Shown one piece after another: positions 1-64,000 of a stretch of DNA of 64,000 nucleotides (its first letter is position 1; each line of letters opens with the position of its first letter). Origin of the DNA: Nitrospirota bacterium. GTDB taxonomy: Bacteria; Nitrospirota; Thermodesulfovibrionia; Thermodesulfovibrionales; JdFR-86. Under the pieces are notes generated by a model, which did not search any database, had not been told where the DNA came from, and saw only the letters and a program-made list of their open reading frames with translations. Position numbers and translations under genes: made by a program. The stretch spans positions 608,001-672,000 of the forward strand of contig CAVRJY010000001.1 of NCBI GenBank assembly GCA_963721805.1. Reading direction: 5' to 3'.

Positions 1-1
1 C

Positions 2-361
2 TCTCTGGGTGCCTTCCCGGATCTGACCCAGACGAACACTTCAGACAACGGCGCAGCCAACCTTGGCACGACCCTCGCGGACGACCATCCGGTTGACTTC
101 ACGTACCCGACTCTGAGGGCTGGTTCCGACACTGACGTCAACATCGTTGTTACCGGTGGTAAGGTTGACGGCGAGGCGGACGGAATCCAGGTTCTGTATC
201 CTCTCTTCGGCGGCACGATGCAGTGCGCCACCTGTCATGACGTTCACAACGGCAGCTCGCCGCACGTGGAGTTCATGAGGGGTCTCAATCCTGCTGACAT
301 GTCCGAGCAGGACGTTATCACCAGCTCCAAGATCTGCAGGGACTGCCACACCCACAAATAG
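2..361 (+). CDS. C-terminal part of a multiheme cytochrome c (partial, runs off the window)
   Basis: Frame 2 reads MQCATCHDVH...ICRDCHTHK-stop (TAG 359-361), giving two CxxCH heme motifs. Not in the ORF track. Confidence 0.75.
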   Translation, partial: SLGAFPDLTQTNTSDNGAANLGTTLADDHPVDFTYPTLRAGSDTDVNIVVTGGKVDGEADGIQVLYPLFGGTMQCATCHDVHNGSSPHVEFMRGLNPADMSEQDVITSSKICRDCHTHK

Positions 362-387
362 TGGTTACTGTTCGCAAGCGACTTGCC

Positions 388-417
388 GGGGGGGCCTGAA
401 AAGGCCCCCTCTTTTTT
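388..417 (+). terminator. Rho-independent terminator
   Basis: GGGGGCCT-GAAA-AGGCCCCC stem-loop followed by CTTTTTT, after the cytochrome stop. Confidence 0.75.
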
Positions 418-584
418 GGCGGCTGAATGTCGACGACTGTCCGCTGAATTAGCGGGACACGGCTGTCCCCCTGAATCTGCCCGTCAGGCCCCGGAGTGAG
501 AGGCGCCTTCCGCGCCTCGAATAGGGAGAGGTGCCCGTGGCACCCTTTGACAAAGAGTTTTCCTATTGATTAAGCTAAATGATT

Positions 585-1844
585 ATGCTAAAGAATACTG
601 AAGAAATAACCAAGACGAAGAAGCGCATCACGTTTGAGATCCCGGCCGAGGCATTTGAGGCCGAGTTCCAGAAGGCCGTGACCGAAATCAGGGCCAAGAC
701 GCGGCTGCCCGGCTTCAGGCCCGGCAAGGCCCCGCTTGCGATGATCGAGAAACGCTTCAGCAAAGAGATAGAGGGCGAGGTGATGGAGAAGGTCATCCCG
801 CGCTTTTACTCCGAGGCGCTCACAGAGGCTGGCATCACGCCTGTGACCGAGCCCGTGATCGAGGGCGGCATGGACTTCAAACGCAACAGCCCTATGACGA
901 TCACCTTCACGGTCGAGTTCCGGCCGGAGGTCGGGGACATATCCTTCGAGGGCATTACGGTAAGGCGGCTCTCGGCCGATGTGGACGAAAAGGACATCGA
1001 CGAGACGCTCGTACGCATCAGGGACGAGCGGGCGCAGTTCGAGCCCTCCGACGCCCCGGCCAGGGATAACGACCTTGTGCTGATCGACTACGACGAGCGC
1101 GAGGGCGGAGACTCCCACAAGGACGAGGCGTTCCGCGTCGGCGCCGAGACGATGCCGCTCGGGTTTTACGAGAAGATCAAGGGGCTCAAGAAGGGCGACA
1201 AGGCCACGGTCGAGGTGACATACCCGGCCGACCATCACACAAAGGAACTGGCCGGACAGACGCGCAGGGTTGACGTGACCGTAAAAGAGGTCAAGAGCCC
1301 GGTCATGCCTGAGCTGGACGACGAGTTCGCCAAGGACCTCGGTCTCGACAGCCTGGAGGCGCTCAGGCAGAAGGTGCGCGAGAGGCTCGGCGAGGCGCGC
1401 GAGAGGACCTCGCGCCGCGTGATGAAGGCCGAGGCGATGAAGAAGCTCCTCGATCTCCATACGTTCGAGGTGCCCGAGACGCTGGTCCAGCGCGAAATGG
1501 AGTCCCTGATCGACAACGCCCGGATGAGCGGCCGCAAGGACGACCCTATCGAGGCCCTGCGCGCCGATTTCAGCGGCCCGGCCGAGCGCAACGTCCGCGC
1601 ATCGATGCTCCTGCAGATCATAGGGGAGCGCGAGAAAGTCGAGGTCACGGAACCAGAGCTGCGGGAGCGGGTCATGGCCATAGCGTCCGAGATGAGGCTA
1701 TCGCCCGAGAACGTCATGAAGTACTATATATCCAGGGACGGCAACCTCGACGGCCTGCGCCACGGGGTTTTGGAAGACAAGGTCCTCGACCTGGTCATCG
1801 AGAAGGTCCAGCAGGTCGAGATGCAGGAGGAGACAACGGCATGA
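585..1844 (+). CDS. tig: Trigger factor
   Basis: PGFRPGKAP ribosome-binding motif, FKBP-like middle domain, tig-clpP-clpX synteny. Start at 579 or 585. Confidence 0.95.
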
Positions 1845-2434
1845 GCATTATCCCGTTCGTAATCGAACAGACCGGGCGCACCGAGCGCTCGTATGACATC
1901 TTCTCGCGCCTCCTTAAGGACCGCATCGTCTTCATCGGCACCGGCATAGACGACAACGTCGCCAACATAGTGATCGCGCAGCTCCTGTTCCTGCAGACCG
2001 AGGACCCGGAGAAGGACATCCACATATACGTCAACTCCCCCGGCGGGCTCGTCTCGGCCGGGCTGGCTATTTACGATACGATGCAGTTCGTCAAGCCCGA
2101 CATCTGCACCTACTGCATCGGGCAGGCCGCGAGCATGGGCGCGATACTGCTTATGGCCGGCACGAAGGGCAAGCGCTTCTCGCTCCCGAACTCGAAGGTC
2201 ATGATCCACCAGCCGATGGGCGGGTTCAAGGGCCAGGCCACCGAAATCGAGATACATGCAAAAGAGATACTGAAGACGCGTGACACAATTAACCGGATCA
2301 TCCAGCGCCACACGGGCCAGGACCTCTCGAAGATCGAGGTCGACACGGACCGCGACTACTTCATGACGGCCGAAGAGGCCAAGGCCTACGGATGTGTGGA
2401 CGAGGTCATATCGAACGTCAAGGACAAGGCCTAG
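1841..2434 (+). CDS. clpP: ATP-dependent Clp protease proteolytic subunit
   Basis: [25 protein letters not shown] and MIHQP motifs. Confidence 0.97.
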
Positions 2435-2477
2435 GCCGCGCCCGCTAGGCACTTTCTTCGAAAGGATTTATATAGAA

Positions 2478-3713
2478 ATGGCGAAAAAGGAAGACCAGCA
2501 GTTTAAGTGCTCCTTTTGCGGACGGACGCAAGAGGACGTCAAGAAGCTCATAGCTGGCCCCTCGGTCTATATCTGCGACGAGTGCGTCGGCCTCTGCAAC
2601 GACATCATCGCCGATGAACTCCACGAGGAGATCAAGGGCGACGTCATACAGAAGCTCCCCGCTCCGAAGGAGATAAAGAAGTTTCTCGACGAGTACGTCA
2701 TCGGCCAGGAGCGCGCGAAGAAGATCCTCTCGGTCGCGGTCTATAACCACTTCAAGCGCATATACTCGCAAAACGACAGCGACAACATAGAGCTCCAGAA
2801 AAGCAACATCCTGCTCGTGGGCCCCACCGGCACCGGCAAGACCCTGCTCGCCCAGACGCTGGCGCGCATCCTTGACGTGCCGTTTACTATCGCGGACGCC
2901 ACGACGCTCACCGAGGCCGGATATGTCGGCGAGGACGTCGAGAACATCATCCTCAAGCTCCTGCAATCGGCAGAGTATGACGTCGAGCGCGCGCAGCGGG
3001 GGATCATCTACATAGACGAGATCGACAAGATCTCAAGAAAGTCCGACAATCCATCAATAACGCGTGACGTCTCGGGCGAGGGCGTGCAGCAGGCCCTGCT
3101 GAAGCTCATCGAGGGCACCGTGGCCAACATCCCGCCGCAGGGCGGCAGGAAACACCCGCAGCAGGAATACATCCAGATAAACACGACCAACATCCTATTT
3201 ATATGCGGCGGGGCGTTTACGGGGATGGAGGACGTCGTAGGGCAGCGCACGGGCAAGAAGGTCGTCGGGTTCGGCGCGGACCTGAAGGGCCGCAAGAACC
3301 GCAAGGCCAGCGAGCTGCTCTCGATGGTCGAGCCCCAGGACCTGATCAAGTACGGCATGATCCCGGAATTCGTCGGCAGGATGCCGGTCGTCGCCACACT
3401 CGACGACCTCGACGAGTCTCAGCTCGTGCAGATACTCAGCGAGCCCAAAAACGCGCTGGTCAAGCAGTACCAGAAGCTGTTCATGCTCGACAACGTGAGG
3501 CTCCGCTTCACCGAGGGCGCGCTCAGGTCCGTCGCCAAGAAGGCCTTGAAACGCAAGGGCGGCGCGCGCGGGCTCCGTGCGGTGTTAGAGGAGACGATGC
3601 TCGACGTGATGTACGAGATACCCTCTGACAAGAGCATCACCGAGTGCGTGATAGCCGAGGACGTGGTCGAGCGCGGCGAGACGCCGCTGCTCGTCAAGCG
3701 CCAGACGGCCTAG
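2478..3713 (+). CDS. clpX: Clp protease ATP-binding subunit ClpX
   Basis: CSFC...ICDEC zinc finger, GPTGTGKT Walker [18 protein letters not shown] at 2478. Confidence 0.97.
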
Positions 3714-3733
3714 GGGGCCACGGCCCCTTTTTT
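3714..3733 (+). terminator. Rho-independent terminator after clpX
   Basis: GGGGCC-AC-GGCCCC followed by T6. Confidence 0.6.
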
Positions 3734-3890
3734 ATAACGGACGCGCTGCATATTAGCGCGGGGTGAACGGTAAAAGTATCGGCGCGGTCGGCTTATGTTA
3801 ACGGCTGGCCGCGCTGTTTTTCACCCATTGGGGGACACGGTCCCCTTTTTATACCGCATCATATTTCTTCATACTTGATGCCGTACCCTT

Positions 3891-3977
3891 GGAGGGGTGG
3901 CTGAGCGGTTTAAGGCGGCGGTCTTGAAAACCGTTGTAGGGGTGACCCTACCGTGGGTTCGAATCCCACCTCCTCCG
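3891..3977 (+). tRNA. tRNA-Ser (anticodon UGA)
   Basis: GGAGGGG...TCCTCC-G acceptor stem, GCGGT-CT-TGA-AA-ACCGT anticodon arm, long variable arm, GTTCGAATCCC T-arm. CCA is not encoded. Confidence 0.95.
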
Positions 3978-4020
3978 TATCCTCAAATCTTTGCCCGGCA
4001 AGGGTTTGCGCCTGAAACCA
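3959..4020 (+). repeat. Left att-like direct repeat
   Basis: TCGAATCCCACCTCCTCCGTATCCTCAAATCTTTGCCCGGCAAGGGTTTGCGC. Confidence 0.85.
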
Positions 4021-4151
4021 CCCCCAGAATCTCGTTCTGGAGCTATCTTCAAACGCACACGCATCAAGGATGCTTTTGGGGGAGATTGTGTGTATAAGAA
4101 AAGGGACCTTCCCTCTTGGGGAAAGGGGACCTATCTCCATTCATTGTTCCA

Positions 4152-4706
4152 CTATGAGTTAGAAAATGCCAACTCTTTTCCCTGTTCCATCCTGAACTGA
4201 TCCGGTGTCAGATTACCCAAGCAACTGTGTGGCCGCTCTTGGTTATATTCTATGCGCCACTCTTCAACAACCCGCCTTGCATGATCGAGGCTCAGAAACC
4301 AGTTCTGATTAAGGCACTCGTCACGCAGCTTGCCATTGAAGCTCTCCATGAAAGCATTGTCAACAGGCTTGCCTGGCCGTTTAAACTGTAGCTTAATCCA
4401 TCTCTCATAGGCCCAGGCATCAAGTGCATTGCTGATGAACTCCGGGCCATTATCAACCCTGATATGGTCTGGCAAGCCCCGCATAGCTCCTACACGGCTT
4501 AAGGCTTCTGCGACCCTCTGGCCTCCGATTGAAGTGTCCACCTCGATCCTGAGACATTCTCTCGTGTACGTATCAATGATTGGCAGCAAGCGTATACGCC
4601 TGCCGTTACTCAGGGCATCGCTGACAAAGTCCATCGACCATAACTCGTTGATGCGCAGAGCCTTCGGTTGCTCAACCCTTCCCTGAGGCCTCGTTTTCGC
4701 GTGCAC
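4152..4706 (-). pseudogene. IS3-family transposase OrfB remnant (integrase core only)
   Basis: WSMDFV, DNGPEF and ESFNGKLRDECLN DDE motifs. The N-terminus and OrfA are missing. Confidence 0.85.
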
Positions 4707-4964
4707 GGGGGATGAGTTTATCCCGGGAAAGGCTCAACGCGGTTTCGACGCTTCTGAGCAAGGAATACGGCATCCCCGAATCCGCCATTAGGGTCAGCGT
4801 AGGCAAAAATACAGTGAAGGAACCACAAGTCAAAATTTCCATCAGTATCCAGCACGGTGAAGTTTAACGAATTGTATTAATTGCGAGACGTGAAAGCTCT
4901 TATCCTCCTTGACCTTTCCCGCATGTTGCACTAAGATGAGGCTAAATCAAGGAGGTACTTCAAA

Positions 4965-5978
4965 ATGGCCAGTAATAATGAGGACCGGTATGAGAGGGCT
5001 ACGTTTGCCGGGGGATGCTTTTGGTGCATGGTGCCGCCGTTTGAGCACATCAACGGCGTTAAACAGATAATCACCGGGTATACGGGCGGCACAAAGGAGA
5101 ACCCCACCTACGATGAGGTTTCAGGCGGGGCTACAGGGCATTTTGAGGCCGTAGAGATTACCTTTGACCCCTCGCTGGTGACATACGAGAGACTGCTTGC
5201 GGTCTTCTGGCGGCAGATCGACCCCACCGACCCCGACGGTCAGTTCACGAACCGTGGGCCTCAGTATCGTACCGCGATTTTCTATCACTCGCCTGAGCAG
5301 AAAGCAATGGCCGAGCAATCAATGACCGCGCTTCAGCAATCAGGAAGGTTCCTCGACGAGATTGTCACCGAGATACTGCCAGCAGGGAAGTTTTATCCAG
5401 CCGAGGGTGTTCATCAGGGTTACCACAAGCAGAACAGGGCAAAGTATAAGGCCTACCGGCAGAACTCCGGACGTGATCTGTTCATCAGGCAGACGTGGGG
5501 TGCCGAGGCGCACCCGGAGCGTCCGCATAGAAAATGGATGGACGCTGTGAAGCCCTCGGACGGGGAACTCAAATCAAGGCTCACCGCCCTGCAATACGAG
5601 GTCACGCAGAAGAATGAGACAGAGCCTGCGTTCGACAACGAATACGCGGACAACAAGCGCGAGGGCATATACGTGGACATCGTCTCCGGGGAGCCGCTGT
5701 TCAGCTCTCTGGATAAGTATGATTCCGGCACCGGATGGCCGAGCTTCACCGAGGCGCTAGAATATAGCAACATCGTCCTGAGTGACGATTCAAGCTTCTT
5801 TAAGGACAGGACAGAGGTCAAGAGCGCTCATGCCGGATCTCACCTCGGTCACCTGTTCAAGGATGGTCCTGAGCCTACAGGCGACAGGTATTGCATGAAC
5901 TCCGCGGCCCTGAGGTTTGTATCAAAGGAAGACCTCGAAAAGGAAGGCTACGGGGAATATCTGGAGTTGTTTGAGTAA
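4965..5978 (+). CDS. msrAB: Bifunctional methionine sulfoxide reductase MsrA/MsrB
   Basis: GGCFWC (MsrA) plus GWPSF, HLGHLF and RYCMNS (MsrB). SD AGGAGG. Confidence 0.95.
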
Positions 5979-6131
5979 AGGGTCAACGCCAGGCGAATTA
6001 TCGAAAACACAAAAGCCGTCGAATCCTAGGTGCATCATACAAAGCCTGTATAAGCGGAGCCGGGCATATCATGATGATCTGGAGGATGCCTAATAAAACA
6101 ATACATCATCAGGTCAGATAAAGAGAGAACT

Positions 6132-7793
6132 ATGGGAATAAGCCCCCTTGCTGGGAAACATGCCGCCCCGGCGATGCTGGTAAATGTACCCAAACTTATC
6201 GCAGCCTATTATACCGGGGTGCCTGACCCTTCGGTGCCGTGGCAGAGGGTATCCTTTGGCACATCGGGACATCGCGGCTCGTCTTTTGATAACACTTTCA
6301 ACGAGTGGCACATCCTCGCCATCACACAGGCGATATGTCTGTACCGCAGGCAGCAGAAAATCGGCGGTCCGCTGTACTTGGGCATGGACACGCACGCGCT
6401 ATCAGTTCCGGCCCATGCAAGCGCGTTGGAGGTGCTGGCCGCCAACGGGGTCGAGGTCATGCTTTCAGAGGCAGATGAATACACCCCTACACCCGTCATA
6501 TCACATGCGATTCTCACATATAACCGGGGGCGCAAGACCTCTTTCGCCGACGGCATCGTGATAACGCCCTCGCACAACCCGCCCCAAGATGGGGGATTTA
6601 AATACAACCCTCCAAGCGGAGGGCCTGCGGAGAGCGCCGTCACAGCGTGGATCGAAGCGAAGGCGAACGAATTTCTCGAAAACGGTCTTCAAGGGGTTAA
6701 GAGGATTCCGGTGGAGCTTGCCCTTCGCGCAACCACTACGCACAGGCACGACTACCTCAACACTTACGTTGCTGACCTTGGCAATGTGATCGACATGGAC
6801 GTCATCCGCAGTGCTAAGATCAGCATTGGAGTCGATCCGCTGGGCGGTTCCGGGGTACACTACTGGGGGCCGATTGCCGAGCGCTATGGCCTCGACCTCA
6901 CTGTTGTCAACGATTCGGTTGATCCGACTTTCCGGTTTATGACGGTAGACTGGGACGGTCAGATCCGCATGGATCCCTCATCGCCTTATGTAATGAAGGG
7001 ATTGATCGACCTGAAGGATCGCTTCGATATCACCTGTGCCTGCGACGCTGACCACGACCGGCACGGGATCGTCACCAAAAGCGAAGGCCTTATGCCGCCG
7101 AACCATTACCTCTCAGTCGCGATCTCATATCTCTTCCCGCACCGGCCCGAGTGGCGCAAAGACGCAGCTGTCGGCAAGACCGTGGTGAGCAGCCAGATGA
7201 TCGACCGCGTAACGGCCAGGCTGGGACGGAGGCTTTACGAGGTGCCGGTCGGCTTTAAGTGGTTCGTCGACGGCCTGCTGGACGGCTCACTCGGCTTCGG
7301 CGGTGAAGAGAGCGCTGGAGCGTCGTTTGTCCGCCGCGATGGCAGCGTCTGGACGACCGACAAGGACGGGTTCATCCCGTCGTTGCTCGCTACAGAGATC
7401 ACGGCCCGTATGGGGCGCGATCCCGGCGAACTATACCGCGAACTAATCGGTGAGTTTGGTGAGCCGCAATACGACAGGGTCGAGGCCCCGGCCACGCGTG
7501 AGCAAAAGGCGATGCTCGGGCGGCTTTCACCCCAGCAGGTTAAGACCGCAGAGTTGGCTGGGGAGAAGATCTTGACCATACTCACCCATGCGCCGGGCAA
7601 CGGTGCGTCCATAGGCGGGCTGAAAGTAATCGCGGAAAGCGGATGGTTCGCGGCGCGTCCGTCAGGGACCGAGGACATCTACAAAATATATGCAGAGAGC
7701 TTTCTAGGCAAGGAGCATCTGCGCCTCATCCTGCAGGAAGCCCAAGCCATCGTCAACGATACCCTGGCTGCGCGCGATTCAGAGAAGCCATGA
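6132..7793 (+). CDS. pgm: Phosphoglucomutase (alpha-D-glucose-1,6-bisphosphate dependent)
   Basis: [20 protein letters not shown] and GEESAG motifs. Confidence 0.95.
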
Positions 7794-10333
7794 ATGAACA
7801 ACCCCCTGTAATCAAAACAGTTCACAGCCTTTTGCCAACGGACATAAACGGTTTCGATTCTCTGGTCGAGCTGGCCCTGGATATGCGCTGGTCATGGAAT
7901 CACTCTACGGACGAAGTGTGGCGGACGCTCGATCCGAGGCTGTGGGAACTGACTCATCATCCATGGGATGTCCTTCAAACCGTTTCCCGGCAAAAGGTCC
8001 AGGACGTTCTGACCGATCCGGTCTTCCGAAAGAAGATAAATGATCTTGTACAGGCCAGGCGTCAGGCTGCGAAATCCCCTGCATGGTTTCAGCAGGACCA
8101 TCCCCAGTCACCGCTGAGCTGCATTGCATATTTCAGCATGGAATTCATGCTAAGCGAGGCGCTTCCGATCTATTCGGGGGGGCTTGGAAATGTGGCCGGA
8201 GATCAGCTCAAGGCCGCCAGCGATCTGGGCGTGCCTGTTATCGGCGTGGGGCTGCTCTACCAACAGGGCTATTTCAGGCAGGTGATTGATCGCGACGGGG
8301 CACAACAGGCCATTTATCCTTATAACGATCCCGGCCAATTACCCATAACGCCGTTGCGCCTGCCTGACGGCGAGTGGTTGCGGGTGGAGATCGCCCTGCC
8401 CGGCTACTCGGTCTGGCTGCGCGCATGGCAGGTCCAGGTCGGCAGGGTGAAGCTCTATCTTCTGGACAGCAATGACGTGGCGAACTTCCCCATTCATCGG
8501 GGGATTACCAGCGAGCTTTACGGCGCTGGGATTGAGTTGCGCCTCAAACAGGAGGTGGTGCTCGGGATCGGCGGGTGGCGGTTGCTCAACATGCTCGGCC
8601 TTAAGCCCGAGGTCTGTCATCTCAACGAAGGCCATGCGGCCTTTGCCGTGCTGGAGCGAGCCCACTCTTTCATGCAGGAGACGGGCCAGCCGTTCGATGT
8701 CGCACTTGCCGTTACGCGAGCGGGTAACCTCTTCACCACGCACACGGCAGTATCTGTTGGTTTTGACCGTTTTGCCCCGACCCTCATAGAGCAATACCTC
8801 GGCGGGTATGCCGAGCAGAAGCTTGGGATCAAGATCAATGACCTATTGGCGCTCGGCCGCCAGAACCCGAACGATCAGGCTGAGAGCTTCAACATGGCCT
8901 ATCTCGCGATTCACGGAAGCGGGTCGGTCAATGGCGTGAGCCAGTTGCACGGGAAGGTGAGCCGAAACCTCTTTTCGCCGCTCTTTCCGCACTGGCCCGA
9001 AGACGAAGTTCCCGTAGGCCACGTAACGAACGGGGTTCACATGCCGACCTGGGACTCCGCAGCGGCAGACGATCTTTGGACCGAGACCTGTGGAAAAGAC
9101 CGCTGGCTGGGGACAACTGAAAACTTGGAGCATGATATCCGCCGAGTCTCTGACGCTAGGCTCTGGCAGTTCCGCATCGACGCGAGCAGGGTTTTTGTGG
9201 ATTACGTCCGCGGACGGGTGAGCGCGCAACTGGCTTCCTCGGGTGCATCGTCCGCTGCCGTGGAAGAGGCAAGACATATGTTCGACCCCGACGCGCTGAC
9301 CTTGGGCTTTGCGCGCCGCTTCGCCACTTACAAGCGACCCAACATGCTGCTGCACGACCCTGAGCGTCTGCTTCGCCTTTTGACCAATCCTCAGCGCCCC
9401 GTCCAACTCGTCATCGCCGGTAAGGCACATCCGGCGGACCAATCAGGGCAGGATTTGATAAGACAGTGGACGCAGTTCATCAATCTGCCAGAGGTGCGCC
9501 CCCATGTGATCTTCCTCAGCGATTACAACATGCTTCTGAGCGAGTGCCTTGTGCAGGGCGTCGATGTCTGGATCAACACACCTCGACGTCCCTGGGAGGC
9601 CTGTGGCACCAGCGGTATGAAGGTGCTTGTAAACGGCGGCATAAACCTCTCGGAACTCGACGGCTGGTGGGCGGAGGCCTATTCGCCCGAGATCGGTTGG
9701 GCATTGGGAGACTTCCAGGAGCATGGCGACGATCCCGCATGGGACGCTGTCGAAGCCAACGCGCTCTATGATCTGCTCGAACGCGAGGTCGTGCCCGAAT
9801 ATTACACCCGCGATGCACAGGGCATCCCCACTGCATGGGTAGGCCGGATGCGGGAGAGCATGGCGCGGCTGACACCGCGCTTCTCGGCCAACCGCGCGGT
9901 GAGAGAATACACCGAACAACACTACCTCCCGGCTGCCGCGAACTATCTGAAGCGAGTTGAAAACAAAGGGGCCAAGGGCAGGCAGATGGTCGATTGGCGA
10001 TATGAAATAGAGCAAAAATGGGGTGCGATCAAGTTCGGCGAGACTAAGGTGGAGACCCGTGACGGGCTCCACGTATTCGAGGTCCGCCTTTCTCTCGGCG
10101 ACTTGGATCCAAAGGCGGTGCGCGTGGAGCTTTACTCTGATGGAACAAATGGAGGTCCGGCGATGCTGCAAGTGATGCGACAAGGACGACGGCTGGAAGA
10201 TGGAGGCTATATATACGGCTCGGATGTATCTGCAGACAGGCCAGCTGCGGATTACACGCCCAGGGTGATACCATGCCTCGACAGCAGCTTCGCGGTTCCC
10301 CTGGAAGAGGCCCACATTCTGTGGCAGCGCTAA
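7790..10333 (+). CDS. glgP: Alpha-glucan (glycogen/starch) phosphorylase
   Basis: [20 protein letters not shown] and EACGTSGMK (PLP site). ATG at 7790 overlaps the pgm stop. Confidence 0.93.
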
Positions 10334-10343
10334 AGGAGACCAA

Positions 10344-12860
10344 ATGAAGCCCGATACCGATCAGCCCAAGGCGCCCAATTCCAAACCGGGAGCGAAGCCG
10401 GAAGCGACGCCCATTGCGGCGGACGATTTGAAGTCGATGCCCATGCCTGAAGTGCTCAAGAAACTGGGCTCGTCGTCTGACGGCCTCACGCAAGCCGAGG
10501 CAGCTAAGCGGCTGACCAAATACGGTCCTAACGAGATAGAGGAAAAGAGAGTCAATCCGTTCCTGAAATTCCTCTCCTATTTTTGGGGTCCGATCCCGTG
10601 GATGATCGAGGCTGCGGTGATCCTGTCGGCGGTGGACAAACATTGGCCGGACTTTGGCATCATCCTCCTATTGCTCGCGGCCAACGCCGTGGTTGGATTC
10701 TGGGAAGAACATCAGGCGGGCAACGCCATCGCCGCCTTGAAGGCAAAGCTGGCGATCAAGGCCCGGGTGAAGCGCGATGGAAAATGGGTCAACCCCGAGG
10801 CGCGCGAACTTGTTCCTGGCGACGTCATTCGTCTGCGACTGGGCGATATTGTACCGGCTGATGCGCGATTGCTCGAAGGTGACGAGGTTGAAGTGGACCA
10901 GTCCGCGCTTACCGGAGAGTCACTGCCCGCCGTGCGCAAGGCTGGCGAGGCGGTGTTTTCAGGCTCGATCATCCGTCAGGGCGAGATCGAAGCGCTCGTA
11001 TATGGCACGGGTTCAAATACCTACTTCGGCAAGACCGCGCAATTAGTGCAGGGGGCTCAAACCGCCAGCCACTTCCAGCGTGCTGTGTTGAAGATCGGCA
11101 ATTACCTGATCATCCTCGCGGTGGCGCTGGTGGCGATAATTATCGCGGTCGCGCTATTTCGTGGCGACCACCTCCTCACCACGCTTCAGTTTGCGCTGGT
11201 GCTGACCGTGGCTGCGATCCCTGTGGCGATGCCAACTGTCCTGTCGGTCACAATGGCAGTCGGTGCGCACCTGCTGGCCAAGAAAGAAGTCATCGTAACC
11301 CGGCTGGCGGCTATTGAGGAACTGGCGGGCGTGGACATACTGTGCGCGGACAAGACCGGCACCCTGACGCAGAACAAGCTGACGCTGGGCGATCCATTCA
11401 GCGTGGAGGGCATCGAACCCGAGCAGGTCATCCTGAGCGCCGCGCTTTGCTCGCGCGCGGAAAACAAAGACACCATCGACCTTGCCGTGCTAGGCGGCAT
11501 GAAGGACATTAAGGCACTAAAGGCATACGAGGTCACACACTTCCAGCCGTTCGACTCAGTGCATAAGCGCACCGAGGCCACCGTCAAGGGCAAGGACGGG
11601 GTGGAGTTCAAGGTGACCAAGGGCGCGCCGCAGGTGATTTTGGAACTCTCGGCTAATGCCGCGCAGGTGAAGGATGCAGTCGATAATGCGGTCAACGAGT
11701 TCGCAACGCGAGGTTTCCGCGCGCTCGGAGTGGCGCGCGCAGACGCGCAGGGTAAATGGCTTATTCTCGGAGTGTTGCCCCTGTTCGACCCGCCAAGGGA
11801 CGAGGCCAAAGAGACGATCTCGACCGCGCGGAAGATAGGCGTGAAAATCAAGATGCTAACGGGCGACGCGCTTGCCATCGCGCGCGAGACAGCCGAAAAA
11901 CTGGGACTTGGCGCGAATATCCTCGATGCCAGCGGCCTGGGCGACTCGAAGCAGCATGAAACGGCGGAGATGGGGGAGGCCATTGAGAAAGCGGACGGTT
12001 TCGCGCAGGTGTTCCCCGAGCACAAGTTCCATATCGTAGACGTCCTTCAGCAGCGCGGCCACATCGTCGGCATGACGGGTGACGGGGTCAATGACGCCCC
12101 GGCGCTGAAGAAAGCCGACTGCGGCATCGCGGTCTCGGGCGCTACGGACGCGGCGCGCGCAGCGGCATCCATCGTGCTGATGCCGCCCGGCCTGACGGTG
12201 ATAATCGACGCGATAAAGGAGAGCCGTAAAATTTTTCAGCGACTGAACAGTTACGCGATCTACCGCATCGGCGAGACCCTGCGCGTGCTGCTGTTCATGA
12301 CGCTGGCGATACTGGTATTCAACTTTTACCCATTGACGGCGGTGATGATCGTGATGCTGGCGCTTCTCAATGACGGGGCTGTACTGTCCATAGCATATGA
12401 CAATGTAGTATACAAGGACAAGCCCGAGGCATGGAACATGCGCATGGTGCTCGGGGTCTCGACGGTGCTGGGTGTCATCGGGGTCGTCTCCGCCTTTGGT
12501 CTGTTTTATCTCGGCGAGCGGGTCTTTCATCTCGACCGCGCACATATCCAGACGCTGATGTATTTAAAACTGTCCGTGGCTGGACATCTGACTATATTCC
12601 TGACGCGCACGCGCGGTCCGTTCTGGTCTAATCGTCCAGCGCTGATTTTGTTAGTAGCCGTGCTCGGCACTCAGACCGTGGCCACGATTATAGCGGTTTA
12701 CGGATTGTTTATGACTCCGATCGGATGGGGCTGGGCCGCGTTCGTATGGGGATATGCGCTGCTGTGGTTCCTCTTCAACGATCGAGTGAAATTGCTTGCG
12801 TATCGGGTGTTCGATCCAGTCCGAGACAAACCTAACCCCGAAGCCAATGGTCAGATTTGA
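10344..12860 (+). CDS. P-type IIIA (plasma-membrane type) H+-transporting ATPase
   Basis: WGPIPWMIE, TGES, IPVAMP, DKTGTLT, KGAPQ, TGDGVND and LLNDG motifs typical of PMA1-like pumps. Confidence 0.9.
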   Translation: MKPDTDQPKAPNSKPGAKPEATPIAADDLKSMPMPEVLKKLGSSSDGLTQAEAAKRLTKYGPNEIEEKRVNPFLKFLSYFWGPIPWMIEAAVILSAVDKHWPDFGIILLLLAANAVVGFWEEHQAGNAIAALKAKLAIKARVKRDGKWVNPEARELVPGDVIRLRLGDIVPADARLLEGDEVEVDQSALTGESLPAVRKAGEAVFSGSIIRQGEIEALVYGTGSNTYFGKTAQLVQGAQTASHFQRAVLKIGNYLIILAVALVAIIIAVALFRGDHLLTTLQFALVLTVAAIPVAMPTVLSVTMAVGAHLLAKKEVIVTRLAAIEELAGVDILCADKTGTLTQNKLTLGDPFSVEGIEPEQVILSAALCSRAENKDTIDLAVLGGMKDIKALKAYEVTHFQPFDSVHKRTEATVKGKDGVEFKVTKGAPQVILELSANAAQVKDAVDNAVNEFATRGFRALGVARADAQGKWLILGVLPLFDPPRDEAKETISTARKIGVKIKMLTGDALAIARETAEKLGLGANILDASGLGDSKQHETAEMGEAIEKADGFAQVFPEHKFHIVDVLQQRGHIVGMTGDGVNDAPALKKADCGIAVSGATDAARAAASIVLMPPGLTVIIDAIKESRKIFQRLNSYAIYRIGETLRVLLFMTLAILVFNFYPLTAVMIVMLALLNDGAVLSIAYDNVVYKDKPEAWNMRMVLGVSTVLGVIGVVSAFGLFYLGERVFHLDRAHIQTLMYLKLSVAGHLTIFLTRTRGPFWSNRPALILLVAVLGTQTVATIIAVYGLFMTPIGWGWAAFVWGYALLWFLFNDRVKLLAYRVFDPVRDKPNPEANGQI

Positions 12861-13034
12861 TTCCTCAGGTCGTCAAGTGAGTCCATGAACTCATTGAACT
12901 CCAAGGTCGCCGCTATGGCCATGCTACTCAAGACTGGCTTTAGGCGACGTATACAAAATTAGCTACAATCGGCTTCGTTCTGGACTCGTTCTGGAGCCGC
13001 CCGCAAACCCAATACCGGTGCGCCCCAGGTCGTG

Positions 13035-13100
13035 TCGAATCCCACCTCCTCCGTATCCTCAAATCCTTGCCCGGCAAGGTTTTGCGCTTAAAAACACCCC
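13035..13100 (+). repeat. Right att-like direct repeat (tRNA-Ser 3' fragment plus ~45 nt)
   Basis: TCGAATCCCACCTCCTCCGTATCCTCAAATCCTTGCCCGGCAAGGTTTTGCGC matches the sequence from 3959. Confidence 0.85.
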
Positions 13101-13241
13101 TCAAATGCCGATATGGTTTCGATCCGGGATGTCCCGGGCGGCGATGAGAGAAGCCTTCCCCTTCAGCTGCAAAGCCGGAATTGGTGCCTGCGCTATTCGG
13201 ATGCGGTAACGTTAGCTAACCGTCAGGACATTGAGAGTGGC

Positions 13242-13276
13242 TTGACAATTATATGCAAGTATGCGTAAATTTGAAT
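13242..13276 (+). promoter_or_regulatory. Sigma70 promoter with overlapping ArsR-type operator
   Basis: TTGACA at 13242, and an imperfect palindrome ATGC-N8-GAAT (13261-13276) over the -10 region, just upstream of arsR. Confidence 0.5.
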
Positions 13277-13298
13277 ATAAGCGTCAAGGGAGGAAACC

Positions 13299-13679
13299 AT
13301 GTCAGAAGCTTTAGCCTGCCCGGCGGGTTTCAAGGAGGATGCGGATTTCAGCCGCAAGGTGGATATCCTCAAGGCGATTGCCCACCCGGTGCGGATCATG
13401 ATACTAGATGAACTGGCCAAGGGAGTGAAGTGCGTAAGCGACTTTGCGGACTTTCTTGAAATCAAGCAGCCGAACATCTCACAGCACCTCACCGTGCTGC
13501 GCAACTGCGGGATTATCGACCACTACATGGACGGCAGGCTCAGGTGCTATTTCCTCAGGGAACCGCTCATCCCGGACATGCTGAACCTCATGCACACGAA
13601 GTATGAGAGTCTGCTTCCCGCCCCGGCGTGCTGTCCGGTTACCAAAAAAGGCAAGTACCCTGGAGACAGGAAGAACTGA
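13299..13679 (+). CDS. ArsR/SmtB family transcriptional repressor, Cys-rich
   Basis: LKAIAHPVRIMIL...QPNISQHLTVLR winged HTH, with several Cys including a C-terminal CC. Confidence 0.9.
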   Translation: MSEALACPAGFKEDADFSRKVDILKAIAHPVRIMILDELAKGVKCVSDFADFLEIKQPNISQHLTVLRNCGIIDHYMDGRLRCYFLREPLIPDMLNLMHTKYESLLPAPACCPVTKKGKYPGDRKN

Positions 13680-13731
13680 CAACGAAAGGAGGACTCATGA
13701 CAATGACCGCAGCGAACAGGAGGTGGGCGGC

Positions 13732-14076
13732 ATGAGCCGTGAACTGGTTTTGTTCCTGTCCACGACGCCGTATAGCTACGAGAACACGCATACGATCATC
13801 AGGCTCGCGAACGCGGCGCTCTCAAAGGGGCGCAAGGTGCGTCTCGTGGCCTCAGGTGACGGTGTGTTTTCACTGGTAAAAGGGCAGGTCCCGCAGTCGC
13901 AGGCCGCGCTCGTCGATCTCGTCGGGCGGGGCATGAAGGTGGACATATGAACGGGCTGCCTGAACAGCCGCGGTCTTGCGGCTGAGGATTCGATAGAGGG
14001 CGGGGAGCTTAGTTCTTTAGCGAGGCTCTTCGATACCATCAAGAGCGAACCCATATTCCTGAATCTCGGCGCATGA
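13732..14076 (+). CDS. DsrE/TusD-family sulfurtransferase, probable selenoprotein (Sec at codon 73)
   Basis: SD AGGAGGT then MSRELVLFLSTTPY...GDGV...GMKVDI-TGA(13948)-TGCLNSRG...NLGA. The frame continues 41 codons past the UGA and ends 10 nt before the dsrF-like gene. Confidence 0.8.
13948..13990 (+). promoter_or_regulatory. Bacterial SECIS-like hairpin
   Basis: 7-bp stem CAGCCGC/GCGGCTG (13965-13984) with apical loop GGTCTT starting 21 nt after the UGA. Confidence 0.7.
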
Positions 14077-14086
14077 GGGGGCGAAC

Positions 14087-14437
14087 ATGAAGGTCAGCTT
14101 TATTCTCAGGCGGCCGCCATATGGCACCGCCGATGCGGCCGAGGCCGTGAGGCATGCCCTTGGCGGGCTAACGAACGATGTCGATGTCACGCTTATCCTG
14201 CTCGACGGCGGCGCGTTCGCGGCGATCAAGGCGCAGGATGTCGCGGGCACCCCCTATCAGTCGCTCTCGGAGGGGATAGCCGACTGCATAGACATGGGCG
14301 CGGAGGTCGTCGTCGATGAGGCGTCGCTTGCCGAATGCTGCATGGGCATCGAAGACCTCGTGCCCGGCGTAAAGACGACGGACAGCGCCGGTGTGGCGCG
14401 CATAGTCGGCGAGTCCGGCTTAACGATGATATTTTAA
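14087..14437 (+). CDS. DsrF/TusC-family protein
   Basis: FILRRPPYGT...EAVR...LLDGG motif and position between the dsrE-like and dsrH-like genes. Confidence 0.75.
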   Translation: MKVSFILRRPPYGTADAAEAVRHALGGLTNDVDVTLILLDGGAFAAIKAQDVAGTPYQSLSEGIADCIDMGAEVVVDEASLAECCMGIEDLVPGVKTTDSAGVARIVGESGLTMIF

Positions 14438-14452
14438 AAAAAGGGAGACCTC

Positions 14453-14728
14453 ATGCTGATACTGGTCAAATCCTCACCCGAGACGGCCGAGGCGCGCCGG
14501 GCCTTGCAGATCGCCTCCGAGGCGAAGGCCGAGGTGGTTTTTCTCCAGGCTGCCGTCTATCACGCGGTCAAGGACCGGTTAAAAGGCATCAAACTGGCAA
14601 AGGCATACGCCATTGACGAGGACATGAGGATGCGGGGGATCGATAAATGCCAGTCCGTCGAGGCGATAAGCTACGGCGCGCTCGTCGAGCTGATGGACGC
14701 CCATGAAAACATAACCGGGCTTTATTGA
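14453..14728 (+). CDS. DsrH/TusB-family protein
   Basis: MLILVKSSP...FLQAAVY...EDMRMRG...ISYGALVELM pattern. Confidence 0.75.
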   Translation: MLILVKSSPETAEARRALQIASEAKAEVVFLQAAVYHAVKDRLKGIKLAKAYAIDEDMRMRGIDKCQSVEAISYGALVELMDAHENITGLY

Positions 14729-14750
14729 TAAGTAACGGGAGGTATCCCCC

Positions 14751-15934
14751 ATGCCAAGGATAGCGATCATAGGCGGCTCGTTTGGCGGGTTGACCGCGGC
14801 GTTCGAGTTAAAGAGGCTTCTCGGCAGGAAGGCCGAGATCACGGTCATATCCGACTCAGACCGTTTCATCTTCATCCCCTCGCTTCCGTGGGTCGCGATG
14901 GGGTGGAGGAAGGCCGGCGACATTACGCTGCCCCTCAAGGGCATCCTCGAATCCAGGGGGATCGCCTTCATGCACACCGAGGCGAAGGGCATAGACGCTG
15001 ACGCCTCAAAGGTATTGACCACGTCAGGCGAGGTGCCATATGACTACCTCGTGATCTCGACCGGCCCTGAGCTCGCCTTCAGTGAGATACCCGGGTTCGT
15101 CCCCGGCAGCGGCAGCACGGAGTGCATCTTCACCCTCGGGCAGGCGGAGCACGCGCATAAGGCCTGGGAGCGCTTCCTGGAATCCCCCGGCCCAGTTGTA
15201 GTGGGGTCGGTGCAGGGGGTCAGTTGCTTTGGCCCGGCATATGAGTATGCATTTGAGATAGACGCCGAACTCAGAAGGCGCGGCATCAGGCATAAGGTCC
15301 CGATTCAGTTCGTCACGAGCGAGCCGTATATCGGGCATTTCGGCATCGGAGGGTTCGGGTCTCGCGCAGATGGCTTGAGGACGAGTTTGCGCAGAGGGAC
15401 ATCAAGACGCTAGCAAACCAGGCGGTCGAGGAGTTCGCCCCGGAAGAGGTGCGGCTCAAAGACGGCACGAAAATACCCTCCAGGCTTACGATGTTCGCCC
15501 CGGCGATGAAGGGCGTGCCCGCTGTCGCCCACCTAGGCAATCCGAGGGGCTTTATCCCTGTCGATGAGAACCTGAGGCACAAGAAGTTCAAAAATATATT
15601 CACAATCGGCGTCGCGGTCGCCATCGCCCCGCCGGAACCGACGCCAGTGCCCACCGGAGTGCCTAAGACCGGATACATGGCCGTGCGTATGGCAAAGACC
15701 GTGGCTGCCGCGATAACGTCGGATGTAATGGGGCAGGCCGCGGGCGCCTATGAGATGGACGTGGTATGCATCATGGACATGGGCAACACGGCCGCGTACA
15801 TGAGCGCAAGGCCGCTGCTGCCTCCGAGGCAGGAGATCACGCTAAGGAAGGCCATATGGGCTAAGTGGATGAAGGTTTGGTACGAGCGCTACTTCCTCTT
15901 CAAGATAAAGCACGGCATTTCCAATCTGCCGTGA
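14751..15934 (+). pseudogene. sqr: Sulfide:quinone oxidoreductase with a single-base frameshift at ~15357-15361 (possibly an assembly error)
   Basis: GGSFGG FAD motif, SCFGPAYE, PKTGYM and VCIMDMG. Two ORFs join if one base is added (GFG-x-SRRWLEDEF). Confidence 0.8.
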
Positions 15935-16450
15935 CCAATGCAATACAAGCGGCAGCTCATATTGCGAAGGCATGCCAGCCATAGATGATATTATATCAAG
16001 ACGGCCTAAGGTGAATTAATGTTGCGAGAGGTATCTACTTAGCGCAAGGCTGTACAGTAATCCTCGCTTCACCGTCTATCATCTTGGGAGTTAGCCCCCG
16101 CCTTCTCTCAGCCATATGCCTTGGCACTCCCGCCGGTGACAAAGGCTATGACCCGGAGCCTTTTTTCATGTCGTCCCTCTTGATGAGCACTATTTTCCAG
16201 CGCCTATCCACGGTGTCCTTTGCAGCCCGGTTCCTGCGAACCAGCCCAGCGCAAGGTACCACCTTACTAACTAAAGTTAACCGGAAGTTAATAGAAAACG
16301 CACGGGGATCAATTTTTCTTATAAACTTCGGTTTATATATAAACCATGGTATATCGCTTTTTCAGATATCGTTATGCTTCAATACCATATGAGGCTGATA
16401 TGCTCATTTTAAGGACGCGGGAAACGGGGCTGAAGCCGGTGGGCGGCGCG

Positions 16451-16575
16451 GAAACCGTTTCTGAACGCATGAACACGGGCGGGTTCGAAAAAACGATGAA
16501 ATCCGGTGGGTTGGACTGTTTTTTCTCCGTTCACTTGAACACTATAAAAAAACGCGCGCGCACACGCGCGCGTTA
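16451..16575 (+). repeat. Partial copy of a non-coding module also found at 56525-56663 and 61388-61530
   Basis: Shared CGTTTCTGAACGC...TTCAyTTGAAC...AAAAAA-CGCGCG blocks. Confidence 0.7.
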
Positions 16576-16596
16576 TACTGACTAGGCGATAACCAT

Positions 16597-17970
16597 ATGA
16601 AGATCCATTTCTCGGGCATAGGCGGAAGCGGGGTGTCGGCCATAGCCGGATTCATGGCCGAGGCCGGCCACAGCATAAGCGGCTCGGACCGCGCGTTTGA
16701 CGCCAATCCCGCCCACCCGGCCAGGCAGGCCCTGATCACACTCGGTGCGGCCATGTATCCACAGGACGGAAGCGGCGTGGCCGGGGACCTGGACCTGCTC
16801 GTCACGAGCACCGCTGTCGAGCCGGATAACCCCGAACTCGTGAGGGCCCATGCCCTGGGCATCCGCGTTGTGACGCGCCCGGAACAGCTCGCCGAACTCG
16901 TCTCGGCACATCGCACCATAGCTGTTGCAGGCACCAGCGGGAAGTCCACGGTCTCCGGCATGCTCGCATACGCGATGCGAGAGTTGGGGCTCAAGCCGAA
17001 CTTCATCGGCGGGGGGAGGGTGCTACAGTTTCAGGACGGCTCGCACGCCGGGAACTTCATCACCGGCAAGTCTGACACGCTCGTGATCGAGGCCTGCGAG
17101 TCCGACGGGAGCATCGTGCACTACGCGCCGGAGCACACGATAGTCCTGAACCTCGACCTCGACCACCATTCCATAGACGAGACCGCGGCTATGTTTTCGA
17201 CCCTGCTTGCAAGGACGCGCGGGCTGAAGGTCATCAATGCGGACGACGCCCGGCTGGCCGCTATAGCGCCCGCCGATGCGGTCGGATTCTCGATAGACGC
17301 GGCGTCGCGTTATCAGGCCCGCGACCTCGTGCTCAGGCCGTTCGGCTCGGAGTTTACGGTCAACGGCCAGCGTTGCCGGCTCTCGTCCCCTGGGCGGTAT
17401 AACGTGCAAAACGCGCTTCCGGTGATCGCGCTGCTCTCGGAGCTGGGCCTCGATGCCAAGGCCATCGCTGCCTCATGCGAGAGTTTTCTGGGGATCGGCC
17501 GCCGGTTCGAGCGCCACCTCGACGAAGGCCGATACCTCGTGATCGACGACTACGCGCACAACCCGCACAAGATCTCGGCCCTGATGGCCGCGGCCCGCGG
17601 GGTGCGCGAGAGCATTTGCTATATATTCCAGCCCCACGGCTTCGCGCCCACGCGCCTGATGAAGGAGGGCTACATCGAGGAGTTCGCAAGCGGGCTCAGG
17701 CCCGCCGACCACCTCGTGCTCCTGCCGATCTTCTACGCCGGGGGCACCGTGGCGCGCGACATATCGAGCGATGCGCTGGCGGAGGGAATCAAGGCCCGAG
17801 GCGGATCGGTCGAGGTCATACAGTCGCGCGATGAGCTGATTGGGCGAGTTGGCCATGCTGGCAAGTGGGACGGGTATATAGTGATGGGCGCCAGAGACGA
17901 GACGCTCTCGCTGCTTGCCGCGCGGATAGCCCAAGAGCTTAAAAGCAGAACTCCTGCTGTGCGGCGCTGA
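16597..17970 (+). CDS. Mur ligase (MurC/Mpl-like)
   Basis: HFSGIGGSGVS, AGTSGKST, EACESDG, DDYAHNP and FQPH motifs. Confidence 0.85.
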   Translation: MKIHFSGIGGSGVSAIAGFMAEAGHSISGSDRAFDANPAHPARQALITLGAAMYPQDGSGVAGDLDLLVTSTAVEPDNPELVRAHALGIRVVTRPEQLAELVSAHRTIAVAGTSGKSTVSGMLAYAMRELGLKPNFIGGGRVLQFQDGSHAGNFITGKSDTLVIEACESDGSIVHYAPEHTIVLNLDLDHHSIDETAAMFSTLLARTRGLKVINADDARLAAIAPADAVGFSIDAASRYQARDLVLRPFGSEFTVNGQRCRLSSPGRYNVQNALPVIALLSELGLDAKAIAASCESFLGIGRRFERHLDEGRYLVIDDYAHNPHKISALMAAARGVRESICYIFQPHGFAPTRLMKEGYIEEFASGLRPADHLVLLPIFYAGGTVARDISSDALAEGIKARGGSVEVIQSRDELIGRVGHAGKWDGYIVMGARDETLSLLAARIAQELKSRTPAVRR

Positions 17971-18588
17971 GCTTCTTAAGCGCGGCCCCGAACCTCCGTC
18001 CTGCATCGTCCATGACCGCTTTTTGAAGCCACCTCTGCTGCCCGAGCCTGCGGTAGACCGCCTCGCTCTTGCCGGGGTAGTTCATCCTGTCGACGAGCAC
18101 CGAGTCGACCGTCCCGGCGAGCATCCCGGCCAGCGCCTCCGGGTCCATCGGGAGGATCGGGCCGACGAAGGCGTACGTGCGGACCCCGGCCTCGTGCAGC
18201 CGCCTCAGGGCTTTTACGCGGGACCTGATAGCAGGCGCCTTGGGTTCGAACGCGGCCCTGATGCGGTCGTCATCCGTAGTGACCGTCATCCCGACCTCGA
18301 CCAGCCCCGGCGCGGCATTTATGAACAGGTCCATGTCCCTGAGCACGAGCGGGGACTTCGTGAGGATGTCCACCCCGACGCCGTGTGCTAGAAGGATCTC
18401 GATGCACTGCCGCGTCAGCCGCCACTTGTGCTCTGCGGGCTGGTAGCAGTCGGTCACGGACGAGAGCATAACACGGCCCGGTTTAGTCTTTCTAAGCGCG
18501 CGCTCGAGGAGTTCCGGGGCGTTTTCCTTGGCGTCGACGAACGTGCCCCATGGCTCCTCGTGGCCGCTGTAGCGGGCCATGAACGCGG

Positions 18589-19683
18589 CGCGGATTGTAA
18601 TGTGAAGTGCAACACCTGTGAAAGAAAAAGCCCATCGTCATCCTGTTCTGTTAGAGTCAAGTACCAACCAGACGAAACAGAGAGGGAGGGACGATGGGCT
18701 ACAGTCATTTTAGCATTGATGAGCGGGAGGGCATCGCAAGGATGCGTTATGCGGGGGTGAGCATACGTGAGATCGGGCGCCAGCTTGGCCGCTCGCCATC
18801 GAGCGTGAGCCGGGAGCTGCGGCGCAACACGAAGAAGTCTTTCTATGGCGCGCACGCCGCAACCGTGCTCTATGTCCGCCGAAGGCATTTTGCGAGCAGA
18901 CGCCTGAAGCGCTGGCCGGACGGCCTGATCGGCTATGCGATGGCGGGACTTTGCAGGCGTTGGTCGCCGGAGCAGGTGTCGGGCCGCCTTAAGCTTGACC
19001 ATCCACATAGCACAGAGATGCGGATATCCTTTGCCACGCTATACAGATGGATACGGCAGGACAGGGCGATGGGGGGCTCGATGCATCGCATGCTGAGGCG
19101 TAAGGGAAGGAGCTACAGAAAAGCCCGGGGGCCTGAGACCAGGGGCCGGTTCAATGGGGCGTTGAGCATCAGGCAGCGCCCCGAGATCGTGGTCCGGAAG
19201 GGACGCTTCGGGGATTGGGAGGCGGATACCGTCTACGGGTTCGACGGGAAAACGTGCATCGCAACGTTTAACGAGCGCAAGAGCCTCTACCTTATATCGA
19301 GGAAGATGCCGAGGCCCGGCTCGGAGGCGTTGAGGGAGGCCGCCGTATCGGCGCTGGGAGGCCTGCGGCAGGGCATGCGTATGACCATGACCGTGGACAG
19401 GGGCAGCGAGTTTGCATGCTACAGGGACTTAAAATACATGATGGGGATCGACGTATACTTCGCCAACCCCTATTGCTCATGGCAGCGCGGCCAGAACGAA
19501 AACCTCAACGGGCTGCTGCGGCAGTACTTTCCGAAGGGGATCGACTTCAACACAGTAACGCAGGAGCAGCTGGATCGCGTCGTTGATGAGATTAACAACA
19601 GACCAAGAAAAACGCTGGACTACAGGGCACCCGCCGAGGTTGCGGCAAATGCGCGCCTGTTGCACTTGGCTTGACAATCCACT
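18589..19683 (+). mobile_element. IS30-family insertion sequence, copy 1 (1095 bp, 2-bp TSD GG)
   Basis: Imperfect TIRs CGCGGATTGTAATGTGAAGTGCAACA / TGTTGCACTTGGCTTGACAATCCACT. Confidence 0.92.
18694..19674 (+). CDS. IS30-family transposase
   Basis: HTH SRELRRN, WSPEQ, GDWEADT, DRGSEF and ENLNGLLRQYFPKG motifs. Confidence 0.95.
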   Translation: MGYSHFSIDEREGIARMRYAGVSIREIGRQLGRSPSSVSRELRRNTKKSFYGAHAATVLYVRRRHFASRRLKRWPDGLIGYAMAGLCRRWSPEQVSGRLKLDHPHSTEMRISFATLYRWIRQDRAMGGSMHRMLRRKGRSYRKARGPETRGRFNGALSIRQRPEIVVRKGRFGDWEADTVYGFDGKTCIATFNERKSLYLISRKMPRPGSEALREAAVSALGGLRQGMRMTMTVDRGSEFACYRDLKYMMGIDVYFANPYCSWQRGQNENLNGLLRQYFPKGIDFNTVTQEQLDRVVDEINNRPRKTLDYRAPAEVAANARLLHLA

Positions 19684-19849
19684 GGCGTAGCAGTATACGC
19701 AGGCGTGCTCGCACCCGACATAGGGGTTGATGACGTACTGCACACCCGGGATGCCGGACTTGCTCAGTATGCTCTTGGCCCTGCGCGCCGCCGCTTCGAT
19801 CGCCATGTTTATATTTTACCACCCGCTTCGGATGGTGGTATCATATTGG

Positions 19850-20122
19850 ATGAGTACGCAGGTGCTGCCAGAAACGGGGTATTCGACGTTCGTCATCGAG
19901 CCCTGGAACGTGGTGCTGCTCAACGACGAGCACCACACGTTCGACGAGGTGATCGTGCAGCTTGTCAAGGCCACGGGATGCACTACCGATCAGGCCGCGG
20001 AGATCGCCTGGAAGGTGCACACGGCCGGAGAGGCAGTATGCTTTTCGGGCCCGCGCGAGCGGTGTGAGCATGTCGCATCTGTGCTGGAGCAGATCAAGCT
20101 CCGCGTGCGGCTCGAGAAATAG
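19850..20122 (+). CDS. clpS: Clp protease adaptor ClpS
   Basis: WNVVLLNDEHHTFDEV...VHTAGEAV motif. Confidence 0.88.
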   Translation: MSTQVLPETGYSTFVIEPWNVVLLNDEHHTFDEVIVQLVKATGCTTDQAAEIAWKVHTAGEAVCFSGPRERCEHVASVLEQIKLRVRLEK

Positions 20123-20140
20123 CGGGGGCAATCTAACGCT

Positions 20141-20731
20141 ATGAAGAGGGTTCGGCAAATAAGGCATATGGCTGCATTGGTCATGGTGCTCTCGCTCGCC
20201 GGCTGCGCCACGCCCCGCGAGCGGGCGATCTCGCTGAGCTCCGAGGCCGCCTCCGGCTATTGGGGCGAATGGGATGTCGTGCTGAACCTTACGAGCGAGG
20301 CGATAGCTATCGACCCCAAGTTCGCCTGGCCTTATTCCCAGCGCGGCGCGGCATACGACGAACTCGGGATGTACGACGAGGCTATAGCGGACCTCAAGAC
20401 CGCGATAGGCCTCGACCCGGCCTTCGGCCCGGCTTATACGAACCTCGCTATGGCCTATATCCGCTCCGGGCAATTCGAGATGGCGGGCCCGCCGCTTCGG
20501 GAGGCCCAGAGGATAACGCCCGCAGACCCGCTCATGATGGTGACGTCGGCCGAGTATGCCGCCTTGAGCGGAGACGGGGCCGGCGCCTGCCAATGGCTCG
20601 GAAAGGCCGTGCAGCGCGGCTTCACCGACTGGGACCGGCTGGAGTCGGAGGACTGCTTCGACAGCTTCAGGGACTCGGATTGTTACAAGGCAATATACAG
20701 AGACTCGCTGAATTCTCCCGCGAACCAATGA
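20141..20731 (+). CDS. TPR-repeat lipoprotein
   Basis: LAGC lipobox and TPR-like helices (AIADLKTAIGLDP...AYTNLA). Confidence 0.75.
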   Translation: MKRVRQIRHMAALVMVLSLAGCATPRERAISLSSEAASGYWGEWDVVLNLTSEAIAIDPKFAWPYSQRGAAYDELGMYDEAIADLKTAIGLDPAFGPAYTNLAMAYIRSGQFEMAGPPLREAQRITPADPLMMVTSAEYAALSGDGAGACQWLGKAVQRGFTDWDRLESEDCFDSFRDSDCYKAIYRDSLNSPANQ

Positions 20732-20764
20732 ATCGCGCACGCGGAAGGGCCATAGAGACAAGAT

Positions 20765-23050
20765 ATGGGCGATAACGACAAAGACACTTCCAGGCAGCCC
20801 GACGCGGGCAAGCCCGGCGAGCCGTTGCCGCTCGATGCGAAGCTGCTTTCCGAGGCGATCATAGAGTTTAATATCTCGCGCCGCAACGTGGGCATCTATC
20901 CCTCGGGCCATGGCATCATAGCGGCTTCCATAGAGCGCGCGAGGGAACTGTTCCTGAAACTCTTCGAGATGAGGAGCGAGATCTCCCTTGGCATCGCGCA
21001 CGACGCCCTGGTCGTGGACCGCCGGATGCTCGACCGCACCCACCCCGTCTTCCGCGAATGCGCCCTCTCGTTCCATGAGCACGGCATCGCCTCGATCACC
21101 TTCTTTAAGGGCATGAGCCGCGACGAGCTGACCGGTTTTCATGAGCTCCTCACCTGCGCCGACAGCCCCGCCGGCCGTGAACTCGCCGCCGCGGCCTCCG
21201 AACGGGGCATCACGCACATCAGGATCGAGCCTATCAATTACGCGCACTTCGCCTTTGTCGAGGGCCGTTATAGCACCGACGGAAAGACCTCCGAGGCCAT
21301 ATGGCAGGACTACCTCCACGGCCTGCTGACCGGCAGCCTCAGCACGGACGATGCGTCCGACGCGATACTGGGCGCACCGCCCGAGGAGGTGGCCGACGCC
21401 ATCAACGCGGCCGCATTCGGCGCCGGAGCCGGTGATGCAGCATCCCCGGCCGGTAGCGCGGAGGCCGCGGAGTCAGCCGAGTCTGACGAGTCCAATCGCT
21501 CGGCTGCATACGACAAGGTCATAGCCTCGTACCTGACGAAGAAGGGCGAGACCAAGCTGAGTCCCGAGGCCATGGGCAAGCTCATGACGCTGGTCGACCG
21601 CCTGAACCCCAAGCTCAAGGGCGAGTTCCTCTCGCGGACTTTCAACCACCTGACCGTGGACATGGCCGAGACCGAGAAGACCCTCGCCGAACTCACCCCG
21701 GAGGCCTTCAAGAAGCTCGTCGAAACGTTCGGAGAACAGACCTCGGTGCTCCCGGAGTCCCTGAAGAACATCTTCAGCAAGTTCACCGAGGCCGGCAACA
21801 CCAGGCCCTTCGAGTTCGATACCCTGCTGAAGGGCTCGGCCGTCGTGCACGACATAGAGATGGAGGACGAGGTGGCCGGGATGTTCACCGAGGACTACTT
21901 CAGGGCTTACGTGGGTTCCGAGTACGCGGGGATGCTCAAGGGCGCAGCGTCGCGCCGCCCCGGCGTCACGGAGTCCGCCGAACTCTCAGCGATGGCCGCG
22001 CGGATGCGGCCTTCGTCCGTCGACAGCATATTTACGGACATCATGCTCGAGCTCGCGTCGGGCGAGACGATGTCCAAGTCCAACTACCTAACCTTCGCCG
22101 AAAAGCTCACCGCCATGGCCGAGGACTTCGTCGGGACCGGGAGGTTCGACGAGGCCTATCGCATCATCGAGGCGTTCTGGGCCCAGGCGGCCGAGAGCGC
22201 GTTCATGGACGAGGCGGCGGCCCTGCTAGAGCTGTTCTTCCATAGCGAGGAGTTCCTCGAACAGACGGTCGGCTCGATACGCCTATGGGGCAGGCTGCGC
22301 CGCGAAGAGAGCGCACGCCTCTCGCTCTCGCTCGGCACCCCGATGATCCATCCGCTGATGGACGCGCTGCTTGACGAGCAGGACCCGAGCCGGAGGAAAT
22401 TCCTGATCTCGACGATCTCGGAGTTCCGCGAGGCAGCGGTACCGGCCGCGCTTAAGAAGCTCAAGGACGACCGCTGGTTCGTGCTCCGCAACATGCTGGT
22501 AATCCTCACCGAGTGCGACAGCGGCTCCTCGGTCGAGCACGTGCGCAGGTTCGCCAAGCACCCTGACCACAGGGTCGCGGAAGAGGCCGTCAAGTACATG
22601 CTCAAGCTCTCCCCGAAGGAGGGGCCGCTATACCTGAAGCTCTGCCTCGATTCGCCGGACAGCGAGACCCGCCTGCACGCGATGAGGCAGGCCGGGGCCT
22701 TTAAGGTCCGCGTCGTAGTGCCCCTGCTGATGGGCGTCGTCGCCTCCAACTCTGCGGCCGAGGAGAAGCGCGCGGCGGTCAGGGCGCTTGCTGAGATCGG
22801 GGAGCCGTCAGTGCTGGAAGGGATGCTCGAGATCTGCAGGCGGCAGCCGATGCTGTTTAAGGCCGCGCACGAGGAGCTGAGGCTCGAGATATTCAAAACC
22901 CTCCAGCATTACCCGCCCCCGAGCATAGCCCGGTTCGTCGAATACGGGCTTGGCGTGAGGGACGAAAACATACGGAAGATCAGCGCCGCCCTGATGGCAT
23001 CGGTCCACGTGGCACCGAAGCGGGAAGCCCCGAAAGGTGAGAGGCCATGA
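20765..23050 (+). CDS. HEAT-repeat protein
   Basis: C-terminal DDRWFVLRN / VRALAEIG HEAT-like repeats, coupled to the HD-GYP gene. Confidence 0.7.
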   Translation: MGDNDKDTSRQPDAGKPGEPLPLDAKLLSEAIIEFNISRRNVGIYPSGHGIIAASIERARELFLKLFEMRSEISLGIAHDALVVDRRMLDRTHPVFRECALSFHEHGIASITFFKGMSRDELTGFHELLTCADSPAGRELAAAASERGITHIRIEPINYAHFAFVEGRYSTDGKTSEAIWQDYLHGLLTGSLSTDDASDAILGAPPEEVADAINAAAFGAGAGDAASPAGSAEAAESAESDESNRSAAYDKVIASYLTKKGETKLSPEAMGKLMTLVDRLNPKLKGEFLSRTFNHLTVDMAETEKTLAELTPEAFKKLVETFGEQTSVLPESLKNIFSKFTEAGNTRPFEFDTLLKGSAVVHDIEMEDEVAGMFTEDYFRAYVGSEYAGMLKGAASRRPGVTESAELSAMAARMRPSSVDSIFTDIMLELASGETMSKSNYLTFAEKLTAMAEDFVGTGRFDEAYRIIEAFWAQAAESAFMDEAAALLELFFHSEEFLEQTVGSIRLWGRLRREESARLSLSLGTPMIHPLMDALLDEQDPSRRKFLISTISEFREAAVPAALKKLKDDRWFVLRNMLVILTECDSGSSVEHVRRFAKHPDHRVAEEAVKYMLKLSPKEGPLYLKLCLDSPDSETRLHAMRQAGAFKVRVVVPLLMGVVASNSAAEEKRAAVRALAEIGEPSVLEGMLEICRRQPMLFKAAHEELRLEIFKTLQHYPPPSIARFVEYGLGVRDENIRKISAALMASVHVAPKREAPKGERP

Positions 23051-24144
23051 GCGACAGGGGGCTTGAGCTGATATCCGCCGTCGCCACCGCGATCACGAGC
23101 TGCTCTTTGTACTCGAAAGAGCACGAGGTCGTGCTGGCCCAGTGCGCCAAGGCCGTCGGCCTGATCGAGGGAATGTACGACGAGGGCCAGCTCGGCTTGA
23201 CGGTGCTCGGCGAGGCCCTGCTCGTAAACGGCAGGAAGGTCAAGTCCAAGGGCCTCCACGCCGTAAATTTCATCGGCAGGATGCGGCGCAAGGGCATCCA
23301 GCAGTTAGTCTTCCATCAGGGCGTCACCGCGCCGGAGCTGGTCGAGTGCATCGCCGGCCTCGCCGCTAAGGGCTCTCCGAAGGCGAACCTGCCCCACATA
23401 GCCGTCGGGAGCCTCGAGATCAGGTTCAACGCCGCGGGCGGCAGCGACCCTGCCGCGGTCATCAGCGCCGGGGCGGAACGCATTAAGGCCCTGCACTCCA
23501 GCGTCTCGCACTTCGGGTCCATCGACATCGTGGGGATCGAGGAGATCGTGATCGGGTTCCTCTCGGTGCTCCGCCGCCAGGAGAACGTCCTGCGGATAGT
23601 CCAGCCGATCAGGGCGCACAGCGACTATACTTACGCGCACTCGGCGAACGTCACCGTGCTCTCGATGTTCATCGCCGAGACGATCGGCGTGGACGACGAG
23701 GTGCTGCAGGACGTGGGCGTGGCAGGGCTCATGCACGATATCGGCAAGGTCTTCGTCGACAAGAAGATCCTCGAGAAGGACTCGAAGCTCGACGCCGGGG
23801 AATGGGACGAGATGAAAAAACACACGGTCTTCGGGGCCCAGTACCTCGCCTCCCTGCCCGAGGTCCCGAGGCTCGCGTTCGTGGGCGCGTTTGAGCACCA
23901 TATGAAGTTCGACGGCACGGGGTATCCCAACACGAGGCTGCACGGCAGGAGGCAGCACCCTGTCAGCCAGATCATAGCCATCGCGGACTTCTTCGACGCC
24001 CTGCGCACCGAGAGGCCGTACAGGAGGCCGCTTGAGATGCCTGCCATCCTCGGCATGCTGAAGGACTCCTCGGGCAAGGACTTCAACCCGGTGCTGGTGG
24101 ACCACTTCATCCGCTCGCTCTCTGCAATACCCGGCGGGTTCTGA
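23047..24144 (+). CDS. HD-GYP domain phosphohydrolase
   Basis: HDIGK, EHH..DGTGYP and ADFFDALRTERPY motifs. Confidence 0.9.
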   Translation: MSDRGLELISAVATAITSCSLYSKEHEVVLAQCAKAVGLIEGMYDEGQLGLTVLGEALLVNGRKVKSKGLHAVNFIGRMRRKGIQQLVFHQGVTAPELVECIAGLAAKGSPKANLPHIAVGSLEIRFNAAGGSDPAAVISAGAERIKALHSSVSHFGSIDIVGIEEIVIGFLSVLRRQENVLRIVQPIRAHSDYTYAHSANVTVLSMFIAETIGVDDEVLQDVGVAGLMHDIGKVFVDKKILEKDSKLDAGEWDEMKKHTVFGAQYLASLPEVPRLAFVGAFEHHMKFDGTGYPNTRLHGRRQHPVSQIIAIADFFDALRTERPYRRPLEMPAILGMLKDSSGKDFNPVLVDHFIRSLSAIPGGF

Positions 24145-24240
24145 GCGGCAGGCGTTACGCACTCCCCCGCTGAGGTGTGGTAAATTAAAAGACGCATATG
24201 AAGAAGCCGGAGAACTCAAATGGAGACGCCAAAGAGCTCT

Positions 24241-24294
24241 GATGAAAAAGCCAAGGAACTATGATGAAAAAGCCAAGGAACTAAGATGAAAAAG
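24241..24294 (+). repeat. 22-bp tandem repeat covering the cimA ribosome-binding site and start
   Basis: GATGAAAAAGCCAAGGAACTAT / GATGAAAAAGCCAAGGAACTAA / GATGAAAAAG. Confidence 0.85.
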
Positions 24295-25944
24295 ATTGAG
24301 ATATACGACACGACGCTCCGCGACGGGGCACAGGCCGAGGACATATCGTTCTCGGTCGAGGACAAGCTGCGCATCGCCGAGAAGCTCGACGAGCTCGGCG
24401 TCCATTACATAGAGGGCGGATACCCCGGCGCCAACCCGCGCGACGAGGAGTTCTTCCGCAAGGCCCGCGAGCTGAAACTGAAAAATGCCGTCCTCACCTC
24501 GTTCGGCAGCACGCACCGGCCCGGCATAAGGCCCGCCAAGGACAAGACGATGAAGGCCCTGCTCGATACGGGCACGGCGGCCGTTACGATCTTCGGCAAG
24601 ACCTGGGACTTCCACGTGAAAAACGCCCTGCGCGTGAGCCTCGACGAGGGCGTGGACATCATCGCCGACTCGGTCGCTTACCTCGCAAAGCGCGTCGACA
24701 AGGTCTTCTTCGACGCCGAGCATTTCTTCGACGGGTATCTGCGCAACGAGAAATACGCGCTCAGGTGCCTCGCGGCCGCGCGCGACGCCGGGGCCTGCTG
24801 CCTCGTCCTGTGCGACACCAACGGCGGCGTGCTCACTCACGATATCGCGCGCATTACCAAGGCCGTGATCAAGTCGACGAATGCGCCCGCCGGCATCCAC
24901 GCGCACAACGACTCCGACTGCGCCGTTGCGAGTTCGGTCGAGGCGGTGCTCGCGGGCGCCGGGCACGTCCAAGGCACGATCAACGGCCTTGGCGAGCGCA
25001 CGGGCAACGCGAACCTGTGTTCGATCATCCCGAACCTGCAGATAAAACTCGGTTACCGCTGCCTGAGGGACGTCCAGCTTGGACGGCTCCGCGAGGCGTC
25101 GCGCTTCATCAACGAGATCGCGAACGTCCGCCACTTCAAGCGCCAGCCGTTCGTCGGCGACAGCGCGTTCGCACACAAGGCCGGGATGCACGTCAGCGCG
25201 GTCATGCGCTCCTCGGAGATGTACGAGCACATGAAGCCGGAGCTCGTCGGCAACTCGCAGCGCATACTGGTCTCGGACCTCGCCGGGAAGAGCAATATCC
25301 TCAGGAAGGCCGCGGAGTGCGGCATCGAGATCCCGGACGCATCGAGCCCGGCCGTGCACTCGATCGTCACCGAGCTCAAGCGCCTCGAGAACGAGGGTTT
25401 TCAGTTCGAGGGCGCGGAGGCCTCCTTCGAGCTGCTGATGAAGAAGGCCCTCGGCCTGCACCGCAGGTTCTTCGAGCTGATAGGCTTCAGGGTGATCATC
25501 GAGAAGCACGACGAGGGCGAGACGCCGCTTAACGAGGCGACGATAATGGTCAGGACCCCGGACGGCGCGGTCCAGCACATGGCGGCGGTGGGCAACGGCC
25601 CGGTAAACGCGCTTGACAGCGCGCTCAGGAAGGCCCTCGTGGTTTACTACCCGGAGCTCTCGGAGGTCGAACTCATCGACTACAAGGTCCGCGTGCTGAC
25701 TGCCGGCGTGGGCACGACCGCCCGCGTGCGCGTGCTCGTGGAATCGGGGGACGGCTTCCGCAAGTGGAACACGGTAGGCGTCTCGGAAAACATCATCGAC
25801 GCCTCATACCAGGCGCTCGTGGACAGCATAGAGTACAAGCTCCTCAAAGACGAACCCCAGGATACGCCTGTGGCGAGCGGAGAAGTCACCACTCGAAAGC
25901 GTCCAGTGCAAGCTCCTCAAAAAAGACGAGCCAAAGTAAGCTGA
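24286..25944 (+). CDS. cimA: Citramalate synthase (LeuA/CimA family)
   Basis: YDTTLRDGAQ, FFDAEHFFDGY, HAHND and GNGPVNALD motifs. Confidence 0.9.
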   Translation: MKKIEIYDTTLRDGAQAEDISFSVEDKLRIAEKLDELGVHYIEGGYPGANPRDEEFFRKARELKLKNAVLTSFGSTHRPGIRPAKDKTMKALLDTGTAAVTIFGKTWDFHVKNALRVSLDEGVDIIADSVAYLAKRVDKVFFDAEHFFDGYLRNEKYALRCLAAARDAGACCLVLCDTNGGVLTHDIARITKAVIKSTNAPAGIHAHNDSDCAVASSVEAVLAGAGHVQGTINGLGERTGNANLCSIIPNLQIKLGYRCLRDVQLGRLREASRFINEIANVRHFKRQPFVGDSAFAHKAGMHVSAVMRSSEMYEHMKPELVGNSQRILVSDLAGKSNILRKAAECGIEIPDASSPAVHSIVTELKRLENEGFQFEGAEASFELLMKKALGLHRRFFELIGFRVIIEKHDEGETPLNEATIMVRTPDGAVQHMAAVGNGPVNALDSALRKALVVYYPELSEVELIDYKVRVLTAGVGTTARVRVLVESGDGFRKWNTVGVSENIIDASYQALVDSIEYKLLKDEPQDTPVASGEVTTRKRPVQAPQKRRAKVS

Positions 25945-25945
25945 A

Positions 25946-26121
25946 AACCTGTCTCAAAATTGATTCTGAGGCGAAAGAGAGAGGAAATTGCGGCAGACAA
26001 GGAGAAGAGGAAAAATCGGACGCAGGTGTAGCAGCGCTACATTGAGGACGATTTTTGCTTGTGCGACGCAGTATCCCGCGATTTCAGCCTCTTTCGGCCA
26101 GAAGCGATTTTGAGATAGGTT
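25946..26121 (-). repeat. 176-bp palindromic element, long variant of the 123-bp family
   Basis: TIR AACCTGTCTCAAAAT / ATTTTGAGATAGGTT, with internal CAGACAAGG, GAGGACG and GACGCAGTAT shared with the family. Confidence 0.75.
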
Positions 26122-26124
26122 CAA

Positions 26125-28152
26125 ATGGGCATCTTCCGCGTATCGACCGACTTCGAGCCGAGGGGCGACCAGCCCGCTGCGATACGCAGCCTAGTCGAGG
26201 GCTGCCGCGCCGGCGCCCCGCACCAGGTGCTGCTCGGCGTCACCGGATCGGGCAAGACCTTCACGATAGCGAAGGTGATCGAGTCGCTCGACCGGCCTGT
26301 CCTCGTGATCGCGCACAACAAGACCCTGGCCGCCCAGCTATATGGCGAGTTCAGGGAGCTCTTCCCGGAAAACGCGGTCGAGTTCTTCGTGAGCTACTAC
26401 GACTACTACCAGCCCGAGGCCTACCTGCCGACGACCGACACCTTCATCGAGAAGGACGCGATGGTCAACGACGACATCGACCGCCTGCGCCACTCCGCCA
26501 CGCGCGCGGTGCTCGAGCGGCGCGACGTCATAGTGGTGGCCTCGGTCTCGTGCATATACGGCATAGGCTCGCCGCAGGACTACATGGCCATGCACCTCGT
26601 GATCGAGGAGGGCATGCACGCCAAGCGCGACGCCCTGCTGCGGCGCATGGTCGATATGCAATACCAGCGCACGGACGCGGAGTTCAAGCGCGGCCGGGTG
26701 CGGGTGCGCGGCGACGTGCTCGAGGTCTTCCCGTCGTTCTCGGTCGACCGCGCGATCCGCATAGAGTTCTTCGGAGACGACGTGGACCGCCTCGTGGAGT
26801 TCGATGCCAGGACCGGCACGACCACGCGCGCGCTGAGCTCTTTCGCGCTCTTTCCGAACACGCACTGGATCACGCCCAAGGAGAAGATCGACGGCGCGAT
26901 CTCGGCCATCATTGGCGAGATGAAGGAGCGGGTGGAGTACTTCAACACGATGGGCCGCGCGGTAGAGGCCCAGAGGATCGAGCAGCGCACGCTCTTTGAC
27001 GTCGAGATGCTCCGCGAGTTCGGATACTGCCACGGGATAGAAAACTACACGCGCCACCTGAGCGGCCGGATGCCCGGCGCTCCTCCCTCGACGCTGATCG
27101 ACTACTTCCCGGAGGATTTCCTTACGGTGATCGACGAGTCGCACGCCACGGTGCCGCAGATCGGCGGGATGTACGAAGGCGACCGCTCGCGCAAATCCAC
27201 GCTCATAGACTTCGGGTTCCGGCTGCCCTCGGCGCTCGACAACAGGCCGCTTCAGTTCCATGAGTTCCAGTCCCGCGTCAGGCAGGCGGTATACGTCTCG
27301 GCCACACCGGCGGTGTACGAGCGCGAGAAGGCCGGCGGCCGCATCGTAGAGCAGATCATCCGGCCTACGGGCCTGATCGACCCCGAGATGGTCATCCGCC
27401 CGGTCTCGGGGCAGGTCGATAACCTGCTCGGCGAGATACGCCTGCGCGCGGCCGTCGGGGAGCGCGTGCTGATTACGACGCTGACCAAGAAGATGGCCGA
27501 GGACCTCACGAACTATTACACCACGCTTGGGGTGCGCGCACAGTACCTGCACTCGGACATCGACACGATGGAGCGAGTCAAGATCATACGCGACCTCCGC
27601 CTGGGGGAGTTCGACGTCCTGGTGGGCGTCAACCTGCTCAGAGAGGGGCTCGACCTGCCGGAGGTATCGCTCGTTGCGATATTCGACGCGGACAAGGAGG
27701 GGTTCCTGCGCTCGGAGCGCTCGCTGATCCAGACCGCCGGACGCGCCGCCCGGAACATCAACGGCAAGGTCATACTCTATGCCGACGTGATCACCGGCTC
27801 GATGCAGCGCGCGATGGACGAGACCGAGCGGCGGCGCGCGATACAGCTCCGGTACAACAGGGAAAACAAGATCACCCCCGAGACCGTGCGCAGCCACATC
27901 AAGGACATCCTCGGCTCGATCTACGAGGCCGACTACCCCGGCATACCGCTTGCTGCCAGGCAGGAGCCGGCATATTATGGCGAGGACGCCGCAAGTATAG
28001 ATGCCTTAGAGGCCGAGATGCGCGAGGCCGCCCGCGTGCTGGACTTCGAGCGCGCAACAATTCTCCGCGACAGACTCCGCGCTATAAAGGAGAAGGGACC
28101 CTCGGCCCCCCCGGCCCCAGTAAAGCCGCGCAAGGCGTCCAAACGCGCGTGA
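26125..28152 (+). CDS. uvrB: Excinuclease ABC subunit B
   Basis: [22 protein letters not shown] and NLLREGLD motifs. Confidence 0.97.
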
Positions 28153-28195
28153 TCGCATTGACGTTCCTGCCCGCCGCCTCGGTTATAATATAACC

Positions 28196-28975
28196 ATGAT
28201 CCGAAACACCTTCATCCACCTCGACGGGATGGGCCAGAAGACCGAGCGGAGGCTCTGGGCCGAGGGCGTCCTCACATGGGAGGACTTCATCCGAAGGCCG
28301 TCGATCAGGTCGGTATCCGCGGGGCGCAAGGCCGCGATGGACGCCGCTCTGACCGAGGCCACGGAGAGGCTTGCGCTGCGCGATGCGGCGTACTTCAGGG
28401 CCGCGCTCAAGACGCGCGAGCACTGGAGGCTCTATGGCGAGTTCCGCGAGGACGCGGCGTTTCTGGACATAGAGACCAACGGGCTCGCGCCGGACGCAGG
28501 CGGCTACCCCACGATGGTCGGCATCTCGACGTACGATGGATACAAGGCATTCATCCGTGGCCGCGATCTCACAGCGGCCAACCTCATGGAGGCGCTAAAG
28601 GGCGTCAAGTGCCTCGTGACTTTCTTCGGCACGGTGTTCGATATGCCGTTTCTCGCCAGGACTATGCCAGCGCTCGAACTGGACCTCCCGCACTTCGACC
28701 TCTGCTTTGCCGGAAAGAAGGTCGGGCTCTCGGGCGGGCTCAAGGCCGTAGAGAAGACTATCGGCATCTCGCGGCCGGCCGAGGTCGATGGCATGGACGG
28801 GTATGCAGCGGTGCTGCTATGGAACCGGCACCTCGACGGCTACAGAGATGCGCTCAAGACTCTGGTGACGTATAACCGCGAGGACACCGTGAACTTGCAG
28901 CTTCTCGCGGACAGGGTATACGCGGCCCTGCGCGGGCAGTCAGGCATAGAGGGACATGCGCATGCCGGTGCTTAG
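28196..28975 (+). CDS. RNase H-like / YprB-family exonuclease
   Basis: FLDIETNG, FDMPFL, GGLKAVE and YNREDT motifs. Confidence 0.8.
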   Translation: MIRNTFIHLDGMGQKTERRLWAEGVLTWEDFIRRPSIRSVSAGRKAAMDAALTEATERLALRDAAYFRAALKTREHWRLYGEFREDAAFLDIETNGLAPDAGGYPTMVGISTYDGYKAFIRGRDLTAANLMEALKGVKCLVTFFGTVFDMPFLARTMPALELDLPHFDLCFAGKKVGLSGGLKAVEKTIGISRPAEVDGMDGYAAVLLWNRHLDGYRDALKTLVTYNREDTVNLQLLADRVYAALRGQSGIEGHAHAGA

Positions 28976-29834
28976 GGAGTTCTCCGCGTACCTCGCGATA
29001 GAAAAGGGGCTCTCCAGAAACACCGTGACCGCATACTCGGCAGACCTCGGGAAGCTGGCCCTGTTTCTGGAAGGCCGGGGCGCGCGGCTTGCCGGGTTCG
29101 GCAAGGACGACGTCGCCGAGTTCATGGCTTCGCTCCACGCGGCGGGGATCTCGGCCGCAAGCTCAGCGCGCATGCTCTCGTCCATTCGCGGGCTGTGCAG
29201 GTATCTGCTCCTGCAGGGGCGCATCACTGAAGACCCGACCGAGAACATGCCCTCCCCAAAGAAATGGCAGACCGTGCCCAAGGCCCTGAGCTTCAACGAG
29301 GTAAGCGCGCTTCTGGCCGCAGACTCGCAGGGCGGCCTCGGGATGCGCGACGAGGCGATGGTCGAACTCCTGTACTCCTCCGGGCTCCGAGTCAGCGAGC
29401 TTGTCTCGCTGAAGCTCTCGAACGTGGATTTCACGGCCGGGTTCATGAAGATCACGGGCAAGGGCTCGAAGGACCGGATCGTCCCGGCTCACGAACGCGC
29501 TCTCCTTAAGGTGCGGCGGTATGTCGAGGAACTCAGGCCGAAGCTCCTAAAGGACCTCCGCTCGGACTACCTCTTCCTCACCGGCCTGGGCAGGCCGATG
29601 ACCCGCCAGAGGTTCTGGCAGGCCCTGAAGGTGCGCGGAAAGCGGGCCGGTGTGGAGCTGTCCCCGCACGTGCTCAGGCACTCGTTCGCGACCCATCTGA
29701 TAGAGGGCGGGGCGGACCTCAGATCGGTCCAGAAGATGCTCGGACACTCGGATATTTCGACCACTCAGATATATACAAAAGTTACTGTGGAGCGGCTTAA
29801 AAGGGTATATAATAAAAATCATCCGCGGGCATGA
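28956..29834 (+). CDS. xerD: Tyrosine recombinase XerD
   Basis: EKGLSRNT, LYSSGLRVSEL, HVLRHSFATHL and LGHSDISTTQIY motifs. Confidence 0.9.
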   Translation: MRMPVLREFSAYLAIEKGLSRNTVTAYSADLGKLALFLEGRGARLAGFGKDDVAEFMASLHAAGISAASSARMLSSIRGLCRYLLLQGRITEDPTENMPSPKKWQTVPKALSFNEVSALLAADSQGGLGMRDEAMVELLYSSGLRVSELVSLKLSNVDFTAGFMKITGKGSKDRIVPAHERALLKVRRYVEELRPKLLKDLRSDYLFLTGLGRPMTRQRFWQALKVRGKRAGVELSPHVLRHSFATHLIEGGADLRSVQKMLGHSDISTTQIYTKVTVERLKRVYNKNHPRA

Positions 29835-29873
29835 TGCGGGCAATATTACACGGATATTGGAGGGCTTACGACC

Positions 29874-32322
29874 TTGGAGACACTGAAGCCGGAGCAACTC
29901 TACGCGCGTTGCAGACACTGACTGCCTGAAGTTCCTGACCACGAACGACCTCACGCCGCACTTCGACACCATCGGGCAGGAGCGCGCGATGCGCTCGCTG
30001 GACTTCGGGCTGAGCCTCGACAGCACTGGGTTTAACATATTCATGCTCGGCGAGAACGGCACCGGCAAGATGACGACGATCAAGACCCTGCTGGCCGCGC
30101 AGGCCGCATCCGAGCCGATCCCGGACGACTGGTGCTATGTATTCAACTTCAAGGACCCGGACGTGCCGAACGCTGTCTCGCTCAAGGCCGGCAGGGCCGT
30201 CGAGTTCCATAAGGACATGGAGGAACTCATAAAATCCCTCCGCGCCGAACTGCCCAAGATCTTCGACACGAAGGAGTACGAAAAGACACGGAGCGCGGCT
30301 ATCGAGGAGTTTCAGAAATACCAGCGCGAGCAGCTGGTCGGTCTCGAAGAGGAGGCCAAGGCCAAGGGCTTCACGATCCGCAAGACCGCGGCCGGGCTGT
30401 TCATCGTTCCGATGACCCCGGCCGGTGAGCCGCTCACAGAGGAGGAGTTCGAGAAGCTCGACGCGGAGCACAAAAAGCGCATAGAGGAGATCGGCAAGGC
30501 CCTCCAGGAGAAGCTCGACGATATCGTCCGCTCGATGCGCACGGCCGAGAAGTCACTGAAGGAGCGCCTCAACAAGATCGAGCGCGACGCCGCGATGGGC
30601 TCGATCGGCCACTACATCGAGGAGATAGCGGCGAGGTTCTCCGACTACCCGAAGATCACCGCATACCTCGGCGAGGTCCGCGAGGACATCCTCGAGCACC
30701 TCGACGAGTTCAAGGGCGAGGAGGCGGAGCAGCCCTCTCCGCTGCCGTTTCTGAGGCCGCAGAAGGCCGAGCCGAGCTTCGCGCGCTATGTGGTAAACGT
30801 GCTCGTAAACAACGCCGAGACCACGGGCGCGCCGTGCGTGTTCGAGTCAAACCCGACCTACTACAACATATTCGGCCGCGTGGAGCACAAGTTCCAGTAC
30901 GGCATGGCCGTGACGGACTTCACGATGATCAAGGCCGGCTCGCTGCATAAGGCGAACGGCGGCTATCTCGTCATAGACGCGATGGACCTGCTTAAGAACA
31001 TCTTCGCCTACGAGGGCCTGAAGCGCTCGATCCGCAACCGCGAGATAAGGATCGAGGACGTCTGGGAGCAGTACAGGCTCATGTCCACCGCGACCCTCAA
31101 GCCCGAAGCCGTGCCGCTGCATATCAAGGTCATACTCATAGGCACGCCGTACCTGTACTACATGCTCTACTCCCTCGACGAGGAATACCGCGAGCTGTTC
31201 AAGGTCAAGGCCGACTTCGACAGCACGATGAAGCGCTCGGAGGGCTCGATCACGCGGTACGCGGAGTTCATAGCCTCCAAGGGCAAGGAGGAGGGGCTGC
31301 TGCCGTTCGACCCCGGAGGGGTGGCGCGCGTTGTGGAGTTCGGCTCGCGTCTCGCGTCCGACCAGCGGAAGCTCTCGTCACAGTTCAGCGAGATCGCGGA
31401 CATCGTGCGCGAATCGCACTACTGGGCCAGGAAGGCCGGCCGGGAGGCTGTATCGGACGAGCACGTCGAGACCGCGATCAGGGAGAAGGTCTACCGCAGC
31501 AGCCGCATCTCGGAGCGCATACAGGAGATGATGGAGGACGACACGCTCATACTGCCGACCTCCGGAGGCATCGTCGGGCAGATCAACGGGCTCGCGGTGA
31601 TGGGGATGGGCGACTACATGTTCGGGAAGCCCTCGCGCATCACGGCCAAGACCTTCGCCGGGAAGGCCGGGGTCGTAAACATCGAGCGCGAGACCAAGAT
31701 GAGCGGCAAGATACACGAAAAGGCGATCCTCATCATTAGCAACTACCTCGGCAGCCGCTACGCCTACAAAAAGCCGATCACCCTCTCGGCCTCGATCACC
31801 TTCGAGCAGCTATATGACATGATCGAGGGCGACAGCGCGACCTGCGCCGAGCTCATCGTCCTTTTAAGCAGCCTCAGCGGCGTGCCTATAAAGCAGTCCT
31901 TCGCTATCACAGGCTCGATGGACCAGGGCGGCGAGGTCCAGCCCATAGGCGGCGTCAACGAGAAGATCGAGGGCTTCTTCGACCTCTGCGCCGCGCGCGG
32001 CCTCGACGGCACGCACGGCGTCATCATACCCGCACGCAACGTCCGCAACCTCATGCTCAAAAAAGACGTCGTCGCTGCGGTGGCCGAGGGCAAGTTCAAG
32101 ATACACTCCATCAACAGGATGGAGGAGGGGCTCGAGATCATCACCGGCGTGCCCGCCGGGGTGGCCGACGAAAACGGCGAGTACCCCGAGGGCACGATCA
32201 ACAACCTCGTGATGAAACGCCTGACGCAGATCACCGAGGCGATGAAGCCGGCGAAGGACGAAGGCGAGGAGAAAAGCGACAAGAGTTCAACTGGCGGAGG
32301 CGGATGCGACACCTGCCGCTGA
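29874..32322 (+). CDS. Lon-family AAA+ protease (LonC/YcbZ-like) with an apparent frameshift near 29913
   Basis: TTG start after GGAGG gives METLKPEQLYARC, which continues in the next frame as DTDCLKF...IGQERAM. Also GENGTGK, EGDSA and QPIGGVNEKIEGF. Confidence 0.85.
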
Positions 32323-33164
32323 CAGCCCTGCTTATCGCGCTCACGCTGCCGCTTGCCATCCTGCCGAAGGGGCTTGCGCTCAGGGCCGGAGAGGCCATTG
32401 GCGGGTTGACGTTCCTGCTCTGGGGCTCGCGGCGGCGCATAGCAATATCAAACCTCGATGCCGCGATCAGGCGCGGCGCTATCAAGACGGACCAGACCGC
32501 CCGTGCGATCATCCGGCAGAATTTCCGCAACATGGGCCGCTCGCTGGCCGAGCTCGTGAAGGTCTACTACGGGCTCGGGGACCGCATCGTTAAGTCGGTC
32601 AGGGTCGAGGGGCTCGATCATTACCAGGCCGCGCTCGATAAGGGCAGGGGCGTGATCTTCGTCGGCGGCCACTGCGGCAACTGGGAACTGATGGTGCTGT
32701 GCGTGGCCTCGAAGATCGGCCGGTTCCACGGCGTGGCGCGCAGGCAGAGCAACCCTTATGTCAACAATTTCATAATCAAGGCGAGAGAGAAGTACGGCTC
32801 TGGCGTTATCTATAAATCCGGGGCGCTCAAGAAGTTCATCACGATACTCAAAAAGGGCGACGCGGTGGGCGTGCTCATAGACCAGTCGGTGATACCGGAA
32901 GAGGGCGTGCTCGTGGACTTCCTGGGCGCTCCGGCATGGACCACGAAGACGCCCGCGCTGCTTGCGAGGAAGACCGGCGCTGCGATTCTCGCGGGGTTCA
33001 TGTACCGCACGCCCGAAGGCTATGTCATACGCATAAACCCGGAGACCGAACTTAGCGGCGACGAGGTCGAAGATACGCAAAAGTTAACGAGGTATATCGA
33101 GGAGTACGTTAGTTCTAACCCTGCGGACTGGCTTTGGATACATAGACGCTGGAAGCGCACGTAG
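32304..33164 (+). CDS. Lipid A late acyltransferase (LpxL/HtrB family)
   Basis: HCGNWE, LIDQ and WLWIHRRWK motifs. Confidence 0.88.
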   Translation: MRHLPLTALLIALTLPLAILPKGLALRAGEAIGGLTFLLWGSRRRIAISNLDAAIRRGAIKTDQTARAIIRQNFRNMGRSLAELVKVYYGLGDRIVKSVRVEGLDHYQAALDKGRGVIFVGGHCGNWELMVLCVASKIGRFHGVARRQSNPYVNNFIIKAREKYGSGVIYKSGALKKFITILKKGDAVGVLIDQSVIPEEGVLVDFLGAPAWTTKTPALLARKTGAAILAGFMYRTPEGYVIRINPETELSGDEVEDTQKLTRYIEEYVSSNPADWLWIHRRWKRT

Positions 33165-33179
33165 CGCGTTCCCTTCTTC

Positions 33180-33302
33180 AAAGCGCTCCAAATCGCTTGA
33201 TACTGCGTTGGGCATCAAAGACTCGCCCTCTATGTACGTCTCAGTACACCATCGGGCGGTCTTCTTGCCCTGCCTTGTCTGAAGACGATTTGGGCGCGCT
33301 TT
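33180..33302 (+). repeat. 123-bp palindromic repeat (RPE/MITE-like)
   Basis: AAAGCGCTCCAAATCG...CGATTTGGGCGCGCTTT with a central GTACGTC-CAGTAC hairpin. Confidence 0.9.
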
Positions 33303-33456
33303 CGGGGGGTGCCACGGGCACCTCTCCTAAAAACCGCCCAGCCGCTGCACCCCCGCTCCCCCGTGGATTTCAAATGTTATTGAGACAAAGGCATAAGCAA
33401 TATGAGAGGATATAATACGTCAAATATATTATGCCTTCTTAGGTATTCTGTTAGGG

Positions 33457-34044
33457 GTGGAAATGATTAACCTTGAAAACACAAAGCATGCTGTTATCAG
33501 TATCATCGGGCAACATGCTAGCGAATCCATGAATGATATTTTTCTGCGCAAGATAACCGATATAAACACTGTCGGTTTGAGTTACTGGCTTATTAAATCG
33601 CATCAGGCAAAACCTATCATGGTTCAGAGCATTTGCAATATGGCTAAAAGCATATTTCAGCCATGTCCTTGTTTTTTCATTGAAGCAGCAACTAAACAAG
33701 GCGCTGTCCCAACAAAGCATTCTGTTTTTGCATATGAATATTCAAAAGATTCGTTGCATTGGGAGCCATTTCCTAAAGGGTTAAGCCCTGTTACGGGAAA
33801 AATTGATACTACTTCTTATGCCCTAGTGTTCAATCAATTAGAGCTTGTTGACATGACGATTGACTTGTGGAATTATACTGACTTTCGCGATAAAGACAAC
33901 CCAATAAGGATCTATCAGGGGGCTTCAACCTTGTGCGCGGTTAAGCAAGATTTGAATAACCCTTTAGGAAAAATAAAATCACGGTACAGAAAAGTGGTAG
34001 CCGTAGGCATATTAGCCGATCCGTATTGTGTCTATCTTAAATGA
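33457..34044 (+). CDS. AT-rich hypothetical protein
   Basis: 195-aa ORF with markedly lower GC than its flanks. No family recognised. Confidence 0.7.
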   Translation: MEMINLENTKHAVISIIGQHASESMNDIFLRKITDINTVGLSYWLIKSHQAKPIMVQSICNMAKSIFQPCPCFFIEAATKQGAVPTKHSVFAYEYSKDSLHWEPFPKGLSPVTGKIDTTSYALVFNQLELVDMTIDLWNYTDFRDKDNPIRIYQGASTLCAVKQDLNNPLGKIKSRYRKVVAVGILADPYCVYLK

Positions 34045-34153
34045 AACTATCGGGCTAACCAACATCCCGACCACACCCGCCATGTATAAGTTCCGATCAA
34101 ATCTATTCCACGGGGGAGCGGGGGTCCAGCGGCTGTGCCGCGTCTAACCCCCG

Positions 34154-34276
34154 AAAGCGCGCCCAAATCGTCTTCAGACAAGGCAGGGCGAGAAGACCGC
34201 CCGATGGTGTACTTGGACGTACATAGAGGGCGAGTCTTTGAAGCCCAACGACGTATCAAGCGATTTGGCGCGCTTT
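34154..34276 (-). repeat. 123-bp palindromic repeat, inverted copy
   Basis: Reverse complement of the 33180 copy with few mismatches. Confidence 0.9.
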
Positions 34277-34309
34277 AAAGAAGGTGACGTGAGCGGGTAA
34301 AGCTTCCGC

Positions 34310-34747
34310 TCACTCCCAGCTGTTGGTGTCCTTATCTTCCCCTTCTCCGCCCTGCTGTCCGTCACGTCCGTAAGAGGACATGTCGTATTCGCCGTGCGTG
34401 CCGGGGCAGACGTAGATATACGGCTTCCCCCAGGGGTCATTCGGCACCGCCTTGGGCAGGTACGGCCCGGCCCAGTTGGGCATGTTCGGGTTGCTCTGCA
34501 GCGAGGCCAGCCCCTCCTGGGTGGTGGGGTAGCGGCCTGTGTCGAGCCTCATCTGGTCTAGTGCGTGGCCCAACAGTTCGATCTGGGCCTTTGCAGCGGC
34601 GAGCTTGCTCGTGCCGACCTTCGGGAAGAGCTTGGGCCCGACGAGCGCGGCCAGAAGCCCGATTATTACCATAACTACGAGCAGCTCCACGAGCGTGAAG
34701 CCCCCGCGGCCCTTAACTCCGGTACTCAAGTCCTGTCTTAGTTTCAT
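34310..34747 (-). CDS. gspG: Type II secretion major pseudopilin GspG
   Basis: GFTLVELLVV prepilin motif plus YPTTQEGL, DPWG and SYGRDGQQGG. Confidence 0.92.
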   Translation of the reverse strand: MKLRQDLSTGVKGRGGFTLVELLVVMVIIGLLAALVGPKLFPKVGTSKLAAAKAQIELLGHALDQMRLDTGRYPTTQEGLASLQSNPNMPNWAGPYLPKAVPNDPWGKPYIYVCPGTHGEYDMSSYGRDGQQGGEGEDKDTNSWE

Positions 34748-34898
34748 ATTCTAATTATAAAGCTATGCCCACGGTTTCATCAAGTGGGGAGCGGTTCCGC
34801 CTTCATATTTTATGCATATTTTGCACCCCCTCCTTTCTCTGTCAGCGCGGTTTCACATTTGATTTTAGGGTTTAAGCTTGGGTATCATTAAATTTCCC

Positions 34899-36098
34899 AT
34901 GGAAACCAAGCGGATTATAGAAGAATCGGCGGCTTACGTCATGAACACCTATGGCCGCTTCCCCCTTGTGATACGCAAGGGCCGGGGACTGACGGTCTGG
35001 AACCCGGAGGGCAAGGAGTACCTGGACTTCGTAGGCGGCATAGCTACCAACGTCTTGGGCCACTGCCACCCCAACGTCGTCGTCGCGATCCAGAAGCAGG
35101 CCCAGCGCCTGCTGCACGTCTCGAACCTCTACCATATAGAGCCTCAGGTGAAGCTCGCCAAGATGCTCGTCGAGAACTCCTTCGCCTCGAAGGCGTTTTT
35201 CTGCAACTCCGGGGCCGAGGCCAACGAGGCCGCGATCAAGCTCGCGCGCAAATACGCGGTCGAGCACCTGGGCAAGGACCGCCACACGATCATCACCGCT
35301 AAGGGCTCGTTCCACGGCCGGACGTACGGCGCTCTCTCGGCCACCGGGCAGGAGAAGTTCCACAAGGGGTTCGAGCCGATGCTGCCGGGCTTCGTGAATG
35401 TCCCGTTTAACGACGTCCCCGCGATCGAGAAGGCCATCGACAGGCATACCTGCGCGGTGCTGCTCGAGCCGATACAGGGCGAATCAGGGGTGCGCATCCC
35501 GGCCCCCGATTACCTTAAAAACGTACGCCGCCTCTGTGACGAGCACGGCGTCCTGCTGATACTCGACGAGGTCCAGACCGGCATGGGACGCACCGGGAAG
35601 CTCTTCGCATACGAGCACTTCGGCATAACGCCGGACATCATGACGCTTGCCAAGGGGCTCGGCGGCGGCATGCCGATAGGCGCGATGGTCGCGACCGAGA
35701 AGGTCAGCCAGGCGTTCAAGCCCGGAGACCACGCATCGACGTTCGGCGGAAACCCGCTGGCGTGCGCCGCGGCCGTGGCCACGCTCGAGACTATCCTCGA
35801 CAGCGGGCTGCTGCTGGACCAGTGCACCCGCATGGGCGCGCTGCTCAAAGAGAGGCTCCTGAAGATGAAGGAGGAGTTCTCGAGCGTCGTGGTCGAGGTG
35901 CGCGGGATGGGCCTGCTGGTTGGGATGGAACTCACGCACGAGTGCGGCCCGATAGTGAAGGCTTGCCTGGAGCACGGGCTGCTGATTAATTGCGCCTCGG
36001 GCAACGTCCTGCGCTTCATGCCCCCGCTGATCGTGCAGCCCAAGGATATCGAGCAGATGGCCGAGATACTCGAAGAAGTGATGGAGCGGGTCTCGTAG
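34899..36098 (+). CDS. argD: Acetylornithine aminotransferase
   Basis: NSGAEANE, FHGRT, DEVQTG and AKGLGGG motifs, next to argF. Confidence 0.92.
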   Translation: METKRIIEESAAYVMNTYGRFPLVIRKGRGLTVWNPEGKEYLDFVGGIATNVLGHCHPNVVVAIQKQAQRLLHVSNLYHIEPQVKLAKMLVENSFASKAFFCNSGAEANEAAIKLARKYAVEHLGKDRHTIITAKGSFHGRTYGALSATGQEKFHKGFEPMLPGFVNVPFNDVPAIEKAIDRHTCAVLLEPIQGESGVRIPAPDYLKNVRRLCDEHGVLLILDEVQTGMGRTGKLFAYEHFGITPDIMTLAKGLGGGMPIGAMVATEKVSQAFKPGDHASTFGGNPLACAAAVATLETILDSGLLLDQCTRMGALLKERLLKMKEEFSSVVVEVRGMGLLVGMELTHECGPIVKACLEHGLLINCASGNVLRFMPPLIVQPKDIEQMAEILEEVMERVS

Positions 36099-36103
36099 CG
36101 GCG

Positions 36104-37003
36104 ATGAAGAGGGACTTCCTTACATTAAGGGACATTACGCCTGCCGAGATGGCGGCCCTGCTTGGGCGCGCCGCCGCGCTTAAGTCAGGCGCGGACAAGT
36201 CGAGCTGCCCCCTGATCGGCAAGAGCGTGGGGCTGATATTCGAGAAGAGCTCCACACGGACGCGCGTATCGTTCGAGACCGGCATATACCAGCTCGGCGG
36301 GCAGGCCGTGTTCATAAACTCCGGACAGAGCCAGATGGGCCGGGGCGAGACGCTCTCGGATACCGCGGCCATACTCTCAAGATACCTCCATGCCATCGTC
36401 ATCCGCACCTACGAGCACTCGAGGGTGCAGGAGATCGCCTCACACGCGACCGTGCCGGTGATAAACGGCCTTTCGGACATGCACCATCCCTGCCAGGCCC
36501 TGGGCGACATGCAGACGATAATCGAGCGCAAGGGCCGCCTCCAGGGCGTCAGGCTCGCATACATCGGCGACGGCAACAACGTCGCGCACTCTCTGATCGA
36601 GGCCGCGGTGATGGGCGGCATGGAACTTACGCTTGCGTGCCCGGCAGGATACGAGCCCAACCCCGGCATACTGAAGCGCGCCGAGGCCGAGGGCAAGGTC
36701 AGGCTTACGCGCGACCCCATGGAGGCCGCGAAAGGCGCCGACGTGCTCTATACCGACGTATGGGTGAGCATGGGCATGGAGGACGAGGCCGCGGAGCGCA
36801 GGAAGATCTTCGCCCCATACCAGATCAACGCGGCGCTCCTCTCGGCGGCCGCGCCGGATGCGATAGTGATGCACTGCCTTCCGGCCCACAGGGGCGAGGA
36901 GATCACGGACGAGGTCATGGACGGCCCCCGGAGCGCGGTCTTCGACCAGGCCGAAAACAGGCTCCATTCGCAGAAGGCCCTGCTGGAGTTCCTGATCAAA
37001 TAG
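36104..37003 (+). CDS. argF: Ornithine carbamoyltransferase
   Basis: SSTRTRVSF, HPCQ and HCLPAHRG motifs. Confidence 0.95.
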   Translation: MKRDFLTLRDITPAEMAALLGRAAALKSGADKSSCPLIGKSVGLIFEKSSTRTRVSFETGIYQLGGQAVFINSGQSQMGRGETLSDTAAILSRYLHAIVIRTYEHSRVQEIASHATVPVINGLSDMHHPCQALGDMQTIIERKGRLQGVRLAYIGDGNNVAHSLIEAAVMGGMELTLACPAGYEPNPGILKRAEAEGKVRLTRDPMEAAKGADVLYTDVWVSMGMEDEAAERRKIFAPYQINAALLSAAAPDAIVMHCLPAHRGEEITDEVMDGPRSAVFDQAENRLHSQKALLEFLIK

Positions 37004-37019
37004 TGCTAGGCTTCTCCTT

Positions 37020-37652
37020 ATGGACGACAAGAAGCGCGTATCAAAGATCATCGCCCTCCTTAGAAAACAATACCCGGTACTGAAGTGCGCGCTGCACTAT
37101 AAAACCCCCTTCGAACTTCTCGTGGCCACGATACTCTCGGCCCAGAGCACCGACGTGCAGGTCAACAAGCTCACCCCTGCGCTGTTTGCGAGGTACCGCG
37201 ATATAAAGGACTATGCCGGGGCACCAATAGCCGAACTCGAGGCCGCGGTGGGCAGCGTTAATTTCTTCAGGAACAAGGCGAAGAACATACAGGCCTCGGC
37301 GCGCAAGATCGTCTCGGAGTTCGGGGGCGAGGTGCCGCGCACGATGGCCGAACTCATAACGCTGCCCGGGGTGGCGCGAAAGACCGCGAACATCGTGCTT
37401 TCGGAGGCCTTCGGCGTCGTCGAGGGGATAGCGGTGGACACGCATGTCCTGAGGCTCGCAGGGAGGCTCGTGCTCAGCGCCAACACCGATCCGGTGAAGG
37501 TCGAGCGCGACCTCATGGCGAGCGTCCCGCGCAAGGACTGGGCCGCATTGTCGCTCATGCTGATCTCGCACGGACGCGCGGTATGCGCGGCCAAGACCCC
37601 GCGCCATTCGGAGTGCGTGTTAGCGGAGATCTGCCCCTCCAGAAATATTTGA
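37020..37652 (+). CDS. nth: Endonuclease III
   Basis: LLVATILSAQ, LPGVARKTA and VDTHV motifs. The Fe-S motif reads C-x6-H-x2-C-x5-C. Confidence 0.92.
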   Translation: MDDKKRVSKIIALLRKQYPVLKCALHYKTPFELLVATILSAQSTDVQVNKLTPALFARYRDIKDYAGAPIAELEAAVGSVNFFRNKAKNIQASARKIVSEFGGEVPRTMAELITLPGVARKTANIVLSEAFGVVEGIAVDTHVLRLAGRLVLSANTDPVKVERDLMASVPRKDWAALSLMLISHGRAVCAAKTPRHSECVLAEICPSRNI

Positions 37653-37672
37653 AATCGGATTTAAAATCTTAC

Positions 37673-37702
37673 TTGACTTATCCATGTGTGGAGAGCTATA
37701 GT
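37673..37702 (+). promoter_or_regulatory. Sigma70-like promoter upstream of the structured RNA
   Basis: TTGACT-N18-TATAGT. Confidence 0.6.
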
Positions 37703-37746
37703 CTTTGTTGCCTTAACCTTGCTGGAAGGTTTTCGATCCGGATTGA

Positions 37747-37944
37747 CGGGTCGGGGCTCGGCGCCATGCGTAGAAATGGCGGGAGTGACATAAAGAGGGC
37801 CGGCCAGGTGAGAAAGGAGGCGATTGGAGAGGCGGAAGGACGCTTTTCGGACGGGACCCGGTGACAGGGGCGAGAGTAATCTCAACCGCCACGGCCGGAG
37901 GAGGGGAATCACCCGACGATAAGCGAGCTGATAAGCCCGGCCCG
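37747..37944 (+). ncRNA. Candidate structured non-coding RNA (unassigned family)
   Basis: Nested long-range helices and GNRA-type hairpins in a 440-nt intergenic region. Confidence 0.6.
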
Positions 37945-38090
37945 ATTGCGATAAATTTTTAGTTGACGCCTCAGGTTTTGATGTATAATTGACGCAGAAA
38001 ATGAATCCCGTAAACTTTCCTTGAAGGTTCTCGGGAAGAAGTGCCGCATGCACAAGGCATGCTGGATAAAGGAAAAAGGAGAGATCAGGA

Positions 38091-38735
38091 ATGAAGCATG
38101 TAGCAAAATTTCTTCTCGTAGGTATCCTTGCCATAGCGTTTCTGGCCGGTTGCGCCAAGCAGCCCACCCAGGAGATGAATGACACCAAGGCAGCAGTAGC
38201 AGCAGTCGTTGCAGACCAGGGCGACAAGTACTCCCCCGAGGAGACCAAGAAGCTCAACGACGACCTCGCAGCAGCCAACGCCGAAGTGAAGGTCCAGGAC
38301 GAGAAGTTCTTCAAGAACTACGACAAGGCCAAGGGCATGCTCGCCAAGGTCAAGGCTGATTCAGATGCAGTGAAGGCCGCCCTCCCGGCTAAGAAGGAGA
38401 AGGCGAAGCAGGATGCAATGGCAGCTCTCGACGCGGCCAAGACCGCCGCTGCCGACGCGAAGGCTCTTCTTGCAAAGGCCCCCAAGGGCAAAGGCACCAC
38501 GCAGGACATCGAGGCCATGAAGGCTGATATGGCCGGTATCGACGAGTCGCTCCCGCAGATCCAGGGCATGATCGACAACGGTGACTACTTCGGCGCGCTC
38601 GAGAAGGCCAAGGCCGTCTCCGACAAGGCCGCAGCCATCTCCGCCCAGATCACCGAGGCGATGGCCAAGAAGAAGGTAGCAGCCCCGAAGGCCGCCAAGA
38701 AGGCCGCCAAGAAGGCCAAGAAGGCAGCGAAGTAA
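38091..38735 (+). CDS. Ala/Lys-rich helical lipoprotein with a KKAAK tail
   Basis: FLAGC lipobox, two helical repeats and a C-terminal AAKKAAKKAKKAAK. Confidence 0.8.
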   Translation: MKHVAKFLLVGILAIAFLAGCAKQPTQEMNDTKAAVAAVVADQGDKYSPEETKKLNDDLAAANAEVKVQDEKFFKNYDKAKGMLAKVKADSDAVKAALPAKKEKAKQDAMAALDAAKTAAADAKALLAKAPKGKGTTQDIEAMKADMAGIDESLPQIQGMIDNGDYFGALEKAKAVSDKAAAISAQITEAMAKKKVAAPKAAKKAAKKAKKAAK

Positions 38736-38763
38736 GGAGCATTGACGGGAAGCCGACGGTTTC

Positions 38764-39861
38764 GTGATACGGGACCTGATTAGAAGTTTGCTGGCATTGA
38801 CGGTACTGCTGGCCCTCATGGGCTGCAGCACCCCGCCCGCACCTCCAGAGGTTGAGCAAGCCAGAGCTCAGGACCTCAACCTCTGGAGGGAGGGCGCAAA
38901 ACTCCACATCCCCCTTGAGTATTCCGAATACACGGCACGCCTCGATAAGGCGCGCGAGGACTTCGCCAGGGAGTCCGCCAAGCTCCCGATCCTGATAAGC
39001 TACAAGGCTGTCACTGCGGAATTCGCTAACGTCATCACCGACGGTGACGCGCTCATGGGAAGGCTCAAGAGCCTCAAGGCCCAGCGCGAGGCGCTCGTCG
39101 CGTCGCGCATTGCCGAGGTAGAGGATTCGCTCCGGCGCGTGGACGAGCTCAGCTCGATGCTCAACGAAAAGCGCCTGTCGAGCCGCAACATCACCAAGGC
39201 CGAGATATTGATCAAGGAGGCCAGGGGCTACAACGCGAACTATGCCTTCGACAAGGCCGACAAGGCGCTCTCGGAGGCCGGCGTGCTCATCGATTTCGCG
39301 AAGTGCTCGGTCGTGCCCCTCCTGAAGCGCTATGTCGACGTCTCCCACATCAATCAGTGGAAGCGCCAGGTGGACGAGACGGTCGCTGCCTCCTCCGCCA
39401 AAGGCTCATATGCTATCATTATCAGTAAGCTTGACCGCAGACTCATCCTTTATAAGGCCGGAAGGCCATACAAGACCTTCCGCGTCGGCATCGGGCGCAA
39501 CGGCGCCTCGGACAAGCTCCACTCCGGGGACATGGCGACCCCCGAGGGCAGGTACTACATAACGAAAAAGAACCCCCGGAGCAGGTACTACAAGGCCATG
39601 CTCATCAACTATCCCAACGAAGATGACCGCGCCAGGTTCGCCTCGGCCAAGCGCCGGGGCGTGATCGGGCGCTCGGCCGGCATCGGCGGGCTGGTCGAGA
39701 TACACGGAGGCGGCGACGACAGCATGACATACGGCTGCATTGCGCTCGACAACAACGACCTGGACGACCTATATAGGCTGGTTGGGGTAGGCACGCCGGT
39801 GACTATAGTGGGCGTGACGGGCATGGACCCGGCGCTTTGCTCAAAGATGGAGGGCATATAA
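38764..39861 (+). CDS. L,D-transpeptidase family lipoprotein
   Basis: LMGC lipobox, TPEGRY and EIHGG...TYGCIAL catalytic motif. Confidence 0.85.
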   Translation: MIRDLIRSLLALTVLLALMGCSTPPAPPEVEQARAQDLNLWREGAKLHIPLEYSEYTARLDKAREDFARESAKLPILISYKAVTAEFANVITDGDALMGRLKSLKAQREALVASRIAEVEDSLRRVDELSSMLNEKRLSSRNITKAEILIKEARGYNANYAFDKADKALSEAGVLIDFAKCSVVPLLKRYVDVSHINQWKRQVDETVAASSAKGSYAIIISKLDRRLILYKAGRPYKTFRVGIGRNGASDKLHSGDMATPEGRYYITKKNPRSRYYKAMLINYPNEDDRARFASAKRRGVIGRSAGIGGLVEIHGGGDDSMTYGCIALDNNDLDDLYRLVGVGTPVTIVGVTGMDPALCSKMEGI

Positions 39862-39864
39862 TCC

Positions 39865-40491
39865 GTGAAGGCTTTGAAATGGGCTCTCATAGCGGTCTTC
39901 TCGCTGTTCGTGCTGGTCGAGGCGGCCGGGTATATCGTCTCTATCCGCAGCGGCAGGCATACTGAGGCTGTCTCGGAGAAGCCGAAAGACCCAGCAGCCC
40001 TAATGGCGGCGAATACGAAGCTTGAGGCGAAGCTCCGCGCGCTTGCGCCCAAGGGCGTCTACATAGTGATCGATACCGGCGGCAGCCGGCTTTATATCAG
40101 AAACGGCAGCGACGTCGTGCGCGAATGCATCGTCTCAAGCGGCAACGGAAACGTGCTCGAAGACCCCGCGACCGGCAAGAAATGGACCTTCGACACCCCT
40201 AGAGGCGAGTTCACCGTAAAGTCCAAGGCCCGCGAACCGGTCTGGATCAAGCCCAACTGGGCGTTCGTCGAAGAAGGCGAGTCGGCCCCGAAGGATTACA
40301 AGGACAGGGCCGAGGCTGGCGTTCTCGGCGACTATGCCCTGGGGATAGGAAACGGTTTCTTCATGCATGGTACGCTCTATACCAGGCTCCTGGGGCGAAA
40401 CGTAACCCACGGCTGCGTCCGTATGGGCGATGAAGACCTGGAGGCGCTGTTTAAGGCGTCGCCGCTCGGGACCCATGTATACATATTCTAG
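39865..40491 (+). CDS. L,D-transpeptidase (YkuD domain)
   Basis: TPRGEF, PVWIKP and MHGT...THGCVRM motifs. Confidence 0.88.
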   Translation: MKALKWALIAVFSLFVLVEAAGYIVSIRSGRHTEAVSEKPKDPAALMAANTKLEAKLRALAPKGVYIVIDTGGSRLYIRNGSDVVRECIVSSGNGNVLEDPATGKKWTFDTPRGEFTVKSKAREPVWIKPNWAFVEEGESAPKDYKDRAEAGVLGDYALGIGNGFFMHGTLYTRLLGRNVTHGCVRMGDEDLEALFKASPLGTHVYIF

Positions 40492-40500
40492 GAAAAGGCG

Positions 40501-41199
40501 ATGAAGATGAAAGCCATATATATGATTGTCTCCGCGCTCGCAGCCGCGCTCGCGCTGTTCATCTGCGCGGCGCCGGCCAGGGCCGCGGCCGACGCTTACT
40601 CTGAAAACAGGCTGCTTCAGGCCGAGCTTGCGCTCGCGATGAAACCCGACATATATTTCATCGTGGACCTGGATGCGAACAAGGTCTACTTCAAGGCGCG
40701 GGGCATAGCGCTGAAGGAGATCGCGATTCTGGGCAAGAGGTTCTGGGGCAGGACCCCGGAGATCGAGGCCAGAGAGCTGATCGGGAAGTCCGTGCCGATA
40801 GTGAGAAAGCGTGAGGAAATCTCCTCTGACGACGAGCCGGTGCCGGGCGCGACCACTCAGCCCCCGGTGCTGAAAAACGCAGCGCCCGCGCCTAACGCAT
40901 CCGCGTTCGAGGTCAATGCCCTCGAACTCAGGGACATGCCCGCCTCTTACAGCATTAAATTCGAAAAGGGCATCAGCCTGGTCGTCCGGCCCGAGCCCGT
41001 TGGGGCGGGGCAGAAGGCCCTTTCGCTGGCCCGCAAGGCAGGGTGGTACGCCTATATGCCGGTGCTGACACTTTGGAAGACCGTGAAGAAAGAGCCCGTC
41101 AGGGTGGTCCAGATCACCCTTAACGCCAAGGACGCGCAGGCCCTGTACTGGGCGCTCCATGACGGGAACTCGGTGATCTTCTACGCGCCGCAGAAGTAA
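40501..41199 (+). CDS. Exported hypothetical protein
   Basis: Signal peptide ending ARA-AAD, in the same operon as the transpeptidases. Confidence 0.7.
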   Translation: MKMKAIYMIVSALAAALALFICAAPARAAADAYSENRLLQAELALAMKPDIYFIVDLDANKVYFKARGIALKEIAILGKRFWGRTPEIEARELIGKSVPIVRKREEISSDDEPVPGATTQPPVLKNAAPAPNASAFEVNALELRDMPASYSIKFEKGISLVVRPEPVGAGQKALSLARKAGWYAYMPVLTLWKTVKKEPVRVVQITLNAKDAQALYWALHDGNSVIFYAPQK

Positions 41200-41313
41200 G
41201 TAACAGCCAGTCGACTGCTTATTTAAAGCGCTCCAAATCGCTTGATACTGCGTTGGGCTGCGAAGACGCGCCCTCTATGTACGTCTCAGTACACCATCGG
41301 GCGGTCTTCTCGC

Positions 41314-42408
41314 AGTGGATTGTCAAGCCAAGTGCAACAGGCGCGCATTTGCCGCAACCTCGGCGGGTGCCCTGTAGTCCAGCGTTTTTCTTGGTCTGTT
41401 GTTAATCTCATCAACGACGCGATCCAGCTGCTCCTGCGTTACTGTGTTGAAGTCGATCCCCTTCGGAAAGTACTGCCGCAGCAGCCCGTTGAGGTTTTCG
41501 TTCTGGCCGCGCTGCCATGAGCAATAGGGGTCGGCGAAGTATACGTCGATCCCCATCATGTATTTTAAGTCCCTGTAGCATGCAAACTCGCTGCCCCTGT
41601 CCACGGTCATGGTCATACGCATGCCCTGCCGCAGGCCTCCCAGCGCCGATACGGCGGCCTCCCTCAACGCCTCCGAGCCGGGCCTCGGCATCTTCCTCGA
41701 TATAAGGTAGAGGCTCTTGCGCTCGTTAAACGTTGCGATGCACGTTTTCCCGTCGAACCCGTAGACGGTATCCGCCTCCCAATCCCCGAAGCGTCCCTTC
41801 CGGACCACGATCTCGGGGCGCTGCCTGATGCTCAACGCCCCATTGAACCGGCCCCTGGTCTCAGGCCCCCGGGCTTTTCTGTAGCTCCTTCCCTTACGCC
41901 TCAGCATGCGATGCATCGAGCCCCCCATCGCCCTGTCCTGCCGTATCCATCTGTATAGCGTGGCAAAGGATATCCGCATCTCTGTGCTATGTGGATGGTC
42001 AAGCTTAAGGCGGCCCGACACCTGCTCCGGCGACCAACGCCTGCAAAGTCCCGCCATCGCATAGCCGATCAGGCCGTCCGGCCAGCGCTTCAGGCGTCTG
42101 CTCGCAAAATGCCTTCGGCGGACATAGAGCACGGTTGCGGCGTGCGCGCCATAGAAAGACTTCTTCGTGTTGCGCCGCAGCTCCCGGCTCACGCTCGATG
42201 GCGAGCGGCCAAGCTGGCGCCCGATCTCACGTATGCTCACCCCCGCATAACGCATCCTTGCGATGCCCTCCCGCTCATCAATGCTAAAATGACTGTAGCC
42301 CATCGTCCCTCCCTCTCTGTTTCGTCTGGTTGGTACTTGACTCTAACAGAACAGGATGACGATGGGCTTTTTCTTTCACAGGTGTTGCACTTCACATTAC
42401 AATCCGCG
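41314..42408 (-). mobile_element. IS30-family insertion sequence, copy 2 (1095 bp, 2-bp TSD GC)
   Basis: Same TIRs and length as 18589-19683. Confidence 0.92.
41323..42303 (-). CDS. IS30-family transposase
   Basis: Identical to the copy-1 protein except FADPY versus FANPY. Confidence 0.95.
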   Translation of the reverse strand: MGYSHFSIDEREGIARMRYAGVSIREIGRQLGRSPSSVSRELRRNTKKSFYGAHAATVLYVRRRHFASRRLKRWPDGLIGYAMAGLCRRWSPEQVSGRLKLDHPHSTEMRISFATLYRWIRQDRAMGGSMHRMLRRKGRSYRKARGPETRGRFNGALSIRQRPEIVVRKGRFGDWEADTVYGFDGKTCIATFNERKSLYLISRKMPRPGSEALREAAVSALGGLRQGMRMTMTVDRGSEFACYRDLKYMMGIDVYFADPYCSWQRGQNENLNGLLRQYFPKGIDFNTVTQEQLDRVVDEINNRPRKTLDYRAPAEVAANARLLHLA

Positions 42409-42570
42409 GCCCTGCCTTGTCTGAAGCCGATTTGGGCGCGCTTTCGGGGGGCACGGAAGAAGGTCGCCCCCCGCGCCCCCAAGGTCAACGGCATTAATAA
42501 ATAATGAGCGGGGCAGGGGCCCTGCGAATAAGTGAGCGAAGCGAATAGGGAAAGGTGCCCGTGGCACCCC

Positions 42571-43959
42571 CTAGCGGGACTCGATGCCTTCGAGGGTGAG
42601 GCTGCCCATAGCCGGGGCTATCATGGCCTGCCGGTCGAGCCCCCCGTTTATGAGCCTGATGTGCGAGGCGTCGGCCGGAAACTGCCCGAGCGTCGGGTCC
42701 ACCGGCACCCAGCCGTCGATGTAGACTTCGGGCCACGCGTGGTAATAAAACCTTCCACCCTGATAGACCAGCCCGAGGGCCATCCGCGTCGGGACTCCGG
42801 CCGAGCGCGCAAGCGCGGTATACAGCACCGTGTGCTCGTTGCAGTCGCCCTGCATCGTGCGCAGGACGTCCGAGGCCCGCGGGATGCTCACGGTCGGGGC
42901 CTTCCTGACGTTCCTGTAGACCCACTCGTATATGAGCCTGGCGCGTTCGGTCCGGTCAGAGGCCCCGGCGGTGATCTCGGCCGCTCGGGAGCGGATAGCC
43001 GGATCGTTGTCCTCTACGAACAGAGGGTCCGAGCCTGTGCGCTGCGCGGGCGGGTTGGAGTCGCCGCCTGCCGGGATCTCCATGCGCGCTATCTCGAGGA
43101 TATCCCCGTGGAGGGTCTGGCCGCCGCCCTGGAGGTCATACCGTGACAGTTCGATGCCGCGGAGCCGCAGCTTTAGGTATGAGACGCCGGGATCGAGGCG
43201 CAGGTTAAACGGTATGGACAAATCCGTGATGAGGTCGGCCGTTGCCCCGGTATCCGATACCGCCTGAGACCGGGGCTCTTTGATAAACGTGAGTCCCATG
43301 GATTCCTCCTTGACGATCTCGCCGTCCTTAGTGGCCCAGAGCACGGTCTTTGAGCCCAGAGTGCTGCCCTCGAGCCGCATGGCATCGACTGATTCACCCA
43401 TCACCCTTATGCCCTCGGGCCCGACGACCACGAGTTCGAGCGTGCCTTGTGCCGCGGTCGCGGGGTCCAGCAGCGGAAAGCGGAACCGCGCCCCGGGCTC
43501 CAGCATGCCCTCAAGCGGGAGCACGGAGGTCGATATAAGAGGAGACTCGTTCAGGACGAGCTGCTGCGTGCGGCTCACGCCGCCTGAATCAACCGTCAGG
43601 GCCACCTTGCCGTCTGCAACGTTGCCGGTAATGCGCATAGGGACGTCGGCCGTGACCGTTACCTTAAAGTCTATGGCGCGCATCTTGTCGTCGAGCCTCG
43701 CAGAGCAGTCTATGCGCATCTTCTTTTTCGCGCCCATCATCGCAAGGCGCAGCTCTGCGGTCTCTTCGAGCGAGTAGCCGTAAATCTCCCGCTTGAGCAC
43801 GTGGTGGGTGAAGCCTACCTTCGCGGACTTCTCGTAGATGCCCATCCATTGCTCCTCGAACTGGCGGGCGTAAGCCGGAGCGGCCGCAAGCAGCATCGCA
43901 AGCGCGATGGCGAGGCTAGTTATGAGGTATCTTGCGGTCTTTGTTCCTGAGGTATTCAT
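42571..43959 (-). CDS. Exported transglutaminase-like domain protein
   Basis: GDCNEH, YHAWPEV and WVPVDPT catalytic triad motifs, plus a signal peptide. Confidence 0.85.
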   Translation of the reverse strand: MNTSGTKTARYLITSLAIALAMLLAAAPAYARQFEEQWMGIYEKSAKVGFTHHVLKREIYGYSLEETAELRLAMMGAKKKMRIDCSARLDDKMRAIDFKVTVTADVPMRITGNVADGKVALTVDSGGVSRTQQLVLNESPLISTSVLPLEGMLEPGARFRFPLLDPATAAQGTLELVVVGPEGIRVMGESVDAMRLEGSTLGSKTVLWATKDGEIVKEESMGLTFIKEPRSQAVSDTGATADLITDLSIPFNLRLDPGVSYLKLRLRGIELSRYDLQGGGQTLHGDILEIARMEIPAGGDSNPPAQRTGSDPLFVEDNDPAIRSRAAEITAGASDRTERARLIYEWVYRNVRKAPTVSIPRASDVLRTMQGDCNEHTVLYTALARSAGVPTRMALGLVYQGGRFYYHAWPEVYIDGWVPVDPTLGQFPADASHIRLINGGLDRQAMIAPAMGSLTLEGIESR

Positions 43960-44797
43960 ATAGCCCCGGCAGGCCCCCTATGGCAGTGGCCAGAAACATC
44001 GAAAACGAGAGCGCGGTCGCCATCGCGGGCTCCACGCCGGCCGATCCAAGCAGCAGCACCGTCGCGCCCTCCCTAAGCCCGATCCCGGAGATCGAGACCG
44101 GCAGAGTCGCTACGGTCGTGATTATCGGTATGAAGGCCAGAAACAGGATGAAAGGCACGTGCATCCCAAGCCCCAGCGACAGCACATAGACCGAGAATAT
44201 GATCGAGAGCTGCACGACGAGTGAGAGCGCCAGCGTCTTGGCGATCACGCCGGGCTTCCTCAGGTACGAGTGGAAGTAGTCGTATACCGAACTCAGGACC
44301 TTCAGCCTCTGGCCTATCCTCAGGCCGAATATCAGGAGGCTGGAAAGCACGGCCGCAAGCACGATCAGCGGGAGCACCCACTCGATCCACGAGCCCCTGA
44401 AATAGCTAAACCCGAAGGGATACGCGACGATGCCGAGGCCCATAAGGGACGTGAACCCGACGAACCGGTCCATGAACACGGACGACAGGGCCTGCGTGCC
44501 CTTGCCGGTCTGTTTGTAGAGGTAATAGATCTTCACCGCGTCGCCGCCGACGAGGCCCGGCAGAAAGGTATTGAAGAACGACCCGAGCAGGTAAAGCGGG
44601 AAGAGCCGCCTGATGCCGAACCGCTCGGGCAGGAGCATCTGCCAGCGAAACGACGAGACGAGCGTGGCGAAGACGTAAGTGACGACCGCGAAGACGAAGG
44701 CCCACGGGTTTATGGCCCGCAGGCTTGAGAATACCTTGTCGATCCCGGCCTTGGAGAAGATCAGATAGAGCGCCCCGCCGCTTACGGCGAGCTTCAC
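43916..44797 (-). CDS. Lysylphosphatidylglycerol-synthase TM / flippase-like membrane protein
   Basis: RW, FFNTFLPGLVGGD and LPVSISGIGLREG motifs. Start uncertain. Confidence 0.8.
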   Translation of the reverse strand: MKLAVSGGALYLIFSKAGIDKVFSSLRAINPWAFVFAVVTYVFATLVSSFRWQMLLPERFGIRRLFPLYLLGSFFNTFLPGLVGGDAVKIYYLYKQTGKGTQALSSVFMDRFVGFTSLMGLGIVAYPFGFSYFRGSWIEWVLPLIVLAAVLSSLLIFGLRIGQRLKVLSSVYDYFHSYLRKPGVIAKTLALSLVVQLSIIFSVYVLSLGLGMHVPFILFLAFIPIITTVATLPVSISGIGLREGATVLLLGSAGVEPAMATALSFSMFLATAIGGLPGLYEYLRNKDRKIPHN

Positions 44798-44817
44798 TAT
44801 CAGCAGGAGGAGCTTTT

Positions 44818-45783
44818 TTATTCTTCGCTCCTGAGGCTTTTATTGATGACCCCGAGGGTCTTCTTTAGATAATAGATCGGCTTCCGCTGGCTCTCGTGGT
44901 ATATGCGCACGAGCATCTCGCCAAGCAGGCCCATGCCGATCAGCTGAATGCCGACGATGATCAGCAGCGCGCCCAGCAGCAGCAGCGGGCGGTTGCCTAT
45001 CGGGTTTCCGCGCACGAACTTGTCAAACGTGAGATACAGCGATATCAGCATCCCCGAGGCGCCGAGTATCAGCCCGCCCAGGCCGAAGAACTGTATCGGT
45101 TTGGTCGAGAAGCTCTGGAGGAACTTTATCGTTATAAGGTCCAGAAACACCCTGAAGGTGCGCCCGATGCCGTATTTGGAGACGCCGCGCGTGCGGGGGT
45201 GGTGCGTGACCTCGACCTCGCCTACGGTGACGCCGAACCAGTTGGCGACGGCCGGGATGAAGCGGTGCATCTCGCCGTAGAGGTTTAAATTTTTCACTAC
45301 CTCGCGGCGATATGCCTTCAGGGAGCAGCCGTAGTCGTGCAGGTGCACGCCCGTGACCTTGCTTATGAGCCAGTTGGCGGCCATCGAGGGCAGGCGGCGC
45401 GTGATGAACTTGTCCTTGCGCTGCTTGCGCCAGCCGCTTACGATGTCGTATTCCTTCGCCATCTCGACCAGGCGCGGGATGTCCATGGGGTCGTTCTGCA
45501 GATCGCCGTCCATGGTGACCACGACCTCGCCACGCGAGTAGTCGAAACCGGCCGTGAAGGCCGCGGTCTGCCCGAAGTTGCGCCTCATCCCGAGGACTAC
45601 GACATGGGGGTCGGCCGCGTGCAGGTCCTCGATTATGCGGAGCGTCCGGTCGGTGCTCCCGTCGTCGACGAAGATGATCTCGTAGCTTTGGCCGGTGCCG
45701 CGCAGGGCCGCGCTGAGCCTCTCGTGGAGCTCCGAGACGTTTTCCTCTTCGTTATACACGGGGATGACGACCGATATGTCCAA
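44818..45783 (-). CDS. GT2 glycosyltransferase (polyprenol-phosphate sugar transferase)
   Basis: SVVIPVYNEE, VDDGS, RNFGQ, DGDLQNDP and two C-terminal TM helices. Confidence 0.9.
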   Translation of the reverse strand: MDISVVIPVYNEEENVSELHERLSAALRGTGQSYEIIFVDDGSTDRTLRIIEDLHAADPHVVVLGMRRNFGQTAAFTAGFDYSRGEVVVTMDGDLQNDPMDIPRLVEMAKEYDIVSGWRKQRKDKFITRRLPSMAANWLISKVTGVHLHDYGCSLKAYRREVVKNLNLYGEMHRFIPAVANWFGVTVGEVEVTHHPRTRGVSKYGIGRTFRVFLDLITIKFLQSFSTKPIQFFGLGGLILGASGMLISLYLTFDKFVRGNPIGNRPLLLLGALLIIVGIQLIGMGLLGEMLVRIYHESQRKPIYYLKKTLGVINKSLRSEE

Positions 45784-45874
45784 TGCCGGTTCCTTTCGAG
45801 TGCGATATGCATGTTATCTTAGCAATTCCGTGAGGCGTATGGCAAAATATCGCGTGGGGTTGATAATATAAGGC

Positions 45875-46102
45875 ATGACTATAGACGGCCGTTCACTCTC
45901 ATCGCAGGATATCATGCGCTCGCTGCAGGGCGCCATCCGCGCCAAGTGCGACACCGAAGCGGTGGAGGTCATCGTCTCGGACCAGGCCGAGGCCGCGCGC
46001 GTCAAGGCGTTCATGAAGATGAGCGGCCTGCAGGTCCAGACGCTCCGCCAGGACGGACGGTGGACCGTGCTTGGAAGCGGGTCCGGCTGCCATTGCTGCT
46101 AG
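45875..46102 (+). CDS. Small TusA/SirA-like protein
   Basis: IDGRSL...VEVIVSD...VKAF..MSG pattern. Lacks the CPxP motif and ends in CHCC. Confidence 0.5.
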   Translation: MTIDGRSLSSQDIMRSLQGAIRAKCDTEAVEVIVSDQAEAARVKAFMKMSGLQVQTLRQDGRWTVLGSGSGCHCC

Positions 46103-46127
46103 GGCTAAGCTTGCTTGCGCCATCCCT

Positions 46128-47567
46128 ATGAGGTGCGCCCTTGTCGTCCCGTCCTGGACGCCCGCCGATATCTTCTCGTCCAAGACCGCCGGATCGCAGA
46201 TCAACTACTGGCAGCCGCTCGGGACGCTCTACGTCGCTTCTAGCCTGCTTCGGGCGGGTCACGAGGTGAGGTTCCTAAACGGTGCCTTCCTCTCTAATGA
46301 CGACGTGCTGGCCCGGATCAAGGAATTCAAACCCTCGCTCATGGGGCTATATAGCACCGCGTTCGGATGGCCCCGCGCTATGCGCACCGCGGCCGCGGTC
46401 AAGGCCGCCCTCGACGATGTCTTTGTAGTTGTCGGGGGGCCTTATCCTGTTGCGCTAAAGTCAGCATGCCTCAGCGACCCCAATGCAGGTGCGATAGACG
46501 CGGTCGCAACCGGCGAGGCCGAGCAGACTATGGCCGAACTCGCCGAGAGGCTAGGGCAGGGCCATGACCTTGCCGGAGTGCTCGGGCTTGCGTACCGCGC
46601 TAAAGACGGCGCTATAGTGGATAACGGCCTCCGGCCGTTCTGCACCGATCTGGATTCGATCCCGTTTCCGGCGCGCGATCTGCTGGGCGATGCGGCCAGA
46701 TACCTGCCGCCCCCGGCGACATACATGCGAAAGCCGGTCGCTGTGATGATAACCTCGCGGGGCTGCAACAGGCGGTGCCTCTATTGCTTCCAGATCGACC
46801 GCGAACGCAGCCACGGGGTCAGGTACAGGAGCATCCCGAACGTTATCGAGGAGATCGAGCTCGTCCTTAAGCAGGGATACCGCGAGATCAAGTTCATAGA
46901 CGATACGCTCGCGGCGGACTACGGCCGGGCGATGGCGCTCGTTCAGGAGATCAAGCGCCGGGGGCTGGACTTCACCTGGTTCGCCTCGGCCTGCGTCAAT
47001 CAGGTCGATGAGCCGCTGTTGAAGGCCTTTAAGGAGGCAGGCTGCTGGGCGATACTCTTCGGGGCCGAAAGCGGTGTCCAGAAAAACCTCAACGCTATCA
47101 GGAAGGGGATCACCACGGAGCAGACGCGGAAGGCAGTGGCAGCGGCGAAGAGGGTAGGGCTTACGGTCCTGACCCCGTTTCTGTTCGGCATACCCGGCGA
47201 GACATACGAAGAGGGGCTCCAGACGATAGAGTTCGCGTGCGAGCTGGATCCGGACATCGCGAACTTCCATGCGATCACCCCGTTTCCGGGGACCGACCTT
47301 TACGACCGGCGGCATGAGCTGGGCACGGTATCGGGGGAGCTGGACGACTACACCTATCAGGGCGCGGCGTTTGTACCGCACACGATGACGAGAGAACAGA
47401 TCGCGGAACTCAGGCAAATAGCGTTCAAACGATTTTATTCACGTCCTTCATATTTGATAAGGCGGGCGTTAAAAGTCAGATCGTTCCATGAAGTTCGAGC
47501 AGCGTTCAGCGGGTTGCGCAGTCTTTTCTGGCTCTGGAGTGAGCGGGGCATATTTAAGAGAAAGTAA
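46128..47567 (+). CDS. Cobalamin-binding radical SAM protein
   Basis: PLGTLYVAS, VGGPYP, SRGCNRRCLYC and FGAESG motifs. Confidence 0.9.
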   Translation: MRCALVVPSWTPADIFSSKTAGSQINYWQPLGTLYVASSLLRAGHEVRFLNGAFLSNDDVLARIKEFKPSLMGLYSTAFGWPRAMRTAAAVKAALDDVFVVVGGPYPVALKSACLSDPNAGAIDAVATGEAEQTMAELAERLGQGHDLAGVLGLAYRAKDGAIVDNGLRPFCTDLDSIPFPARDLLGDAARYLPPPATYMRKPVAVMITSRGCNRRCLYCFQIDRERSHGVRYRSIPNVIEEIELVLKQGYREIKFIDDTLAADYGRAMALVQEIKRRGLDFTWFASACVNQVDEPLLKAFKEAGCWAILFGAESGVQKNLNAIRKGITTEQTRKAVAAAKRVGLTVLTPFLFGIPGETYEEGLQTIEFACELDPDIANFHAITPFPGTDLYDRRHELGTVSGELDDYTYQGAAFVPHTMTREQIAELRQIAFKRFYSRPSYLIRRALKVRSFHEVRAAFSGLRSLFWLWSERGIFKRK

Positions 47568-47568
47568 A

Positions 47569-47691
47569 AAAGCGCTCCAAATCGCTTGATACTGCGTTGG
47601 GCATCGAAGACTCGCCCTCTATGTACGTCACAGTACACCATCGGGCGGTCTTCTCGCCCTGCCTTGTCTGAAGACGATTTGGGCGCGCTTT
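47569..47691 (+). repeat. 123-bp palindromic repeat
   Basis: Near-identical to the 33180 copy. Confidence 0.9.
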
Positions 47692-47797
47692 CGGGGGGCA
47701 CGGACAGCGGACGCCCCCCGCGCCCCACAAGGCCAACGTCATGATTGGGAGGGTCAACGGCATATTTAAAGTTTTCGCGTGCGCATGGGATACGCTG

Positions 47798-47920
47798 AAA
47801 GTGCGCGAAATTTCGGCAGACAAGGAACGGCGAGGAAAACGTCCGAAGTCGTATATGGACATACGTCGAGGACGGATTTCCGAGCCAGTGACGCAGTATC
47901 CCGGAACTTTCGCGCGCTTT
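47798..47920 (-). repeat. Divergent 123-bp palindromic repeat, inverted
   Basis: AAAGTGCGCGAAA...TTTCGCGCGCTTT ends, with internal CAGACAAGG and GACGCAGTATC. Confidence 0.75.
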
Positions 47921-47997
47921 CCCCGTGGCGAGTTGACATTACATTGGGGGTTTCATTACTATATAGGCTCTTATTAAACGGCATTAGAGGGTGGACG

Positions 47998-48435
47998 ATG
48001 AAAACAGAATTCGCACATACGACAGATGTGGATCGCAAATGGTACGTGGTTGACGCCAACGAACAGGTGCTGGGCAGGCTTGCCACGCAGATAGCGGTAT
48101 GTCTGAGGGGCAAGGCCAAGCCGATTTTCACGCCTAACGCTGACGCAGGAGACTTCGTCATAGTCGTCAACTGCGAGAAGATCAAGCTCACGGGCAACAA
48201 GCTCGAGGACAAGGTCTACGAGTGGCACACCAACTATCCGGGCGGGATCAAGTCCGAGACCGCCGGCGACAGGATGAAGACGAAGCCCGAGGAGATCATC
48301 CGCGAGGCGGTATGGGGGATGCTCCCCAAGGGACGCCTCGGCAGGCAGATCCTCAAGAAGCTGAAAGTCTACAAGGGGGACGAACATCCCCATAAAGCCC
48401 AGAAGCCAGAGCTTCTGGATATGACGAGGAGTTAA
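47998..48435 (+). CDS. rplM: 50S ribosomal protein L13
   Basis: WYVVDA...LGRLA...GDFVIVVN...GMLPK. Confidence 0.97.
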   Translation: MKTEFAHTTDVDRKWYVVDANEQVLGRLATQIAVCLRGKAKPIFTPNADAGDFVIVVNCEKIKLTGNKLEDKVYEWHTNYPGGIKSETAGDRMKTKPEEIIREAVWGMLPKGRLGRQILKKLKVYKGDEHPHKAQKPELLDMTRS

Positions 48436-48441
48436 CGGATT

Positions 48442-48837
48442 ATGGCGGCAGAAGTGAGCTATTCAGCCACCGGCAGGAGGAAGACCTCCATCGCAAGCGT
48501 GGTTATGACCTCCGGCAAAGGGGCCATTACGATCAACAAGAGGACGTTCGAGGACTATTTCCCGAGGCCGACGCTTCGGATGATGATACGCCAGCCCCTG
48601 GAGCTTACCGGGACGAGCGACCGCTTTGACATCCGCGCCAAGATCACAGGCGGCGGCCCCTCGGGGCAGGCCGGTGCTCTCAGGCACGGCATATCGCGCG
48701 CGCTCCTGAAGGTCGACGGAGAGATGCGTGACAAGCTCAAAAAAGAGGGCTTCCTCACGCGCGACCCCAGGGCCGTCGAAAGAAAGAAGTACGGCCAGAA
48801 GGGCGCACGCGCCAGGTTCCAGTTCTCGAAGCGTTAA
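48442..48837 (+). CDS. rpsI: 30S ribosomal protein S9
   Basis: [15 protein letters not shown] and ERKKYG...QFSKR motifs. Confidence 0.97.
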
Positions 48838-48864
48838 CACGGGCCGAATTTTCGGGTATACTAT

Positions 48865-48905
48865 AGCGGCAGGCCCACCAGGGTCTGCCGCTTAATCTTT
48901 TTTTT
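48865..48905 (+). terminator. Stem-loop with a T-run after rpsI
   Basis: AGCGGCAGGCCC-ACCA-GGGTCTGCCGCT then TAATCTTTTTTTT. Confidence 0.5.
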
Positions 48906-48920
48906 GGAGGTGTTCAGAGG

Positions 48921-49967
48921 GTGGCTAAGCTCAAGGTTGCCATATGCGGCGGAAGCGGGTATACGGGGGCTGAACTGCTGCGCATCCTACTGGGGCACCC
49001 CAAGGTCGAGGTTACGGCCGTCACGTCGGAGCAGTCCGCCGGGAAGAGCCCGGTCGACCTGTTCCCCCACCTGCCGCAGTACGCCCACCTCAAATACGAG
49101 CCGCTGGACAAAAAGACGCTGCTTAAGAAGGCCGACCTGTTTTTCATGGCCCTGCCGCACGCGGCCTCGCAGGAGGCGGTCGATTTTTTCTATAAGAAGG
49201 GCAAGAAGGTCCTGGACCTCTCAGCCGACTACCGGCTGAAAAACCCGCTCGTCTACGAGCAATGGTACAAGACTCCGCATAATTATCCAAAGACGCTTGA
49301 AAAGGCGGTCTACGGCCTGCCCGAGATCCACAGAAAGAAGATCGCGGCCTCGCCGCTGATCGCGCTTCCGGGCTGTTACCCTACCAGCGTGCTGCTGGGG
49401 CTGTATCCGCTTTTGAAAGACGACGCTGTCGACACCGGCACGCTGGTCATCGACTCCAAGAGCGGCACCTCGGGCGCCGGGCGCAAGTCGGACGTGGCGC
49501 TCTCGTTTTGCGAGGTCAACGAGGGGTTCAAGGCATACGCCGTCGCCTCGCACCGCCATACCCCGGAGATCGAACAGGAGCTGGCCCTGATCGTAAAGCG
49601 CCCGGTGGCGATAAACTTCACCCCTCACCTGCTGCCGATAAACCGCGGCATGCTCTCGACCATTTACGGGCGCCTCAAGAAGCGCGCCGAGCTGGACGAT
49701 ATCATCGCGCTCTACGCAAAGGCATACGCAAAGGAGCCGTTCGTCCGCGTGCACCCGGCCGGGACGTTTCCGAACATCAACGCCGTGAAGGGCACGAACC
49801 GCTGCGACATCGGCTTTACGCTTAACGAGCGTACGAGCACGGTCATCGTCGTCTCGGTGATCGACAACCTGGTGAAGGGCGCATCGGGGCAGGCCGTGCA
49901 GTGCATGAACCTCGTGATGGGATACCCCGAGACGATGGCGCTTGAGGCGGCCGCGGCATGCCCGTAA
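48921..49967 (+). CDS. argC: N-acetyl-gamma-glutamyl-phosphate reductase
   Basis: GGSGYTGAEL, PGCYPT and DNLVKGASGQAVQ motifs. Confidence 0.95.
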   Translation: MAKLKVAICGGSGYTGAELLRILLGHPKVEVTAVTSEQSAGKSPVDLFPHLPQYAHLKYEPLDKKTLLKKADLFFMALPHAASQEAVDFFYKKGKKVLDLSADYRLKNPLVYEQWYKTPHNYPKTLEKAVYGLPEIHRKKIAASPLIALPGCYPTSVLLGLYPLLKDDAVDTGTLVIDSKSGTSGAGRKSDVALSFCEVNEGFKAYAVASHRHTPEIEQELALIVKRPVAINFTPHLLPINRGMLSTIYGRLKKRAELDDIIALYAKAYAKEPFVRVHPAGTFPNINAVKGTNRCDIGFTLNERTSTVIVVSVIDNLVKGASGQAVQCMNLVMGYPETMALEAAAACP

Positions 49968-50029
49968 ACGAGCGCGGTAAATTCTCGCTGCGCTCGAATT
50001 TGTCGCGGCGTGCGGAAAGAAATAGATAA

Positions 50030-51223
50030 ATGTCTGACAAATCCATGATGCTGCCCAAGGGATTCCAGTGCTCTACGGTCGAGGCCGCGATCAAGCGGCC
50101 GGGGCGCAAGGACCTGGCCCTGATATATTCCGAATGTGACGCCGCGCTCGCGGCCGTCTATACCACGAACAAGGTCAAGGCTGCCCCTGTCGTACTGGAC
50201 ATCAAGCGCACGCGCAAGGGCACGGCCCGCGCGATAGTCGTCAACAGCGGCAACGCCAACGCGTGCACCGGGGCGCAGGGCATGGACGACGCGGTCGAGA
50301 CCGCCGCGCTCACCGCGCTGGCGCTCGGCATCACGGACGCCGGGGTGCTCGTATCCTCCACCGGAGTGATCGGCGTGCCGATGCCTATGGCGCGCGTGCG
50401 CAAGGCCATCGGCCCCCTCGTAGACAAGCTGGGCAAGGCGTCCTTGGAAGACCTCGCGCGCGCGATAATGACGACCGATACGTTCCCGAAGTTCGTATCC
50501 AAAAAGATAAAGATCGGCACGAAGACCGGGACGGTATCGGCCGCGGCGAAGGGATCGGGTATGATCGCCCCGAACATGGCCACGATGCTAGGCTACGTCA
50601 TGACCGACCTTGCGGTAGAGCTGCCCGCGCTTAAGGCCGCGCTTAAAGAGGCGACCGAGTATACCTTCAACCGCGTCACGGTCGATGGGGACCAGTCGAC
50701 GAACGACAGCCTCATCATCCTCGCAAACGGGATGGCCGGCAATGCGCCAGTCAAGCTTGGCTCGGCCGAGTACAAGAAGTTCGCGGAGGTCGTATTCGAG
50801 GTCTGCGAGACCCTGGCTACGCAGGTTGCGCAAGACGGCGAGGGCGCGACCAAGCTCGTCGTCTTCGAGATCGAGGGCGCGCATAACGAGGCCGAGGCCA
50901 AGGCCGCCGCGCTCAAGCTCGGAAACTCGCCGCTCGTCAAGACCGCGATCTATGGCAAGGACCCCAACTGGGGCCGCATCATGTCCACGCTCGGATCAAG
51001 CGGCATCCGCATGGATGAGGCCCGCGTCGCCATATTTATCGGCCGAGTGCAGGTCGCCAAGGCCGGGCTCAGCACAGGCCGCGAGGCAGATGCGCGCCCG
51101 GAACTCGATAAGAAGGAAGTCCGCATACGCATTAACCTCGGCATGGGCAAGGCCAAAACCCGCGTCCTCACCTGCGACCTGACCGAGGGCTACATCAAGA
51201 TCAACGCGCACTACACCACCTAG
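50030..51223 (+). CDS. argJ: Bifunctional ornithine acetyltransferase
   Basis: NSGNANACTG, KGSGMIAPNMATML and DGEGATK motifs. Confidence 0.95.
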   Translation: MSDKSMMLPKGFQCSTVEAAIKRPGRKDLALIYSECDAALAAVYTTNKVKAAPVVLDIKRTRKGTARAIVVNSGNANACTGAQGMDDAVETAALTALALGITDAGVLVSSTGVIGVPMPMARVRKAIGPLVDKLGKASLEDLARAIMTTDTFPKFVSKKIKIGTKTGTVSAAAKGSGMIAPNMATMLGYVMTDLAVELPALKAALKEATEYTFNRVTVDGDQSTNDSLIILANGMAGNAPVKLGSAEYKKFAEVVFEVCETLATQVAQDGEGATKLVVFEIEGAHNEAEAKAAALKLGNSPLVKTAIYGKDPNWGRIMSTLGSSGIRMDEARVAIFIGRVQVAKAGLSTGREADARPELDKKEVRIRINLGMGKAKTRVLTCDLTEGYIKINAHYTT

Positions 51224-51238
51224 TCGGCCCGCTTTCTA

Positions 51239-51361
51239 AAAGCGCTCCAAATCGCTTGATACGTCGTTGGGCATCAAAGACTCGCCCTCTATGTACGTCA
51301 CAGTACACCATCGGGCGGTCTTCTTGCCCTGCCTTGTCTGAAGCCGATTTGGGCGCGCTTT
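51239..51361 (+). repeat. 123-bp palindromic repeat
   Basis: Near-identical to the 33180 copy. Confidence 0.9.
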
Positions 51362-51533
51362 CGGGGGGAGAGGATAACGTAGCCCCCCGCGCCCCACAAG
51401 GTCAACGGCTTTGATTAATAGTAAGCGGCGACTCGTCGCCGCGAATAGGGAAGGGGGCCAGTCGGCCCCAAAATCTGCTTTGATACCGGCCTGTTACAGC
51501 CCCTTTTTCGGGGCTGTTTTATTTTCTTGACAT

Positions 51534-51551
51534 ACCACAAGATCTTGTGGT
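51534..51551. promoter_or_regulatory. Probable NrdR box within the nrdJ-operon promoter
   Basis: Perfect palindrome ACCACAAGATCTTGTGGT directly after TTGACA (51527), upstream of an RNR gene. Confidence 0.65.
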
Positions 51552-51639
51552 TAAATGATGCACTTTGAGGCTATGGACACAATCTGTGGCCCTTGCGCCG
51601 GTGGCGTTTCATGGTATTATATAAGGAGAGTTGGGGGCG

Positions 51640-51822
51640 ATGGCGTACTGGAGGGAGAGCAGGCGCATGACGGATTGCAGGGGCGTGCAGGACTGGTTTT
51701 CCTGCATCAACTGCGAGAATATCTGCACCCCGCGTTGCCCGCTCGAGAGCGACGACGTGGTCGGCGAGCTTGCGATGCACCTGCGGGCCGCAGCCAACCT
51801 TCCGGGCCCGGAGCCCGAATAA
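51640..51822 (+). CDS. Small Cys-rich protein upstream of nrdJ
   Basis: MAYWRES...CINCENICTPRCP, 60 aa, with a purine-rich SD-like sequence upstream. Confidence 0.5.
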   Translation: MAYWRESRRMTDCRGVQDWFSCINCENICTPRCPLESDDVVGELAMHLRAAANLPGPEPE

Positions 51823-51871
51823 GCGATCAGATGAAGCAAAGTTTTTTTATATTCCATAAGGGGGATTCATA

Positions 51872-54175
51872 ATGGATTCAGTTACCAGAGGCAGCGGTGC
51901 ATTGGCGTTGAGCCCGAACTCACTAAAGGTCCTCGAGAAACGCTACCTCGCCAAGGACGAAAACGGCGCGCACACAGAGACGCCGGAGCAGCTGTTCGAG
52001 CGCGTGGCCGGGAGCATCGCCGCGGCCGACGCCAACTACGGTGGCGCGCCCGAGCAGGTCCGCGAGACCGCCCGCGCGTTCTACGATATGATGACCTCGC
52101 TTGAGTTCCTGCCGAACAGTCCGACTTTAATGAACGCCGGGCGCAAGCTTGGGCAGCTGAGCGCGTGCTTCGTGCTTCCTGTCGGCGACTCGATGGAGTC
52201 GATCTTCGACGCGGTCAAAAACGCCGCTATCATACACAAGTCCGGCGGCGGTACGGGGTTCAGTTTCTCGCGCCTGCGTCCCTCCGGGGACGTCGTAGGT
52301 TCGACCAAGGGCATCTCGTCCGGGCCGATATCGTTCATGACCGTGTTTGACACCGCGACCGAGGCCGTAAAGCAGGGCGGCACGCGCCGCGGCGCGAACA
52401 TGGGGATGCTCTCGGTCGACCACCCGGACATCATCAACTTCATCAAGTGCAAGCAGGAGAACAAGAAGCTCAATAACTTCAATATCTCGGTCGCGCTCAC
52501 GGACGAGTTCATGAGGGCCGTGGAGCAGGACGGCGAGTACGCGCTCAGAAACCCGCGCACAGGACAGGTCACGGCCCGCCCGAAGGCGCGCGAGGTCTTC
52601 AACCTCATAGTCGAGAACGCCTGGAAAAACGGCGAGCCGGGCATCGTGTTCATAGACCGCATAAACAGCTCAAACCCGACGCCGGAGCTCGGCGCGATAG
52701 AGTCTACGAACCCCTGCGGCGAGCAGCCGCTGCTGCCGTTTGAGTCATGCAACCTGGGCTCGATCAACCTCTCGCGCATGCTCACGCGGCGCGAGGACGG
52801 CACCTGGGAGATCGACTGGCCGACGCTGAAGCGCACCACGCACGAGGCCGTGCACTTCCTCGATAACGTGATCGACGTAAACAAGTATCCGCTGGACAGC
52901 ATCTCTGAGATCACGCGTGCCAACCGCAAGATCGGCCTCGGCGTAATGGGCTGGGCGGACATGCTCATCATGCTAGGCGTGCCTTACAACTCGGCCGAGG
53001 CGGTGCGCGTCGCCGAGGACGTGATGGGCTTTATCCAGCGCGAGGGCCGCGAGGCCACTATAGCGCTTACGAAGGAGCGTGGCGCGTTCCCGAACTTTGC
53101 GCATAGCGTATACGCAGCCAGCAAAAAGCGCGTGCGCAACGCCACGGTCACGACCATAGCCCCCACCGGGACGCTCTCGATCATCGCCAACTGCTCGTCC
53201 GGCGTCGAGCCGCTGTTTGCGGTCAGCTACGTGCGCACCGTGATGGAGGGGACGAAGCTCATCGAGGTGCACCCGCTGTTTGAGGAGGTCGCGAAGAAGC
53301 GCGGCTTCTGGAGCCGCGAGCTCATGGAGCAGATCGCGGAGAGCGGGAGCATACACGAGTTCGAGGAGATCCCGGAGGACGTAAAGCGGCTGTTCGTCAC
53401 CGCGCACGATATCACGCCGGTGGAGCACGTGAGCATGCAGGCCGCTTTCCAGCGGTTCGTCGACAACGCGGTATCGAAGACCGTGAACTTCGCCAATTCC
53501 GCCACTCCGAAGGACGTCGAGGACGTCTACCTGCTTGCGTACCGCATGGGCTGCAAGGGGCTGACCGTGTACCGCGACGGCTCGCGCGACGAGCAGGTGC
53601 TCTCGACCGGAAGCTCGGGCAAGAACGCGACGCCCGCGGAGCAGGAGGCCGAGCAGGGCCGAGGCAAGATCACGCCCAGAAAGAGGCCGGACGTACTGAT
53701 CGGCTCGACCCGGCGGATGAAGACCGGCTGCGGCAATATCTATATCACCATAAACGAGGACGAGGACGGCAACGTGTTTGAGGTCTTCACCTCGATGGGC
53801 AAGAGCGGCGGGTGCGCATCGAGCCAGGCCGAGGCGATGGGCAGGCTTATATCGCTGGGGCTACGCTCGAACCTCGCGCCTGAGGAGATCGTCAAGCAGC
53901 TAAAGGGCGTATCGTGCCACCAGCCTTCGTGGCAGAGCGGCGGCAGGATTCTGTCGTGCGCGGACGCGATAGCGAAGTGCCTCGAGCAATACTCACCCAT
54001 CGCGCGGCAGGCCGCGATAGAGCGCAAGGCCAAGGCAGGGGCGAGCGGCGGCGGCATCTCGAAGCCCTCGGACGAGATCATGCTCATCGGCATGTGCCCG
54101 GAGTGCGGCGGCACGGTCGAACACGAAGGCGGCTGTGCAGTCTGCCACAACTGCGGATTCACCAAGTGTGGATAG
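51872..54175 (+). CDS. nrdJ: Class II (adenosylcobalamin-dependent) ribonucleotide reductase with TSCPD and Zn-ribbon tail
   Basis: PNSPTLMNAG, SACFV, TNPCGEQPL, TIAPTGT, YRDGSR, SCADA and CPECG motifs. Confidence 0.93.
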   Translation: MDSVTRGSGALALSPNSLKVLEKRYLAKDENGAHTETPEQLFERVAGSIAAADANYGGAPEQVRETARAFYDMMTSLEFLPNSPTLMNAGRKLGQLSACFVLPVGDSMESIFDAVKNAAIIHKSGGGTGFSFSRLRPSGDVVGSTKGISSGPISFMTVFDTATEAVKQGGTRRGANMGMLSVDHPDIINFIKCKQENKKLNNFNISVALTDEFMRAVEQDGEYALRNPRTGQVTARPKAREVFNLIVENAWKNGEPGIVFIDRINSSNPTPELGAIESTNPCGEQPLLPFESCNLGSINLSRMLTRREDGTWEIDWPTLKRTTHEAVHFLDNVIDVNKYPLDSISEITRANRKIGLGVMGWADMLIMLGVPYNSAEAVRVAEDVMGFIQREGREATIALTKERGAFPNFAHSVYAASKKRVRNATVTTIAPTGTLSIIANCSSGVEPLFAVSYVRTVMEGTKLIEVHPLFEEVAKKRGFWSRELMEQIAESGSIHEFEEIPEDVKRLFVTAHDITPVEHVSMQAAFQRFVDNAVSKTVNFANSATPKDVEDVYLLAYRMGCKGLTVYRDGSRDEQVLSTGSSGKNATPAEQEAEQGRGKITPRKRPDVLIGSTRRMKTGCGNIYITINEDEDGNVFEVFTSMGKSGGCASSQAEAMGRLISLGLRSNLAPEEIVKQLKGVSCHQPSWQSGGRILSCADAIAKCLEQYSPIARQAAIERKAKAGASGGGISKPSDEIMLIGMCPECGGTVEHEGGCAVCHNCGFTKCG

Positions 54176-54185
54176 GGTGAGGGTG

Positions 54186-54308
54186 AAAGCGCCCCAAATC
54201 GCTTGATACTGCGTCAGGGCTCGCGGCCTCGTGCTCAACGTATGTACGGATACGCCTCCGCGCGGTCCGTTCGCCCTTCCTTATCTGAAGACGATTTGGT
54301 TGCGCTTT
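54186..54308 (+). repeat. Divergent 123-bp palindromic repeat
   Basis: AAAGCGCCCCAAATCGCTTGATAC...CGATTTGGTTGCGCTTT. Confidence 0.85.
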
Positions 54309-54435
54309 GCGGGGTTGGTCACGGCTCCGCCGCTGGCCCCCGCACCCCGTGGTCAACGGCTTAATTTGATAGCTGCTTTGGTGGGACGTTACATAGGCTA
54401 GATGCGCGAAAGATAAAGAAAGGCGGTATACAGGC

Positions 54436-54582
54436 ATGGCGAACGAAAAGACATCTAAAGCCGTCGCTTCTAAAGCGGCAAAGGCACTTAAAGACCCTAG
54501 CAAATCGACTAATAAGGAGATTCAGTCGATCTCAGGTTCCGCTCTTACTCAGGCGACAGACAAAAAGAAAAAGAAAAAGTAG
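54436..54582 (+). CDS. Small basic hypothetical protein (48 aa)
   Basis: MANEKTSKAVASKAAKALKDPSKSTNKEIQSISGSALTQATDKKKKKK, below the ORF-track size cutoff and followed by a hairpin. Confidence 0.6.
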   Translation: MANEKTSKAVASKAAKALKDPSKSTNKEIQSISGSALTQATDKKKKKK

Positions 54583-54670
54583 TAAAGCGCAAGAGTGATA
54601 TCAAGCCTGGCGGTGAGAGACATCCCGCCAGGTTACTATAATTACAAACTTTGTATTACGAGGTGATCTG

Positions 54671-55483
54671 ATGCTAAGTAAGTTTTATAAAGAAATGAAT
54701 ATAGAGATCTCAATTCAGGAAGAACAAAATAGATTTGTACAAAGAATAAACCAGAGCATTTTTGATTATTTCAAAAAGAATCCTTATTATGAAGAGATCT
54801 TTAGGGGCGTATGCTTTGGTTTAGGAATCAATGCTGATGATCAAATCAGCATTGGTATTGAAAGACTAATTTTCCCGCATTTCCGAGAACTAACTAAAGA
54901 CGATTTCATTAGAACACAAGAACTAATTGTTGTAATTCATAATTATTGTCAAAATAAGAATGTGGGAATTACTAATTATATCAATCATACTGTGAATGTT
55001 GCGCTATCTTTATCAACCTGTGATTTGGGTGTTAGGTGGAGTGAGGGCATGTTTTACAGAAGCGGCGATGAGACGCTTGATAGAACTCTTATCGAGGAAT
55101 CACGATCATGGTTAAAAGGCTATCCCGAAGCTAGCCAATCTTTTGATCTCGCTTTAAAACATTACGCCTCTAAACAATACGGTGATGCCATGACAAATTC
55201 ATTTAGCGCTCTTGAAAGCCTTGCGAAAACATATATAGGCAAGGACAGAACTTTAGATAATTTAGCAGAGGAATTAGTAAAGAAGTTACAGTTGAACGGA
55301 GACTTGGGAGCAGTAGTAAAACATTACTGCAAAATAGCACATGGGATGTCATCACGGCATGGAAAACGAGATGCTAATAATGAAAAGATTGAATTACCGG
55401 AGGACTTGGTTGAATTCTACATATACTTCACTGGAACATTTCTGCGCCTTATTGCTCAGAAGATAGCAGTTTCACGGGAATAA
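54671..55483 (+). CDS. AT-rich protein, possible abortive-infection (AbiJ/Abi_C/HEPN-like) protein
   Basis: Helical C-terminal half with SALESLAK and an RHG motif, and low GC. Confidence 0.55.
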   Translation: MLSKFYKEMNIEISIQEEQNRFVQRINQSIFDYFKKNPYYEEIFRGVCFGLGINADDQISIGIERLIFPHFRELTKDDFIRTQELIVVIHNYCQNKNVGITNYINHTVNVALSLSTCDLGVRWSEGMFYRSGDETLDRTLIEESRSWLKGYPEASQSFDLALKHYASKQYGDAMTNSFSALESLAKTYIGKDRTLDNLAEELVKKLQLNGDLGAVVKHYCKIAHGMSSRHGKRDANNEKIELPEDLVEFYIYFTGTFLRLIAQKIAVSRE

Positions 55484-55567
55484 AGCGTATAGGTGACTAT
55501 TCTATTTATCTATAAGTGTTGCACTTAGATTTTATGCTAAAGTAAAAAGTACGAAGGAGGGCAGCGC

Positions 55568-55759
55568 ATGCCTACCGTAGACACCGAAGAACTGAGGAGC
55601 ATAATAAAGCAGTCCGTCAAGGAGGCCATTGACGAGGAGTTCGCCAAGGTGCGGCTGATGCTGTCGCCGGACGTCTCGGAACGAGAGATGGCCGACATCA
55701 GCGCGCGCTACGGAAAGCCCGAAAAGAAGCGCGTCCGCATAGAAAAACTCGTCCTGTGA
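55568..55759 (+). CDS. Putative antitoxin
   Basis: 63-aa ORF with a strong SD, overlapping the toxin start (GTGA). Confidence 0.65.
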   Translation: MPTVDTEELRSIIKQSVKEAIDEEFAKVRLMLSPDVSEREMADISARYGKPEKKRVRIEKLVL

Positions 55760-56022
55760 GCTGGACGGTCGAGTACTCAAAGCGCGCCGACAACTTCATC
55801 GGAGAGCAAGGCGTCGAGGAAGAGATTCGTGATGCCCTCCGTGACTTCGTGCGCAAGCTCACCGGATTGAACGTCAACATCTCGGTCAAGAAACTAAAGG
55901 GTGACTGGGCGGGACATTATCGCATCCGTAAAGGCAAAATCAGGGTCATCTTCAGGGTCAACACCGAGTCCAAAATCCTTTTCGTCGACGTGGTCGATTT
56001 CAGGGGCAACGTCTACAAATAG
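55756..56022 (+). CDS. RelE/ParE-family toxin
   Basis: VKKLKG...YRIRKGKIRVIF...FRGNVYK. Confidence 0.85.
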   Translation: MSWTVEYSKRADNFIGEQGVEEEIRDALRDFVRKLTGLNVNISVKKLKGDWAGHYRIRKGKIRVIFRVNTESKILFVDVVDFRGNVYK

Positions 56023-56087
56023 TCTACGCCCAGCGGCTTGGGTGTCTTTAGAATAGTGCCCGAAGCGCCCCCTCCCATACCACATCT

Positions 56088-56146
56088 CCCCGGAACTGGT
56101 CAATAGGAACTGGTTCCTAGGAACCAGTTCCCAGGAATCGGTTCCC
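56088..56146. repeat. Cluster of 14-bp GGAACYRGTTCC palindromic units
   Basis: GGAACTGGTCAATA-GGAACTGGTTCCTA-GGAACCAGTTCCCA-GGAATCGGTTCC. Homologous to 61665-61722. Confidence 0.75.
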
Positions 56147-56182
56147 ATGGACGCGTTCCGCTTTTCCGTTCTATCATCGCGC

Positions 56183-56566
56183 ATGAAAAAGACAGATGCA
56201 GTAAAGAGAGACATGGCAAGGGCGATGGTGGAGGCGGGACTCTCGTACCGCGAGGTCGCGGACAAGCTCGATATAAGCATCGGGACGGTGCACAACATCG
56301 TCGTGGACAGGGCCGACGACCCGACACCGCTTGCGCGCGGCTTGCGGAGGAAGTTCAGCGCGCGGTGCATGCTGATGGCTGACGAGATGCTTGAGCAGAT
56401 ACGGAGCTACAAGATAACCACCTCCCCGCTCCAGCAGGTGATAGTCTCGATAGCGATACTGCTGGACAAGGCCGCCGCGCTCGAAAAGGAGCAGACGCCG
56501 CATGAGAAACCATCCGATCCAGATGAAAACGTTTCTGAACGCCTAAACACCGGGGACGAGAAATAG
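56183..56566 (+). CDS. HTH DNA-binding protein
   Basis: GLSYREVADKLDISIGTVHNIV HTH and a C-terminal SIAILLDK helix. Confidence 0.7.
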   Translation: MKKTDAVKRDMARAMVEAGLSYREVADKLDISIGTVHNIVVDRADDPTPLARGLRRKFSARCMLMADEMLEQIRSYKITTSPLQQVIVSIAILLDKAAALEKEQTPHEKPSDPDENVSERLNTGDEK

Positions 56567-56663
56567 CGATGAAATCCGCGAGGTTGAGATGCGTTTTGTT
56601 TTTTCATTTGAACGCCCTAAAAAAATACGCGCGGCCGCGCGCGATAACTATGTATATAACTAA
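56525..56663 (+). repeat. Non-coding module shared with 16451-16575 and 61388-61530
   Basis: AACGTTTCTGAACGCCTAAACAC...TTCATTTGAACGC...TACGCGCGGCCGCGCGCGATAA-TATGTATATAAC. Confidence 0.8.
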
Positions 56664-56712
56664 GCCGTTGACCTTGTGGGGCGCGGGGGGCGTCCTTCGT
56701 CCGTGCCCCCCG

Positions 56713-56835
56713 AAAGCGCGCCCAAATCGTCTTCAGACAAGGCAGGGCGAGAAGACCGCCCGATGGTGTACTGTGACGTACATGGAGGGCGAGTCTTTGA
56801 AGCCCAACGCAGTATCAAGCGATTTGGAGCGCTTT
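56713..56835 (-). repeat. 123-bp palindromic repeat, inverted copy
   Basis: Reverse complement of the 47569 copy including the tail. Confidence 0.9.
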
Positions 56836-56849
56836 CAAAAAGGCCCCAT

Positions 56850-56883
56850 AAAAAAAGGGGAGGCCGGTTGGCCTCCCCTTTTT
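56850..56883 (-). terminator. Bidirectional Rho-independent terminator after yeeE
   Basis: AAAAAAGGGGAGGCC-GGTT-GGCCTCCCCTTTTT. Confidence 0.8.
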
Positions 56884-56895
56884 AAAGTACAAAGG

Positions 56896-58237
56896 TTAGT
56901 CGAGGTCCATGTCCTGCATCGGCTTGATGAACTTGAAGTACACCATAGTCCAGTTGCCCAGTATGATCGCGATCGTAGCGACTATCGAGCCGATCGAGAG
57001 CGAGGCCACGCCGGTGATGCCCTGTCCCATGTTGCAGCCGCCGGCGATCTGAGCGCCGACGCCCATCATCAGGCTGCCCATGAATACCGTGACAAGCTCC
57101 TTGCCGTTCGGGGCCTTCCAGACGAACTCCTTAAGCTCCCTTGCGCTCATGGAACGCGCCGAGCGGCACGCCGATGATGAAGAAGACCGGCCAGGTAACG
57201 AGCATGTTCCAGAGCTTGTAGCCCACGAACGGGGGCTGCGGCTGCGCGCTCGCGGTCGTGATCGTGAGGAAGAGGTCACGAGACGGGGTCGTGAAGGTCA
57301 GGCCCGAGGCTACGCCGCCGAACTTCTGCGAGGCCCAGAAGGCCGCTATCGCGATGATGCCGAGCATCACGCCGGTGGCGGACCAGAAGTAGCCCTTGGA
57401 CTTGGTGAACGCGAAGGGCTTGCCCTTGTATACGAAGATCAGGCCGGCGATCACGCATACCGCGATCACGCCCCACTTGACGGCCATGCCCTGGTGCGGG
57501 TCGATGACGTTAAAGAGCGTCGGCGCGAGCGAGACCGGGTCGCCGTCGGCGTCCACGGACGATACGTTCAGGATGCGGATGCCGCGCAGCAGCTTGTAGA
57601 ACGGCTGGAACATCCCGTGCGACATCGAGGAGATGCCGAGGAAGAACCCGAGGATCGCGACGAACGAGGCCATCTGGCCCTCGCCGGCGCGGTACCAGAT
57701 GCCCGAGCCGCAGCCTCCGGCGAGCACTATGCCCAGGCCGAAGACGAACCCGCCCAGGATGTCGGCGATGAACCAGAAGGGCTGCGGGACCATGTGGATA
57801 TAGCCCATGTCGTTAAGGACGTTGGCGCCGACTATCGCGATGACGAGCGCGAGGATGTAGGCGCGCATGTAAGTGAGGTCCTGGATGAAGATGGCGTCGC
57901 GGAATGCGGAGTTCATGCAGAACCTGCCGCGCTGCAGGACCCATCCTATCGCTCCGCCGATCAGCAGGCCGGAGAGGACGAAACCGAGCGTGACCGGCGG
58001 GACGGCCGGCTCCTCGTCATCGGCCGGGGCCTCAGCCGCGACATCGGGAGCTGCAGGTGCTGCCGGAGCCTGTGCGGCCTCTGGAGCCGCCGGTGCCGCT
58101 TCGGTCGCTGCCGGTGCAGATGCGGCTTCCTGTTTCGTGCCGGCGTCGCCGGTATCGGCGGCCAGCGCGCAGAGCGGGAGCATGCAAAGCAACAGAGCGA
58201 GCATGAGCCCGAAAATAACCTTAAAACCTTTGTCCAT
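56896..58237 (-). CDS. YeeE/YedE (TsuA-like) sulfur-compound transporter with an apparent frameshift at ~57151
   Basis: QRGRFCM, LAGGCGSG and IAGGCNMG motifs. Two ORFs join (GVPLGAF-MSARELKEF) if one base is removed. Confidence 0.85.
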
Positions 58238-58393
58238 GAAATTCCCCTCCTGATATGTTGTCCTGATAAATTGGATGCGCAACTGCCTCCCCTAAGAGTT
58301 TGTTACATTAGCATCGGGGGCGCGTTTTTGTCAATGTTTTTACGGTGCGCAAACGCAATAAAAGCGCCCCGATCATGCAGGGCCTGCCGGCTG

Positions 58394-58866
58394 TCAGGGC
58401 AGTATGACGTCAGGCTCGGTAACGGCCGGCTGGCTGATGTCCGGCGGCGTACCCGTGGGCTGGGTGACGGGCGGCTGTGTAACGACAGGCGGGGTGACCG
58501 CGGGCTCGGTGACGACCGGCTGGGTGGGAGTGGGCTCGGTGACGGCCGGCGGGGTGATGGCAGGCTCGGTGACGACCGGCTGGGTGATGGTAGGCTCGGT
58601 CACGACCGGCTGTGTGATCGTAGGCTGGGTAACGACCGGCTGATCGATAGTTGGCTGGTTGATGGTCGGCTGATTGATCGTCGGCTGGTTGATCGTCGGC
58701 TGGACGATGGTCGGCTGGCTGATCGTAGGCTGGTTGATCGTAGGGCGGTTGATCGCCGGCGGCTGATCGACGGGAGGTTGACGGCGAACTGCGTGTCGGC
58801 CGCCGGGTTCGACGCAAAGCAAGGCGTGGATATGCAGCATAGGACTGTGATCGCCATGAGCCTCAT
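58394..58866 (-). CDS. Secreted pentapeptide-repeat (QPTIN/QPVVT/EPAIT) protein with an apparent frameshift at ~58776
   Basis: SD GGAGG and a signal peptide in one frame, then more than 20 15-nt repeats in the adjacent frame. Confidence 0.6.
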
Positions 58867-58924
58867 TGTCAGCCCTCCTCTGAGCTTATTTTATCACGGT
58901 GAGTGCCAGGGTTTAAATAAGAAC

Positions 58925-58948
58925 CGGGCCCCCATCTCTGGGGGCCCG
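58925..58948 (-). terminator. Hairpin after glnA
   Basis: CGGGCCCCC-N6-GGGGGCCCG followed on the minus strand by a T-rich stretch. Confidence 0.5.
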
Positions 58949-58984
58949 TCGTATGCGCGAATCTGTGCGAGGCGTTTTCGCGGC

Positions 58985-60397
<1,413 letters not shown>

Positions 60398-60448
60398 GCC
60401 ATCCTCCTTAAAGTGAATGAGTCTCAATTTTTAACGGACGACGATACG

Positions 60449-61127
60449 TCATCCGAAGAATCTCGAATAAAACCTCTCGGCCCGCGCCCTGCACCCGGCA
60501 TAGGCTTTTGCGGTCGCATCCATGATGCTCGCATGGTCCGGCCGTCCCTTAAACCACCGCTCTACGATCCCGGGCGTCACCTCTATATGAAACTGGAGCG
60601 CATAGCAGCCGCCCCCGTGCACGAACGCCTGGTTTGGGTACTCCGCCGACGACGCGAGTCTCACCGCGCCTGGCGGCAGGTCGAACGTGTCGCCGTGCCA
60701 CTGGAGCACCGTGAAATTCAGGGCTCTCGTAACCCTCGGTGAGCGCGCCGAAGGCCGAGTCACTCCGGCCTTCCCCGGTGGAAGTGACCGAAAGCCAACC
60801 GGCCTCCTCGCCATGGCCCTTGTATACCCTTGCGCCGAGCGCGTGCGCGAGCATCTGCGCGCCGAGGCAAACGCCCAGAACCTTCAAACCCTTGGCCGAA
60901 GCCTCCTGCATCAGCCTGATTCCCTCGCGCATGTGCGGGTGGCGGTCCAGCTCATATACCCCCATCGGGCCGCCGAGCACAACGAGTGTATCATACCCGT
61001 CAAGCGAAGTCGAGGCAGTGACCTGCTCCGCCTCGAGGACCTTATACCTAAGCCCGTGCGCGTCGAGGTGCTCGGCGATTGTGCCGGGGCCTTCGGAGGC
61101 TATGTTCTTCAGTATCAGGACGGGCAT
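60449..61127 (-). CDS. Class I glutamine amidotransferase-like protein with an apparent frameshift at ~60715
   Basis: LGGPMG and GVCLGAQ in one frame, QWHGDTF and LQFHIE in the next. Confidence 0.85.
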
Positions 61128-61203
61128 ATGGTTCCTTTTCGTCGGCAACCGATTGCCGACGAGCAGTATTATACTAATTCTGGTAAGTTTTTGTCAAGGG
61201 ATG

Positions 61204-61325
61204 AAAGCGCGCGAAATCGCTTGATACCGCGTCACGACTCGCAGCCTCGTCCTCAACGTACGTCACAGTACGCCTCCGGGCGGTCTGCTCGTCGTTCCTT
61301 GTCTGAAGTCGATTTCTCGCGCTTT
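61204..61325 (+). repeat. Divergent palindromic repeat of the 123-bp family
   Basis: AAAGCGCGCGAAATCGCTTGATAC...CCTTGTCTGAAG...TCGCGCTTT with a GGTCAACGGC tail. Confidence 0.85.
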
Positions 61326-61387
61326 ATGTTTCCCCTGCATGATCGTGCGAGCGGTCAACGGCTTAGTTAGACCCGCGCCCGGTGCCT

Positions 61388-61722
61388 TAGTTATATACAT
61401 ACTTATCGCGCGCGGCCGCGCGTATTTTTTTTTAGAGCGTTCAAATGAACCGAGAAAAAACAGTCCAACCATGCGGAAAATAAGCGCTTTCTCCGCATCT
61501 CCGTGTTTAGGCGTTCAGAAACGTTTTTCGCGCACTCAAAAGAATTTTGCGCGATATATTGAGTGAGTGGTTTTTCATGCGCCCTAACGATCTCCGGCCT
61601 CGCTAATATAATCTGTCTGTATATCATGCGCGATGATAGAACGGACAGGCGGAACGCGTCAATGGGAACTGGTTCCTGGGAACCAGTTCCTAGGAACCAG
61701 TTCCTAGGAGTCAGTTCCGGGG
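61388..61722 (-). repeat. Internally deleted copy of the 56088-56663 module
   Basis: Same non-coding block, the same CTATCATCGCGCATG start context and GGAACCAGTTCCTA units, but the HTH core is missing. Confidence 0.8.
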
Positions 61723-62922
61723 TGTAAAAGTCCAGTGCTCTCCGGACAGTTTTCCATCTCATCGGTCGCACTGATCAGGCGGCCTCCTCCTCAGCTTTCT
61801 GTCTTAGCTTTTTGCCCAGCTCGATAGTTTCTATTGGCCGTCTGCCCATGTTGCGATAGCCCTTGTGAGGGCGCTCGTTGTTGTAGTGGTGCAGCCACCG
61901 GTCGAGGTCATACTGCAGCTCATCGAGCGATGCGTAGAACCGGTACCTGAACGTCTCCGAGAAGAACTCGTCCAGGATGGTGCGATTAAACCGCTCCACG
62001 AATCCGTTTGTCCTCGGTGTCGCCACCTTCGTCCTTCGATGCGCGATGTCGTGAAGCGCCAGAAACAGCTCGTACGGATGCCGCAGCAGCTTGCCGCAGT
62101 ACTCCGAGCCGTTGTCCGTCAGGACATGCTGGACCCTGATGCCATGGTCCTCGTAAAACGGCAGCACGCGGTCGTAGAGCACGTCGGCCGCCGTCTCGGG
62201 CCTCTTCGACGTGTACAGCTTGCCGAAGGCATAAGAGCCGTACGTGTCCACCACGGCCTGCAGATACACGGTCCCGATGCCCTTGAGCTTGCCCACCGTG
62301 AAGGTGTCCTGGCTGAGCAGATAGCCCGGATATGCGCTCTCCACATGCCTTTCCCTGAAGCACGGATTGGCCCGCTCGATGAGCTTGACCTGCTCCTCCG
62401 TTAGCTCGATCTCCTTGCCGTTAGCCTCCTGCTCAAGCCGGAGGATGCGCTTGGCCTTCGACTCCAGCCCCTCGCGAACCTGGATGCGATACACAGTTGA
62501 GGGACGCACCAATATGCCCTCCAGAAGCAGGTGCTCGAAGATGCGCTGCTTCCCCCACCGGGGGTGAGCAAGGCTCATCTCGATCACTCGCTTGCGGGCC
62601 TCCTCAGGCGTCTTGTGGGGACAGCTACGCGCTATCGGCGGAAGGTCCGCGAGCCCCGCAAACCCCTGCTCCTGAAACGCCCGCTTGTACTCGTAAAACT
62701 GGCTGCGGCTCACCCCCCGGCGGCGACAGGCCTCCGACACGTTCCTGAGCCTCTCGGCCAGCTGAAGCATTGAAAGCCTCCCTTGTGATATCTTTTCTTT
62801 GGCAGTCATGCCCTTCCTCCTTCGGTCTGTGTTTTGTGGTGAAACATTCTAACCGATGGAAGGGCTGGCTGCCGCCTGCTTTTTCCAGCCTGATACTGTC
62901 CGGTAAGAGCGTAACCTTTACA
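61723..62922 (-). mobile_element. IS481-family insertion sequence (1200 bp, 8-bp TSD TTCCGGGG)
   Basis: TGT...ACA ends with TIRs TGTAAAAG..GCTCT.CCGGACAGT. TTCCGGGG occurs at 61715 and 62923. Confidence 0.9.
61775..62809 (-). CDS. IS481-family transposase
   Basis: NVSEACRRRGVSR HTH, SQDTF, TDNGSEY and TNGFVERFNRT motifs. Confidence 0.93.
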   Translation of the reverse strand: MTAKEKISQGRLSMLQLAERLRNVSEACRRRGVSRSQFYEYKRAFQEQGFAGLADLPPIARSCPHKTPEEARKRVIEMSLAHPRWGKQRIFEHLLLEGILVRPSTVYRIQVREGLESKAKRILRLEQEANGKEIELTEEQVKLIERANPCFRERHVESAYPGYLLSQDTFTVGKLKGIGTVYLQAVVDTYGSYAFGKLYTSKRPETAADVLYDRVLPFYEDHGIRVQHVLTDNGSEYCGKLLRHPYELFLALHDIAHRRTKVATPRTNGFVERFNRTILDEFFSETFRYRFYASLDELQYDLDRWLHHYNNERPHKGYRNMGRRPIETIELGKKLRQKAEEEAA

Positions 62923-63100
62923 TTCCGGGGTGTCGTGGTGGGGGCAACCAGAAGACAAAAATAAGGAATGACCGAAATTGGACAATTGAATAATACCGTT
63001 TTCGCAAATTGCCTCCGCAAAAGAATGGACCTATCACTATTACCCGTCTTGTCATTTTAAATCTATTGTATTTAATGCTAAATAAAGTTACACTTATCGA

Positions 63101-64000
63101 ATGAAATTGGATAGTAAATTAATATACGTTTGGGGATTCATATGGGTGCTAATAGGAACACTGATGCTGTATGTAACTGAAAGCATTTTCTCTACAGACA
63201 AATCAATGGTGGCCGAAAATTTATTCATAAATATTTCAGTAGGTCTAATAGCCTTGGGAATTGTAGCTCTTATCCTTCAGTTGCCAGACTGGAGAAATTA
63301 TTTCCAGGATCGCGTTAAAGAAACGGTTATTGATCGCACGTACCTGAATAGTCTGAGCGAAGAGGAGCTATCTTCTTTGCAAATTTCTACTCTAAAAGCA
63401 AAATACAAGAATACGGATATAGACAGAGAAGGTTCTTTTTTGCAATATTTTCAGAAGCGAATTGAGGATTATATCGGTAAACCTTATAGGGAAAATGTAA
63501 ATACAGCCATGGTAATTAAAGAACATGACAGCAATCCAGATTTTTTTGTAGTGACTGATTCCATCTCATATATTTGCAGAAAACTAGGCAGCAAGATTCA
63601 AGAAGATGTGAGGTGGCTTTATGAACACGGCGAATTTGAGGAAATTATTGATATCGTTGTAATACTTATATGCCCAAATAGTAACCAGAACAACTGCTCT
63701 AATTCTTGTAAAGATAGATGTATAGAAGGGAGGATAACGCTCACAAAAGAGACTTTGGATAAAGATTTCTTTTCAAATACAGAACATGAAAGTGGTTATA
63801 TTGTCAGACTTAAGGAATTACTGCCTGAAAGCGACAAAATTGAAGTTCAAATGTCCACGATTTATAGCATACGAAAAGACAGATTTTTTACATGGGCGAT
63901 GACTCACCCGTCCAAAAACATTAATTTCACTATTATTTATCCCGATGCATATCAAATTCAAACATTTGTGGGCGGTATTGAACCAAAGGAATATTCCAAA
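63101..64000 (+). CDS. AT-rich membrane protein with two N-terminal TM helices (partial, runs off the window)
   Basis: Frame from ATG 63101 (MKLDSKLIYVWGFIWVLIG...) stays open to the window end. Absent from the ORF track because it has no stop. Confidence 0.7.
   Translation, partial: MKLDSKLIYVWGFIWVLIGTLMLYVTESIFSTDKSMVAENLFINISVGLIALGIVALILQLPDWRNYFQDRVKETVIDRTYLNSLSEEELSSLQISTLKAKYKNTDIDREGSFLQYFQKRIEDYIGKPYRENVNTAMVIKEHDSNPDFFVVTDSISYICRKLGSKIQEDVRWLYEHGEFEEIIDIVVILICPNSNQNNCSNSCKDRCIEGRITLTKETLDKDFFSNTEHESGYIVRLKELLPESDKIEVQMSTIYSIRKDRFFTWAMTHPSKNINFTIIYPDAYQIQTFVGGIEPKEYSK

Follow-up and report, generated by a model that had tools for sequence, protein, structure and literature searches.

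In a stretch of 64,000 nucleotides from a Nitrospirota genome (hereafter the window), what appears to be a gene of 72 codons almost certainly has as its final UGA a selenocysteine (Sec) codon, so that its predicted product has 114 residues. The explanation that best accounts for the observations as a whole, to which we assign a probability of about 0.92, is that this gene encodes a protein of the DsrE/YchN fold with Sec at position 73, the insertion of which would be directed by a SECIS element, and that this protein would take part in a sulfur relay resembling that of DsrEFH.

The gene starts at ATG 13732, and the TGA at 13948-13950, its codon 73, is in frame (Table 1). Past this TGA the frame continues with T-G-C-L-N-S-R-G and stays open for 41 codons up to the TGA at 14074-14076, which lies 10 nt upstream of the ATG (14087) of the next gene, a further member of the DsrE/DsrF family. 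When the internal TGA is translated as U, the product of 114 residues contains the motif K-V-D-I-U-T-G-C-L-N-S-R-G-L. An initial annotation of this DNA had claimed that the ORF ends at TGA 13948 although the frame goes on for 41 codons, and that read-through would give a DsrE protein of 114 aa ending 10 nt before a dsrF-like gene; both features are present in the sequence.

Table 1. Positions of the predicted selenoprotein gene, its signals and its neighbours in the window
Feature	Position	Strand	Description
ArsR/SmtB-family regulator gene, 126 aa	13299..13679	+	Pfam HTH_5, E 2.4e-13; directly upstream of the predicted selenoprotein gene
Shine-Dalgarno-like AGGAGG	13718..13723	+	8 nt upstream of ATG 13732; read from the sequence
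Predicted DsrE-like selenoprotein gene	13732..14076	+	114 codons plus stop, predicted Sec at codon 73; translation with TGA as U
In-frame UGA (U73, first residue of U-T-G-C)	13948..13950	+	TGA in the same column in relatives; Cys in homologues
SECIS-type hairpin	13965..13984	+	8-bp stem, apical loop GUCU at 13973-13976; RNAfold and covariation
DsrF/TusC-like gene, 116 aa	14087..14437	+	PF02635, 45 bits; TIGR03010, 24.5 bits vs cut-off 94.15
DsrH/TusB-like gene, 91 aa	14453..14728	+	PF04077, 37.9 bits; TIGR03011, 46.3 bits vs cut-off 49.2
SQR-like FAD-dependent pyridine nucleotide-disulfide oxidoreductase gene	14751..15934	+	Pyr_redox_2; in two frames here

Conservation of the UGA and of the protein that it interrupts

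When 40 related genomes were searched in all six frames, 27 of them gave a full-length match that contains an in-frame TGA (29 such matches in total), and the weaker partial matches without stops that were also returned represent paralogues. The 28 loci that were read, among them that of the window's own genome, share one column for the TGA, with [T/G]-G-C directly behind it. A scan of GTDB with one genome per species confirmed 130 relatives, the best 80 of which were kept, and a TGA stands at the site in every one of them (recognised by pattern in 78, and by inspection in L114, which reads U-M-G-C, and L129, which reads U-G-A-C), a count that is not independent of the former one, since the set of related genomes and the set of public contigs overlap. 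Neither TGC nor TGT was seen at the Sec site among these best 80 of the 130 public loci, the labels of which are of the Nitrospirota, Nitrospirae or Thermodesulfovibrionales types, e.g. Dissulfurispiraceae and Ca. Sulfobium, the exceptions being one Chloroflexota and a few entries labelled plainly as 'bacterium'. Two groups of loci can be told apart, i.e. group A, which is 65-75% identical to the window and reads KVDI-U-TGC-x-x-x-RGL around the site, and group B, which is 40-50% identical and reads KVYL-U-GGC-x-N-[FY]-RRAAK. Some genomes carry Sec-DsrE clusters of both groups (L111/L118, L113/L121, G036 and G040), and one match in the last of these, G040:C58, contains one TGA together with one TAA and is possibly a broken copy.

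The protein encoded past the TGA is as constrained as that encoded before it. In group A (46 equal-length pairs) the mean pairwise pN/pS is 0.21 over the 55 codons preceding the TGA and 0.23 past it; in group B (45 pairs) the corresponding values are 0.22 and 0.17. As the values on the two sides match, the C-terminal part is under an equal constraint at the protein level. The length of the product is also kept, at 113-118 residues among the orthologues. As judged from these patterns of substitution, the part downstream of the UGA is shown to be translated.

A profile search of 1.84 billion representatives yielded 389 relatives at E <= 0.001. Among the 150 of these 389 that were listed, 28 full-length representatives were aligned, and in them the U column holds Cys in 27 cases and Ser in one, C76 and R80 being at least 90% conserved. 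Such Cys forms are confined to more distant representatives; no Cys-type orthologue was found among the close relatives in the related genomes, the listed database proteins or the public loci. The only solved structure that was matched by sequence is that of YchN of E. coli (PDB 1jx7, E 7.3e-5), and U73 and C76 align with both Cys residues of its motif C-K-T-C-T-D-G-R-G. The UGA is thus placed at a conserved catalytic Cys position, the first Cys of the YchN motif, as had been proposed in the initial annotation.

With regard to the family, the read-through product matches the Pfam family DsrE (PF02635) with 50.2 bits against a gathering cut-off of 22.7, the match extending over residues 7-104 and hence across the UGA. 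The initial label of DsrE/TusD therefore holds for the Pfam DsrE family but not for TusD in particular, as no TusD/DsrE equivalog model of NCBIfam was matched at E <= 0.01; the sole NCBIfam match is a weak one to the TusC/DsrF model, and no selenoprotein-specific DsrE model was found in NCBIfam. An AlphaFold model computed from 28 orthologues (pLDDT 85.8) has the DsrE/YchN fold, and its best structural matches are YchN (TM 0.86, 26% identity), chains A/B of DsrEFH (0.85) and TusD (0.83), with a Sulfolobus DsrE/DsrF-like protein also among them. There are nine PF02635 matches in the genome, and this gene alone contains a TGA; several of the others adjoin TusA genes.

In protein databases the gene is represented in a shortened form. 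Among the matches listed, at least 120 database homologues are 71-96 aa long (72 in most cases) and span 61-63% of the query, under such names as 'DsrE family protein', 'TusD component' and 'putative DsrE subunit of DsrEFH'. As the listed proteins end at or near the UGA, the half of the protein that carries the active site is absent from the public protein sets.

The hairpin downstream of the UGA and the Sec machinery

The stem of the hairpin that follows the UGA consists of seven Watson-Crick pairs (CAGCCGC with GCGGCUG, 13965-13971 with 13978-13984) and a G:U pair (13972/13977). When only the seven Watson-Crick pairs are counted, the loop has six nucleotides (GGUCUU) and starts 21 nt past the UGA, and this is the same hairpin that the initial annotation had described, the G:U pair uncounted, as a 7-bp stem with a G-starting loop at that distance. 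With the G:U pair included the loop shrinks to GUCU, whose first bases, G26 and U27 (numbered from the U of UGA), lie 22-23 nt past the UGA. As described for bSECISearch, bacterial SECIS elements have a stem-loop that closely follows the UGA on its 3' side, with a G in the apical loop, and the hairpin at 13965-13984 possesses both features. At gathering thresholds Rfam returned nothing at the hairpin, its match in the window being only to a tRNA, and Rfam may hold no bacterial SECIS model for this family.

The fold of the single sequence is unremarkable (z -1.44 for a stretch of 71 nt, with 21 of 200 shuffles folding equally well), and therefore the argument for the hairpin rests on comparison with relatives. 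When the 48 nt that start with the TGA are aligned without gaps, columns 18-25 form the stem with columns 30-37, and 85.7% of its cells are paired in 28 sequences, vs 38-57% when the 3' partner is slid by 1-3 columns; neither the pairing nor the covariation score of the real alignment is attained by any of 500 shuffles. A set of 79 sequences, made up of the window and 78 public loci, has 80.8% of the cells paired, vs 27-48% when slid, and G26 and U27 are invariant in it. Both sides have changed in six of the eight stem pairs, but these compensatory changes amount to few independent events, because most of them separate group A from group B; within group A, double changes are seen at columns 20/35 (G:C, C:G and U:A) and at columns 24/31 (C:G to U:A, in two sequences). 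The stem length and the distance of the G-U loop from the UGA are equal in the two groups, whereas the peptides encoded there differ (S-R-G-L-A-A vs F-R-R-A-A-K). A part of the stem conservation could be owed to the encoded R-G motif, but the frozen synonymous sites argue against this. In the 66 sequences of group A, the third-position entropy at conserved four-fold codons is 0.2, 0, 0.44 and 0 bits for codons +7 to +10 (CGC GGT CTT GCG), compared with 1.28-1.99 bits for 20 such codons upstream of the UGA, and selection therefore acts here on the RNA rather than on the protein. Both the UGA and the hairpin, the retention of which in relatives the initial annotation had put forward as a check, are accordingly kept, the former in the same column at all 28 and all 80 loci and the latter with a covarying stem.

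The genome, which is 94% complete, encodes selB (380 bits), selA (576 bits) and selD (356 bits, with one internal TGA), all of them above cut-off, as well as a tRNA-Sec at C1:1472361-1472453 (71 bits, above cut-off), which ARAGORN calls SeC with the anticodon tca; a search for selA, selB, selC and selD, as had been recommended, thus recovers the complete set. In the whole-genome search a long-arm tRNA-Ser of the window (anticodon tga, 3890-3978) reaches 52.3 bits with the tRNA-Sec model of Rfam, the gathering threshold of which is 47, and is open to confusion with selC; an integrase-core ORF (rve, rve_3; 4152-4706, minus strand) of the kind typical of IS transposases comes directly after this tRNA-Ser gene.

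Taken together, the comparative evidence shows codon 73 to be a predicted site of SelB/SECIS-type recoding. The gene at 13732-14076 would be translated into a DsrE/YchN-fold protein of 114 residues, with the UGA of codon 73 being decoded as Sec by SelB and Sec-tRNA(Sec) under the direction of the SECIS hairpin, which is located within the coding sequence 14-36 nt past the UGA, and Sec73 and Cys76 would form a U-x-x-C centre at the conserved Cys position of the family.

Other accounts of the TGA have to be weighed against this one. If the UGA were a true stop, the product would be a 72-residue N-terminal DsrE fragment and the downstream frame a decaying remnant, i.e. a pseudogene, which would agree with the short database homologues described above and with the fact that a neighbouring gene of this genome is frame-shifted. 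However, the same TGA with an open frame of conserved length behind it recurs at all 80 and all 28 loci, at 40-75% identity, pN/pS is equal on its two sides, and both the Pfam domain and the predicted fold require the C-terminal part, so that we consider this account highly improbable; the earlier view that the gene encodes a U-x-x-C protein and is not a pseudogene is supported by the conserved TGA, the pN/pS downstream of it, the hairpin and the Sec machinery. It is also conceivable that this genome has TGC or TGT at the site and that the TGA arose through faulty assembly or sequencing, given that five short contigs of the DNA run X1 do not span 13523-14432 and that at least one suspicious single-base indel lies nearby, but with TGA present in independent assemblies from many studies and no TGY at the 80 loci the likelihood of such an error is next to nil. 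Among the sequencing runs listed, X1 contains a quarter of the sampled words and none is an RNA run, and what X2 and X3 contribute to 13523-14432 are pieces of 18-34 nt from unrelated contigs.

The coding constraint downstream of the UGA would by itself be explained just as well by read-through without Sec, either through near-cognate insertion of Trp or Cys or through a genome-wide reassignment of UGA. The latter is out, because UGA ends this gene (14074-14076) and others, e.g. the orthologues of the flavoprotein gene discussed below. Against non-Sec read-through in general stand the conserved hairpin, the invariant G-U of its loop, its fixed distance from the UGA and the full Sec machinery, which are what SelB-dependent decoding needs, and the residue aligned in the homologues is Cys, the usual counterpart of Sec; we therefore regard read-through of this kind as very unlikely, and decoding of the UGA as Sec as the reading to be preferred.

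The gene cluster and its predicted role

The predicted selenoprotein gene belongs to a cluster with the gene order arsR - dsrE(U) - dsrF-like - dsrH-like - SQR-like flavoprotein, an arrangement common to groups A and B. Among the best 80 of the 130 public loci, counted in each case where enough DNA is available on the side concerned, the regulator has a homologue (at least 50% identity) upstream, in the same orientation, in 55 of 71, a DsrF-like gene is located downstream in 78 of 79, and the DsrH-like gene and the flavoprotein gene are present in 69 of 78 and 42 of 69, respectively.

The regulator matches the NCBIfam model HTH_metalloreg with 75.1 bits (cut-off 55), and the best specific model for it is BigR, which it matches with 51.8 bits and thus under the cut-off of 155. 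Its tail, P-A-C-C-P-V-T-K-K-G-K-Y-P-G, contains a vicinal Cys pair and is conserved (in the window, L027, L050 and others), and a further Cys is found within the helix-turn-helix region. The spacing of these Cys residues is presumably akin to that in persulfide sensors such as BigR and SqrR, and the regulator may be a thiol-based sensor.

Intact orthologues of the flavoprotein, 395 aa in length, score 99.8-102.4 bits on NF049943 (Type III SQR, selenoprotein subtype), the cut-off of which is 525; although this is the best NCBIfam match, the flavoprotein is not a member of that subtype. In the window the gene is split (15339-15470), one base being missing near 15360, and in all 42 relatives that have both parts of the flavoprotein GHFGIGGFG-A-SKRWLEDEF is read in one frame. 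Run X1, possibly the source sample itself, has a contig of 151 nt (15283-15433, depth 2.4) that matches the window exactly, and the split gene is either a genuine pseudogene or a product of misassembly. A second hidden UGA was considered as the cause of the split and was rejected, as the two parts do not share a frame and the relatives differ simply by one base. Since the flavoprotein gene is frame-shifted, the cluster may not be fully functional in this genome.

The cluster is not linked to dsrAB, which is located at C1:419156-421367 on the same contig, about 200 kb from the selenoprotein locus at C1:621732. Elsewhere in the genome there are five matches to the DsrC/TusE family and six to TusA. 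Three of the DsrC/TusE-family matches have an equal score of 158.3 bits (C1:801077-801394, C7:8096-8413 and C8:9038-9355) and two of the contigs concerned are small; these are either a repeated segment or one region that was assembled more than once.

In the mechanism that we propose, the selenolate of Sec73 would, by analogy with the family, act as the nucleophile that takes and passes on sulfane sulfur (or selenium) in the form of a selenosulfide, with Cys76 serving as its resolving or partner residue. To judge from gene order and homology, the F-like and H-like products would probably join the dsrE(U) product in a hexamer like those of DsrEFH and TusBCD. The dsrE(U) product probably also works with the SQR-like flavoprotein, which would supply or consume sulfur species, and the ArsR/BigR-like regulator would probably control the cluster and respond to sulfur species. 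Alternatively, the role of the DsrE-like selenoprotein may be in the handling of selenium rather than that of sulfur.

A more specific version of this scheme can be put forward tentatively, and we find it doubtful, if conceivable, in its entirety: the Sec protein would be the catalytic subunit of a lineage-specific DsrEFH-like hexamer which, together with the SQR-like flavoprotein and under a persulfide-sensing ArsR/BigR-like repressor, would constitute a selenium-dependent relay of sulfane sulfur (or selenium), occurring in two paralogous, always-Sec versions across the sulfate reducers and disproportionators of the Thermodesulfovibrionales. Such a relay would have been missed so far because gene callers end its key subunit at codon 72. 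Were this reading true, these genomes may be misinterpreted in surveys that take DsrEFH to indicate in which direction sulfur metabolism runs.

Comparison with known systems

The window gene is a new member of an already catalogued selenoprotein family, and the finding leaves the knowledge of Sec decoding and of Sec-using families unchanged. A 'DsrE-like protein' (PF02635, UxxC) has been listed as a selenoprotein family since 2005 (Zhang, Fomenko & Gladyshev, PMC1088965), the Sargasso Sea survey in that paper giving two DsrE-like UxxC sequences; one case from a bacterial genome, Desulfovibrio vulgaris, was tabulated by Zhang et al. in 2006 (PMC1794560), and the family also appears in the tables of two reviews (PMC9312934 and PMC13188914), the later of which (PMC13188914) gives its function as still unknown. 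The statement in the initial annotation that Sec-containing DsrE-like proteins have been described is thus confirmed by the tables of these four papers. Our literature search found no link between the DsrE-like selenoprotein family and Nitrospirota/Thermodesulfovibrio or an E-F-H operon, and neither 'DsrE' nor 'selen' occurs in the main text of the paper on Ca. Sulfobium (PMC5812927).

As far as the published tables describe it, the family resembles the window gene in its Pfam assignment (PF02635), in the Sec being the first residue of UxxC, in the SECIS element lying directly 3' of the UGA and in the existence of Cys homologues; the published example is WP_014524487.1 from Desulfovibrio vulgaris. 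Unlike the entries listed in those tables, the gene described here is the first of an E-F-H trio accompanied by a flavoprotein gene, in Nitrospirota of the Thermodesulfovibrionales type. The interest of the finding lies in the operon context, the two paralogous lineages that always have Sec, and the systematic annotation error that yields proteins of 72 aa.

In practical terms its value is for annotation, since the gene occurs in at least 80 species-level genomes of this group and NCBIfam offers no selenoprotein model by which the shortened entries could be rescued. Beyond this, the gene encodes a DsrE-type carrier with a predicted Sec as its reactive residue, and it lies in a conserved E-F-H and flavoprotein cluster of hosts that live by dissimilatory sulfur metabolism (dsrAB being present); the cluster is a defined and testable candidate for a selenium-dependent sulfur relay.

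Among proteins of solved structure, YchN is the most similar to the predicted selenoprotein, being its best structural match and having a C-x-x-C-x-x-x-R-G motif that aligns with U73 and C76, but it has Cys where the DsrE-like selenoprotein has Sec. YchN is a stand-alone homo-oligomer and is not known to belong to an E-F-H trio. The active Cys of DsrE/TusD, Cys78, is located in the same region of the motif as U73. With DsrEFH of Allochromatium vinosum (PDB 2hy5) and TusBCD of E. coli (PDB 2d1p), on the other hand, the cluster shares the E-F-H order, three small subunits of the DsrE, DsrE and DsrH families and, for the dsrE(U) product, the fold (TM 0.83-0.85). It differs from them in that all three proteins of the trio fall below the equivalog models (no match to TusD/DsrE, and scores under the cut-offs of TIGR03010 and TIGR03011), so that complex formation and a function in sulfur relay are suggested by distant homology and gene order, and in that Sec replaces Cys and the trio is flanked by genes for an ArsR-type regulator and an SQR-like flavoprotein. 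Because the equivalog cut-offs are missed and dsrAB is about 200 kb away, we describe the trio as DsrEFH-like rather than as DsrEFH proper.

Follow-up and report, generated by a model that had tools for sequence, protein, structure and literature searches.

A GC- and purine-rich island between nth and a lipoprotein/L,D-transpeptidase operon in a Nitrospirota genome: a candidate lineage-specific leader RNA

What does the GC-rich island between nth and a lipoprotein/L,D-transpeptidase operon do in this Thermodesulfovibrionia-like genome, if it does anything? The window, the whole 64,000-nt stretch of DNA that was analysed (G000:C1:608001-672000), belongs to a source genome of 2.78 Mb that is 94% complete. 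The candidate RNA lies within the 438-nt spacer between nth and the lipoprotein gene. We tentatively read the island as a non-coding RNA that is young and restricted to one genus; its most likely form is the leader that a distal promoter would give to the lipoprotein operon.

The spacer and its neighbouring genes

The features of the locus are collected in Table 1. The GC content of the sequence on the two sides of the island was 39% and 42%, and both the island and the whole spacer were single-copy in the source genome, each matching itself only; the island is therefore no member of the genome's repeat families. A GC ranking of intergenic regions placed it at 243 of 696. This rank is uninformative; it was obtained with an ad hoc gene caller that misses genes (coding fraction 0.77-0.86 on five contigs >65 kb).

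The hairpins, helix strands and promoter-like hexamers listed in a first-pass annotation of this DNA were all found in place. Its CGGGTCGGG (37747-55) and CCCGGCCCG (37936-44) are complementary with one G-U pair, and in the mid helix (37800-10/37887-98) CCGGCC (37800-05) is complementary to GGCCGG (37893-98). The promoter claimed for the island, TTGACT-N18-TATAGT (P1), is present as described and aimed at the island. It was among the 7 sites with a score of 10/12 out of 17 promoter-like sites in 28000-47999, a region in which such sites were enriched (17 vs 5.5 ± 2.6 in shuffles). From the position of P1, transcription would start near 37709. A second promoter had been proposed further downstream. 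Its TTGACG (37963-68) and TATAAT (37984-89) hexamers are present, but they are separated by a spacer of only 15 nt; the promoter scan omitted the pair for this reason and listed the neighbouring TTGACG(37989)-16-TAAACT instead. The terminator scan of 37000-38800 detected no plus-strand terminator-like site, behind the island or elsewhere. The missing terminator says little, because terminator-like sites were not enriched in the 20-kb region at all (18 vs 15.2 ± 4.6 in shuffles).

Table 1. Positions of features in the window (nt, position 1 being the first letter of the window).
Feature	Position	Strand	Description and source
nth (endonuclease III), upstream gene	37020-37652	+	210-aa ORF; Pfam HhH-GPD 5.5e-21
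Sigma-70-like promoter candidate P1	37673-37702	+	TTGACT (37673-78), 18-nt spacer, TATAGT (37697-37702); 10/12 matches
5'-proximal hairpin of predicted transcript	37715-37731	+	AACCUU/AAGGUU; sequence; seen in the fold with the closing helix enforced
GC-rich, purine-rich island (candidate RNA body)	37745-37946	+	202 nt; GC 63.9%, purine 65.3%
Closing helix, 5' strand	37747-37760	+	CGGGTCGGG (37747-55), then GCTCG (37756-60)
Hairpin i	37762-37781	+	CGCCAT/ATGGCG, 6 bp, 8-nt loop; in five folds
Core block	37795-37870	+	≥80% alignment in more distant relative (run X1, record 4)
Purine linker	37811-37820	+	AGAAAGGAGG, Shine-Dalgarno-like AAGGAGG; read from sequence
Hairpin ii	37821-37853	+	8-bp stem plus extension, GAAGGA hexaloop (37835-40); folding
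32-codon TTG frame	37824-37922	+	no Pfam match
Hairpin iii	37857-37870	+	CCC-GGTGACA-GGG; sequence and folds
Hairpin iv	37872-37883	+	GAGA-GUAA-UCUC, GNRA loop; sequence and folds
Closing helix, 3' strand	37924-37944	+	CGAGC (37924-28), 7-nt internal loop, CCCGGCCCG (37936-44)
T5 run	37956-37960	+	11 nt past closing helix; no canonical terminator formed
Proximal promoter candidates	37963-38016	+	TTGACG-15-TATAAT (37963-89); TTGACG-16-TAAACT (37989-38016), 9/12
Conserved 5' UTR block of lipoprotein gene	37991-38062	+	Aligned in run X1, record 4, and run X8, record 20
Lipoprotein gene	38091-38735	+	LAGC lipobox, Ala/Lys-rich, C-terminal Lys; weak DUF4398 match 1.2e-4
Two YkuD L,D-transpeptidase genes	38764-39861, 39865-40491	+	Pfam YkuD 1.7e-19 and 2e-20
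Copies of ~55-nt repeat	~33168-33227, 34229-34284, 41218-41272, 47569-47616, 51239-51286, 56788-56859		BLAST

The Nth protein ends in an iron-sulfur motif, C-x6-H-x2-C-x5-C (window 37560-37652), whose His stands at the position of the second Cys in E. coli endonuclease III; Pfam EndIII_4Fe-2S scored 15.6 bits on Nth, under its cut-off of 20.5 bits. On the other side of the spacer, the closest named relatives of the adjacent transpeptidase were Thermodesulfovibrionia/Nitrospirota MAGs with identity ≤45%. L,D-transpeptidases attach the C-terminal Lys of Braun's lipoprotein to peptidoglycan. The lipoprotein and the two YkuD genes resemble this system and may represent an Lpp analogue in Nitrospirota. 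A C-terminal Lys was seen in 10 of the 13 translated homologues of the lipoprotein.

The 5' UTR block of the lipoprotein gene may itself act as a leader element. Contigs of two different relatives showed few differences there among those listed, from 37997 to 38062. The block contains two hairpins, CCCG...CGGG and GCAUGC-ACAAG-GCAUGC.

Folding of the island

The excised island (37745-37946) gave an MFE of −82.2 kcal/mol and a z-score of −3.22, and 1 of 200 shuffles folded as well. In a sliding 200-nt scan, where z-scores are noisy and 30-40 shuffles were made per window, the plus strand of the spacer reached a minimum z of −3.26 with three adjacent windows ≤ −2.9. The minus strand never went below −1.4, and the excess of folding is thus specific to the plus strand. 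None of 29 random 440-nt loci of the same genome reached −3.26 in the same scan, the lowest being −2.98. As controls, the 6S locus gave −4.12 and the c-di-AMP riboswitch locus −0.61; the latter value indicates that the z measure can overlook real RNAs. Extending the island by flanking sequence (45 nt upstream, 14 nt downstream) weakened its z-score to −1.78. By these predictions the island carries a modest, strand-specific statistical signal of structure, and its global fold is doubtful.

This doubt comes from the long-range helices. The MFE structure of the excised island matches the nested helices drawn in the first-pass annotation, with the outer 9 pairs of the closing helix at p ~1 in the excised 202 nt, but the nesting was lost with the predicted leader. 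In a transcript from 37709, the pair probability of both the closing and the mid helix fell to ~0. The pyrimidine tracts of the leader paired instead with the purine linker, which is unpaired in the excised fold and bound to the CCUU tracts of the leader when the transcript begins at 37709. Enforcing the closing helix with the leader present cost 9.1 kcal/mol (−88.6 vs −97.7). The closing helix was predicted only at the exact cut 37745-37946, and the multi-stem architecture as a whole was not robust to the predicted leader. The GTGA/TCAC and CGG/CCG pairings that were also part of it appeared in none of the four MFE structures that were read pair by pair.

The local hairpins behaved differently. 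Five folds were read pair by pair, namely the island with flanks, the excised 202 nt, 37709-37960, and the pair with the closing helix enforced and unenforced, and four hairpins were common to all of them: 37762-81, 37827-48, 37857-70, and 37872-83. They include the three hairpins noted in the first reading (CGCCAT..ATGGCG, CCC-GGTGACA-GGG, and GAGA-GTAA-TCTC), which are present and kept across the five folds. Hairpin ii retained its stem (37827-34/37841-48) in all five, and its extension (37821-25/37850-53) formed only in the excised-type fold.

Distribution among relatives and sequencing runs

The searches detected the island in close relatives only. BLAST of the spacer against 40 relatives returned its own genome only (1 of 41). 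The argF-nth region was matched in 10 of the 10 family genomes at 64-70% DNA identity, and despite this match a counterpart of the spacer was found in none of the ten. When the island was compared by BLAST with 400 phylum genomes, 273 of 401 genomes yielded hits at E≤1. No homologue was detected among the matches listed, where the best non-self E was 0.001 and the non-self matches were fragments of 17-53 nt at chance level.

Searches with a structural model gave the same result. A covariance model, R1, was built from the single sequence. Over 151 genomes of the order, it found its own genome only and gave no match in the 150 others. Applied to 26 syntenic or related loci, it reached at best 8.0 bits and detected no homologue. 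Its best score among the 17 metagenome loci, 12.4 bits, was a 30-nt hairpin with 174 interior positions deleted. With filters off, R1 returned only noise (≤11 bits) in five nth loci. No match was found by blastn-short and nhmmer on syntenic loci, no metagenome contig matched a 20-mer derived from the core, and tblastx of the spacer against its own genome gave nothing below E 0.1. In the five fetched nth loci, other long open frames start close downstream of nth. In one family relative (L005 820-1230), two small genes with a HicB/HicA-type look on reading stand between nth and the lipoprotein gene.

Homologues of the lipoprotein were present in 3 of the 10 family genomes and, at ≤64% identity, in 17 metagenome loci. 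A counterpart of the island upstream of them was found in none of the 15 loci profiled for upstream GC (L068 and L070, being partial matches, were excluded). The lipoprotein homologues of relatives follow short AT-rich spacers unlike the island, and the element is therefore dispensable for the operon. As no homologue was found beyond near-identical lineages, the island is an addition specific to a genus-level lineage.

Close copies were recovered from one sequencing run. The share of the sampled words present in any single run was at most 0.15, and four runs were assessed as contigs at ≥80% likeness. In a freshwater sediment DNA run (X1), a 379-nt contig (record 5) covered 37617-37962 with 37 differences and 4 gaps. 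A second contig of this run (record 4, 1165 nt) comes from a more distant relative: its nth aligned over 37371-37587 with 33 differences in 217 nt, which is ~15% divergence. Within the spacer, this contig matched only 37795-37870 and 37991 to ~38056, so the two blocks kept are the island core and the 5' UTR of the lipoprotein gene. The single island difference among those listed was 37840 A>G, in the loop of hairpin ii. On conservation, then, close copies exist in two contigs of one sediment run, but the island is lacking from the family level outward.

One contig came from an RNA library (X8, 435 nt). It aligned to 37932-38373 with 47 differences and 15 gaps, running from the 3' edge of the island over the proximal promoter candidates and into the gene, with nothing before 37932. 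This contig may be DNA carry-over. Runs X2 and X14 had no contig over the island, which is not evidence of absence.

A leader RNA and the competing readings

In the reading that we tentatively favour, transcription would proceed rightward from the promoter candidate at 37673-37702, starting near 37709. The most frequent form would be a structured leader of ~380 nt, carried by lipoprotein/L,D-transpeptidase mRNA that initiates at the distal promoter. This form is proposed because no terminator was seen between the island and the lipoprotein gene; read-through would be needed for it. The proximal promoter would yield a parallel transcript with a short leader, and a stand-alone RNA of ~240 nt would be a less likely form than the long leader. 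Function would reside in the core (37795-37870), which exposes AAGGAGG and carries the GAAGGA-loop hairpin. Two modes of action are proposed, namely recognition of the core by a protein or the 30S subunit, and alternative base pairing between the core and the leader's CCUU tracts; either might alter mRNA stability or translation.

This leader reading is favoured by the promoter-like site at 10/12, by a GC/purine-rich island in AT-rich flanks, and by the folding of the plus strand. The four recurrent hairpins, the missing coding signal (Pfam, tblastx), and the core kept in the diverged contig also speak for it, as do the 379-nt sediment contig, the missing terminator, and the RNA-library contig that extends from the island's 3' edge into the gene, the last with the caveat of possible DNA carry-over and of lying outside the island body. 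It is disfavoured by the lack of a homologue in relatives, the non-robust global fold, and the dispensability for the operon. A more specific version is unlikely when taken as a whole: a previously undescribed structured RNA, restricted to one genus of an uncultured Nitrospirota lineage, through which the genes for an Lpp-like lipoprotein tethered to peptidoglycan and for its L,D-transpeptidases are governed by way of a conserved 76-nt core mimicking a ribosome-binding site. There, the 76-nt core would be recognised by a protein or the 30S subunit, or would switch against the leader.

In a reading close behind the leader reading, and nearly as likely, the island would be a neutral, lineage-specific spacer of ~200-250 bp that came to lie between nth and the lipoprotein promoter. 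The promoter-like hexamers and the hairpins would then have arisen by chance within an AT-rich flank and a G-rich insert. The element is missing from every relative examined at family level or beyond, the upstream spacers of relatives are short, and the flanks abolish the long-range fold, all of which speaks for this reading. Moreover, the z-score lies only ~0.3 past the best of 29 random loci, at 30-40 shuffles per window. However, a neutral spacer does not account readily for the strand-specific excess of folding across three adjacent windows, for a promoter match of the best class immediately upstream, or for 37795-37870 being kept as a block in a relative whose nth is ~15% diverged.

A trans-acting sRNA of ~240 nt (37709 to ~37960) that acts through exposed purine tracts is improbable, and we count it as one form of the non-coding RNA proposed above. 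It might serve as a sponge for an RNA-binding protein such as CsrA, or pair with pyrimidine-rich targets. The island has its own promoter-like site, more such sites lie between it and the operon, and a T5 run is present at 37956-60; the first reading had likewise suggested a stand-alone RNA. That suggestion was not supported, as a terminator-like hairpin is lacking behind the island; the RNA-library contig also runs across the proposed 3' terminus. Hfq was also not found in the 94%-complete genome.

For a CsrA sponge in particular, a GAAGGA hexaloop tops a stable hairpin and the genome encodes CsrA. But csrA adjoins fliW (G000:C2:532892-533505), an arrangement that we take to be the protein-antagonist form of the CsrA system, and GGA motifs were not enriched (10 vs 8.2 ± 2.2 in shuffles), with GGA in only 1 of the 4 robust loops. 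Because csrA is beside fliW and GGA is not enriched, the sponge reading is unsupported. Like CsrB/RsmZ-type RNAs, the candidate is rich in purines, carries several GGA motifs, and has one loop of the AAGGA type. It differs from them in that GGA is not above composition and lies mostly outside hairpin loops, and in that CsrA is paired with FliW.

It is very unlikely that the locus encodes a small basic peptide, with AAGGAGG serving as the ribosome-binding site of the 37824-37922 frame. The first-pass annotation had stated that no start codon follows AGGAGG. This was inexact: a TTG 3 nt downstream opens the 32-codon frame, at a spacing that is very short for a start. The full 7-nt Shine-Dalgarno match stands 3 nt upstream of the TTG, and the block retained in the relative spans this site and the first 15 codons. 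Against the peptide, a spacing of 3 nt is below the usual need for a start, the start is buried within a stable hairpin, and the aligned block ends mid-frame at 37870. The listed variant at 37840 would alter a residue, and none of the six small frames of the spacer had a Pfam match, so the frame is without a family.

Known families were searched with Rfam 15. At gathering score, no family matched 37600-38100, 6S models included, in agreement with the first-pass annotation, which had left the RNA unassigned. A permissive search (E≤10, 37600-38120, 4227 models) returned four non-credible hits, all ≤18.8 bits; the best was HgcE with 18.8 bits vs a cut-off of 50.

6S RNA (RF00013) was rejected as the identity of the island: its model had no match on the spacer, and the 6S RNA of this genome is located at G000:C2:565361-565546 (76.6 bits). 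The candidate is similar to 6S RNA in length, and its excised fold has a closing helix around large unpaired segments. In contrast to 6S RNA, its interior is four-way branched instead of a single bubble between two stems, and the closing stem and long unpaired strands of the excised fold vanish with the leader included. The c-di-AMP riboswitch (ydaO, RF00379) was likewise rejected, with no match at E≤10. Its sole hit in the genome is at G000:C4:315077-315209 on the minus strand (81.9 bits), and this sequence reads unlike the island. Members of this riboswitch family often precede cell-wall genes, and the candidate is likewise upstream of such genes.

A highly divergent member of a known family, for example another 6S-like RNA or a variant riboswitch (for c-di-AMP or another ligand) that controls the cell-wall genes, is disfavoured and the least probable of the readings. 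A closing stem around large purine-rich stretches that are left unpaired, and the position before cell-wall genes, would suit it, but none of the 4227 Rfam models gave a credible hit even at E≤10, and the same models detect the true 6S RNA and c-di-AMP riboswitch elsewhere in the genome, at 76.6 and 81.9 bits.

The closest class for the leader RNA is that of lineage-specific sRNAs and long 5' leaders; structured 5' leaders include the stabilising leaders of mRNAs for abundant envelope proteins. The candidate shares with this class a sigma-70-like promoter, a length of 200-250 nt, local hairpins, and a narrow range, and it is a GC-rich island in an AT-rich spacer before an envelope lipoprotein gene of an abundant type. 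It differs in being without a terminator, a known partner, or a family. The element is in this respect an ordinary-looking lineage-specific RNA candidate.

If the RNA is real, it would be among the first regulatory RNAs to be proposed in Thermodesulfovibrionia, and it would link control at the RNA level to the way in which the outer membrane is tethered to the cell wall. This tethering is unexplored in this phylum; in E. coli, a small RNA regulates it. General importance is modest until a transcript is seen, because the candidate is an orphan found in a single genus of uncultured bacteria.

Two other features of the window were observed. A REP-like repeat of ~55 nt, with copies listed in Table 1, gave 137 BLAST hits across the genome. 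At window 3891-3977, a tRNA of 87 nt scored 56.3 bits; its variable arm is long, and its anticodon was read as UGA (Ser) from the alignment.
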